Assembly: GCA_043228905.1 (NCBI GenBank)
Contig: JBHGNT010000007.1
Span: 6,448,001-6,512,000 of the forward strand
Reading direction: 5' to 3'
Origin: Azolla caroliniana
Lineage: Eukaryota > Plantae > Polypodiophyta
DNA length: 64,000 nucleotides
The stretch's first letter is position 1. Every line of letters starts with the position of its first letter. Shown piece by piece: positions 1-64,000 of this stretch. Position numbers and translations under genes: made by a program. Below the pieces are notes generated by a model. The model saw nothing but the letters and a program-made list of their open reading frames with translations. It was not told the origin of the DNA and made no database searches.

Positions 1-996
1 AGATTTCTCTCTTGAATCATTGTATTCATCCTTTGAATCATTGCATTTCTCCTTTGAAATGATCCCACATGCATGAAGTGCAAACACAAATGTGTGTTTA
101 TCAGGTATCAACTCTTCCTTATGAAGTCTTCTATACAATACTAATGCTTTATATCCTTGATTTTGATCGACATATGCAGAGAGCATTGCATTCCATGACA
201 CTATATCCTGTCTAGGGAGTATATAGAACACTCCCTCTGCTTCAGCAATGGCTCCACACTTTCCATACATACTCACAAGTGTATTTACAATAAAACCATC
301 CAATTCCAAACCCATCTTACAAGCATCAACATGCAGATTTCTTCCTCTCTTGAGGTCTCGAGTTGCTCCACAAGCCTTGAAAAGGCTAACAAAAGTATAG
401 TTATTTGCTTGAATTCCCTCCTCTTGCATCTTTTGATAGATTTCAAGAGCTTCTTGACCTTTACCACTATCAGAATGAGCTGAAATGATGGCCGTATATG
501 AGAAGACTGTTCGAGAAGACAATTTCCAGGCAAGTGTGATCGCGTCTTCAATAGCACCACATTTGGCCAAAGTTACCACAATATAATCGCTCAATAAGGA
601 GGAAAGGATAGGTTTGCTTTGCATAAGATGAGCATATACTCTCATGGCTTGAGGTAAGTTCTTTGTATTACTACACAAATTTAAAATTGACATGTATGTC
701 TTGTCAGAAATATCCAAACAAGTGTGTTTAAAGAGATAATCAATCGATTCTTTGAGCTTCTCTTCATAACAAAGAGAGCGAATTTCTTCTTCGTCCTCCT
801 CTTCTTTCTCTTTTTCTCGCTTTTCTTCTTCGTCTTCTCTAGAAAAATATCCATCTTTCTTGCTGAAATACATTGCCCTGCTGTTCGAAAGTGAGGGAGA
901 ATCGACAACATTAGAGTGAGGAGGAGAACTATGCAAACATTGAGGAATGTGTCGGTTTCGGAGACGCAGAGCAATACTCAGAATTGGGCGATGCAT
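1..996 (-). CDS. PLS-class pentatricopeptide repeat (PPR) protein, 5' part, running off the window start
   Basis: Not in the ORF track because it has no stop inside the window. Manual translation from ATG 996 gives MHRPILSIALRLRNRH (transit-peptide-like), an acidic tract, then PPR motifs: VTLAKCGAIEDA..TVFSYTAIISAHSDSGKGQEALEIYQKMQEEGIQANNYTFVSLFKAC, NTLVSMYGKCGAIAEAEGVF..DIVSWNAMLSAY, IPDKHTFVFALHAC. Confidence 0.85.
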   Translation of the reverse strand, partial: MHRPILSIALRLRNRHIPQCLHSSPPHSNVVDSPSLSNSRAMYFSKKDGYFSREDEEEKREKEKEEEDEEEIRSLCYEEKLKESIDYLFKHTCLDISDKTYMSILNLCSNTKNLPQAMRVYAHLMQSKPILSSLLSDYIVVTLAKCGAIEDAITLAWKLSSRTVFSYTAIISAHSDSGKGQEALEIYQKMQEEGIQANNYTFVSLFKACGATRDLKRGRNLHVDACKMGLELDGFIVNTLVSMYGKCGAIAEAEGVFYILPRQDIVSWNAMLSAYVDQNQGYKALVLYRRLHKEELIPDKHTFVFALHACGIISKEKCNDSKDEYNDSREKS

Positions 997-1241
997 CGAT
1001 TCCTTGAGCTTCTCTTCATAACAAAGAGAGCGAAATTCTTCTTCTTTCTCTTTTTCTTGCTTTTCTTCTCCGACTTCTCTAGAAAAATATCCATCTTTGT
1101 TTGCTGAAACACATTACCCTGCTGTTCGAAAGCGAGGGAGAAACGACACAACATCAAAGTGTGGAGGAGAATTAATCAAGCATTGAGGAATGCGTCGTTC
1201 CTGGGGATGCAGAGCAATACTTCGAATTGGGCGATGCATCG
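747..1241. repeat. ~245-250 bp tandem duplication covering the 5' end of the PPR gene
   Basis: The block gagcttctcttcataacaaagagagcg...ggcgatgcatcga occurs at ~747-999 and again at ~998-1241. Confidence 0.8.
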
Positions 1242-2341
1242 AAAGGTAAGGAACAAGCAGGGGCTGCCCGCCATGGCAGAAGAAGGAGGAGGAGAACGAG
1301 AGCAAAGAATTCCTGGTATATATACATATACACTAGTGACTGTATATACACCTAATGTGGTTCAGAATTTACCGAAATACCCCTGAGTTTCCAAAATACT
1401 ACCATCACTACCCCTGGAGGGGGGGGGGGGGGTGTGTGTTAAGTAAGTGGAGTGTACCAAATGTGGCGGCGTAGTTCTTCCTAAACTTAATGATCTTCAT
1501 CAAAACATTCCTAAACCTAACTTAAAACAAGGCAGTGAAAAAAAAACCCTTTGCATTCTCCAGATTTAGATGTTCACAAGAGTGTACTTTTTTTTCCGCC
1601 TTCATGCAATGGCACGTGATTATGCGAGCTTTTTTTAAACTTCCAACCTAGGAAGGGTCAAAGTTTCAACCACCAATTTAGTCAATAGAGGCACTTGTGC
1701 CTTTCAAACAAACCACCCATGTTTTTAATATGCTCATTTTAGGGTTTAGGGTTGCATCAAAGACATTAGATGATATTGTATACCCATTACAAACACACAT
1801 TCTAGACATATATAACATGCTCAAATTGATGTATTAGAAGATATCATTCCTTTCCAATATCATATAGGTATGTTCATCAACAATACAAAGGAAGTAGATA
1901 CAAACAGTAGGTCATTATGTAGATCAAGCTATGGTTTCACCAAATCAATAAATAAAATCTTCTCATTAATGCAAAGAAAGTATACAATGAAGTAGTGTCT
2001 TGGAATCTCAATGCCATCATCAACTTACAGCATGTTTTGTTTTTCTTTTTTACCAAAATCAACAAAATTTGCCACGCTAACAATTGATCATTCTCTGTTT
2101 TTTGTTTTCTTTTGACCAAATCAATGGAATCTGCCACACTCTATTGATGTCGTAAAAATCAACTGTAAAGAATGCACACGCTCATCATATTTACAATTTC
2201 TATGACATTGGTATAATATTTGGAAGAAGAAATGATAAAACTTGGATAACCCTTGCTTGGAAGATTATATCCTGCTTGAAAAAACTTGTAGCTAGGAAAA
2301 AGCCCTCACAACTATCATAATTCCATTTGGGTTTAGAAACC

Positions 2342-4429
2342 CTAGTCCAAACACTTCTCTGAATCATCTGGAAATAGGCATTTTCTAGGTTTTCCACCTG
2401 AAAATCAATGAACGAAGTATGTTATCTTACTCGAACTTTAATAATGCATAGCAACAACAAAAAACTTATGAAAACAACAACAAAAAACTTATGAAAACAT
2501 TACTCTTGATGAACATTATTTGAGGGAAATTCTCAACAAAACAAATTTCAAGAATATGGCTATACCTTTAAGGTTAGGGGCAGAATGAATGACCTTCAAT
2601 AGCCCCCGTATCTCCTTAAGCAAAACCATGTTTTCATGGTCACTATTTGTTGAAGGAATGGATTGATGCCTCAAGAGAAGAGTTTGAGCTTCTAAGCTTT
2701 GTAGCCTTGAATCAATGTCTTCCAATGTTACCCTTTTGAATTTCCAATTTCCTTCATAATCTTCGGGTTCTACTCTTTCTTTTACATTGCTGATTGGCTT
2801 GGGACTAATGCTCGACACCAAGCTCGGTACATCAAGATGCTTCAATTCCTCCTCACAAGCTTCACTTTCTTGAAACTGGTAGTCCCTTCCCTTGTTTTCT
2901 TCATGCACTTGACATATCTCTTCTGGTATGTAAGCTTCCCAAGATGGACTGTAATTCATCTGGGCAACATCAACATTAACCACCTTTTCTTCTTCTTCTT
3001 CTTCTTCTTCGTCTTCCTCCATATTGAAAGCAATGGATTTCGAAGTATAGCTCGGAAGGCTTTCACACTCTTCCATGCCATAAGATTCTAAAGATCCTTT
3101 ACTAGACACTTTGGTGGTTAGGGTTAGATCCCTAGCTTCAGATGCTTGTAGTTGTTTCTCTAAGGCAGAAAGTTGGAACAACACAGAAGTTGCATCATTA
3201 TCATCATTGCTACCTTCAGTGGTCGATAATGGAGACATCTTCTTGGATGAGCTCTCATGCAAAGCTATGGTATCAGCACTCAATGGAAGATACTCCAAAC
3301 AAGTCATAACTGAGACACAAGACTCCATGCTTTCCAAATTGATTTGATCTTCACTATTGCTTTTCACATTGCCTTCTACAGCATTGCTTTCCAGTATAAC
3401 GCTTGTCACGCGCCTCTCCGAAGAATCTACACTTGCTATTGTCCCTAAACCTTTGGAATAGCAAACCTCATGCCATCCCGGAAGAGGCGAGCAAAGACTC
3501 GAGTAAGGGTAATGACAATCCTCGGATTCTTGCACTACATTCATCTCAGTTTTGCACACTGATTTTGCCCTGAGTTCATCTATCTTCTCTTCCAGGAGAA
3601 TACACTCAGTTTCTTTCCTACAAAGATTGTCTTCAAGGATTCTAATGGCCTCCTCATCATGGATGGCTTTCTCTTCAGCCATTCTTTGGAAGTGAGCAGA
3701 TTCTAGTAGAAGTGCAGATTTCTCTTCCTGTAGCCTCAATATCATAGCCATTGCTTCATTTGCCGCACTCTCCGCGGCACTCCGTTCCTCCTCCAACTCC
3801 GTGTATACACTATGAAGCCGGACATGTTCGGCTCGAACAGCCTTTTCTAGCTTCATCACCATATCCATGTGATCACAGCAATACGTCCTGTCTTTGATAG
3901 AGCAATCCTCAGAACCGTCAGTTATTCCACATTCATCGAATCCTTGTGTTAGTAGATCAAGTTCTTGGGTCCTTTGATCAAATTCCCCTGTTTTCTCATC
4001 AAATACTTGTGTTACTTGGTGATCAAATTCATCTTTAATATTATCAGAGGCTTCTGCTCTTTTACAAGATTCTTGGTGGGACGATGCTACATATCCACAT
4101 CTTGATGTGATTTGTTGATCTATTGCGGAACTGGGAATGATTTCTTCCTCGTCACTTACCTCTTGATCATCAACACAAGCCTCCTTGATATGGGTATTGT
4201 AACCACAAAACTTCATTGATTTAATCCCATCCATATCGGCAATACCACAATAATTCACGCAGAAGTGTTTCATAAGCTGAAAGACAAGGAAAGCAAAAGC
4301 TATTTGCAATAACAGAAGCAAAGCTATGCCAATTTCACAGGTTGCACAGAGTAGAAATGAAAGCTTCCACGGATTCCTATATGATGCCATTGACATGAGA
4401 TTGAATCCTTTCGGTTCTTCTTTCTTCAA
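2342..4429 (-). CDS. GTD-binding (zein-binding/DUF593, MyoB-like myosin receptor) coiled-coil protein
   Basis: 637-aa ORF with an N-terminal hydrophobic segment and the motif LYTELEEERSAAESAANEAMAMILRLQEEKSALLLESAHFQRMAEEK. A probable short terminal exon at 2397-2342 follows a GT donor at 2565 (inferred). Confidence 0.85.
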
Positions 4430-5044
4430 AATTTTATTTGGGTTTTTTTCTTTACTCCTTCTTCTTCTTCTTCTTCTTCAAAATTTGCTCAGAATAACTA
4501 GAGATCGAAAGCTCAGTAGAATTAGTCTTAAGGACTCCATTAATAGCAGGGGATTCTTTCCCATTTTAATATTGTTCAATTCAACCCAAAAATTAATATC
4601 GATAACAAAATTTTAAATCTGACAGCTTTAGAAGCAGTTTCTGCAGAATTAATAGCTTGCCTCTAAAAATCAGAGACCCAAAATTAGGGGTTTCGGATAC
4701 AAGGAAAGGAAGGGGATTAAACGTTCAAAAACAAAAGAAAAGGAAGGTTATAAGAGGGGAGCAAGAAAAAGAACAGGGGAGGAGAGAAAGAGAAAGAACC
4801 CACGAATGATCTGACAGATTCTAGTTGTTGTTTCTATCATTCAATTCTTGCCGAAAGGGAGGACTGATATTTTGGGTTTCTATAATAAATAAAAACAACC
4901 CCCACCCCCCAAAAGAAGAAAAATCAGAGCTGAAAATTGTTTTGTGTTTTCCTTCTCCATGTCCAAAATTGGAGCACTGTTTAAAAGTCTGTGCAGCAAC
5001 AAATCAATGACTATATGCAAATGCCTGCCTGCATGCTATGATAT

Positions 5045-5432
5045 ACTATGACATGGTATGTATGTATGTATGTATGCAGGCATGCATGCTATTCTATGTT
5101 ATGACACGGTATGGAATTGTATGTATGTGCTATTCTATGTTATGACACGGTATGGAATTGTATGTATGTGTGCTATTCTATGTTATGACACGGTATGGAA
5201 TTGTATGTATGTGCTATTCTATGTTATGACACGGTATGGAATTGTATGTATGTATGCTATTCTATGTTATGACACGGTATGGAATTGTATGTATGTGCTA
5301 TTCTATGTTATGACACGGTATGGAATCGTATGTATGTATAATGTATGTATGTATGTATGTATGTATGTATGTATGTATGTATGTATGTATGTATGTATAA
5401 TGTATGTATGTATGTATGTATGTATGTATGTA

Positions 5433-5465
<33 letters not shown>

Positions 5466-5505
5466 ATGTATGTATGTATGTATGTATGTATGTTATGCTA
5501 TGGAA

Positions 5506-5547
<42 letters not shown>

Positions 5548-5570
5548 CTATGCTATGGAATGTATGTATG
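5045..5570. repeat. Minisatellite (~41-44 bp unit gctattctatgttatgacacggtatggaattgtatgtat, 6 copies) grading into (TATG)n and (TG)n microsatellites
   Basis: Directly visible. The overlapping MYVC-repeat ORFs are artefacts. Confidence 0.95.
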
Positions 5571-8500
5571 CTCCATGTGAATGTAGATATGAGTTTGTTA
5601 GAACTTAATGGGGGGTTGTTTCCACTCTTCCCCCTATCCAATCATGACCTTTTCCAAAGTCCGCATCATTCTCGTCCATCTTACCTTCTCTAGAGTCCAC
5701 ATCATTCTCGTCCATCTGGCCATATTCTCGATGATATGCCCGATCGATATTCTATCCACCCAACCCCCTCCCCCCCCCAACGGCCTCGTGTCAACACCTT
5801 TCAAATCAGAACGAGAAAACAAAGTCATTGTTTCCCATTGTCTGCATCGTAGCTTTGTGCTAGTGGTACACCCCCATCCCCATCCTTCACTTAGAGGACA
5901 GATAGATGCCATTGTGTGCCCATGCAATGTCATAACCTCAAGTATCTCAAAAAGACAGAAGCCATCCCTCTTCATGTAAGGATTTTTCATTTCAGTAAAA
6001 CATATCCAAGTAGGTCATTTCTTGATGTTACCATATTAATTCTTCTTTTCATCCTTGATTCATGCCCTTCTTGCCACTTGGTAAGTTGTCTCCATCCTAC
6101 ATCAGGTGCTCGTTATTAGCTATTCCGTCACTTCGCTTGAATGGTCCAATTCACTCATACGAACTTTATTCTCCGTCTAGTAATAGTTAGATTATTCTTC
6201 GAATGTGGATGCCTTATTGAATTGTGTATTATAACTTTAGAGAATAGTCTATATTTATGAATGCATATGTGATTCAATAACTTCCGCATGCTATTAGAGA
6301 AGTTTGAAATGAAACGCATAAAGTTTTAAAATTTGTACCCTTTTTGGAGTTTCATATATAATTTGAACTCACCAACAAATGTTTTGAGAAGATTGGTTCG
6401 TTGGGTTACTTTAAGGAATCTTGAAAAGTAACATGAAATATTGGCTCTCACCTATGGTTGCCGAGTCCGCAAATCAGCAATGTAGTTTTATTTTTCTCAA
6501 ACCATATCTCCTCAAACAATATCATGTCTTGATTTAACTTATGTATTTAATCGTCACCACCAACATTGTGATGCAATAATAAACAAGAATTGTGTGCATT
6601 TAAAACATTTCATATATCTTCTTGTCGTAATTTCTTCCATGGAAACTTACATAGCAATTATTATTCACTACAATTGAGGACACAAACTCTTTTTTGTTTA
6701 AGTATTTGGGGTAATGTTGTGAAAGACAAATGAGTAGGTGGGTGTATACAATCAACATGAAGGATCACCAACACCAAAATCAAAGAAAATGTGAGAATGA
6801 CTACAACAAATGAAAAAGGGATGTCGTCTTTGCTTTACATGGGGATGGGTTCACCATCCAATTCCAAGCAAGTTGACACATTTTTGCATGCGAAGCACAG
6901 TTGTCATGCTCGTTAGTTACGTACATACAATATGGGCAACATATGTATGTTCCTTAGGCATTATTAATATGGGCTAAGTACATCCCAAATTCAATGTACA
7001 TCAAATGCATTTTTCTATTTGTTTACTGCATAAGTACATACTTCATGTATTGTGCATTAATTTTTACTTGTCTCTTGTGATTTATATTTTCCAAACTAGG
7101 CATCGAGGAACAAGAAATTCTAATATTTGTTGGGGAGTCGATCATGTCTAGCATGTCTAAATAATAATCTATACACTTTCCCAAGTAAACAAATTGAACC
7201 TTCCCATTAACATTAAAAAAAACACATATCTAATATATAATCCATGCTACAAACAAAACCGCACGAGTGGAGTTGGAGAATTGAAACAAAACAAAAAAAC
7301 AGCCACTATATTAAAGTTTGAGCAAGAAACATTGTTCAAATTTCATCTAGTAGTAGTTAAAAATTTACATTATTGAACATATCTCCTAAGATAATATATC
7401 TCAAACACAATAATTTCAAATGAACCAAAGACAAAATAGAACCACAGCAGTAGATGGCATTCAATCGATGACAACAAAAACAACTTAAATTATGTCCAAT
7501 GTAGGCATAGTACAATACATGGCACAAAGATATACAAGCGGGGACCATTAAAAAACTATCCAAAGATTCATGAGGTTGAAAGTTTAAGCCGGGGGTAGTT
7601 ATGGCTGAATAATTAAAGGGGGCTATTAAAATCATAATAACCAAAGCATATAAATTGATATTGCATTAATACATCTTATGAACATAAAAAGGTATCGAAT
7701 GTAAAGAAAGGTTTCTACGATTATTCCCAAAGGCATTGTACAATAATGGAGGCGTTATAATTGTAACTTGAGAACAACATTAGGCTGAACAATAAATGTT
7801 TGTAACAAAATCAAAATTTAGAAAAATAATATATTATGCAATGAATCATAGCTTCTTTTCTCTATAGTAACACCATATAAATCAATCCATAATTTCTTGT
7901 CATATATATTTTGTTAGATATCTCATACATCACATGGATGTGGCAATTTCTTGCTTACCTAAATCTTTCTCAAAGCCGATGTTGTGAAAAGCACGAACTT
8001 TCTCCAATGTTACCACAATGTTTAGTATTTGCCAATCTAACTACGGATGCATTATATAATTTTGCCAATTCCCACGGAATTACCTTGCTAGAAACATGCA
8101 TTTACCCACGATGATGGCCTAAAAAGTCAATGATCATTATATCTAGTATTTCATCTTGTGAATTTTTACAAAACATATGTTAAGTTGTTCCACTTGCCTT
8201 TATTTTAAGCAATAACTTCATTCGCAATGTTTCACAACTTTTCCATTGTGTAAATTTCCGCAAATGTATCATTAGTAATTATTTAATCCCGATAAACAAC
8301 ATCACACTAATTCTACATTAAAAAGGTTAATACAAAGTCGTTTTAAAGTATAGTATTCAACGTAATTTCAAGCACACTAATGTTTACCTCGAGTATGTAC
8401 CATTACATCAAAAAACGGAAACATATTCCAAAAGTAGCAACTAGAGGTCACAACCTATGTAGTGATATATAATGTAAGATTATTTTACAAAAAGTTAAAA

Positions 8501-8743
8501 AAAAAACAAGGAGACCCAAATATATGTTGGCTAAGAGATCAAGAGACGTCCATATACCTCACATTGTAATCATAAATAGACCCGAGTATATGTAGGCTAA
8601 TTGAATGGGAGACATCCATGTACCTCGTGTAAATATGTTGACTTGTTTTAGCATCATTTATTCGATAAATGAATAGCTAGCTTGCGACACCAAAATTGAT
8701 CTCCTCAAGCAAAAGATAGAAAACAAAAGGCTCAAAACATATG

Positions 8744-9185
8744 TGTTGAGAGATCAAGCTCAACTTAGTTTAGTTAGTTAGTCAACCATGTAACTTCGTA
8801 GTTACCTAGATAGAATCTAGTTAGAAGTGTTATAACGCCTTAAATATGACCTTGTACTTAAGTGAGATATTCTAGATCCTCCACTCCTAAGTACATTTAA
8901 TATAGGACTTACACCTTTGTACCTATATTATCCTCACACATGTGCACCCTTGCACATGAAATCTATATATACCTTGTTGTAGGTATTTTTGTATTTGATG
9001 ATGATTATTATTATGTTGCTAATTTAATATAGAGTTTATCATCCCCCATCTTGTGTTGTTCATAAGTGTAACTTCCTCTCCCTCTTTTCCTCTCACACAC
9101 ATATCACTTAATCTTCCGCTTATCAACTCTTCACATAATTAGGTACTAATTAATCCTTGCTTAATTACTTACCTAATTCTTAACA
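8744..9185. mobile_element. Solo LTR (442 bp)
   Basis: Ends TGTTGAGA...TCTTAACA, flanked by 5-bp TSD ATATG (8739-8743 and 9186-9190). Confidence 0.75.
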
Positions 9186-9689
9186 ATATGTATATAGGCC
9201 AAAGGATACAAATATTAGTCCTATTGTAAATTATACATACCATGTTGATACATGTTATAGACTCCAAAGTCTCAAGTGGCTAAACTTAAACTTGTATATT
9301 TTTTTAGATGCGAAAAAAATAGATAGCCATGTTTCCTTGGTTGAAAAAATGGGGAACATAAAATTTTAAGAATTTGTTTTACCTATAAGGTCACATTCGA
9401 AGTTGTGGGTGTTGGCCAAAAAACCTTTGTTCAAATTAGATTGGAACTCAGTTGATTATCATTGGACATAGCCATTTACTGGTAACAACTTTAATTTTTT
9501 CCAATACTCTATATAGTTGGGATCTTGTAAAATTGTTACACTGATATGGTCTGAGAATGCCCTAGAGGTAAGGAGATCATGCATCGTAGAAATGGGAAGC
9601 ATGGATGGAAAAGCCCAACAAGTTTGACACAACAGAAAAATATGAGAACAAACCATGCAATGCAGATGAATGAAGATGGATAAAAGTAT

Positions 9690-11720
9690 ATGAACAATAA
9701 AGGAAAACAAAAAATTATGCTCGGACAAGAATGGCTTCCACTTAGCAACAAATATGAACTCTTAACCTTAGAGGACAATGAAAACATCGTTAATGACAAG
9801 GAAGCAAGATCAAAGGCACATTCAGAGAGCAACTTTGTGAATGTTATTAATGATATGCAGACTTTGCAGCAAGTAGACAATGTGTTAGTGTTTGAAACTA
9901 ATTAGATGCATCAAGAATGTATGGATGAGGTAGGAGAAATAAGAAATCAAAAGGATGTAAGCCCCTTGAAAGAGCAAGATAAATTGCTAGTGACAACCCA
10001 ACATATTAAGGGGATAGCAAAAATGAAAAGGCACATGCGTGCTAGAAAAGAGGAAGAGAATGGGATGGAGAAAAATAAAGGTATGTGTAAATGGTCAAGA
10101 GTGAAATGGAATCCTCAATACAAAGTGACCCCCCTATTGAATACTGGGCAACAAATCAAATTGAAACTGACAGGCAAAAAGTGGTTCAAGGAAATGTATG
10201 GAGCTGAGATGAAGAAGGACAACATGTGTAGAATCAATATCTATAGTAATTGTGAGAGAAAAATAAAGGTATGCGTAAATGGTCAAGAGTGAAATGGAAT
10301 CCTCAATACAAAGTGACCCCCCTATTGAATACTGGGCAACAAATCAAATTGAAACTGACAGACAAAAAGTGGTTCAAGGAAATGTGTGGAGCTGAGATGA
10401 AGAAGGACAACATGTGTAGAATCAATATCTATAGTAATTGTGAGGATGAAGGTCAAACCACTGGACTGTCCTATATGCTGGTCGCGGGAAATAAGGAACC
10501 CCACAACAGAGAAGAAGCACTTGGACGATTGGAACAACAAATGGGTGCTCATGTAGATTCAACATATGGTACCGCAATAAGTGTGAAAATGAAAAGACAA
10601 TGGAAAGATGCCATGATATGGAGCTCGGGCAAGTCAAATGAGCAAGGCATATGGTATATAAACGTGAAATTTAGGAAGCTGCCTCGAATGATCACGGAAT
10701 TCATGGTATACCACCTTGAAATGGTGACACTAGAAGAGGATAATCTCCAATATATGATCTTAGCGAACCTAGTGGAAGTTGAAAATGCATTGGTTGGGCC
10801 ACTAAAGAGGCACGATATATGTTGAAATGAATCTTAGCTTGCTAACATGGAATATACAAGGAATTGGTGGCAGCCAATTCCACATGAGGAAGAATGTATT
10901 AGCTATTGAAATTCAGCGATGCACTGAGGCAATAGTGCCTGATGATATCATGGTGCAAGAGCATCATCTAGATGGGGATAAGATCGACAAAATTGGAAAC
11001 ATCTACCCTGGGAGTTGGACCAATACATGGTCGATAGCTACGAGGGACAAATAAATTCATGGGGGAGTACTCATAGCAATGAAAGCTAAGTATAATGCAA
11101 CATTCACAGGTAGAGGATGTTTAGTAGAGGGTCGAGCTGCCTATATAAGGATAAAACACATATATGGGCACTTGGGCATACTGAACATATATGCCCCAAA
11201 TTCTGCTACCAAAAGAAAGGAATTCTGGTTGCAACTAGTGGACAAGAAACCGGATGCAAATCTGTGTATCATTGGAGGAGATTTTAATATGGTGGAGCAA
11301 CAAGAAGATAGAAGCAGAAATGCAAATGGCATGATGCAAGGGGTGGGAAAAGATGCATGGGATAAGTTTTGTTTAGCATATAATGTGATAGACTGTTGGA
11401 ATGCATCTAACTTTCAGATGCAAAAAGAAAAATCTCTTCTATACTCTAGAGTAGGAGGAAGCGTTCATGGCAAGACAATGTCTAGGTTGGACAGATGGTA
11501 TTTGGACCCTCAGCTCATAGATATGAAAGGCAAATGCATAATTTGTCCTGGAACGATGTTCTCAGACCATGCACCCGTCCTGTTACATATAAAGGAAAAC
11601 ATTCGATGCAATCCACATAATGTGAAGGTGAGCAAGGAGTTGGTCATGGACAATAAATGGACTAATGATATAAGAAGACTATGGTCTAATGTCAAATGGA
11701 TGTATCATGATCCCGCTCAT
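9690..11720 (+). mobile_element. Degenerate LINE (L1-like) fragment: ORF1-like remnants plus the ORF2 APE endonuclease, 3'-truncated
   Basis: Motifs LLTWNIQG, MVQEHH, LNIYAPN, IIGGDFN, SRLDRWY and SDHAPV; in-frame stop at 11052-11054; no RT domain follows. Confidence 0.85.
10066..10445 (+). repeat. ~190-bp tandem duplication inside the LINE remnant
   Basis: KWSRVKWNPQYKVTPLLNTGQQIKLKLT...INIYSNCE is encoded twice, nearly identically. Confidence 0.9.
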
Positions 11721-12017
11721 AAGGTTCCCATGCTTCCCATTCCAATACTCTGTACAGTTAGAGTTCAAAATCTTGTAAAATTGTTACACTAATAGTAACG
11801 AAAGGATATATTTTTTCAAAAAGAAAAGAAAAGAAAAGAAATTGTTTTCACTCTTCTCCTTTGAGTTTTTATTTTTGTTTATTATTAAATTGGCTATTTT
11901 CTAAACCTTATTTTTAATTCATTTTTATATTTTAAAACTTTATCTTACATTAAATACAGGATTTCACCTTCCATAATTTATCTAAAATCTATACTAAAAA
12001 TATATGTCATCCTCGAT

Positions 12018-12480
12018 TAACAATCGACAACGGTTCGGTTTGAACCAAACCGAACCGCTAAATCACGGTTTAACGACTTAACAGTTTCAATGGTCCGGTT
12101 CGGTTTCGGTTCGGTTTCAACCGTCAAAAATCGCGATTTAAATGGTTAAACGGTTTATTATTTATTATTTATTAAAAATTCTAAAAATTCTAAAAAATTG
12201 TTTTTAAACAATCTTTTCATTTTCAGACCTTATTCTCACATTTTAGGAACATCTTAAAAATTTTAAAAAATGAAATATTATAAATTTTAAAAAATAAAAA
12301 ATTTGACCTATGTTGAAAACCGAAACCGAACCTCGAAACCGCGGTTTTTACGGTTTGAATAATGTTTAATGGTTCAGTTTTACGGTTTCATGGTTTGGCT
12401 CGGTTTGGTTCAGGTTTAAAAAAAAAAAAACGGTTCGGTTTGGACGCTCTCAAACCGACCCGAACCGTTGCCTATTGTTA
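12018..12480. mobile_element. Non-autonomous hAT-type element / MITE
   Basis: TIR TAACAATCGACAACGGTTCGG / CCGAACCGTTGCCTATTGTTA; 8-bp TSD TCCTCGAT (12010-12017 and 12481-12488); many subterminal AACCG/CGGTT motifs. Confidence 0.85.
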
Positions 12481-12555
12481 TCCTCGATGCCTAATTTACT
12501 CATTCTATATGTATACAATATACTGAATGCCACTTTTTAATACTCTCTCCTCTCT

Positions 12556-12594
<39 letters not shown>

Positions 12595-14399
12595 CAAGTT
12601 ACAACACAAAAACTTATACTAAGTTCTAAGTTCTAATTATTACTACTTACTATGCTCTAATTAGGAGAAGCTCTGATGTTTGTTGATTGCCACCTCTTGT
12701 TTATCAATTGAAATTTTAAAAAACCTTACACCATTTTATAGTGTGCCAAATTTTTTACCTATCAAGTTTGTGATAATTTTTTCCAAATCATGCTTGCCAA
12801 ATATATGACAATATTTCAACGCAAATTATCACGAAATTTATCAATGGAATGCCAAAAATATTGTTTCTCCATCTTTGTTAATATGTAATTAGCACTTCTA
12901 TCTCTTCCATTTTCTAAAGTTCAAACAAACTACCCCATTGCTAGGTCATCCAACAACACTTGCATAAGACCATCTAGATGCAATGTGATAAGTTATTACT
13001 TTTCGTCTCATTCATGACATTTTTCCTAGAGAACTCTCTCTCATAATCAACAATTCTATTATGGTGTAAGCGAAATAATTTGCCATAATCTCATCAAAAT
13101 AAGGGAATGATCAAAACAATCCTTTTGTTTGTAAAACATATACCAAGCTTCATGCATGGTGTAACCTTCACAATTCAAGTGCAACATATCAATAAAGCCA
13201 TAGAGTTCCACTTGACAACTCTTTTGCGTTGTGTGCTTGTTGAGAACATGCATAGACATGAATATTTGGTTGTAAGCGAGAAATAAAAAGTTTTAGCCAT
13301 CCTTTTACAGTTGAAACCCTTATAACATCATCAAGGGCAAATGACATGCACTAAATAAAAGAGACGTAAGTATGGGAACCTTGCATTTAGTCCAACTATT
13401 ATCGTTTGAACATAATGTTGAGATGTTTGGATATGGCTTTCAACTTATCCATGTGAGGCATCATTCCTCGAAATTTGGAATCATACTTGATAATTCTTAT
13501 ATACATGGAAGCCCCTTCATGCATAAAAGTGTGCATGTTACAATGTCATATTTGTTCACTATTTCCAAATATCTAGCATGTGAGATTGACCTTGAGAGAG
13601 AGAGAGAGAGATCAACGGTACTTACTTTGCTGGATTATAGCGGGAAAGCACTAGAAGAAAATGATAGAGCAATTGTTGAGTTGTATGAGGGGGGAGAAGA
13701 GGGAGAGAAAAAGGTTTAGGCTATGTGTGTGTGTGTGTGTGTGTGTCTCTCTCTCTCTCTCTCTCTCTCTAGTGTGACATGTATAATAGTTTATGCTAGT
13801 TTACTATAAAATTTACCTATTGTTTTAACAATCTTACAAAAATTGCTTGACAATAATGAGCAGAGTTATATATAGAGGGAAACTCCTAATTTTAAGGCCT
13901 CTTTTGTGTGGTACCAAATGATAAAGATTCATGCTATTTCTAGTGCAATAAGTTAGTTTCAAGGTTTGGTACTTGGGGTACCTTTTTGGTTGTGGCAAGC
14001 ATACCACTTATGTTGGTTGAAAGCCATCTTCCCTACATAGAGGGCAATGAGCATGTGTTGAGTTCAATTGGATAGGGTTAGTATAGCACCTTTTTTCTTC
14101 TTAAGGTAGATAGATGTATTATGAACTTATGTTTTACATGATCGAGTCACATGTGTCAATTGAGCCACATTTGACCAAGTGACTCGATAGAGTGATAGTT
14201 GAGCAAATGATTTGATTATAACAATTGCACAAATGATTCGATTAAGTCACAAGAGTAGTGACTTAAGAGTGATAAAAGTTCTTAAATTAGTTGGATAGAA
14301 TCTTAAAGGAATAAAATTATTACTTGCAAGTTATACCCCTTCATGAAGGTAGTTAGCCTTCTTACATATGCTCTAAACCTAGCCCTTTATTTGTTTCAT

Positions 14400-15300
14400 G
14401 CTTGAACGCACAAAAGTGGTCAGGTGATGAAATGCGCAAAAGTTATTCCCATTGTAGGATTGGAGATAACTTAGTTCATACCCTTTATTCCTTATGAAGT
14501 AGCCTACGCCCACTAACCTTAAGGTTAGAGAACCACAATTCATGATACTAATTATGAACAAAAATATAAAGGGTAAGCTTCAAATCTTTGTACGGAAGAA
14601 GCCTACAAAATGGGAACAATATTTCCCCTTATTACAACTTGTGTGTAATAGCTCTAAACATTCTTGAACCAAATATAGTCCTTTTTATATTGATGTATGG
14701 TTGGTTTGCTTCGATCACAAGCCTATATTGATGATAATTTCATCAAAACGAATTAAAAAATACACACATATTTCTTAAAGAATATGCAAGAAATGCTACA
14801 AATTGCATAAGATAATGCTATGACACTGAAGATAGAACTTGTTTTTATGTTGATCATAATATACATCCTCATGTTCTTGCCTTGGGCGAAAAAGTCTTCT
14901 TCTACTCCAAACTCCAAAAAATTAAATAGACGTAGTATTGCTAAATTGGCGGCACACTATTGGGGATCTTGCACTGTCTTACATCATATTGGTTCATCTG
15001 CCTATCATCTTGATCTTGTTGACGTTTGCCCTATTTCTCATAGTAAGTTGCTTGAAAGACCTTCCTGGTTATAATGACAACACAAATAATATATATCTAT
15101 TTAAAAATTTGGTAATTCACGAGGATATATCTCCTAAAGCCTCATTTGTAAAAAAAAGAAGGAATTCTCGGTGCTCAAACTAAGTATTTGAGATCTAAAC
15201 AAATATGAGAATTCAAAATTAAATGGTTGGATCGAAAAGTTGCCGCTTCGGAGGAGTACATTCTTAAAATCAAACTTCCCTAATTTTGATTTTGTCCTTA
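14400..15300 (+). mobile_element. Highly degenerate Ty3/gypsy integrase C-terminal remnant
   Basis: Fragments WEQYFPLLQLVCNSSKHS*TKYSPF and KLAAHYWGSCTVLHHIGSSAYHLDL resemble gypsy integrase and the GPY/F motif. Confidence 0.6.
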
Positions 15301-15744
15301 AATTTGTAAGGTTACAACTTACAAGATGTATTTTGGAAACATGGATCAATTCTAAAAGGCTAATAATTTCAATGATTTAATCATAGTACGTAATATACTC
15401 GAATGTATTGGTAACCATTCTTTTTTCACACGAATGAAAAACGAATGAGAATGTTATCAAAACATTCTTATGTTTTTTTATTACATTTTTTACCTTAAAT
15501 TTTTTTTTTAAATCTTATAATAAAATAATGAATACAAAAGTATGTATTAAATTACCATACTTCAAGGGTGTTTACCATACGCGGAGGATTGAAACATTCG
15601 CGAATGCGAATGCAAGTATGGTTCATAGTATGGATTCAATGACTCCCCCCTCCTCCATAAACAAGCCCAAAAAAAACAGAGCTTTCTGTGTTGGGCCTTC
15701 AGAGACAGAGACAGAGACAGAGAGACAGAGATGGAGAGACAGGG

Positions 15745-18471
15745 ATGGAGAGCCTGTGGAAAAATGAAATGCTCATAGATTGCTGTTCAACAATGGCCCC
15801 TTCCTTCTTCCCCTTCCGAAGCTCTGCCCCATCCCTCAAGGATTCCTTCACCCTCCTCAGAGATTGCATCAACGAGAAAGACATTCAGGCAGGGCGACTC
15901 TTACATTGCTCTTCCTTACTCCATGGCTCCCATCCGTCTCTTGCCCCTCCCTTTATCCATCTCTTCGCCCTCTGCGGAACCTTACTCGAGGTCAACATCG
16001 TTTTCTCTGCTTTCCCCACGCCTAACCATGACCTATGGCACGCTCTCCTCTCCTCATATCCCATTTGTGGTGAGCATAAACACGCACTCCTCTTATTCCA
16101 CAAGATGATGAAGGATGATCCTACCCCATGCAAGCCCATCCTCTTGCTTGCTCTCAGAACCTGCACTTCTCTTCGAGATCTCGATCAAGGACGACTCATT
16201 CACGATCATATCATCATGATGAATACAGATCTTGGTCGTGATGTTTATGTCGGCACCACTCTCATTGGTATGTATGCAAAATGTGGAGATTTAGACAAAG
16301 CATTCCGTGTGTTTGAGAATTTGGTCGACAGAAATGTGGTTTCGTGGAATGCAATGATTAGAGGTTGTTCGGATCAAGGGCATGATGGGACTGCTTTATC
16401 TTTGTATGTTAAAATGCATGAAAATGGCATCATTCCAAGCACTACCACGTTATCTATCATCCTGAAAGCATGTGGAAACTTAGTGGATAGTGTACACGGA
16501 CGAATGGTTCATAACTATATCATGAAGAGAGGAGTTGAATCGTATGCATACATTGTGAGCTCTTTGATTAACATGTATGTCAAATGTGGAAGACTAAAAG
16601 ATGCACGGGGAGTGTTTGATATGATGCAAGATAGGAATGTGGTTGCTTGGAATGCGATTATTGATGGCTATGCTCAATATGGGCATGGTATTTCATCCTT
16701 GGAGCTTTTTGAAGACATGATAGGAAAGGGTGTTGAACCTGATGAGATTACCTTTTCATCTGCTTTAAAAGCTTGTTGTAGTATCAATTCCACAATTAGT
16801 CTAGGCCATCTCATGCATGATGCGGTAATGAGACGTAAGTGTGAGACAGATGCTTTTGTTTGTAATGGACTTATCGAGATGTATGGGAAGAGTGGGAGCT
16901 TGAAGGAGGCACAAACCCTATTCAATAGACTTGTGAGACCAGATAGTGTTTCTTATGGAGGATTGATTGCTGGATATGTACAATGCGGTGAACATAGATG
17001 TGCCCTTTGTCTTTTTGAACACATGCAAGAAGAAGGGGATGACTTAATGCTTGAAAAACCTATTCTTTTCTGGATCTTGAAAGCATGTGCCGGGTTAAGA
17101 ACTCTTGAACTAGGTTTTCTTTTGCATGATAAGATGATTAAAGGCAACTTCACATCAGATTTGACACTTGGAATTGGTCTCGTTGAAATGTATGCAAAGT
17201 GTGGGAACCTCTGTGATGCCTGTATAGTGTTCCATAGCTTATCAACTCAAGAAACTATAACATGGAACATATTAATTGAAGGACACGTTCAGCATGGGCA
17301 TGAGATGGAAGCTCTTAAGCTCTTTGAGAAGATGCAACAGGAATGTGTTAAACCAGATGAGTTCACTCTCTCATGCATCTTGAATGCATGTGGCAATGCT
17401 AAATTGCTAAACCATGGAAGACTAATTCATAAAACATTTGGTGGGGAGTATGAATCTGATTCCGTAATTGGAAACTCGCTTATAGATATGTATAGCAGAT
17501 GTGGAGAGCTTAGAGAAGCAAGAACAGTGTTTGATGCTCTTGAACATCGCTCTATCGTATCCTGGGGTGCCATGATCGCTGGATACGCAGAGCATGGGAG
17601 TGATCTTTGTGCTCTAGAACTCTTTGACAAAATGCAAGATGAAATGGAGTTAAGTCCAGATAAAGATATTTACTTGTTTGCACTAAAAGCATGTGGTAGT
17701 GCACATGCTTTAGAGCAAGGTAGACTCATTCATGGTCATGTTGCTCTAAGAGCTTTTGACTCGGATGTAAGTGTTGGAAATGTTCTCGTTGAGATGTATA
17801 ATGTGTGTGGGAATCTTGAAGAATCGCTTCATGTTTTTGGCATGATGCCTGATAAAGATGTATCATCATGGGGTACATTAATATCGGGTTATGCTTTACA
17901 TGGTGACTTTAAGCTAGCTAAGAAATGCTTTCAAACAATGAGGAAGATGGGCATTCAGCCTGATCATAGCACATTTACTAGTGTTCTTGCAGCTTGTAAC
18001 CATTGTGGGTGTTTAAATGAAGGTTATGAGCTGTTTGAATGTCTGAGGCATGAGATGGGCTTGATCCCAAATGTGGAACATTTCAATTGCTTGATATACA
18101 TGCTAGCCATGACAGGACTTACGAATGAAGCGAAGGAATTGCTTCATACCATGCCAATAACACCTAATGTCACAGGGTGGGTGTCTTTGTTGTCTGGCTG
18201 TAAAACACATGGAACAAATAATCTTGGAAAGTTCTGCTTCGAGAAAACCACAAAGGTAGATGATTTTCAGAAATCTACTTTGTATTCTATGTCAAACATT
18301 CTTGTTGTGCCTGAGAATATATGTATGTTTAATGAAATGGAGAAACCATCTATTGTATCAAAGTGTGTTCAAGAATCCAAGCATATTTTGCAAGGTAAAT
18401 TAAAATTTTCTTTTGGTTATGCTGACATATATAGAGTTCATGGATCTTATTCTATGAATACAATAGATTGA
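15745..18471 (+). CDS. PLS-class PPR protein with E-type C-terminus (organellar RNA-editing specificity factor); no DYW domain
   Basis: Intronless ORF with many P/L/S repeats (LIGMYAKCGDLDKAFRVF, NVVSWNAMI, PDEITFSSALKAC) ending in EHFNCLIYMLAMTG..MPITPNVTGWVSLLSGCKTHG. First in-frame ATG is at 15745. Confidence 0.93.
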   Translation: MESLWKNEMLIDCCSTMAPSFFPFRSSAPSLKDSFTLLRDCINEKDIQAGRLLHCSSLLHGSHPSLAPPFIHLFALCGTLLEVNIVFSAFPTPNHDLWHALLSSYPICGEHKHALLLFHKMMKDDPTPCKPILLLALRTCTSLRDLDQGRLIHDHIIMMNTDLGRDVYVGTTLIGMYAKCGDLDKAFRVFENLVDRNVVSWNAMIRGCSDQGHDGTALSLYVKMHENGIIPSTTTLSIILKACGNLVDSVHGRMVHNYIMKRGVESYAYIVSSLINMYVKCGRLKDARGVFDMMQDRNVVAWNAIIDGYAQYGHGISSLELFEDMIGKGVEPDEITFSSALKACCSINSTISLGHLMHDAVMRRKCETDAFVCNGLIEMYGKSGSLKEAQTLFNRLVRPDSVSYGGLIAGYVQCGEHRCALCLFEHMQEEGDDLMLEKPILFWILKACAGLRTLELGFLLHDKMIKGNFTSDLTLGIGLVEMYAKCGNLCDACIVFHSLSTQETITWNILIEGHVQHGHEMEALKLFEKMQQECVKPDEFTLSCILNACGNAKLLNHGRLIHKTFGGEYESDSVIGNSLIDMYSRCGELREARTVFDALEHRSIVSWGAMIAGYAEHGSDLCALELFDKMQDEMELSPDKDIYLFALKACGSAHALEQGRLIHGHVALRAFDSDVSVGNVLVEMYNVCGNLEESLHVFGMMPDKDVSSWGTLISGYALHGDFKLAKKCFQTMRKMGIQPDHSTFTSVLAACNHCGCLNEGYELFECLRHEMGLIPNVEHFNCLIYMLAMTGLTNEAKELLHTMPITPNVTGWVSLLSGCKTHGTNNLGKFCFEKTTKVDDFQKSTLYSMSNILVVPENICMFNEMEKPSIVSKCVQESKHILQGKLKFSFGYADIYRVHGSYSMNTID

Positions 18472-20743
18472 GCAGGGCAAACTCACATGTGTCACAAATA
18501 CATTACATCTTTATATTGTGAATTTCCTAGGACACAATAAATGTAGTCTGTATAAGAAGCCAAAACACAAACCAATCAACAAATAACACGAAATAATCTT
18601 TAAAAATTCTAAATGTATCTAGTAGAAGCGATGATTACAGCATATTCTACACAAGTTGATCATAAGTATGGTTTCTAGCTAAAAACATCAAATGGATGGG
18701 CATTCCGAAATTGTGTCCCTTGGTTCAACTTGTAATAATAAATTGGGTGAATGACCAAAATGCCATTCTAGTTTCCTAGAATTCTTGGAATGGTAGTCAC
18801 ATTTTGATAAATCCCCAACATTTCAATAAGATTCAAATCTCTAGGATTATAACTAACAAAAAAAGAGGTTAATTAAGTATATGATATTAATTCATTGTCG
18901 AAAACGTGAATCTTAACCTTTAGTTGCTCATTAAATCTTGACAATGATATAATTGTTACAATTTCCAAAAGTGGTGTTTTCATAAATTGGCCATTAAAAT
19001 TATAAACAAATCTTAGCTTGAGGCATTTTGATAATTGGCCAAAAAAATGTCATGGCATTTTTAAATTTGTATTCGAACAAGTCAAGTTCAACAAGTCAAG
19101 TTCATATTCAAACCAAATGTTCTTGTGCAAAAGCTTTTAACATTAAGGTTGCATGTTATTTCCATGTTTACATTGTAAATAACATTTGCATTTGGGAATT
19201 TTGGTCTTCAAACCCTCACTTTCAATATAGCATGGCCAAATATAGCATTGTAATAACATAAGGGACATTGTCATTCTCTATGCGAACTGAAGCCACGTGC
19301 GTATAACATCGATGACTACGGGATGCCAGGCCCTGTTAGAGATTTATTCTAATAGAAGCATAAAATAATGAAATAAATAAGATAATCAAGAGACAAAGAG
19401 AGAAAGATGGGTGTCAATCCACCTGAGCACCCTCAAGCAAAGGGATCGAGATGGACTTGAGCCTTGACTGATGTCCCATACCCATACTTGGTACTATTGT
19501 GCGATCACCACAAGAGTGTGTTCACCACATAATCATAGTCCTGACATGGTAAAAAACGTGTCTAATTAGGATAGGTAGGCCTCATATTTATAGCTAGACC
19601 CAAGGCCCCTAGGCAAGCTCACACTTGGCCTCTGAGGGTTGTTTCAATCTTGAGATTAAAAGCAATCCTACCTTCTTTACATTCTCGATTAACCCTCACG
19701 CTCTTATCTTCATGCGTAGAAAACTATAGTACTACCATATGATAAGTTATGGTCAAGCATGTAACAACCTGAGTAGAGTTTCGAAGAGAGCTAATGTTCA
19801 TTGGTTGGTTGGTGCCCTTCCACACTCACACCTATACACATGCTCATGTCTATTATGCAACAAATCATAAATAGGGATGGCAAGGGAATCGAGGCCACAG
19901 ATGGTGCAGGTCGCTCAATTGATGGCGCGGGTGATCTGCACTGTCCGATTTGGATAAGAAACAACACACGAAAAAAAAGCTATTAGAGGTCGCACAACTC
20001 TGAGACATCGATCGCCCAACCTTGTCAATAGACGCCCAACCTTAACCCATTGCAGGTCACCCAACCACCCATTTAACAAGTGCAAGGTTCAAATCTTTTT
20101 TCCTCTCTTAGTGAGAAGAGAGTTTATTTTGCTTATTGGTCAATTTTGGGATCATTTAGGTTTTCTTCTTCTTCAACTTCTTTCTTTTTTAGGGTTTCAA
20201 CATTTGGTTTTGGGATTTTAGCAACTAGCAATTGATTCTTGCATGTATATTAATGTATTCCTCCCATCAACAAGGAGATTAATATATATTTTTTTTCCAA
20301 AAAAGATTAATATATGATTGATTCATGTAAATAATCGGTGGTGATTCTTGACAACGGAATAGACTAGAGATATGTGTTGTGAGTGTGTGTTTGTGTATGA
20401 GAGAGAGAAACACAAGATAGATAGATTTGAAACAAGAATAGAATACTCAAGAGAATGTATATTACAAAGGAGATTAACCGAACATCTTACAAAGTAGGAG
20501 GAGAGTGCTTTATATAATCACTCTCTCTCTTCATTAACTACTAAAGCTCATGGGTCATGGGGAATGTGAAAGCTCATTAGTTATGTGTCATAGAATATGA
20601 TTCTATAACACATAGTTAATGTGTGGATAAGAGTGGTGACTTTTGACCTTTGAGTGCACACTCTCAAGGGTGTGTTCACACACTAGACTAGGTTGAGCTT
20701 GATTCTCAACATGCCCCCTCAATCTCAACTTTGGTCAGCTACT

Positions 20744-23700
20744 TCAGTTGATGTTGTCCGCTTCGGATGGTATCCGGTACATCCGGCTCGTACTCTCCCT
20801 CAACCTTGGCATGTCAAGGACCGTCAACCCAAGGTCTGACAGGAATTGCCGAAGCTTGTCGGCTCCTAGGGCTTTGGTGAAGATGTCAGTTGTCTGAAGA
20901 TTCGTAGACATATGTTGAAGGTCGACATCGCCAACCTGAACACGCTCTCGAATGAAGTGATAGTGCACTTCGATATGCTTCGTGCGTGCATGGAACACCG
21001 GGTTCCGAGCCAGATAAATACTGCTCATGTTGTCACAGTAAAGGAGAATCAGATCTTTGATGGGAATGCCCAGATCCTTTAATATCCTCTTGAGCCATAC
21101 AGCTTCACATGCAGCCACCGCCGCACCCCTGTATTCGACCTCTGTGCTCGAAAGAGCGACTGTTGGTTGCTTCTTGCTACTCCAGGAGATGGCCCCACTT
21201 TCGAGGAAGACGACAAAACTAGAGGTTAATCATTGGTCGACTTTGTAGCCTGCCCAGTCGGCATCTATGTACCCCTCGAGTTGAATTGGCGTGGCCGATT
21301 TATAGAGAATGCCATAGTCCATCGTTCCGCTCACGTATCGTAGTAGTCTCTTAGCAAAATCCAAATGGATATCTCGTGGCGTTTGCATGAACTGGCTAAG
21401 AAGGCCGACCGAGGTCAGGTCGAGTGATCGTGAGGTAGATAAGACTACCGATCAATTGTCGATACTGAGTCGGCTCACACTCTGTGGTGACAGAATTGGC
21501 ATCTAGTTTGAGGTTTCGGTCGAGAGGTGTTGCCACAGACTTGCACTCAGTCATCCCGAACTTGTATAACAAGTTGAGAATGTAGTGCCATTGGGAGATC
21601 ATAATCCCAGCTGAAGTCCGAATTACCTCGATGCCAAGGAAGTAGTGGAGCTCTTTCATGTCCGTCATCTCGAATTTGTTGGAAAGGATGGATTTGACCT
21701 TGTTGATGTCGATTAGATGCTCACCTCCAATGACCAGATCATCCACGTACAGGATGATGACGATAAGACTTTCGGAATTGCTTCTTACATAGAGAGAATT
21801 GTCGGATTTTGACATTCGAAAGCCGATTCGATGAAGATATTGTGTTATCTTTGAGTGCCAAGCACGTGGTGCTTACTTAAGGCCGTAGAGAGGCTTCTTC
21901 AGTCGGCAGATGGCTTTCGGATGAATGTTGTATTCGAAGCGGGGTGGTTGTACCATGTACACCTCCTCTTCTAATTCGCCTTGAAGAAAAGCGTTCTTGA
22001 CATCCATCTGGTGGAGGTGCCACCCTTTTGCTGCTGCAAGTGCTATCACGGTTCGCAAGGTTGTCATCTTTGTCACTGGGGCAAAGGTCTCTTCATAGTT
22101 GACGCCATGTGTTTGTGCATAGCCCTTCACTACGAGTCGAGCTTTGTAGCGGTTGATGGAACCGTCAGCATTATACTTCACTTTGTATATCCATTTGCAA
22201 CCGATTGCCTTCTTGTGCGGTGAGTGAGGGACGAGATCCCATGTCTCATTCTTGCTGAGAGCTTGCATCTCCTCGTTCATCGCTTCGACCCATAGAGGAT
22301 CTTTAGCAGCTTCGGCAACGCTCTCCGGTTCTCGAACTACTGACACCTTCATCATAAAGGCATAGTGGTATGCCATATAGTCATTGTAGCCAAATCGGCT
22401 AACCGGATTCTTCTCTCGGGTGGAGTGATGGAGATTCTCATTTGCCGATGTGAGTGCTTTCTCAACTCCGGGTGACCTCATAAGAGGCACATCAAAGCCA
22501 TCGAACTCACTATCGAGTGAATGAGTTGATTCGTTGCCATCGAAGTGTTCATCTTCATATTCCGACATTTTGGCCTTCCCTTTGTCCATCTTTGGACTTG
22601 GCCAAGATGAGCTTTGGTTGCTTGGAGGCTCTTGTGGTCCACTCAATCTAGTTGAGATCGGATTCTCTTCGAGTATTGACCTTAGTTGATCATCGTCTTC
22701 TGTGTTGTCGAGGTCGTTCGTAGATGGTTCGGGAGGAGTCGGCTCGGGTTTGTACCATGATGTCAATTCGTCAAAGATGACATCCCGACTTACACGAGTC
22801 TTCCGAGTAGAGGGGTTGAAGCACTTGTACCCCTTTTGCTCCTGTGAGTACCCCATGAGGATGCACTTCTTTGATTTTGGGTCAAGCTTCTGCCGCTTCT
22901 CATCGGGAATGTGCACGTATGCAATGTAGCCGAATATCCTTACATGGGATAGATTTGGCTTCTTCCCATAGTATTTCTCGTGCGGGGTGACCTCGTGCAC
23001 TCCGGATGTTGTGCACCGGTTCATGAGGTAGACGGCGGTATTTGCAGCTTCTGCCCAATATGACTTGGGCATATGCTTCTCATTTAGCATGACCCTTGCT
23101 ACTTCGAGGATGTGCCGAATCTTGCGTTTGGCTACACCGTTCTGTTGTGGTGAGTGTCGGCAAGTGAATTCTCGTCGAATTCCTTCTTGTCGAAGGTATG
23201 CCGTGAACGCATCGGAGAAGTATTCCTTTCCTCCGTCTGACCGAAGACATCGTACATGACGCCCAGTTGTCTTTTCGACTTCGCTTTTGAATTTTTGGAA
23301 ATGTGTAAACACTTCACTCTTCATCCTCATGGGAAAGATCCATGTGTATCTAGAGAAGTCATCGATGAAGGTAACATAGTACCGACATCCTCCAAACGTA
23401 GCCGTCTGTGCCGGTCCCCACACATCCGAGTGGACTACGTCCAATAGGCCTTTGCTCACGTTCCTCTCCTTCGGGAATGGGTGTTGATGTTGCTTGCCGA
23501 ATTGGCATGGTTCACATACTCCTTCAATCTCTTTCTCTTTGAAGGTCGGGAGCCCAATGACGACTCCTTTTGATTGCATCGCCTTGAGTTTGTTGAGATT
23601 GATATGGCCGATTCTTTTATGCCATAGCTCTATGTCGGTGTTGTGTTTGAGGCCCTTTGCAAACATGTCCGATTTTACCTCGTTCGCTTCGAGGATAAAC

Positions 23701-25013
23701 ATTCGGCCTTCCCTTCGACCACGAGCAATTAGTCAGCCTTCCTTCTTGATGAAGCAACCTCCTTGGTTGAATCAAACTTGCATCCCTTGCTCCACAAATT
23801 GGCTGATCAAGACCAAATTCTTCGTTATGGTGCGTACATGTAAGACATTTTTTATGCAAGTTTGTTCACCTTCTTTCCCGAATGGGACATTGCCGACATG
23901 CCGAATCAGATGAGTGGTGTCGTCTCCGGTCTCAACATAACTGGGTCGATCCAGCTCTCGGAGGTCTTTGAACCATTCTTGATGGGACGTCATATGGTTC
24001 GAAGCACTGGAGTCGACGAACCATACATCTTCCGGATTGGAGGCATTAGTCGAAGTAGAGGCCGACATAGGATTTGCTCTATGTCTCATTATAAACATTC
24101 CGCCATGATCTTCATAGTCGGAGTTGGTGGTGTAATTGGTGAGTTGTCGGCTTGTGGAAGCTGACTCATGCTTCTTCTTTCAACACTCTTCTTCATGGTG
24201 GCTGATTTTTCCGCAATAACCGCATTCGATCGAGTTTTGTCGACTCGGAATGGAAGCTCCCCCTTCTTCCGAAGGTTCCTCGATGGCTTTCATTTTGTTG
24301 CCGAATTTGGGAGTTGTTGTCGTAAGTCGAACCTCGTCCGCCGCCTCGTCCTTGGCCGAATCGGCCTCTTGCTCGGCCGCGTCCTCTTCCTCATTTGAAT
24401 GCGTGTAGAGCATGTGGCCTTCCGAGGCGTTGCTCCTTGTTCGAACATGATTCTCTTCGACCAATAACATAGATTGAAGATCAAAGAAAGAGGGAGGATT
24501 CTCCCTTGCTAGGACGACGGTTCTCATCGAGCCGAACCGTGGTGCAAGGCCGCCGAGGCATATTTGCACAATCTCATCATCATCCACATTGACGCTTATT
24601 GAGCCGAGCAAGTCACAAAGCTCCTTGATCCTCAAGGTGTAGCTTGTGATGGACATGTCCCGTTGTTGGATGTTGTTCAACTCTTGGCGGAGTTGAAGCT
24701 TCCTCGCGGTCATGTTGGCGGTGAAAATCTTTCGTAGATTTTCCCACGCTTCCTTCGGCGTCTTGGCTTCTCGAATGTAACTGAGCATGTGGTCGTGAAC
24801 ACATGTCTCCAAGCAATACATTACTCGACTCACCGCTTGCTCCCATGTTGAGTAGTGGGCGTCTTTCGGGTTGGGTCGGTTTTCTTGTGCTCCCTTGATG
24901 TAACCCCAATAGCCTTGGCCGACAAGGTATTGGTGCATCTTGTACTCCCAAGATGCGAAGTTGTTTCGGTCCAACTTCTCGCTAGGGAGAGCGCTCCCCA
25001 TTTGAGTATTCAT
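20744..25013 (-). pseudogene. Copia gag-pol with frameshifts and stops
   Basis: gag (KLDRNNFASWEYKM, zinc knuckle CGYCGKISHHEEEC), protease (WFVDSSASNHM), integrase (VHSDVWGP, LRSDGGKEY), RT (QMDVKNAFL, LYVDDL), RNase H (RTKHIEVHYHFIRE). Confidence 0.95.
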
Positions 25014-25755
25014 GGTGTTCGATGTAGATTTCTTCCTTCTTCTTCTCTCTTGAATACAAGCTATGTAGTCACACTATGATAGCGATGAACCGGTTCTTCT
25101 TGAACGTCGGCGTAGAGCTCAACACACGCGGATGGGCTAGATGGAGCTACTAAACCGTTTTGATACCATGTAAATAATCAGTGGTGATTCTTGACAGCGG
25201 AATAGACGAGAGATATGTGTTGTGAGTGTGTGTGTGTATGAGAGAGAGAGAGAGAGAAACACAAGATAGATAGATTTGAAACAAGAATAGAATACTCAAG
25301 AGAATGTATATTACAAAGGAGATTAACCAAACATCTTACAAAGTAGGAGGAGAGTGCTTTATATAGTCACTCTCTCTCTTCATTAACTATTGAAGCTCAT
25401 GGGTCATGGGGAATGTGAAAGCTCATTAAACACCGGGTCATTTGAAACAGGTAATATGTCGCATTATGAGAACACTACGTCCAAAAAGGGCACAAAAGCA
25501 CACAGTTTTAAAAAAGACACGACGCATGCGTAAAGCTTTTCAGAAAAGGTGGCAAAATATATTGAATTTCAACATGACTACCACTTTGAGTCATAAGTAA
25601 AATGCCTCCAAAAATACATCACCAAAATTACAAAATAATGTACAACATGTCTACCAGTTACAATTATACATATTCGTGAGTTTACATCCAAAACAAATTT
25701 ACAAAGTTTCCGATCATGTAGTAAAACAATCCCCAGCTTGAACCAAACCAATATA

Positions 25756-25903
25756 TTAAGACATGTCTGATGGACTAGAAGAGCCTTCTGACGTCTCATC
25801 CTCATCATCAGTGGCAATCAAAGCATTATCCTCATCCAATTCCAACCCAACATCTTTGTGGTTATGAGAATTGCTTCTGGTTATTCTCTGTATTTCGTTT
25901 GAC
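25756..25903 (-). pseudogene. Displaced C-terminus of the outer transposase
   Basis: Joins in frame across TSD TGAC to 35311+: ...KIPNMVS|NEIQRITRSNSHNHKDVGLELDEDNALIATDDEDE...*. This matches the inner transposase tail RQTRSATYNLESNHLVYDEDNALIGTSEDDEE. Confidence 0.9.
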
Positions 25904-26951
25904 AACACGTTCGCGTTCACAAGTGGAAGGATTGCGCATTCCACTTGTAGAATCTTCTTAAAACGAAGCAAATACACCCTCTCTACAATAATTGGATGCA
26001 CTAGTATCACATGTTCCTCAACTTGATGAGAATTTGCAAATATAAAAATACATGATAGATCTACGAGTGGAGATCATTAGAAATCATGCAAGTTTAGACA
26101 TGTTGATAAGTTAATGTAGGCATAATAAAGTTCAACTATGGCTCAATATGGCACTATTGTGCGACAAGGGAAACACTAACTTAAAGACTTATATTAATTA
26201 GGTAGGTTTTACAAAAATATGAGGTGTACTTGTATCCATACTAATAAAATGAGATATAATTTATACTTTGACCCATACGTGCATGTATGTAATTGTGGAA
26301 AATGTAGGATAGTGCACATTAGGATAAGTGATTGGAATAACTAACTTATTAAAGTATTCAATACTTGTATTTAAAGTTGATCTAATCTATTCCTCAGTTT
26401 GTTCATATGGGATCAAACCATATGTGTATATAATTGTGCACAATGTAAGGCAGTGAACTTTAGGATAATGTCGTGGAAATAACAAACCTATTAGGCTTTC
26501 ATACCTGTATTTAAAATTGATCTACTCTATTGCTTAGGTGATTCACACAAGATCAAACTCCGAACGATAACGCAACTGGAACCATTATCAACACACTACA
26601 CAATCTAAGCAGCAATGGAATAGAAACATAATAGTTTTAACAATAGAAGACAAAGATCCATAATAACAACATGGACAGTCATGGCAACAATTATAGGGTC
26701 ATGTTCTGTTAAGGTTAGCTTGGACCAAAATCAGCCTCCATTTAAACTAGTTCATGTTTCTCCATAAGTTTGGTAGTCAGCTATGCACGCGGTGAAACCA
26801 ATGTCATAAATCTACTAATCAAGTATATAAAAATAAAATTGAAACATATAGAAGATTATAAAGAATAGAATCCACTAGGTAAAACCCAAAATTTGTATTA
26901 ATAATGTGAAATCTTAACAAATCGTCAGTGTCATATTCTTTATAGAGTCTA

Positions 26952-29900
26952 TTACATAGCAATCAATTCATCAACGTCATTTTCTTCATCATCTTGTGTA
27001 GAACTGTCTTCGGCTATACGTGCATTGGTTTCCCCTGTTAGCCGAGCCAACGAAATATCTTCTATAAGCTCATCATCAAGCTCTATTAGCTCCCCCGGTT
27101 CGCCGGCTAACGGAGGAATAGGCTCTCGCGAAGCAGGTTGCAACCTTTCTGTATTGGCGAGGTTCTTTGCACCGACCTCCTCATCCTGGTCTAGGCACTC
27201 CCACAAAGCCTTAATCCGCATATTAATAAATATAACTTGGTCCTCGTCCTTCTCCAATGCAACTGTATTTCTAAACAGCTTCAATGCACATGCTGACGTA
27301 GTTCCTATGATGTAAGTAACAAGAAGATTTAGTTGTCAAACGAAAAAAAAGTGATTGGTTATCTCAAGATCGTTACCCTAGTTCGAGGAATACCTGTGCC
27401 AGAAAAGAGATCTAATATCCAGTCTCCTTCGACAGAAAACATCTTGATCAAGCGCATCATAAGTCGTTGAGGTTTTTGGTATGGGTTGACAAGTCCCCGT
27501 TCTGTCGTGGTGACATGTCGCAATTTCCGAGTCACTGCTGGATATACCAACAGATTTGAACCTCCCACTTCATTAGAATGCTCTTTGATTCTCTGTTTCT
27601 TAATTTCATCGAAGTAGCCAACCGTTATGTATTCAATGGCATTAACGAACCGAAAAGTTGGCCCTCTATTTACATTGGTCTTGATCCTATAAAAAATAAT
27701 TCATCGAGTTAAGAATAGATTCAACAACCTTAAGAATTGCAATATAATGAAAGACACCTATAAATAATCCTTACCATGCAAGGTTCTCGATGCCATGGCA
27801 ACGAGATCTCAAAGCTTGAGCTACCGAGTACCCTTGGTCCATACTATGAAAGACAACTATTCGCCACAAGGATGCGGTCGTTAGCTCAACGAAATCCTTG
27901 ACCATCTTCTCCAATTGTTTAAACCTAAACGGTTCATCGTCGTATGATGACCCAGCCATTCGAAATCCGTAAGGAATATCCGCAATCATTAGCGTATATT
28001 CCTTCTTTGGCACCTTCTGGATCAAGTCGATGACATCACCGCAAACCACATTGTAGTAAAGATCTCTCGTAATATCTTTTTTGTGGCTAAAATTTTTAAA
28101 CGAGCCATCTTTCTCCATTTCGTACGCCTTGACTAAGCGACGATCCTTTTCTTTTCTGGCTCGCTCGAGATGTGCAAGGAAGGATGTAGGGAAATCGTGT
28201 ATATCCTTAACTTCTCCTTGTTTCTTGCCTCGACACGGTTTCTAATAGAAGCAATAGGACATCAGGTATTATTATACAAGCTCTACATATGATGAAAGGG
28301 TAATGAAAAAACATGAATACTAACCCAATCCTTGAATGCAATAAAATACTTTGATAACGCCTTATACGAAGACGTTAGAGGATAATCCTCGGTCACTTGT
28401 TCCCAAGTTATACATCCAAGTTGTTTCATCATAACTTCTTGGATCTTCATGTACACCTTATGACTTTAAAATTAGAAATCAAGATTAGAACTTTGAATTA
28501 CACCAGATAGACTACAATTTCAGTATTTGAAAGACTTACTTATTGAACTCAGTGACCATTTCTTCAAGGCTTAAATCTTTCGCCACAACCCTTGACAAAA
28601 CCGACACAAGAAGCTGCTCGTCCTTAATACCTTGCATCGCTCTCCATAGAGACAGCTTCATGTCGTCTGCCGCTTCTTCAATTGTCAAGTCAATTTTCTT
28701 GGCGGCTTGTGACTTTAACTCTAGTTGAGGGTCAACCCTACATTTCTTTTGTCGTTGACCCTTTACCTCCTTATTCTCCCACATTGAGAAGATTTGATCT
28801 TGTAGGTCCCATACTTCTCCATCTCTAAACGCCAATTGAAACCAAGACTCATACTTTCGAAGACCATCGGACCTAACATTATCATCTACCACAATGCCGA
28901 CTTCATGCAGACATTGACGTCGAAGGCCTGGATGTAACTTCACACCAAACTTTTGTTTCACATCTAAATACTCGTGGTGGAAGAACCGTATACGCTCAAT
29001 AGACGACATTTTCTGCCTATAGTCATTATCATTATTATGGTCCCATGCCAACAGCTTAGCCTCTTCGGTTGTGAGCCCAACATAAATTTTGCACTCGGCA
29101 TACTTGAAGAAGAAAGTGGTTGGATGTTCTCTCACAAGTTGCCGACGTGCCTCTGCTGAATGCGATCCACCAATGACAAAATAATTATATTGATCATGCT
29201 TTCTAATATCAAAATCTTCAATGGTTTCACATTCTTCAGGATCAACCATAACAATAAAAGGCACCACAGTGGCATGAGGATTAATTTTCATTTTTTTCTT
29301 GAGATTTTGAACATGCATGCGGTGAGGCTCTCTAATCTCAAGTGGTCGTCGACATGTTTTTTCATCAATAGGGGGCCGATGGATGTGTGTTATAGGCAAA
29401 TTAAATACTTGCCCTTTCCTGACCAGCTTCCGTTGCATTAACTCTCTCCTTATTTTATTCTGCTCGGATGACAAAACACCCGAGGCCAGCTCGGCTCCTG
29501 GCGTCCCCTTATTATCCTCTTCTTCATTTTCACTTGTTGAATCCGTATCCGACATTTTCGTTGTCTTCTTCTTTGCTGGTCTTGACTGGACTTTGGATAC
29601 CTTTTTTGTGGCCTTCAATGGGGAGGGCACTTCATCTCTTAGAGTTACATGGCCTTGTATATAAGGCCTCAAGGTAACAATAAGGTTTTGTGAGATATCA
29701 AGTGCTTTTTTGAACACTTCAGGCCCACAAGATTCCTTTACTAAAAGGTCTTCTAAAAGGAACACTTTACGTACCCCCTTGGAGCACTCTATCATTACCA
29801 GTATGTTGGCCGAATCTGCATCTTCGTAGTCAAATCGTAGAATACGGCCATACATAAATGGGGTTTCTTTTCCAAGCTGCCCCTCACCCTTCTTCTTTGC

Positions 29901-31348
29901 TGTATACAATACGACTTTTTTCTTTGAGTCGACATATTGCATACACCATTCCTTGTCCGTTAGATCTCGGTCAGGAAGGTCTTCGCCTCCAGAAGTGGCG
30001 ACAAGTTTCTTTTGGCTAACATCACTATGTGGCTGAGATTTTGTCTCTTCGTTAAAGAGAAGCTTTTTTCCTCTCTTCATGGTCTCAAGAGCTACCTTGG
30101 TCTGGGCTTCGATTGGAGAACCTTGTATGCAAAGCTTAATTTTCTTCACGGGTCGGTCCGACAGGTTCTCAAACGACCTATTTAAGAAAGTATATGCAAA
30201 AACATAAGTTAGGTAGTCACGTAGATTGAGGTTGTATATTATAATGAAGAACAGTTTCCAGGAGCAGTAACATATTCAAAAATCTATTATAGGCAGGGCT
30301 ATTCAACCTAGAAAATATATATCGTAATAAGTAAAACGGGTTATATATTCTTTTAAATAGTAGGTATGACTTATATAGATTCTAAACCTATATTGAGGAG
30401 AATTTGCCATAGTAAAGGCAATTTGTGGATCATTTTCTACTATTTTAAGCTAAAGTAGGTCATAAAACATCTATAATTAGAGCATGTATTTCTTTAAAAG
30501 TAAGTAAAGTCAACATAAAAAAGACTGATTTTGCCAGACAATTTGATATCATTTCCACCCCATAAACGATTTTTCTCTCTCAAAGCCTTCTTATATACAG
30601 GGACTCGATACGCCGTATCGAGTTCGTGTTTAAAACCTACACTTTAAACAGGAACTCGATACGCCGTATCGAGTTCGTGTTTAAAGTTTGAATTTTAAAT
30701 AGGAACTCGATACGCCGTATCGAGTTCGTGTTTAAGACCTACACTTTAAACAGGAACTCGATACGGCGTATCGAGTTCGTGTTTAAAACCTACACTTTAA
30801 ACAGGAACTCGATCCTACACTTTAAACAGGAACTCGATACGGCGTATCGAGTTCCTGTTTAAAGTGTAGGTTTTAAACACGAACTCGATACGCCGTATCG
30901 AGTTCTTGTTTAAAGTGTAGGTTTTAAACACGAACTCGATACGCCGTATCGAGTTCTTGTTTAAAGTGTAGGTTTTAAACACGAACTCGATACGCCGTAT
31001 CGAGTTCGTGTTTAAAACCTACACTATAAATAGGAACTCGATACGGCGTATCGAGTTCCTTTTTAAAATTCAAACTTTAAACACGAACTCGATACGGCGT
31101 ATCGAGTTCGTGTTTAAAGTGTAGGTTTTAAACACGAACTCGATACGGCGTATCGAGATTCTTTTTGAAACCTACACTTTAAACACGAACTCGATACGCC
31201 GTATCGAGTTCGTGTATAAATATTTGTATTGTATACATGAACTCGATACGGCGTATCGAGTTCTTGAGAAACGAAACATATTTACAAAAATGTCCACAGT
31301 GTCAGAGGCCTACCTGGAGTCCTCGCGCTCGATTCTCTTTGAAGACAT
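26952..31348 (-). CDS. ParB/Srx-like domain fused to a beta-class N6A/N4C DNA methyltransferase; 6 exons, 974 aa
   Basis: Exons 31348-31314, 30177-28540, 28463-28325, 28241-27775, 27686-27394 and 27304-26952; all introns GT-AG and phase-compatible (2925 nt). ParB-like segment EIREP..HVQNLKKKM..VPFIVMV..YFVIGGSHSAEARRQL. MTase motif IV LMIADIPYG precedes NPYQKP and motif I GDWILDLFSGTGTT, then RNTVALEKD. Confidence 0.88.
30594..31265. repeat. Tandem array of 13 full and 1 truncated 51-bp palindromic units inside intron 1 of the inner ParB-MTase gene
   Basis: Core GAACTCGATACG(C/G)CGTATCGAGTTC flanked by TTTAAACA(C/G)...(C/G)TGTTTAAA. Cores start at ~30601, 30652, 30703, 30754 and so on; the spacer orientation flips within the array. 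Confidence 0.95.
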
Positions 31349-31464
31349 GGTTGATCGTGTTGAAGTGGAGGCGGAGATTGCGCTTTCGTGCTTTGTGCTC
31401 TGAGCGCTTTGTGTGCTTTGTGTGCTCTCTACGTTCTGTGTGCTCTGTACGCTCTGTACGCTCT

Positions 31465-32171
31465 GGTGAGTGAAATATGACGAGGTCTTCCTATTTATAG
31501 GGATTGAACACATTGGTTAAAGTAACCATAGTCACCTTAACCAAGGTTGGTAACTTTGAGGATAGTTAGTGGGTAACCATAGTCACATTAACTAGAGTAA
31601 CTTATGATTGTATTAATGATTACAAAGTCAAACTAACATATTGATCAATCTTTTATAGTCATAACAACCTACAATGACTTCAAAGGTTATGAAGGAGACA
31701 ATGATAGAGGTTCATGAATGTACCAATGATTGATTACTAAAAGCAACAATTTTTATGACTCTCAAATGTTATGTATTAAAGATGTGGGCATGAATTAACC
31801 AATGATTGATAAGTCTAATATTTAAAATGGTGAGCATTAAAGAACCAATGCGTGAGACGTTCTATATCAAAATGGGTGCCATTAATTAGCCAATGATTTT
31901 AACATTAATCCAACATATTCATGGCTTGTTAATGATTAGTTTTATATTTTACTTGATTTAACATCATTTAGATCTAGTTTATATAATGATTGATAATTTA
32001 AGTACAATTACTTTATTAAAAATAATTTTTAGATGTATTGTATTAATAGAATATTACATAATATAGACATTCTATTGATTTGGCTTTTGTTTAGAGAGAA
32101 GTTTATGTTTAGGGAGGAGTATATGTTTAGAGAGGAGTATAACTTAGAGAGCCCTATCTAGACCTTAAGCC
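31465..32171. promoter_or_regulatory. Divergent promoter region of the inner element
   Basis: TATAAAT on - at ~31493-31499, ~145 bp before the MTase-gene ATG. Repeated CCAATG boxes at ~31723, 31799, 31845 and 31890 lie upstream of the transposase ATG. Confidence 0.55.
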
Positions 32172-34952
32172 ATGAGTGAAGATTCACCGTTCTCGATTGA
32201 AGAATATTGTTTGTCATCAGACCCATCGTTTTCTACTGAAGAGTATTGTTTGTCAACAGAGTCACCATATTCGATTGAAGAATATTGTCTGTCGACCGAC
32301 TCACCATATTCTATCGAAGAATATTGTCTGAGCTCATCTACAGGGAATGTAAATAATGACACATGTGAAGAGTTCTCTATTGAAGAATACGATATTAATA
32401 AAGATACCGAGAATGAAGGAAGTGCCCGGGAAACATTGAATAACATTGGCGATGGTCACAACAGAGAATTAGACTGTAACAAGGTTACACCAACCTCTAT
32501 GCAGGAAGAGAAATCTGGGAGCCCTATGCATATTAGAAGAATCCCACGAAGAATTCGTCTGGCTAGATTTAGCTTGGTGACATCAGATAAACAGATTGGA
32601 TTTGATGTCAACAAAATATGTTGTGCCCGTGGTTGTATGTCTATGATTGGAAAATCAAAGTTGCGAGAATTAAGGCGATACTATTTTTCGATGATCGGTG
32701 ATGAGCAAGACACTTACCTCGGATCACATATGCAACTAGTATCTGACAAATGTACGGGGATCAAAGTATCATTCGAGTATTATATCTTCCATGCGCAACA
32801 GATATGTAGAGTTGCATTCAAAATTGCGTTATGTGTTAGTAACATGCGGCTACATAGAGTACAACAACGTCTACTTAGCGGGGATCAGATGCTCAATTGT
32901 AAAGAGGTTCCAAGTATGAAAGGTGCAATTGGAAGACTAGCTATTGGCTGGATGAAAACTTACTTTCAGTTAAATTGTGAAGTAATGCCCACTACAGGTA
33001 GGATGCATCTTTCTGATAATTATACCCGTCGGGAAGTTTATGATGTCTATCGATCTGAAATGCTGGGCTCACGTAATAAGTCTATCACCTACAGCCAATT
33101 CACAAGATTATGGAGAGCTCGGTTTTCAAATGTTATTATTCCTCGTAAAGTACGTATGGGGTATTGCTCCATTTGTGCAAATCTTAAAAGTTTGGCTAAA
33201 GGTGCAAAGACATCAATGGAAAAGGATACGAGTAAGAAGTTACTACAAGAGCATCGTGAGGCACAATCCTTAGAACGAAGGAAGGCGATGCATCATAGAG
33301 AGAAGTGTTTGAAGAGGCCTGAACAATACATGTGCTTAATGATAGATGGCATGGACCAGAAGAAGACATGCTTGCCGCATATGCGGAGGCTCCCCAAAGA
33401 TGTCAATGATGAGTGCCTTGTTCAAATGCACTTGGTGGGATGCTTGGCTTATAATAGGTCTGTTCGACCTCACGTCTTCATTACTTACCCCAATGTTCAC
33501 AATGACCCTAACCTAACAGTTACAGTGATTCACCAAGTTTTGATGTCTTGGGGACAACCTTTCCCCCCTGTTCTATACATTCAATTGGACAATACTGCTA
33601 GAGAGAACAAAAATTCAACTGTATTTGGCTATCTAAGTATGTTGGTCAACCTAGAATTGTTTAGGAAAGTGAAAGTCAATTTCCTTTTGGTTGGCCACAC
33701 ACATGACCATATAGATCAGATGTTTAGCACATTCTCTAGACAGTTGTCTCGGCATGATGCTTTCACTTTACCTAAACTATTTGATGTCATTTGTGATGCA
33801 TATACACCACGCCCAAAAGTGTTACACTTTAAGGAGGTATATGACTTTAAGAGATATATATTAGATGGGGGTGGTGGGAATGTTAAAGTGCTTGCTCAGT
33901 TAAACAATATAAGTTTCAATCACATTTTTTTGATAAAGAAAAATGGAATAAGTGGTTCTACACTTTTGTATGCTAAACAATATTCATCTTCTACAACATG
34001 GGAACCTGAAGGTGGTTGCCAGTTATTACTTTGTATGCCGAGTACAATTGTCCATGGAGCTAAGCAAATGCCAATTGAGAAGAAAGGACAGTTGCAGAGC
34101 GACTTGGTATCAGAACAAAAACGGTCATGGCTCCAAGCCTTAGAAGAAAAAAGAAAGCATATTGAGGCCGCCAAGAAATATGCCGCACAACAAGACACGT
34201 CATGGTGGGATGTATTTTATAGTGATAAGAAAGAAATTATAGACAATTGTGTATCTGTTGATAATTGGAATTTGGAAACGCCATTCACATGGTCGCTGCA
34301 ACATGATCGCGTAAATAGAAGTCCGGAGCGACTAGTAAATGCGATTAATGACAACTTGGTCCATCCACAACAAAGAGACATTTATGTGGGACCAAGGATG
34401 ACCAAAGCAGCCGAAGCTAGATGGCAAGGAAATTTGCAAGAGCTCACCGCGGGGATGTTGATTGCAACGCCGGCTGATGAGAACTCACATGGCCACCAAT
34501 TTTGGGTTGGTAAAATTCTAGAAGTGCTAATGCATGAAATAGAAAACACGATCAAGTCTATAAATGTTCATTGGTACAACACTAGAAGTGCAAATGCTTT
34601 TACAGGTAAGTATACATTGGAGATGATTGAATGCCAAACAAGAAGGGGAGGTAGGAAGAGGAAGCGAAACATTCGTAACACCTCGACCCTTGATATCTCT
34701 GATGTGGATATCATCGTGTACGACTTCACACTTACAAAAGCCGGACGATTAAGGAAGTCAACAATAGATATAATAAAAGAAAAATTACCAGGTCTACAAG
34801 GTGGCTCGAGTCAAAGGCAAACGAGATCTGCTACATATAATCTAGAGTCAAACCATTTGGTTTATGACGAAGATAATGCACTGATTGGTACATCCGAGGA
34901 TGATGAGGAGGAATCGTCATTGTATATTAGTTATAGTAGTGATTCTCCGTAA
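32172..34952 (+). CDS. Sola-like DDD transposase (DUF7869-type core), 926 aa, intact and intronless
   Basis: Cys/His motifs (CCARGC, ICRVAF, YCSICANL..H); putative catalytic motifs MIDGMDQKK, QLDNTARENKN and FLLVGHTHDHIDQMFS; lies within TIRs with a 4-bp TSD; C-terminal FWVGKILEV..INVHWY module. Confidence 0.85.
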   Translation: MSEDSPFSIEEYCLSSDPSFSTEEYCLSTESPYSIEEYCLSTDSPYSIEEYCLSSSTGNVNNDTCEEFSIEEYDINKDTENEGSARETLNNIGDGHNRELDCNKVTPTSMQEEKSGSPMHIRRIPRRIRLARFSLVTSDKQIGFDVNKICCARGCMSMIGKSKLRELRRYYFSMIGDEQDTYLGSHMQLVSDKCTGIKVSFEYYIFHAQQICRVAFKIALCVSNMRLHRVQQRLLSGDQMLNCKEVPSMKGAIGRLAIGWMKTYFQLNCEVMPTTGRMHLSDNYTRREVYDVYRSEMLGSRNKSITYSQFTRLWRARFSNVIIPRKVRMGYCSICANLKSLAKGAKTSMEKDTSKKLLQEHREAQSLERRKAMHHREKCLKRPEQYMCLMIDGMDQKKTCLPHMRRLPKDVNDECLVQMHLVGCLAYNRSVRPHVFITYPNVHNDPNLTVTVIHQVLMSWGQPFPPVLYIQLDNTARENKNSTVFGYLSMLVNLELFRKVKVNFLLVGHTHDHIDQMFSTFSRQLSRHDAFTLPKLFDVICDAYTPRPKVLHFKEVYDFKRYILDGGGGNVKVLAQLNNISFNHIFLIKKNGISGSTLLYAKQYSSSTTWEPEGGCQLLLCMPSTIVHGAKQMPIEKKGQLQSDLVSEQKRSWLQALEEKRKHIEAAKKYAAQQDTSWWDVFYSDKKEIIDNCVSVDNWNLETPFTWSLQHDRVNRSPERLVNAINDNLVHPQQRDIYVGPRMTKAAEARWQGNLQELTAGMLIATPADENSHGHQFWVGKILEVLMHEIENTIKSINVHWYNTRSANAFTGKYTLEMIECQTRRGGRKRKRNIRNTSTLDISDVDIIVYDFTLTKAGRLRKSTIDIIKEKLPGLQGGSSQRQTRSATYNLESNHLVYDEDNALIGTSEDDEEESSLYISYSSDSP
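32175..32340 (+). repeat. Four 39-bp (13-aa) coding repeats at the transposase N-terminus
   Basis: SEDSPFSIEEYCL SSDPSFSTEEYCL STESPYSIEEYCL STDSPYSIEEYCL. Confidence 0.9.
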
Positions 34953-35310
34953 AGGAGTGATCATGAATGTATATTTGGCTATTAAGTGTAACTACATTCC
35001 GCTTGTAACAAATCGAGTAATATAAAATCATGTGTTTTGAATTCTTATGATTTCTAAAAAATCGTTTCTTATAAAATAACATTGGTTGTAAAGTTTGTGA
35101 TATAAATTGAGAATGTATGTTTTTGAAATTCGTCTTTTTTTAGTTACTTCTAAATCACGAAAATAGTGGATTTTTAACCTTTTTCATAGTATGTTTGAAC
35201 TTGTATGATACTGGTATCAATGTGTTTTGTAAAATCATTGAAAAACCCCTAAAATTTCCCTTATCCTTCCATTTATGCGCGATCCTTCCACTTGTGAACG
35301 CGAACGTGTT

Positions 35311-37840
35311 TGACACCATGTTTGGGATTTTCTCCTTTATTATCTTGATAGTTGCTTGTCTTAGATGACCTGATTTTGTCAATGAGAAGTCATATAATAG
35401 TATGTCAACACGGTCTAGTGCGAGAGTAGCCGTGCTCAGTATATTCTTTCTTCTTCTCTTTCTGCTTGAACATCCGACATCCTTAACCATCTCTAAAGAA
35501 TACTTTCCTGTAAATGCAATAGTTGAATTTGTCTGATACCAATGGACTACCATTGACTTTGTCTGACTACTTTCTTCATCCCTTACTAATTCAATAATTT
35601 TTGCAATCCAAAATGGATGGCCCAAGGTATCGTCCCCTGCTAATGTTGCAACCAACATTCCCACTTGTAGTTCTTGCGAATAACCTTGCCATCTTGCCTC
35701 AACAGTACGTGACTTTCTTGGTCCCACATAAATATCTCTTTGCAGTGGCCGAACTAAATCATGAAGCTCCATATTATTCGATTATTGGTGATGAGTCTGC
35801 GATATCGTTGATGTCATCCCAATGTTCCATGTGAATGGGATACGGACTAGCCATAAACCGGCGATGTAATTATCTAAAATGGTGCGTTGATGGGTGAAGA
35901 AAATCTCCCACCATTCAACATCCTCATCACCGGCATACTTCTTAGTCCGATCAATATTATTTTGTTTCTCTGCTAGACATCTCAACCAATATGCCCTTTG
36001 TTCATCAATAGTACTATTTGGTGCTACATTTTTACGATCATCATATGGCATTTGTTGTGCACCATGTAGAGGTTCATCTGGGATATGAAGAAGGAGCCTA
36101 CAACCTTCTTGGGGCTCCCATTGTGCACTAGATGAGTATTGTTTCGCAAACAACACCGTCATCTTCAGGTGGGCCGATCTTTGTTTTATGAGGAAGACAT
36201 GGTTGAAACTTATATTATTAAGAGTTGCAAGCACCCTACCTTTAGTCCCTTCACTATCCATGCAGAAACGTTTAAAGTCGTATACTTCTTCCAAGTGTTG
36301 TACTTCAGGCTTTGGTGTATATGCTTCACTAATCAATTTGGATAGCGTGGGAAGTGTGAAAGCATTACAGTGAGCAAGTTTCTTTGAGAACCTACTGAAC
36401 ATTTGATCTATGTGATCATGGGTATGACCAACCAACAAGAAGTTAACCTTTATCTTTTTAAATATGCCCCTCTCTACTAGCATGCTTAGATAGCCGAAGA
36501 CAGTTGAGTTCTTATTCTCTCTTGCTGTGTTGTCTAGTTGCACATATAGAACTGGCGGGAGTATACCTGACCATGATTGCAATACCCTGTGCATGACAGT
36601 GACAGTAAGATTAGGGTCGTTGTGGATATTGGGATAAGTTAAGAACACTTGCAGTCTTATAGTTTGACAGTATGTCAAACAACCCACTAGATGCATTTGC
36701 ACGAGACACTCATCTCCAATATCCTTGGGGAGTCTTTGAAAATGCGGCAAACAAGTTTTCTTTTGATCCATGCCGTCAATAATCATGCACATATACTTTT
36801 CGGGAGATTGAAACGCTTTTTGTCGGTGATGCATAGCCTTAGTACGTTCCAATGCCTGACTTTCACGATGTTCTTTTAACAGGTTCTTGTAATTCTTGAT
36901 CTCTACATCTGATTTTCCACCCTTGGCCATACTTTTTAAACTCGCACATATTGAGCAGACTCCCATTCGCACCTTTCGTGGGATAACCACGTTATTAAAT
37001 TGTAACCTCCATAGTCGATTAAAATGCATGTACTGTATGTAAGGCTCAACATCGGAAGACATGTCGTCCTTGTACGATTGGTAAACTTCCCTTCGAGTAA
37101 AGTTATCTGACAAATGAAGTCTTCCTGTCGTTGGCATAACTTCGCACTGTTTTGAAAAATATACCTCCATCCACCTAATTGCCTGTTGCCCAATTTGACC
37201 CTTACATCCAGAACCATTTTGATCGAACTGTACCCAGGAGCCCTTCACAAGTCGCTCTTGAACTCGTTGCAGCCGCATATTTCCAATGCTATGAGTGATT
37301 TTAAAAGCTGCTCGACAACACTTGGTATATAGTCCAAGGAAATATTCAACTTGCGTTGCATTAGGCCCTGTTTTGTGATCCAATTTAAGTTGCATATGCG
37401 CAAGAAGAAATGTATCTTGCTCTTCCCCATTAAGCGACAAGTATTTTTGTCGTGTTTCATGTAACCTTGACTTTCCATAAGTTGATAGACAGAGATTCAC
37501 ACAACACGATTTGTTCAAGTCGCATAGAAGTTGACGATCAGAACATAAGAAATTAAATCTCTTTTCACTAACTTGTCAAGGAACTCTTTTAAATGCTAGA
37601 GGTTTAGTAATGCTATTGTTATCTATCGACGAAGAATCGTCCGCTTGTAAGCTTGCATGAAGAGGGCCATCAACAGGATCAATTGAAAACAGAGAATTCG
37701 AAGTACTAGGAGCCACACTTTTTTGTTTAAGCCGCGAATGTTTTTTGTGGTCGTACTCTTCTATTGAGAAATACGAGTTATCTGACAATGAAAAGGGGGC
37801 AATAGAAAAAAGAGATGTTCTACTTGTAGAAGAAGATATT
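35311..37840 (-). pseudogene. Outer-element transposase pseudogene
   Basis: Collinear homolog of the 926-aa protein (IIDGMDQKKTCLPH, QLDNTARENKNSTVFGYL, GHTHDHIDQMFS, FWIAKI..VVHWY). In-frame stops at 37576-37578 and 35782-35784; interrupted by the inner element. Confidence 0.9.
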
Positions 37841-38136
37841 TGAGGGAGTCTAACTATATTCTAAAACCTTCTTTTGAGAAAATTAAGGAATGCTAAAGCC
37901 TAACTATATAACTACCCGAACACTTAGATTAACTATATTATTTTCCGAAATTTTCCTAAAAAACAAATAATTAAATATTATTTTTTATTTTAAAAAGAAT
38001 GCTAAAGTCTTCTATATAAGCAAGTTAGAAATTTCATTTTCATTATCACATGAAAGAATCCATCGAGCTCAGAGCACAGGCCAATTTTCGAGCACTCAGA
38101 AGCACATCGTGGATAGCACTACCTCCGGCACAAACC

Positions 38137-41100
38137 ATGAACAAGGGAAAGAAAATCGTCAGGTTAGTAATATTCATTACATTTTTTAAGATTCCTAAAG
38201 ATTCCTTAAAGATTCCTTTCCTCAACACATAGAAATTTTATTTTATTTTGTACAACGAACTTGGAAAGCAATTCTGAAAGCCAGGACCTTCAACCAAAAT
38301 CCGATGCACTGCAACGGATTTCGGTTGAAAGTCCTGCCTTTCAACCAAAATCCAATGCACTACATCGGATTTTGGTTGAAAAAAATGTTGTTTTTGCGAT
38401 AAAAAACTATCGCACGGGACCATAAAGTTGACGTAATTTAAATGATAATTTGCGTGATTTAGATGAAATTGTACGTTGTTTCTATGTTTTCACCAACGTT
38501 TTTAATTTCAGTGAACCCAGACAAAAAGTTCCTTCATTTAGATTGAAGATTTGATCTCTGACAAAACGAGATTCTGGCTCCTTCATGAAGGACACGAGTA
38601 AAAAGAATTTATTTGACTCAACGGGGGAAGGAGGATCCAAGTCATCTGTGGCTACTACCAAAATCAACAAAGGTAGTACGCAAGAGGAGAAAACGGTTGA
38701 GGTGAAATATAAGGATTACCCCGAACTTGAATGGTGTCTCTCTTATGTCGAGGAGGATGGGGTGTTGTTATTGATAACGACAAAATCGGACGGGGAAGGG
38801 AAACTTCAGCTTGGAAAAACATTTAATTACGGGCATGTAACCAAGCTAGAGTACGAAGACATTGATTCTACATGTATTTTAATCGACGTCTCGAGCTCAG
38901 TTGGCGACAAGCGATTGCGACTTGATGAGGGAAACCTAGTACCCGAATCTTGCAATCCCAAGGCTTTGCGTAAAGACCTGCAAACGAAAAATAACTTGTT
39001 GGTAGCTCTTCGGCCGTACGTGACAGGAGAGATGATGACCGGTGAAGCAGAAACTCCACCGAAAAAGTCTAGGAAGACAAATCCTGTTCAAAAGAAATAT
39101 ACTAAACGACCACGACCCGAAGAAGAAGAAGAAGAAATATTAGAGTTCGTGGAAGAAGAAGACGACCAACAAGTCGACGTCGTGGCTCCAGGCGGACAAC
39201 TATCTTCTGGTGTCCTGACGTCAGAACAAAATAAAATAAGAGAAAATATTGTGAAGACTAAACTTGTGCGCAGGGGCCAACTATTTCATTTGCCCATTAC
39301 TTCTATCCAAAGGCCCCCCATTGACCCCGTGACTGGAAGACGTCCCTTGGAAATTAGGGAGCCGCACTCCGTCCATGTGCAAAACCTGAAAAGCAAAATG
39401 AAAATCAATCCTCACGCTACTGTGGTGCCATTTTTGGTAATGGTTGATCAAGAACAATGCCCAACAGTAGCAGATTTCAAGTATAGCTCTGCAGACGATT
39501 ACACATACTATGTAATCGGAGGATCACATTCGGCCGAAGCTCGACGACAGCTTGTCAAAGAATATCCTCTCACGCCGTTCTTCAAATACGCCGAATGTAA
39601 GGTATATGCAGGACTAACTCACGAGGAGGCGAAGCTGCTCGCATGGGACCATAACAATGACAACGATTATAGGCAAAAGATGTCATGTATAGAGAGGATA
39701 AGATTTTTTCATCATGAATACCTCGATGCCTTGAATCGTTTTGGTCCAAGATTGTGGCCTGGATTGCGACGTCAGTGTTTATTGGAAGTAGGGATTGCAG
39801 TGGATGAGAGTACCAAATCCGAAGGTCTTCGAAAATATGATTCTTGGTTTCAACTAGCTTTTCGGACCGGAGAGGTGTGGGATCTCCAAGACAAAATATT
39901 CTCTATGTGGGAGCGGAAAGAAGTCAAGGGGCAAAGATCAAAAAAGGGAAGAATTGATCCACAAGTTGAGATGAAATCAAAGACCAAGGGAAAAAGCGAC
40001 TTGGTAATCGAGGAGTTACCAGAGGACATGAAACTTTTACCTTGGAGATCATTACAAGGTATCAAAGATGATAGATTGTTAATATCCGTGCTATCTCGAG
40101 TGGTTGCCAAGGAATTTAGTTTGGACGAGATGGTAACAGACTTGCAAAAGTAAGTGTTTATAGTATACCTTTTCATGAAAGTCTTCAATTCTTTTGAATA
40201 TCTTATTTCTAATTTCATATTGATTGTGCAGTCACAAGGTATACATGAAGATTCAGGAGTTGATGATGCAAAAACTGAGTTTACCGACATGGGAAGAAGA
40301 ACTTCTTCCTACAAGGCATTGGAGGAATATTTTATTGTATTTAGAGAATGGGTATGTGTCTTTTGAATGTTGATATGTTAGAAAGTAATGTTCCTTGCTA
40401 ACAACAATGACACTTGCAGAAACCATCAAAATCGAAAAAGAACAACGACAATAATGACGGTATTCCAGCGGCCTTCATCATGCACTTAGAACGTGCGAAA
40501 TATGAGAAGAGAATGACCAAAGGGAAGGAAATGGAACTGCCCGAGGATTCGGAGACTGTAAAGAGTTTTTTGCATAGGTTCGATCCTTTCAAACAGCTTC
40601 ATTATAGTGTTTTCAATGGCGAAGTATCCCAGATGCTCGAACTGTTACCGAGAAGGCACTACACTTTGCTGATAGCTGACATACCATATGGTTTCCGTAT
40701 TGCGGGATCAACATATGATGATGTGCCTTTCAAGTACCCTTAGATCGAGAAAATGGTAAAGGATTTTGCAAAATTGACATTGGCCCCCTTGTGGAGGATA
40801 GTCATATTTCATAGCATGGGGCAATCACTGTCAGTCACAATAGCTTTGAAGTCCCGTTGTCATGCCACTGAACACATGCATTGGTGCGTTATAGTTCGCT
40901 TTTACTCATTACAGTACTTCTTATTATATGTACACATTTACACCTCTAATACTTGATTTTCTTTCTCTATAGGATCAAAACAAATATTACACGTAGCCTT
41001 GGCGATCGAATGGTTAGTGCGGTCGAACATTTTTGTGTGGGATACTATGATTCAATTACAAAAAAGAAGGCTAGAGCACATGTCAATGAGCGTAACGTGG

Positions 41101-41702
41101 TTAACTACATCATGTGCCCAGCTGTAACCAAAAAATTAAGACATGTGTCAGGGGATAAAAGTATGGTGAACCCTTATCAAAAACCTCAAAGATTGATCAA
41201 CCGCCTCATAGAGCTCTTCTCGAATCCAGATGATTGGGTCCTAGACTTGTTCTCTGGCACAGGTATAATATATATATTTAATTTCAATCTTGTCTATCAA
41301 GTTTAAGATGTTACTTCTTATATATACTTGTTTGTGTTCATGCGACCATTAGGTACAACGATAGCTTGTGCATTGAAGATGTTTAGAAATTGTGTTGCAT
41401 TGGAGAAGGACCCTGCTCAAGTTAACTTCATCAAAATGAGGATCACAAGAATCTGGGACTGTCCAGATCAGGATCAAGAAGTCGGAGCAAAACACATCAA
41501 CGAGACAGAGATGTTCCAGATGACTTCACGAGAACCAATGGAACCAATTGATGAAGAAGCAGGGGAGCTGGTGGACCTGGAAGATGTAGCACAGTTTGAC
41601 CATACATCAGATTCGGGAGAGCTTGGAGATGACACGAATGAAAACAGTCTAGAACAATCAGCGCCAGAGGAGCCTGCTCTGCTTGATTTGCTTATACATT
41701 GA
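38137..41702 (+). pseudogene. Outer-element ParB-MTase gene (6 exons, disabled)
   Basis: Exons 38137-38162, 38512-40149, 40232-40351, 40420-40883, 40973-41262 and 41353-41702, with the same intron positions as the inner copy. TGA at 38552, a frameshifting deletion near 40298 and TAG at 40741. Retains IGGSHSAEAR, ADIPYG, NPYQKP and LDLFSGTGTT. TATA-like TATATAA at ~38013. Confidence 0.88.
38288..38385. repeat. Two palindromic units 51 bp apart in intron 1 of the outer ParB-MTase gene
   Basis: TTCAACCAAAATCCGATGCACTGCAACGGATTTCGGTTGAA and TTCAACCAAAATCCAATGCACTACATCGGATTTTGGTTGAA; the caacc motifs start at 38291 and 38342. Confidence 0.85.
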
Positions 41703-43734
41703 TGTAGATGGCGTAATGTAAAAATTGAGGATTTTGAGGCATAATGTTCACCATCACTTCATATTATATTTGTATATGAGAACATCTGTAATTGTTTATT
41801 GTTTAATTAAATTCACCTGTTCATAATTTCCCTTTTTAATCATTATTGGAACCGTTGTTTGTATTTACATATAATTGGTCACCATGCTCTTCTTCAGTTT
41901 GAGATATTAACATGATATTGTAATTTCTCATTTCCGTTAGCATGACTGTATATGAAAAGGCGAATGTTTTTGATAATAAGAGGTTTTTAGTTACCTACGG
42001 TTCAAGTCTACTGGTTCCACATAGTATAAATGAATGTCGTACGTAATTGTTACTCTTACCAATTACATTGTCATGAACTATATGACATTATACAATGAAA
42101 CTATCGATATACCCGTCCAACAAGTGGGGTACTACTTTATTCCTAAACCCAAAACCACATATTTATAATTACGGTTTATGTAGTTTTACTCTACAATTTG
42201 AATATGGATACCAATTTTAGAACTTTATATTGAACCAAGTCTTCAATTGTGCTCCATGATATGCAAATTGACACGAATGTGGACACATATACAATTTAGT
42301 AATTGCTAGGTTTTTTTTGTTCTATATTTAACCATCAAGTCGCAAAAGGGGTACGCATGCATCGTATATTTTCCATATCATGCTAAAATAGGGTACTTTT
42401 CTACATCTGGCCAACTATGCCAAAAGAGAATACGACATATTACCTGTTTCAAATGACCCGGTGTTATTAGTTATGTGTCATAGAATATGATTCTATGACA
42501 CATAGTTAATGTGTGGATAAGAGTGGTGACTTTTGACCTTTGAGTGCACACTCTCAAGGGTGTGTTCACACACTAGACTAGGTTGAGCTTGATTCTCAAC
42601 AATTCAATATGTGAAACTTATTGATCAATATTTGTGCTACATATCAATCACACTATTGGCAATACAACATTTCTTTCTAGTGCACCTTTTCCTTGGATTA
42701 TATCGTTTGCAACAAAAATACAAATGCAAAACCAACTTATAATAATGAAATATGTTTCAAATCAAACCACCATTACACCTAGGGTTCAAATGATGTTTGA
42801 AAAAAACAATAATTCATTAGATTAGAGGAAAGTAATGGAAACAATTCTACATTAGGGTTTAGGGTTGCACACTAACAACTTGCTCCTAAGAAAATGGCTT
42901 TAAAACACAATATCCTTCCATTAAAAATGCAACACTAACAAAGAGGTTAACCAATTTTGCTTATAAGACGAGAAGTTTACTAAACAAGTCTGATATTGAA
43001 ACTTAAAACTTACAATAACAAATCAAACAGTCACAATATATACAATAAATTCAAAACAAAATCGACGAACTTCACCATACTTAAAACTTAGTCTTTACAA
43101 CAAATAATCATCTTAAAACATAAAACATAAAAGTTAAAACATAAATCAACTTATAAAATACTTGAAACTTAAAACTAAATAAACTTAAAACATCCTTTTA
43201 ACATAAAACCACTCAAGCCATGTTTAGGGCTCATTTGGAGATGATGGTAAGAAGCGGTCACAATTCTTGCAACAATCAACATTCGAGTCCCTTGATCTAA
43301 AGGTGAAGGCATCACAATGCAAATATCGAATCTTCTCTGTCGCATATATTGACAACCGCCTCCTAGCTCAACTTGCACCTCTTTGCATTTTTCCGGTGTG
43401 TGTTTTGGAAGTGTTTGGGGAGCTACCAATAAGATCTTGTGAAATGTTGACTGACTCTTCACACCAATTGCTTGCTTCCGCCTTATAGATCCACCGTCTT
43501 CTTCATTGGTTGGTTTTGGTGCACCAACGTGATACTCCACTGTTTGTCTCAGTTCTTTGTAGGACGCCATACATGCCAAAATTTTCGTACGGGCAAGGAA
43601 TTGTAACCCTTGCTTGAGACATTGAATAACAACCTCAATCATTTGTAATTCTGACTCCCATTCCTCCATATCTGACTCAAACTATGATTAATTTGCATGT
43701 TAATATGATCGTTTTTTTAAAATAAGGATAGACG

Positions 43735-43975
43735 ACCACATTAATCAGGTTGGGTGACCTGATTAATAGGGGTAGGGTGACCTTATTAATAGGTTGGGCG
43801 ATCTGGTTAATAGGTTTGGCAACCTGGTACTTGATGTGTTTTTTAAGAGGGTTGGGTGACATGATTAATAGGTTGGGCACTTCCATTAAAATAGGTTGGG
43901 CGACCTGATTAATATAGGTTGGGTGACCTCATTAATAGGTTGGACGACCATATTAAAACAAGTTGGGTGACCTAG
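43735..43975. repeat. ~21-bp tandem repeats (aataggttgggtgacctgatt) inside MULE-like element 1
   Basis: About 10 degenerate copies. Inverted versions (cgcccaacctt) occur at ~20030-20070 near the left TIR. Confidence 0.75.
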
Positions 43976-44659
43976 TAATTGACAAGAAATGTTTTTGAAG
44001 ACGGTTGTGTGACCAAAATAAAAAACAACAAACACAAAAATAGTTTCTATGTGAATAAAAAACAATCACACTATGCGTGCAAAACACAAGGGTTTTGAAT
44101 CAAAGACACTGAAACTATGAATCAAAGACAACAGATAAATTATGAATCAAACATTGAGTCAAAGATAGTAGATAAAAGACACTTGAGATAAACAACAAAT
44201 AAAAGACAACAGATAAACATGAGAGAGAAACAACAATTTTGGTAGCTTTTCTATTAATAAGTTGTTTCGATATACAACAAGTCGTATGTTCGCCATATAG
44301 AAATACAATCACTCACAAAAAGTTGACCATAATTACAACATCTGTCGTTTACAAATTATATGACCATATTTACAATATCCGTCCACCGTACACAAAATTT
44401 CCATGGCCATGACAACTATACAAAATCTACAATATGGGGCCACCGGTCGTAGGAAGAAAACCCAGTACCCTTCGTGCCCCCACCCTTCGACTTGAATCCG
44501 AAGTGAATCCACTTCGCGTTTGGTGAACCACATCTCTGTGCCCTGTCACCAAATATGCATAAGAACACACTTGTACAAAATCCACATGATATATCCAATT
44601 GCAATCACACTTACAAAAGCCGGAGATATTCATCCTCGTAAGAACTCCGCGACCAACAT

Positions 44660-45220
44660 CTATATAGTCTTCATCACGTAAAAACCACAATCCCAACCAT
44701 TTGACTGAGTTGGGATGTGCAATATGTGATGTTGACCCTCCAACACAATGGTGTGGTCTGACGGTTCACGAGAAATGGTTCAAATCGCGATATTTGCAAG
44801 ACTCCGCATGGTGCCAGTCGTTGCGTTGTTTAGTGGATTGTAGAAGACTATTGCACTGTTCAACTTTGCAAGTTTGTGCTGCAACTTTGTCCACAACACC
44901 CAATGGCCTTGAACCATGATTGGAATGAAGACGAAATCATGCTCGGCCACCTTTCGAAGGATGTCTTGCCCCTTCGTCGTTTGCATGTGTAGCTAACCCA
45001 TAGTGGGTCGACTATGGTGAACCGTTCTGTCACCTCAGGTGGTAGCGAGTACTCCATCCACATGGTGAATAATGTCATCGTCCATGCGGATGTCATTTCT
45101 CCATCCTTGCAGATCGTCTCAAGTTCTAACTTTGTAAGGTCAATGACCATATTGAGTCGTGCACTGGTCAACTGGTACCTGTATGCATAGAAACATGCGT
45201 GTATCATGAATCTCTCCACA
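44660..45220 (-). pseudogene. Ulp1/C48-like SUMO protease remnant carried by the MULE-like element
   Basis: DFVFIPIMVQGHWVLW..IVFYNPL followed, in a shifted frame, by PTQSNGWDCGFYVMK (H-D/N-Q-C signature of Ulp1 peptidases). Confidence 0.75.
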
Positions 45221-47211
45221 TTTAATGTTGGATGGTAGGATACAAATTATAATCCACAAATCAACAACCTAGCAAAACCTCCTTCTGGTGTTTGGATCCA
45301 CCATATCACAGCCTTGGCGTGCTCAATTTGTATCGTGGCTACATTCGGTGCAATGTCATCTAAATATGATGTTAGGGGGCCAACATCTATGTTTGACTTG
45401 ACCTCCTTCCGTCTAACTTGCATTTTCGACGATCTCTGTCTCGGTGGCATGGACACATTGGATGGGTTTAGAGCCTCTACTGTATTAGTGGACACACCAC
45501 CCTCTTCAGTGGATATCCCTATCATTTTACACAGTTTCACCACGAATAGACACATGTTATTATCTGAGTTCTGCCAATAAAACCCCCAACACTAAAAAAG
45601 CATGAAAGGCTCGCTCATACTTACATAAGAATCCAATCCGGATGCAATCTTCTTCTTCAACATCTCCAACAGTTCATCCTTTTTGGAGTCGTAGATGGCT
45701 ATCTCGTGCTCCATAAATCTCGCCACGAACTTTGGCTCTGTGTCAACTCGGAGTTCAACGAGAATAGAGTTGAACCTCAAAACAACCCTAACCTTCAGCT
45801 TCGGGATGCATGATTGCCGATTTCTGTGGTACTTGATTTCGGGTCCATAAATCGCTTGAGTGATCTCTGATGCTCATAGCTATTGAAGCATGCCCACGAA
45901 GTACCCTTCTCCTCTATCCGTATCCCTCATGGCAACACTATGTCAATTCCATGTGCCCTGCGTAAATGTGTATCCATGTCGCATTGTTTGCAATATCACC
46001 TTGGTGAGAGGTGACAATACTCAGCCACGATACATGCACAAGCCTTGTTCCCATGTGCATCTCTTCCAACCTTATAAAACGAGTCAAGGCTATGAGTATT
46101 TGTTGTTTGAGTATGTGTTAGACCATTTGTTACGTAATGATTGACATAATACAACGTTACCAAATCCACATACCATTTGGAGGAGCATCTTCATCGAATG
46201 ATGCCATGGCCTATATGGGCTCAATCTGAGGACGATGAACCACCAATGTCTAATCCATGCTCTCCCTAAACTTAGACATGTCGGCTATACAACTTCTCCA
46301 ATTTCTTCTAACGAAAACCCTTTAACAAATCATCAGTCAACATACATGCATCACACATCATTACTAGTAGGCAATGAAAATTGGTTTGTGACATACCTCT
46401 CTTGAGTTGGATATATGTCACCGTTATCGGAATCCCATCACTCTTCGTACTTGGACCTGACAACCATCTACCACCATTCAAGGAAAAATAAACATATAGA
46501 AATGACGCAAAATCGTAAATAAGAAATCAAACATTTTCCGAATTTAATACTCAAACACACCCAAAATTAACTTTAATCAAGCAAAGCATTAATACCTAAA
46601 CCCTTAATAATCAATAATTCTTTGCAAATCTAATCAATGATCAATTAGCTAAATAGTTTCTAAATATGTTCTAAACAGTTTCTAAACAGGTTCTAAATAG
46701 TTTCTAAATAGTTTCTAAGAAAAAACCTAATCACTGGATCAAGCCAAACCCTAAAAAGTTTCTACAATCATACTATCATGTTAAACTGTAAACTTTCTCC
46801 CCAACATTCTAATATCAAGCCATAATATCAAGCTAAACCTTCTCACGAACCCTAATCTCTCGACATGAAAAATCCAACCACATCAAAAATAAATTGTAGA
46901 ATTTAATGTAGAAACAAACACAAACACATACTTAGGAAATAGTAGGGTGGCTATGATAGATGTGATTGCTGGAAATGTTACGTGACGCCTCAATCACTTT
47001 CCCGGCAAAAAAACCCATCAATCTCGTTTGAAAAAATGAAAGAGAATGATAGGTTTCAGGGTTTTGGTTGCTCGCATTTTTATTATCCAAATCGGACGGT
47101 GCAGATTGCACGCGCCATCAACTAATCGACCAACACCATCTAGTGGTCACGATTCCCTCACCAACCCTATTTATGATTTGTTGCATAATAGACACGTCAT
47201 ATACACACACT

Positions 47212-47243
<32 letters not shown>

Positions 47244-47265
47244 CATACATACATACATACATGAT

Positions 47266-50200
47266 GCTTGTGACTAACTACTAACAAAAATTAAAGAGGG
47301 CAAGTGAGGGAATCGCGGGCGCGGACGGTGCAGGTCGCTCAGCTGATGGCACGTGCGATCTCCACCGTCCAATCTGGATAAAAAGCTGACAACGTCTGTC
47401 ACCAAGAGCCCGACTTTGACACAAGGAGCTTGACTCTTTGACAACCTCTACCACCAGGAGCCTGAATCTGTCATAAGGAGCCCCGCTGTCTGACAACCTC
47501 TGTCACTATGAGCCTGACCAACTGTGGGTAGGAGCCCAACTCTCAAAAAAATAAAGTAATAAAGAATAATATAGCAATGTAATAAAATAAAACTGAATAG
47601 GGTATTAGTTAGAGTTATCCCTAAGTTTTGCTAGGTTTATGGTTCAAATCCTTCTTCTTTTTAATTCTTTCTCTTTGGTTTTTTTTCTTCTTCGATTACT
47701 TTCTTTATTAGGGTTTCAACATTTGGTTAGTCACTTTACACTTCATTTACATTTAAGGGTCGTAATAGAGGTATTGAATTCTCGTCTTTACAAGTTACAA
47801 CGTGATGAATTCTTGTCTTTTGCAATTGTAGATATTTTACCCTATGATCCTTCTAATCCGCATCTTGCCCTTAACACTTTTGTTTAAGAAAAATTAGCTC
47901 TGACCATTTGGGCTATGTTGATTGTCACTTTAATATGCAACTCACTCATGTTCCAAGTTAAGTTAACTCTTGTAATTTGGGCTTTTTCTTGATTCTTTGA
48001 CTTTATACCATGGAATACTCTACCTATGGATCATGAGCCAAAATAAGAAGAAATGACACAATGACACATTCACATTTTCAAACTCACTCATTCACTCTAT
48101 TCACAATGGTATGCAACTCACTCATGTTCCACGTAAAGTTAGCTTTCATAATTTGGGCATTTTCTTGGTTCTTTGACTTTCTACCATGGAATACTACCTA
48201 TGGATCATCAATCAACACAAGAAGAAATGACACAATAACACATTCACATTTTCAAACTTGTAGGAAGCATTGGACACCACTTGGAATTTCCAAGGTTAAA
48301 TAGACATAACAAACAACTACTAAAGAGTACAAAAAATAGTGGCACTTATAACATTTCAATTCCACATGAAAGATTCCCTATTAGGGTGTAAAAATAAATT
48401 TCCATACATACATCCCTCTAGAGTACCAGTATCAATATAATACTACCCAATTTTGAATATATACAAGGTATGCATAGAAAACCTTGTGGATGGTGAATAT
48501 CATTCTCACATGCTCATCGGATGCAATAAGTATGATGCCATACTAGAGAAGCATGATACTCAAATCCCACCAAGAAGGATGAGCATATAAGCACATTAAT
48601 TACCTTCACACAATTTTTAACTACAAAATAGCAAACCCCCTTCACAAGGGATCACATGTATGATGACATGTTTAATTGCTGAATGGAAAATAAGAATAGA
48701 TTCTATTATACTCCATTCTCTCTTAACATTCCTCAACTACAATATCTCATGATAATAGGACAAGTTTAGCATGTATTGAACTCATATATTAGTATTCTTG
48801 TAGGATTGTCTATAAGATTGAATTGTGACCCTTTTTGAGCATTGAACAGAAAATACTTGGTTTAACACACCCAAGATCCATACAATGAATCAATGACTAT
48901 TCATATAAGAACATTGAGATATTACCATGATGGCCTTTTCAGTGCAACTACATGTATAACATAACAAAGTTGTGATTTATGTTCGCTTCACAAAGAAATA
49001 TAACAATGTGAGAAAAAATGAGCAAAAAGGTGTCATATAAAGATGCCCCAATATGTAGTTTTAGTTCGTCAATACAAACTTGTGTAAAAAACATATACAC
49101 AGAACATAATGATTTTTGAGGATTTCAAACAGAATTTTCAACATTAACCCTAATTTGAAACTTGAAACTTAATGTCATTGGAGATCTAGTGACATTTTTT
49201 ATGCATAGAGATTGATAACCTGTGAGACTATATTAACAATATGTATCATGGACTAAGTATAATAAAGTGATAATCAAATAGAAGGCTTAATCCGATATCT
49301 CAAACTCCTCAAGATCTTACTCAATTTAATCTTTAATAAAGGCAAATATATGAAGGCACAAGTTATTGGACTTTCCTATCAAAGAACACCAAATAGAGAA
49401 CTATAAAACAGATCTGACTCCACATTGAGTCAGATACAACCAAAATGAGATTCAAATATTGAATTTGATATTACAAAATCCATATACATCATCATCAGTT
49501 TTGGTTATACAAAAGTAGATCATCACCCTCAAAGTAGATCATAAGCAAATCCATTGGCATAAGAGTGTATCATAAGTAAATCCATTGCATTACTCATGTT
49601 GTCAATTAATCATATCCTCTAAACAAAATCCATTGCATACAAAAACCGAAAAATCAAAACTTCATCCTCTGAACAGAATCAAAACTCATAAGCATGTATA
49701 CAAACAATTTCATATAAACAAGCTTTACATCCATGTTACAAATAAGAGGCAAGAAGAAGATACACAAGACGTATAGATGTTATATTACAAAATCAACTAT
49801 TTACAATATGCCATGATCATTCAAGTTGCCTTGGTTACAATATGCAAAAAAGGTTGCCAGCCTTGGTTCCAACATACTAAAAAGATTTACAGCATTGTTA
49901 CAAAAAAGCTTGATAATACACCGATATCATATATTTTATGTTACGAAGTATAACATTTCCTCCAGTTAATATATGGGAAAGCCCAAAATCCGGCGTGCCC
50001 ATTTTGCCAACATTTTCGAAGGAGCTCCACATCTTCGAATCCGAACCATTGCTCCTTACCCTACACCAATGCACACATTTGCTGCAGCTCTTACAATAAC
50101 CAATGCCATTATTCAATACTTGGGCCATACTTACAAAATCTGTTGAATTGGATCTAAATCACCCAATGTCTTCAAGTTGACCATTTGTGGATTATTCAAC

Positions 50201-50893
50201 GGGTCACAATAGACTATTGGGCTCCTCCTCAACATTTCTTCATATTGATGCTGAAATTATAACAATGCATTTATATGATACATTTGAAAAATGGAACAAC
50301 TAAGTCTCTCACCATGTTAGAATATGGAACCATGTGATGAAATGTAAATGAAAAGAAACCCTAAACGATGTAAAACATAAAAGTAACCATGAAAATACAT
50401 ACCTATTATTGCCTTCATTTTGCAGATCGAATGTAGGTGGTTGGGAAGTGCTCGCTGGCGGAAAGTGGTGCTCCTCTCGGATTCTGGCGGAAAGTGTTGT
50501 GCCTCTCTGATTTTGGTGGAAAGTGGTGCTCCTATCTGATTCTTCCCTCCAAATACTCTAAAACTCTCTTTTCAAAATAGGTTCAAAATGAGTGATTCAA
50601 GGTTTTTATAATTAGTGCTCATTAATAATGAGTGGGGCTCCTTTTGATAGAGTCGGGCTCCTGGTGATAGAGGTTGTCAGGCAGCGGGGCTCCCTTTGAC
50701 AGAGTCGGGCTCCTAGTTACAAAGGTTGTCAGACAGCGGGGCTCCTAGTCGGGCTCCCCAATAAGTGATGATATTTTTTCCCCACATCGGACGGTGCAAA
50801 TCGCATGTGCCCTCGGCTGAGCGACCTGCATTGTTCCTCTCCGTGATTCGCTCACTTGCCCTCTTCAATTTTTGGTGGTATTTAGACACCACT
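47266..50893. mobile_element. MULE-like non-autonomous long-TIR element 2
   Basis: ~120-bp imperfect TIRs (aaaaattaaagagggcaagtgag...gcaggtcgctcagc) related to those of element 1; inverted subterminal repeats at 47400-47540 and 50630-50760; 9-bp TSD ATACATGAT (47257-47265 and 50894-50902). Confidence 0.78.
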
Positions 50894-51521
50894 ATACATG
50901 ATACACACACACATACATACATATACATACCAGTGATCACCATATATATATACGTACCTATGTACATACATACGTACGTACGTACATCTTCTTTTTTGTT
51001 CTCCAAAATCAGTCGGTGTGAAGTGTTTGTCATTCTTCTCCCTTCCATCCTCGTCGTCACCATCGATCACCTGCTCAGTTGCCCGAAACCCTAATTTCCT
51101 CTCGCCGACTCGCAGCCGCAGGTTAGTTCGTCTCTTCTTCCACTTCAATTTCTTTTTCCATTCCTTCTTTTTTGCTTCTTCTTCTCTTTCTGCTTTCAAT
51201 TCGTTTTTTCCTGCCTTCCTTTGCACGCCTTCTCTTTTCCTCGCGTCTTCTGCTCGTGTCTCCGAAGTTTTTTTTTTTTTTCTCTCATCCGTTAGCACTA
51301 CTCCTTCGCAGGATTTCTCTTCTCCGCACAATTTATTCTTCCTTCATAAATCCTTTAAATCGATCACGTGTGATTGTTGTATATATTTGTCATGTAATTG
51401 GACAGTGAAATGGTGAAGGTTTCATTCAAAGAGGAGCATACAATGTATTCTTCCTTCATAAATCCTTAACACCAAACACGTGTGATTGTTGTATATATTT
51501 GTCATGTAATTTGACAGTGAA

Positions 51522-52580
<1,059 letters not shown>

Positions 52581-52949
52581 GGTTCACATTTTATGTACAT
52601 AATTACATTTTACATCAAATTAGAGGTTCTCAAGCAGATTCGCAGTGATATGGCATGGTTCTAATAAGAAATGACCGTATTCACGTTAAGTATGTACAAA
52701 CGACTGAAAGTGTTTCATTGTAAGCAAATACTTTGTACCTGTACAAATTCTGCCGACATTAGCTCAATAGATCCTTCCGATTTTGAAAGAGTACATTCTG
52801 CCTTAATGCTTTACATATAAATACTTTTAAATTCCCTTCAACATTTAAAATGTGATATATATGTGATCTATGAATCTAATTTTTTTTTTCCAATTGTAAT
52901 GGTAACTCTAGATTTTGGCAAAATATTTTTTGGGAACGGAATCATCAAA

Positions 52950-53340
52950 GATACCTGACTAGAATGGAATATCTACTTTCTAGGTCTAGATCAATAGTGA
53001 CTACTCAGATTCTACACATAGTAAGAAGCACAGCTCATTTTTGGTCTCATAGGTCATATTTGACCTATAGGGTGACAATAGAATCTATCTCTTTAATCTT
53101 GATTAGATTGGAAGATCTACCTTCTAGTTTTTATTATCAAGAGTCACTACTCAATTCTACACATACGAAGAAACAGGATTTATTTTTGGTCTCATAGGTA
53201 CAACAATAGAATCTATCCCTTACGCTCGATTAGATTGGATGATCTACCTTCTAGTTTTTTATTATCAAGAATCACTACTCAATTCTACACATACGAAAAA
53301 CATGATTCAGTTTTGCCCTTATTGGTCATATTTGACCTCC
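52950..53340. repeat. Three degenerate ~130-bp tandem repeats
   Basis: aatagaatctatc...atctaccttctag...tcactactcaattctacacatacgaa...ttggtctcatagg recurs. Confidence 0.65.
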
Positions 53341-53879
53341 CATTGCTGGAAATATGGAGTGATAGAATCTTAGACTCCACTCAAAAATATTTAAATAAAA
53401 GAGCGCTTCTTTATAAAGTTTTTTAGCCATGCTACAAATGTTCATGCTTCTACTTTGAGAGATTGCAAGTCTTTTTTCATGAACTTTTTCTCGTGCAAGC
53501 CATGCAAACGGTTATCATTGCAAGTGTTAGAGACCATCCTTTTCATCCACAGTGTGCATCATTGTTTCAACACCACTTAGCTCACATTCTTTTCGATAAG
53601 AGATGGGGCATCATTATTGCATAGGTGAGAAAACTCATAAACTATATTTAGTTTTCCTTGAACAAATTTGGGAGTTGACATATTAGACTCTAAAACAATG
53701 ATTGTATTCAACGACATTTGAGTTTTCTTTACACACATTGTCAATGTGATTCACTACCTATACACTCTCTCACAATCATAATGTGCACTCTCAATTGCAA
53801 CACATGTTAGTAAAATTCCTGAACATTGAGAGTCACCATCATTGAAGAGCTTGGGTAGATAATTGAAGAACAAAAGACA

Positions 53880-54880
53880 ATCGGAGTACGCACAAAGTAC
53901 AACACCATGGACAAGAAGGTGAACCCAATAGTTTCCCCCTTGCCAAACAACAATTGGCAACGGATAAAGGGAGTGGCTATTGATCCTAGCTTAAGGAACC
54001 TACGAGGCATAGGCACCAGTTCACTAACGAAACGAGAGGGAAGCTCTATATTGGTGGGGGTGACTTCCTATTGCCCGATGAGGAGTCAAGGTTTAGAAGG
54101 ATGATTGAAAGCCATGGAAGAGCTTTCACATTCTTGCCAAACAAGATAGGGTGCGCATTTACCATGGAATATCAAGTCAATCCTAGTGCCAAGAACTCAC
54201 ATCCGAATGTTGTATGAGATACTCGAGAAAAATCGACATACCAAATCTTTGAACCTTCCAATGCATGATACTCGAAGCAATGGTTCACAGTGCCTCAGAA
54301 GAATGAAAGTCTAGGCTTCATTTGAGACTTGCAACTTGTCAACAAAGTGGCAATCACAATGGAGGAGTCCGATCAAGTGTCGATGAGTTCGTCAACGCCT
54401 TCATAGAAAGGCCCATCTTTTCAATCATAGATTTGTACTTAGAGTACGACCATTTCCAACTAGTTATGGAAAATAGGGTGATCACGATGATGTGAACCCC
54501 TATCGCCCTAGTACGGATGTGTACCCTGTCAAAAGGCAACACAAACTCTGTTGCCCACATGGGAATGCAATGAACAAGTTTTTAAGAGATTGCATCCCAA
54601 ACATCACCACATCATTCCTCAATGATATCCAAGGAAAAGGGTGGTTGGAAGCAGATAAAGATGAGACTTTGGATGAGGATGGGTTCAATCGCTTCATGGC
54701 AGGTCATATCACCGATTGTGAGAAAGACCTGCAAAGATAGGGGGAGGCATGCCTAACCTTCTTAGGCGAGAAGTTGGAATTTGATCAATCGGAGATTGTC
54801 ATGGTGGGACACATGCGGGGATATGGATGAAAGTCATCCATGGCAAAGGTGGACACCATCAAGGAAATGGAGGAAGAATG
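53880..54880 (+). mobile_element. Degenerate Ty3/gypsy RT remnant, interrupted by a copia
   Basis: Fragments such as RDCIPNITTSFLNDIQGKG and AKVDTIKEMEEEC resemble the pol at the window end. Confidence 0.65.
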
Positions 54881-57810
54881 TGTTGAGTGGACAACCTCAA
54901 CCAGATCCGGAACTGAATAAACCGGAGCTAGATCAGTATCCGGAACTGAGAAGCCGGATCGGATGGTAACCGGTAGGCCGTTAAAGGTCTACAATCTTGG
55001 CCTAGTATGTAGGCAGATTCCTTGGAGTTAGTGTCAATTGCTCGTATGAGCATTGAAGTACTTATCATTACTTCTGTCAGTCCTTTTAAGGACTTGTATA
55101 AAAAGTGTTATGTAGGACTTGTAGGGCACAATATCTTTTACATGGTATCATAGTGTGAGGGTTGAGAATCCTCTGCTGCCGACGAGTGACGCTCACAGAC
55201 AAACCCTAACACCCGATAAAGAACAGAAAGGAGAGAATGGACCGAGGAATGGCTAGCTCGCTCCCGATGGAGAAGCTCGACAGATCCAATTATGCATCCT
55301 GGCCGTACAAGATGCACTAATACCTGCGCGGGCATGGCTACTAGAGTTATGTTGACAGAGCTAGTCATTTAGATCATAGATCAAAGTATGAAGGTCCAGT
55401 TCACTCACCATGGATGCTTCATCAAGGAGGAAGGCTGGATCATCGCGCAAGGGCGCCGGGATGGAAGAATGTCCATCCTCGAAACTAATGATGTTAGCAC
55501 TGCTATGTTCGCAAAAGGGCAAAAGTTCAAATCGGACATTGACCTATAGCATAAGTGGATCGACCATATCAACTTACGGAAGCTTTAGGAATTGTAGTCG
55601 AAACACGTAGTTTACGGACAACCGAAGTTCAGTGGTCGGAAAGGCTAAATATGTGAAGCTTGCCAACATGGGAAGTAGCACATGCTTCTGTTCCCCAACG
55701 AGAACAATCAGAGCCGGCATCGGCTCGATCTTATTCATTCGGATGAGTGGGGACCGACGCAAAATGTGAGCATGAGTCGGTATTTCTTCTCCTTCATCGA
55801 CGATTTCAGTCGACACACTTGGATCTATCTGATCGAGAAGAAGGGCAAAGTCTTCTCTTGCTTCCGGGACCTAAAGAATCATGTAGAGCGAGAAACCAAA
55901 AGTAAGATTAAGTGTCTGAGATCGGATGGCGGGAAAGAGTACTTTTCTGGCAAGTTCACTAGTTATCTGCAGACCAAGGGAATTCGCGGAGAGTTCTTCT
56001 CTAGATACGTGCCGGAGCAGAACGACATGGCCGAACGTCAGAATCAGACATTGGTAGAAGCGGCGAAGGCAATGCTGAAGGAGAGGAGCATGCCCCAGAT
56101 TTATTGGGCCGAAGAAATTCGAACATCTGTGTACATATAGAATCAGATATCTGCCTCAAGGACGAAGGTGTCGCCGCACGAACTATATTTTGAGCGGAAG
56201 CCGAATTTGGCGCACCTTCGGGTATTCGGCATCATTCCGTATGTGCATGTGCCGAATGAAAAGCGAAGGAAACTGATGCAAAATCCGAGAAGTGCATGCT
56301 GGTTGGCTACTTTGACGAACAAAAGGGGTATAAGTGCTACAACCCCCATTCAAAGAAAGTCCAAGTTAGTCGTGATGTCGACTTCGACGAATCAACATCT
56401 TGGTACCTCGCATCACTTGAAATTGAGTCAATTGCTACGCATGAGGCGACAAACTGAACGATCGGATACTCCGACTTCCCTCCGGATCAGTGGACCAAAT
56501 CCAGATTGGTTGAGCTGGAGCAATCAACCAGATGACGAGCCGACGAGTAGCAAAGACTCAACCGTGCTCTCCCCGCGCAAGGAGCCAAGGAGATGGTTCA
56601 CGCGCACAGAGAAAGGGAAGAAGAAGATGTCGGAATATGACACCGATAGAGATGAATCGGATCGGAGCAAATCTGATTTTGGAAAGAACAAAGGAGGATC
56701 TTCAAAAGAGAACAATGAGTCGGCCAAGAGGGACAAGAAATCAGCAAAGCAGAAACTGTGCCGATCCACGCGCCAAAAGCACCCCGTAGTTCAATATAGA
56801 TATAACGAGTATATGGTGCATCATTATGCATACATGGTGAAGGTGGCAACCGTGCGTGAGCCGGAGATCTACGTTGAAGCGGCTAAGGATCCAAACTAGC
56901 ACAAGGACATGGGGGAAGAGATGCAGCGCTCATGGAGAATGAGACGTGGGACTTGGTGGATGTACCGACAAGAGTGAAGCCAATCAGTTGTCGACGGGTA
57001 TACAAGGTCAAATACAACACCGATGGCTTCGTCAACCGGTACAAGGCCCGGTTAGTGGCAAAAGGCTACGCGCAACAACACGACATCGACTACGATGAGA
57101 CGTTCACGCCAGTCACAAAGATGATGACCGTCCATGTCTTGTGTGCGGTGGCAGTGGTGAAGGGGTGGCATCTACATCAAACGGATGTGAAAAATGCGTT
57201 CCTACAAGGTGACCTTGAGGAACATGTATATGGTCCCGCCCCATTTATTTCAATCCGGAATGAACACGTCGGCCATTTGCTGACTGAAGAAGTCTCACTA
57301 CGGACTCAAGCAAGCCCCGCGTGCCTGGAACGTGAAAATTACGCAGCGACTGCGTTAGATGGGGTTTTCCACGTCAATTTCAGACTCAGTTCACTTTTCA
57401 TCTGGCGAGGTCCAAACATGCCCGTAAGCATTTTGCTTTATGTTGATGATTTAGTCATCATCGGCGCTGACATGGACGAAATCGACCGCGTCAAGTATGA
57501 ACACGCAACATCGTTTGACATGAAGGATCTTGGGGACCTTCATTACTTCCTCGGGATTGAAGTGATCCGCAGCTCGGAAGGCATACTGATCAATCAACGC
57601 CACTATGTGTTAAGTATGCTCTTGAAATTCATTATGACCGCATGCAAGTCTGTCTCAACTCCTCTGGATAGGAATGTGAGGCTCCGCCCCGACTCGGGAA
57701 TGACACGCGACCCGACACGGTTCCGACAAATAGTCGGAAGCCTCATATATCTGATCATCACCCAGCTGGACCTCAGATATTCGGTCGAATTGATTAGTCA
57801 TCCGTGGGAC
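54881..57810 (+). mobile_element. Ty1/copia element (same family as 20326-42601), internally deleted and cut by a gypsy insertion
   Basis: LTR 54881-55142 (TGTTGAG...TTTTACA), PBS TGGTATCA at 55143, gag start MASSLPMEKLDRSNYASW, integrase LRSDGGKEYFS, RT QTDVKNAFL/LYVDDL. Confidence 0.9.
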
Positions 57811-57813
57811 ATA

Positions 57814-60800
57814 TGTGAAACGTAATAGGTATTAGGTAACAATAGGTAAACAACCGAAAGCAATAAGATGCAACCAAAATAAACAAAGCCATAAACGTGG
57901 AAGGAGAAGGAGTGCGCCAAGGAACATCTATATAAGGAGCAACAGATCGAAGGAAGAACAAATACATATAGGAGGAGATATAGAGAGAAGTCAGAGGTTA
58001 CTATGTAATTAGTCCTACTATAGTGTATCTGATACATTCTGGCAGATAGCCGTGTAACTGTAATCACTACTCATTTCGTAATTTAAACATTGTTGGGTGT
58101 ATGCTTTTGTCATTGTTTGCTTTTAATAAGTGTTAAGTAACCTATCTCTCCTTATTGTGTATGTATAGCCGAGGGTTCCTCTTACGTAATCTGTAGGGTG
58201 TCATCCCCTTTCGTAAAAGCGATCTGACCACCACGTACCACAATCCTTTGGTCCGATTCTAGTTAGGAATCGAAGGTGTCGCCTCCGGAGAGGAAGGCAA
58301 CACAATTTGGCACGCCCGGTTCACATTGTGTAGCACAACGAAGTCACGTGGTGGTAATTCCTGTCACCAGTACGACGCCCAACAGAAGTAGTCGTTCTCA
58401 ACCACCGTCTCGCGGCACCGAGCCTGCCGAGGAGACGGCCTATTCCATGCTCACACAACATGCGTCCCCGGAATCGCGAGCCTCGCCGTCAGTCCATCCA
58501 GAAACCCAATCTTCGCCACCAGTAATCCTAGACTCACAGTGACATATCGGTCCTAATATTGCTACCCCTCCAAGTCCTCCAGAAGTCTCACCTCCACCGA
58601 TCGCAACCCGTTCCCAGCCCTTCCGGACGACCCAGATCTTGATACAATGTCGTATCACCCCTATGTCCGCTACACGGATGGCCCAGATGCCGAAGCCCAC
58701 ATCCGCTCCTTTCTCAACACGTGGCAAGCCAACCATTTGACACAACGACTCATGAACGCGAAGATCGACGCCTCCAAAATCGCCGAATTCACTCTCTCCC
58801 TCAACGGCCCCGCTAAACACTGGTTTTTCTGGCACGATCCTGGGGAGTTCACCACATTCTAGGATGTCCGCACGCAGTTTCTGGAATTATTTCACAGAGA
58901 GATTCCCAAACGGGAATTGCTTCAGCAATTTTACACAATCACACAAGCACCCAACGAAACCGTATCCCAGTTTGTTCTCCAATTTCAAGATCTCTACCGC
59001 CAACTGGCACAGGATGTCTTAGCCAACCATCTAAAGGATACGTTCCTAGCCGGCCTCCGTAAGCCTTTATGCACGACGTTGGCTCTCACGGATTTTTCAC
59101 AACAAACCATCGAGCAAGTGGTTGCCCGTGTTCTTGCGCTCGATAGGGCACATCATAGCAATTCATTCGCAATGGGCACGCTTCAAACAACCTTACCAAT
59201 GACTAAGGAAACACAGTTCCAGCAAGCGTTACAATGCATGGTATGCACCAGATCTGGGCACTCCGCCCTTGATTGTCCTTCACGACCACACTGCCCCATA
59301 TGCCATTCACGGGTCCACACGATCGTGCAGTGCAAATATAACATGCTGAACTGAACGACCACGGCCCAGGTCACCAAATTGAGCCTCATCCCAATCAGGC
59401 GCAACCACCCCCACTGAACAAAGAGGTGACATGGCCGTGGGAAGAAAACCGGCCACAATACAACACGGGGGGTACCTTTGACACGGCGTGTTACAATCAG
59501 GAAAAACAATATTGTACCAAGCCCTGTTGCTACCCCAATCAACCACACCACATGAACGAGCACTAGCACTATCATTAGGATCACCACCACTCCTGCAGGG
59601 ATTACGACCACGATGGCCCACGGAATTATCGTGGCTTTCGATATAATCGTGGTTTCCGTAATTTCGGCAACTGCCGACACTTTGACAATTGTCGCCGCGA
59701 TAATCAACGTGACAATAATTGGCACAACCCCTCAATGGAGGCTCGGGGCAACCCTCCACAGGGATATCCACTGTAGGGACGGGAAGATCAACCACAAAAT
59801 CGACCACAAACCCACTTCGAGCACGACGACCCTCGGGGCAACCCTCCACAGGGATATCCACCGTAGGGACGGGAAGATCAACCACAAAATCGAACACAAC
59901 CACTTCGAGCACGACAACCCCAGTACCTCGACACCCATCATCTGTTTTAAGTGCAATCAACCAGGCCACTACGCGAATGAGTGCCCCACCAACAATAGGG
60001 GCAAAGCATTGGCAGTAAACATGATCACAGTCGACGTGCAGTAGGTGACCACACGTAGTAAAACCACGCAACAATCGCAGTGGGACTTCCTAGACTCTTT
60101 TCGTCAACAAGCTAAGGACTGGGTAGATGCAGCCAATAACGCCACCATAGATAGTATGAAAGCCGACATAGCAGAATCCAGTGAACGGAAACACGACCAA
60201 CTACAGACCGCACACTCGAATCGACCTAGCTCTATGGATCACATTGAGACCGACCGCGGGTGGCAGGCGTTCGCGGACTCCCAAATCTCAATGCCGTTGC
60301 ATAAGTTGCTCCACCTGTTACCTCGCTTCAAAGAGACGGTCCATTCCCTCACAAATCGGAATCCGTTGCATCCATCTGTAAACCTCACGGCCCCGACACG
60401 AGGAACTCCTCTGATGGATTCACAAAATCCAGTCGTACAACTCATCTTACGAGGTCACGAAGTTCTCGGATGCATTATCGATGGTGGGTCCGGCGTCCAT
60501 GTCATTAGCGAAGTGACATGCAACAAGATCGGCATCACTCAATGGGAGTCGTGCCCATTCTGGTTACGAATGCCGGATACAAGGTCGATACGCCTGATAG
60601 GCTTAATCCGAAACTTGGAATTTACCTTGGGGGGACACACTTTTACTATGTCAGCCGTAATCTTATGCTTAGAGGCCCCCGACGCTTACCCCCTCCTGCT
60701 TGGACATCCATGGCTAGGTACTGCCAACATCAAGCAACACTGGTAGCGTAACATGATCTCATTTTGGTGCGGGAAAACTAAAGTCCGCATTCTTACGGAA

Positions 60801-61049
60801 TCACAGACCCTGACTCCTCCTGACAACAACCCATTATACGCTGAAGGAGTCCATTTGTTAGATGGTCTCGCGGACGACGGGATGAACTCATTCTTGGATG
60901 AGCACCCTATGATAGTTCCACTTTTTGAAATCGACGTCCGTTTGGCCGTTGAACCCTACGTAGCCAACGCCATCAATCACGAAGTTCCCCACGAACCCGT
61001 CTCGGCATCAATAAAAGAACTTCAACAAGCCCGTGATGCACTTGACCGT
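57814..61049 (+). mobile_element. Ty3/gypsy element: 5' LTR, gag and protease, degenerate and interrupted
   Basis: LTR ~57814-58304 (left end approximate), PBS-like TTTGGCACGCCCG, gag with knuckles CMVCTRSGHSALDC, CPICHSRVHTIVQC and CFKCNQPGHYANEC, protease CIIDGGSG..LLLGHPW. Confidence 0.85.
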
Positions 61050-64000
61050 TGTCATGTTGTTTCGCTTACGCATGGGAAACTAAGGTGGGACCGCGGGGGC
61101 CTTGGACTGAGAAGCGAAAGAGATCGAAGAGAGAGAGAGAGAGAGAGTAGAGCCGATGAATACCCGCTTCCGGCAAGCAGCGCTTACCGGCCGAATGAAC
61201 CACGACCGCGTGTATAGAATGAAGAGAGACGTGCAGTCACTAGACAATGAAGGGAAACACGCAGGAAAATGCCGAGAGATGGAAAACAGGTGAATCAAGT
61301 AATAAAAATAATTACAGCGATTGCAAGACTACAACCGGCAAGCCGGCAACAGACCCAACACAGGCTACCACACACCCACGCACGCACACAGTGGAGCCTC
61401 TGCCGGAAGCACTCGGGCTTTCCTCGAAGTAGAGGCGACCGACCCAAAACCCGCAGTGAACAACGATAAAGGGGGAGAGAGCTCGGTTCCCAATCCGACA
61501 ACGCCTCGTCCTCACCAAAACGGGATATAAATCCCAATCTCCCCCCTTTCCTTTTATAGGCCGTCGGGTAGGGGCCGTTGCATCCTAGTCACATCACCTT
61601 TATTCTCTATCCTTTCGGACAGAGATCCACTTCGATTTACTAACCTATTCATATATTCTACCTAGGATATTCACATTACGCCGGCCTATTCCTAGTTATG
61701 CACAAAGTGTTGGTTTGCGTGCTCACGCGTAAGCGTCGATTCACACGCCTAATTCCTTGATTCCACCTGAGGCGGGTTTTCTCCACGACATCCACCCCCA
61801 CCAAACTGCGCATCCACCGGCATGCGCCAGAGAGGGAGAAATGTTGGAGAAACCCGTCTTGCATTCACCCATTGCTCTCCGAAACTTCATCTGCTCCGAA
61901 CTGGTTGTCATCGTCGTCCTCGCTTCCCGGGTCCGGCTCGTCTTCATGCCGCTTCTTGAAGGTCTTGATCCTCTTCTCGGCTACCGGCATCGCTATCCGC
62001 GTCCTGTCGAGCTCCGCAAGGTGGTAAGTACCGTTGTCGTTTGCGCTCGTTATGGTGTACGGCCCGAACCACCTCCTCGCAAACTTTCGTGTCGCCTTGT
62101 GTTGATTGTCGAGGTTGTTGTTGTAAACCAGCACCCAGTTGCCTTGCTCAATCTTCTTCGGCCGTAGCCAGTGCGTTCATTCAAAACGGCTCTTGTTCCT
62201 CGCCCTCGCTGCATGCAGCTTCGCCTTAGCCCGTTCCACGTCCTCCGGTCTTCGCTCGAGTTGTCGAATCCACGCTACCAACAGCTCCTCCCGGCTCATC
62301 TCGTCCTTCCAGTCCACCGCGGCCCAGGAAGAAATTGTCCACTCCGCTGACATGAACCCGGTCACCGAACTGTGCATAGTTCGGTCCGCCCATAGGGCGT
62401 AAGGTAGGAGCCACGACCAACTCCCGATTTGTCCTTCACATGCGCGTATTAATGCTTTCACGCTCGGCCCGTGCCCGCACTCTACCTTCCCGTTTGCCTC
62501 CGGATTGTACGCCGTAGTGAGAGAGAGTTTAACCCCTAATTGGTCGAACAACTCTTCGGCTTCCTGCACATCCAACTCACCCCGGTCAGCTACTATCTTT
62601 CCTATGCACCCATACCGACATACCACCTCTTCGATCAAGAACCGGCACACGGCCGCGGTCGTCTTGTTCTATAGTGCGCGGCCCTCCACCTAATTTGTCA
62701 AGTCGTCCCGCACAAGCACCAGGTACCGCATCTGCCCTACCCCCATCGGCATCATAACTAAGTCTACCATCCACTTGAAATGAACGGTCGGCAGGTAGGT
62801 TCGGTGCAACTCGTCTCGATGTCGGATCGCGGAGTGCATCTAACACCTCTCGCACATTGTTACGAATCGGTGCATGTCCTGGCACAACCCCGGCCACTAG
62901 TACTTCTCCTTCAGCTTCTCAAACATGCCCCATGTCCTGCGATGTTCGGCCTAGGGACTCTCGTGGTACGCCGTTAGTAACTTCACTCGCTCTTCCTTTC
63001 CTGCCACTACGCGGAGTGGGATGCCGCCTCGCTTCTTCGGGTGCCTCCATATGTTCCTGTCCCGTAGGAGGAATCCGTATGCCTTCTTCCGTATTTGGTT
63101 AGCTTCGTCTTTTGTCCATGTTGCGTCCAGCGTCATCGTCTTTAAGAACCTACCGATCTGGAGCCACTCCCTGTCATACTCGCCTTCGTTAAACTCGTTA
63201 GGCGCCAGAGTGCTCCTTGCCCTCATTGTCACGTAAGCCAACTCGAAGAAGTCCACGCCGACTTCTTCGTCCTTCAAAACCATGTTGTCCTCGTTGTCGT
63301 ACCGTGCTCTAGAAAGCATGTCGGCCATGGTGTTGTCTTTCTCGTAAATGTGCCGTATTTCCAGAATCAGGGACTTGATGTACGCAATCCACCTGAGCAT
63401 CGCCAGGTCCGGCGTCGCACATCCGGAAACCATACCAAGGATCGGTAGGCAGTTCGTCTCGATTATCACCTCCATCCCGATTAAGTAGTCTTTGTCAGCC
63501 TTAACTACCGAAATGATACCCCAGAGTTCGCGTTTAACTTGGGCACATCCTCGCTGCCGCTCACTCAACACTTTCGCTCCGAACCGGATGGGGAACCTCG
63601 TTTCACTCTCGTCCTCCTGGTTGACCACCCATCCTATCCCCGTTGGGCTCATGTCTACCGTAACGTAAATTGGGACGTCCTTGCCGTAAACCGCTTTCCG
63701 GAGCGCCGGTGCCGCGGTTAGTGCCTCCTTCAGTCTACGAACCGACTCTGCATGCTCCTCGCCCCACTCGAATTTATGCCCCTTCTTCAGCAACCCGTAG
63801 AACGGCTCCGCGACATGCGCGTAATGCGGAATCCAGATATGGTAGAATGCGCACGCGCCCAAGAACCTCTGCACCCTACGTAGCCGACTTGCATTCTTCC
63901 TTCAATGTGGAGATGGCTTCTACCTTTGCCGGAGACGGTTTTCGGCCGTAAGGCCTGCACAAGTGCCCGACCACTAGGATCTCCGACTGCCCCGAAAGCC
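61050..64000 (-). mobile_element. Ty3/gypsy element: 3' LTR plus integrase/RNase H/RT, running off the window
   Basis: LTR 61050-61790 (TGTCATG...CACGACA) with adjacent PPT. pol motifs RFLGACAFYHIWIPHYAH, RELWG, ADMLSR, IVADRGE, AYNPEANGKVE and RWFGPY. Confidence 0.92.

Follow-up and report, generated by a model that had tools for sequence, protein, structure and literature searches.

The window, by which we mean the whole 64,000-nucleotide stretch of Azolla caroliniana DNA that was analysed, raises the question of why a plant cut-and-paste transposon should carry a spliced gene joining a ParB-like domain to a DNA amino-methyltransferase, and what the encoded protein does for the element. Our best explanation, to which we assign a probability of about one half, is a Sola-type element that binds and methylates itself. 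The ParB-fold and helix-turn-helix (HTH) part would dock as a dimer on CGATRC-N3-GYATCG palindromes in the gene's own first intron, the fused beta-class methyltransferase would methylate element DNA nearby, most likely to N6-methyladenine (6mA), and this methylation would let the divergent promoter region that the two genes share stay usable in the face of CG/CHG silencing by the host.

We found the following elements, terminal inverted repeats (TIRs) and target-site duplications (TSDs), together with the Copia retrotransposon into which the outer element inserted:

25429..42465: outer element, decayed, AACAC termini, 7,626 bp when the insertion is subtracted
25429-25461 and 42433-42465: outer TIRs, 33 bp, perfect
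25425-25428 and 42466-42469: outer TSD, ATTA
25904..35310: inner element, AACAC termini, 9,407 bp, both frames open
25904-25939 and 35275-35310: inner TIRs, 36 bp, 35/36 matching
25900-25903 and 35311-35314: inner TSD, TGAC
20318..42601, minus strand: host Copia retrotransposon
20318-20711: Copia 3' LTR, with decayed gag-pol at 20744-25073
25160-25428 and 42466-42601: Copia 5' LTR, split in two by the outer element

The earlier note had placed two elements at exactly these bounds, and its AACAC TIRs and 4-bp TSDs stand. The two do not lie side by side: the inner element is nested in the outer one, whose transposase it interrupts in the 3' part. Both insertions have an empty site: the Copia's other LTR (20318-20711) holds a single ATTA at the corresponding place, and locus L025, which is 98.4-98.7% identical to the outer element, has just one TGAC at the insertion point of the inner element. 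The Copia 5' and 3' LTRs are identical at 383 of 392 aligned bases, and contigs from two of the three DNA runs skip 9411 bases, that is, the inner element plus one TSD. The inner element is the younger of the two.

Upon examining the transposase genes, we observe one open copy and one broken copy:

32172..34952, plus strand: inner transposase, 926 aa, intronless, DUF7869 (E 3e-51), predicted triad D392, D473, D515
35317..37824, minus strand: outer transposase pseudogene, main part, two in-frame stops
25756..25890, minus strand: 3' end of the outer transposase, severed by the inner element (tblastn, aa 881-924)

The two transposases are 50% identical. Among 100 homologues of at least 400 aa, the predicted DDD triad is conserved at D392 in 97/97, at D473 in 100/100 and at D515 in 97/98; close DUF7869 relatives are encoded by Chara and Riccia, and a PDB sequence search with the transposase gave no match. 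The Sola superfamily has a DDD transposase, a 4-bp TSD and TIRs of 11-1124 bp with variable termini (PMC10741241). Both elements show the DDD residues, 4-bp TSDs (ATTA and TGAC, each with its empty site) and TIRs of 33 and 36 bp, and AACAC ends in related loci number 27. On this sequence evidence the family is a Sola-type DDD cut-and-paste transposon, as the earlier note had it. Membership of Sola1 is likely, through the likeness of the TIRs to those of a Cibotium barometz element typed as Sola1 (cluster_4009; PMC12973397 Table S2), likewise from a fern, with 19 copies, a 4-bp TSD and an AACACC start; by eye, 15 of the first 19 bases of its TIR match the outer TIR. Its row in that table gives Sola1 as the sole conserved domain and notes no methyltransferase cargo (PMC12973397).

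The second gene of each element lies head to head with the transposase:

31314..31348, minus strand: inner exon 1, predicted, 11 codons plus 2 nt
28540..30177, minus strand: inner exon 2, with the N-terminal domain (aa 84-192), an acidic linker, the predicted ParB/Srx fold (about aa 260-396) and a helical HTH-like region (about aa 403-471)
28325..28463, minus strand: inner exon 3, helical linker
27775..28241, minus strand: inner exon 4, catalytic motif IV DIPY at 27980-27969
27394..27686, minus strand: inner exon 5, carries NPYQKP and the beginning of the SAM-binding DLFSGTG motif; PF01555 (E 2e-8)
26952..27304, minus strand: inner exon 6, last part of the methyltransferase fold plus an acidic tail
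38137..41702, plus strand: outer ParB-methyltransferase pseudogene, exons 38137-38162, 38512-40149, 40232-40351, 40420-40883, 40973-41262 and 41353-41702

The predicted inner six-exon model has five GT-AG introns and encodes 974 aa uninterrupted by stops, and an exon similar to its exon 1 is present in three further loci (L029, L034 and L035). The motifs on which the earlier note had relied are confirmed in this model (DIPY at aa 692, NPYQKP at aa 827, DLFSGTG at aa 852), with motif IV preceding motif I, which is the beta-class order. In the outer gene, codon 23 is a TGA, exon 3 has lost 19 nt with a shift of frame, and exon 4 contains a TAG. Transposase and methyltransferase gene of the outer element are both pseudogenes, which the earlier note overlooked, and the pair of transposase and six-exon gene described for each element is open in the inner one only. 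As for the five intron positions said to be shared, introns 2-5 are identically placed in the two copies, but for intron 1, which follows a short first exon in phase 2 in both, a shared position does not follow, as the N-termini cannot be aligned. At 8 columns that the rest of the family conserves, the inner copy differs.

Folds were modelled for aa 244-471 of the window's protein, and its methyltransferase domain was represented by a homologue, P0056, that is about 30% identical. The former model matches Noc/ParB (Foldseek E 6.5e-4) and PadC (Z 9.6, rmsd 2.7, 96 aligned), and KorB and Noc, which are ParB-fold gene regulators, are among its top structural matches; a Pfam search of the window protein gave no ParB match. 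The P0056 model matches CcrM (E 7e-8), M1.HpyAVI, N4CMT, M.BceJIV and ParB. The Noc/ParB match on the protein's own residues, along with PF01555 above cut-off in exon 5, bears out the proposed fusion, and the protein is predicted to combine a ParB/Srx fold with a beta-class amino-methyltransferase. G-x-RKY is conserved in the predicted recognition helix of 19/19 representatives, and a conserved palindrome and an HTH-like helical region are present, through which the protein may bind a parS-like site as ParB clamps do. At the candidate P-motif site all 19 representatives carry GGSHS, and with residues mapped by motif likeness to Srx the arginine of the ParB GxxR P-motif appears to be replaced. 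In ParB this arginine is required for nucleotide binding (bioRxiv 2025.10.10.680097), and a CTP clamp by the window-type protein is doubtful because the arginine appears to be replaced. The N-terminal domain (aa 84-192) is conserved; a chromo/Tudor reader was considered, the Atlas gave only Tudor/Spin rows at 0.76, and a 27-sequence profile of the domain found nothing in PDB or Pfam.

Copy number and linkage were judged from the best 80 of 144 confirmed metagenome loci and the contigs of three DNA runs, the loci being related to one another and probably collapsed repeat assemblies. The family is high-copy. In this best 80, the transposase lies head to head in 10/10 loci whose upstream sequence extends to 3.5 kb or more, and the distances of the methyltransferase gene track those of the transposase (Mantel r 0.956, 11 rows). 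The frame is open in 31 of 36 spanning copies, the median dN/dS of the methyltransferase domain is 0.035 (15 of 171 pairs unsaturated), and 19 representatives, 63-94% identical, all share DIPYG, NPYQKP and DLFSGTGT without change. Linkage, conserved introns and this dN/dS uphold the earlier suggestion that, as judged by sequence comparison, the methyltransferase gene is a fixed, selected core of the family and not a chance capture. Relatives of the gene occur in Ceratopteris, Adiantum, Ginkgo and Chara. A distant Ginkgo-like group, about 40% identical, has DIPH in three and DIPR in one of the four loci examined. Its 8 upstream flanks, 0.7-2.9 kb long, contain no palindrome array, and a transposase is present in one locus only (L071), on the same strand. 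A methyltransferase tree of 12 fern-type, 8 Chara-type (including P0056) and 12 weak stand-alone matches assumed to be prokaryotic, with Ginkgo and the DIPH group left out, gave three clusters only and is uninformative on the donor.

The best clue to the mechanism is a palindrome array that is absent from the earlier note:

30601..31263, unstranded: array in inner intron 1, 13 exact CGATRC-N3-GYATCG sites within 25-bp palindromes, candidate binding sites
38302..38316, unstranded: lone palindrome copy with one mismatch in outer intron 1; L025 has the exact form

The inner array is spaced at 51 bp, except for one spacing of 76 and one of 52. Across the family the site is present in 20 of 21 testable loci, with the pattern derived from the same loci in which the sites were counted; 166 of 180 site matches fall in the 11% of sequence immediately upstream of exon 2, and in the six loci with exon 1 located the sites lie 55-140 bases past its donor. 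The R/Y pair is symmetric in 125 of 135 exact sites (71 A-T, 54 G-C), and the middle three bases are variable. Spacings of 31-33, 39-43 or 49-54 bp, corresponding to 3, 4 or 5 helical turns, make up 98 of 126, and the phasing signal drops to 0.42-0.45 on 31 distinct spacings. From this pattern, CGATRC-N3-GYATCG is probably the binding site of the protein.

When the outer copy is compared with L025, C>T changes are found at 17/468 CG, 22/408 CHG and 10/2116 CHH positions, so on sequence grounds this copy carries a host-type CG/CHG deamination signature. Judging by it, gene and site did not keep the outer copy free of 5mC, and the resistance to host 5mC put forward earlier is incomplete. We give even odds to anti-silencing as the purpose. 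It is unlikely, although conceivable, that the protein's binding to and methylation of its element serve instead as a brake or timer, either repressing the divergent promoters or tying transposition to hemimethylation after replication, a dependence that Dam imposes on IS10/IS50. The position of the sites within the gene's own intron 1, 0.9-1.6 kb from the transposase start, the regulators KorB and Noc among the structural matches, and the copies still reached by host 5mC would all suit a brake, whereas the TIRs, when searched, held no sites, and such a function would be costly to maintain long under a dN/dS near 0.035 unless the element benefits.

For the self-methylating, anti-silencing element, the spelling of motif IV makes adenine rather than cytosine the probable base. 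The motif begins with D, as in 12/12 weak stand-alone matches with DLPYG, and the SPPY of N4-cytosine methyltransferases is not present, being replaced by DIPY here and DFPY in Chara; DPPY is described for N6A enzymes and SPPY for most N4C enzymes (PMC8885841). A writer of N4-methylcytosine (4mC), acting for example at the half-site CG and blocking or mimicking host 5mC, is improbable. It would find at least two invariant CG dinucleotides per site, with 0/195 core positions differing in the window array, and N4CMT is among the top fold matches of the P0056 model. Some enzymes with a D-type motif IV, such as M.BamHI, do make 4mC, but the motif is DIPY/DFPY and not SPPY, and the known eukaryotic 4mC writers are described as using SPPY/TSPPY.

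We lean towards an active methyltransferase in the family, judging from the models and motifs, while the protein of the inner copy may itself be inactive. A non-catalytic fold, by which the protein would bring element DNA together or attract chromatin factors of the host, is quite improbable. It accords with DIPH/DIPR in the distant group, with the apparent loss of the ParB arginine, with the DIRS1 methyltransferase domains, described as likely inactive (PMC4738411), and with the negative heterologous tests of retrotransposon DAMs, for which no 6mA in E. coli is reported (bioRxiv 10.64898/2026.05.21.726589), but the catalytic and SAM motifs are invariant in 19/19 fern-type representatives and DFPY is retained in 13 of 18 Chara-type matches. 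It is very improbable that the palindromes form a neutral foldback satellite or an RNA hairpin region while the enzyme methylates another motif genome-wide. The range of the array from 1 to 15 sites, with a single site in the outer subfamily and none in L028, would fit, but the 15-bp core persists across subfamilies with otherwise differing introns, and the free 3-bp centre, symmetric substitutions and whole-helical-turn spacing argue against it.

An extension of the self-methylating element to a streptophyte-wide Sola lineage (Chara, ferns, Ginkgo), with a parS/ParB-like read-write system that would load on helically phased palindromes and write 6mA across its own element, is possible rather than probable. 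If true, land plants would gain localized, transposon-made 6mA opposing CG/CHG silencing, and the protein would be a one-polypeptide, site-programmed adenine methylase.

The architecture itself, of which the earlier note knew no description, turns out to be in print: Ectocarpus Sola1-1_Ec32 has the same two-gene design, its 1104-aa ParB-like and N4C/N6A methyltransferase being encoded on the other strand from the transposase, and self-modification is proposed for it (PMC12477816). The cargo was thus already catalogued, a point on which that note had itself made the novelty of the design depend; the surprise is limited because the general design was published, and the present family is a variant, from a land plant, of a design known before from a brown alga. 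The algal Sola1 element and this likely Sola1 family share a 4-bp TSD and termini starting in AAC (AACCG in Ectocarpus), whereas the algal element measures 21.5 kb with 282-bp TIRs, against 7.6-9.4 kb and 33-36 bp here. Its description names no binding site, the two proteins are likened by description only, and the Ectocarpus protein was not among the named matches in our homologue searches. A report of this design from a land plant was not found in the searched literature, whose scope excluded subscription papers, Repbase Reports and bioRxiv supplements.

Among other systems, the Bostrychia Plavaka genes PAG2/PAG3 likewise place an accessory ParB-like domain beside tandem inverted repeats and include a PF01555 methylase (bioRxiv 10.1101/2025.02.11.637652), but they accompany an EnSpm/Plavaka transposase and divide ParB-2OG oxygenase and methylase-SET between separate genes, unlike the one protein here. 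Self-binding and self-modification have been proposed for such accessory genes (PMC12477816; bioRxiv 2025.02.11.637652), and the algal papers, as far as their accounts of it go, report no test. The present family supplies material for one, with selected open frames, a defined 15-bp candidate site, many subfamilies, very high copy number and a CG/CHG-methylating plant. Bdelloid N4CMT and Marchantia DN4MT1 are also eukaryotic beta-class amino-methyltransferases of bacterial type, but they are host genes with SPPY that make 4mC, have no ParB domain and are not transposon cargo. VANDAL/VANC and the DAM-carrying retrotransposons share a transposon-encoded factor altering the methylation of its own element; VANC induces hypomethylation, in contrast to the predicted writer encoded here, and the DAM elements are retrotransposons with NPP-type enzymes (bioRxiv 10.64898/2026.05.21.726589). 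The mark 6mA is said to have been lost in the multicellular lineage concerned (bioRxiv 10.64898/2026.05.21.726589). Should the enzyme produce 6mA, that lineage would have a source of the mark, and transposon anti-silencing a second route beside that of VANDAL.

Phage fusions of ParB with N6_N4_Mtase show the same pairing of a ParB fold with PF01555 (bioRxiv 10.1101/2025.10.10.680097; PMC4738411), and BFVD matches include long ones spanning both domains. The gene here differs in being eukaryotic and split by introns; its product has an additional N-terminal domain as well as a long helical insert, and its ParB part has no close viral or prokaryotic relative (0/52 and 0/24 candidate stretches related in the respective collections), which also counters a prophage origin. 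PPR and Zein-binding genes neighbour the elements in the window. Contamination or prophage origin is rejected in view of the spliceosomal introns, these neighbours and the insertion into a Copia LTR.

We find that the window contains two copies of one transposon family, each with a DDD transposase and a ParB-methyltransferase gene, among the following features.

25429-42465: outer element, with 33-bp perfect inverted repeats starting with AACAC, flanked by ATTA
25904-35310: inner element, with 36-bp repeats (one mismatch) starting with AACAC, flanked by TGAC
1-1113 (minus), 2516-4477 (minus), 15661-18471 (plus): host genes, comprising two PPR genes and a Zein-binding (myosin-binding) protein
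55679-57825 (plus): second decayed Copia
58863-63901: decayed Gypsy-like element

The coordinates, AACAC terminal inverted repeats (TIRs) and 4-bp target site duplications (TSDs) given for both elements in the earlier note were all recovered in the sequence; it had described two separately bounded elements, of which the bounds hold and the arrangement proves to be nested. The nesting is three deep (20318-42601), the outer element splitting the 5' LTR of a Copia retrotransposon and the inner element entering the outer transposase within its final codons. The other Copia LTR represents the empty site, with one ATTA at the matching place, and since the LTRs match at 383/392 aligned bases, the outer insertion is recent and both DNA elements moved recently. 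Among the related loci from metagenome contigs (80 fetched, best of 144 confirmed), L025 shares 98.4-98.7% identity with the outer element but lacks the inner element and has a single TGAC at that place; this empty site also occurs in contigs of 2/3 DNA runs, in which exactly the element and four bases are skipped. In each DNA run, thousands of contigs align to the element with 85-100% identity, as would be expected of a high-copy family. In L027 (3280 onward), L012 (3960) and L049 (4040-6332) a member lies inside or beside another, hinting at an insertion preference for relatives. The PPR and Zein-binding genes mark the host as a plant, probably a fern in view of the closest named protein, which is from Ceratopteris (71%).

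The inner transposase is intronless (926 aa, DUF7869), and its predicted DDD triad is supported by near-invariant D392 (97/97), D473 (100/100) and D515 (97/98), counted in the 100 homologues of at least 400 aa among 150 listed. Its N-terminus contains 39-bp tandem repeats (32180-32330) encoding S-P-F/Y-S-I-E-E-Y, which are echoed in the outer copy (37576-37860). The ParB-methyltransferase gene lies head-to-head with it and has six exons, five GT-AG introns and a 974-aa product. This predicted model is independently supported by a collinear alignment with a Chara protein (699 columns, 29% identity) and by introns 2-5, which, in a survey of 82 sequences including both window copies, keep both their codon position and their GT-AG ends in 66/71, 50/53, 42/43 and 47/50 testable sequences. 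The claim of shared intron positions thus stands for introns 2-5, whereas exon 1, which recurs in three loci (L029, L034 and L035), was not located in 7/15 sequences tried (six without a candidate, one doubtful). Both outer genes are dead, the methyltransferase through a stop, a frameshift and a stop, and the transposase through two stops and the inner insertion. The inner copy retains open frames, but it deviates from its relatives at 8 columns where at least 17/18 of the others agree, and may therefore be ageing.

That the methyltransferase is a core part of the family and not a chance capture, as first suggested, is upheld by linkage, codivergence and selection. A head-to-head transposase is present in 10/10 loci whose sequence extends 3.5 kb or more upstream of the gene (of 80 loci); L025 and L062 have both TIRs and L034 nearly both. 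ParB-region and transposase distances correlate (r 0.956, 0/5000 permutations as high) over 11 rows representing about three clades with near-duplicates among them. The frame is open in 31/36 sequences spanning the four canonical introns, with the contigs probably being collapsed repeat assemblies and the filter favouring intact copies. The 19 representatives share 63-94% identity, with a median dN/dS of 0.035 in the methyltransferase domain (15/171 pairs, silent sites being saturated in the others) and of 0.031 in ParB (4 pairs). Named relatives occur in Ceratopteris (the closest, 71% identity), two Adiantum species, Ginkgo (Gb_10123) and 18 Chara braunii clusters. In L071 (188-2403) a transposase fragment lies upstream of the ParB region on the same strand, not head-to-head, and the Chara CBR_g41648 model (P0040) contains two tandem ParB-methyltransferase units, one with DFPY and one with DLPY, which may be neighbouring copies that the annotation has fused.

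Exon 5 matches PF01555 above cut-off, and the proposed beta order of motifs is confirmed in the 974-aa protein, with DIPY at 692, NPYQKP at 827 and DLFSGTG at 852. The methyltransferase fold was read from the model of P0056 (pLDDT 74.7), an unnamed full-length Chara-type homologue 29-32% identical to the inner exons, which models as a beta-class amino-methyltransferase; the structures it matches best are CcrM (E 7e-8), M1.HpyAVI, N4CMT, M.BceJIV and other beta-class enzymes, followed by ParB structures. The predicted ParB/Srx-like fold is seen in a model of the window's own aa 244-471 (pLDDT 82.7), which Foldseek matches to Noc and ParB and VIA-align to PadC, KorB, SerK and Srx (Z 9.6 to 7.8); the helical region past this core aligns to ParB DNA-binding domains. 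At the ParB GxxR position, 19/19 representatives have GGSHS, in which, mapping by likeness to Srx, we take the ParB arginine to be missing, and because of this apparent absence no CTP clamp is claimed. Atlas relates the ParB-fold part (28800-29483, minus) to fungal DUF3723 (0.96), a common Starship accessory gene, which suggests that DUF3723 is also ParB-like. A conserved N-terminal domain (aa 84-192, 109 aa; 29637-29963, minus), which by eye is predicted to be beta-rich and in which E, W, Y, D, C and P residues are invariant, had no assignable family, Atlas giving only weak Tudor/Spin rows (0.76); it could be a chromatin reader.

Intron 1 of the inner gene contains 51-bp repeats forming an array of 13 exact copies of CGATRC-N3-GYATCG, and the window has 15 matches with at most one mismatch versus 0.16 expected. 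Within the array, 0/195 core positions and 3/325 positions of the 25-bp palindrome differ, while there are several spacer variants, in both orientations. Across 82 sequences, the 1.3 kb directly upstream of exon 2 holds 166/180 sites, and 20/21 testable loci have at least one; these counts are descriptive only, since the pattern was drawn from the same, related loci. R and Y are complementary in 125/135 exact sites, the centre shows 29 different triplets, and 98/126 spacings fall at 31-33, 39-43 or 49-54 bp, with 0 at 34-38 or 44-48. A constant site, symmetric about a free centre and spaced in whole helical turns, beside a ParB-HTH gene with a conserved recognition helix, is how a dimer site should look, making it a candidate.

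The most likely reading is that the protein would bind the array and methylate nearby adenines, including those of the divergent promoter region at a distance of 0.9-1.6 kb, keeping the element competent; we hold such self-targeted 6mA writing tentatively, at a probability of roughly 0.3. Compared with L025, C>T changes in the outer copy affect 3.6% of sites in CG, 5.4% in CHG and 0.5% in CHH context, the signature of host 5mC, which counts against full protection; since that copy lost its own enzyme, this limits the protection idea and does not refute it. A self-brake or replication timer is an unlikely alternative reading of the same gene and array. That the enzyme writes 4mC is doubtful: adenine is the likelier target, since D is the first residue of motif IV here and in 12/12 weak stand-alone matches (DLPYG), whereas N4C enzymes mostly have SPPY in the accessible part of PMC8885841. 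Quite improbable, too, is a non-catalytic scaffold, in favour of which motif IV is DIPH or DIPR in a distant, Ginkgo-like group (L001, L002, L008 and L077; about 40% identical), which keeps introns 2 and 5, differs in the predicted recognition region, shows neither array nor head-to-head transposase in its short flanks, and perhaps has lost activity or has a different build. Least credible is that the array is neutral.

The window elements have the DDD, 4-bp TSD and TIRs by which Sola is defined, as far as the accessible text of PMC10741241 goes. The architecture, of which the earlier note knew no description, is not new, the accessible part of PMC12477816 describing an Ectocarpus element, Sola1-1_Ec32, which has a gene for a 1104-aa ParB-like and N4C/N6A methyltransferase protein on the opposite strand to its transposase, and proposing self-modification. 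The outer TIR matches that of a Sola1-typed Cibotium element at 15 of the first 19 bases by eye (PMC12973397, in part), inverted-repeat arrays lie beside a ParB accessory gene in Bostrychia (bioRxiv 2025.02.11.637652, in the portion available), and phage ParB-PF01555 fusions are common according to the available portion of bioRxiv 10.1101/2025.10.10.680097. Our literature search found no report of this design in land plants; supplements and Repbase may contain one. The family is real, well conserved and testable, and adds to the known design a land-plant lineage, compactness and a specific candidate binding site within an intron.

Elsewhere in the window, inverted repeat arms at 47270-47518 and 50631-50889, which are about 74% complementary, probably delimit another TIR element (47270-50889), to which a stretch at 19840-19960 is related, and short tandem arrays (23-bp, 11-bp and 41/43-bp units, and microsatellites) occur at 43747-43979, 46649-46718 and 5034-5570.
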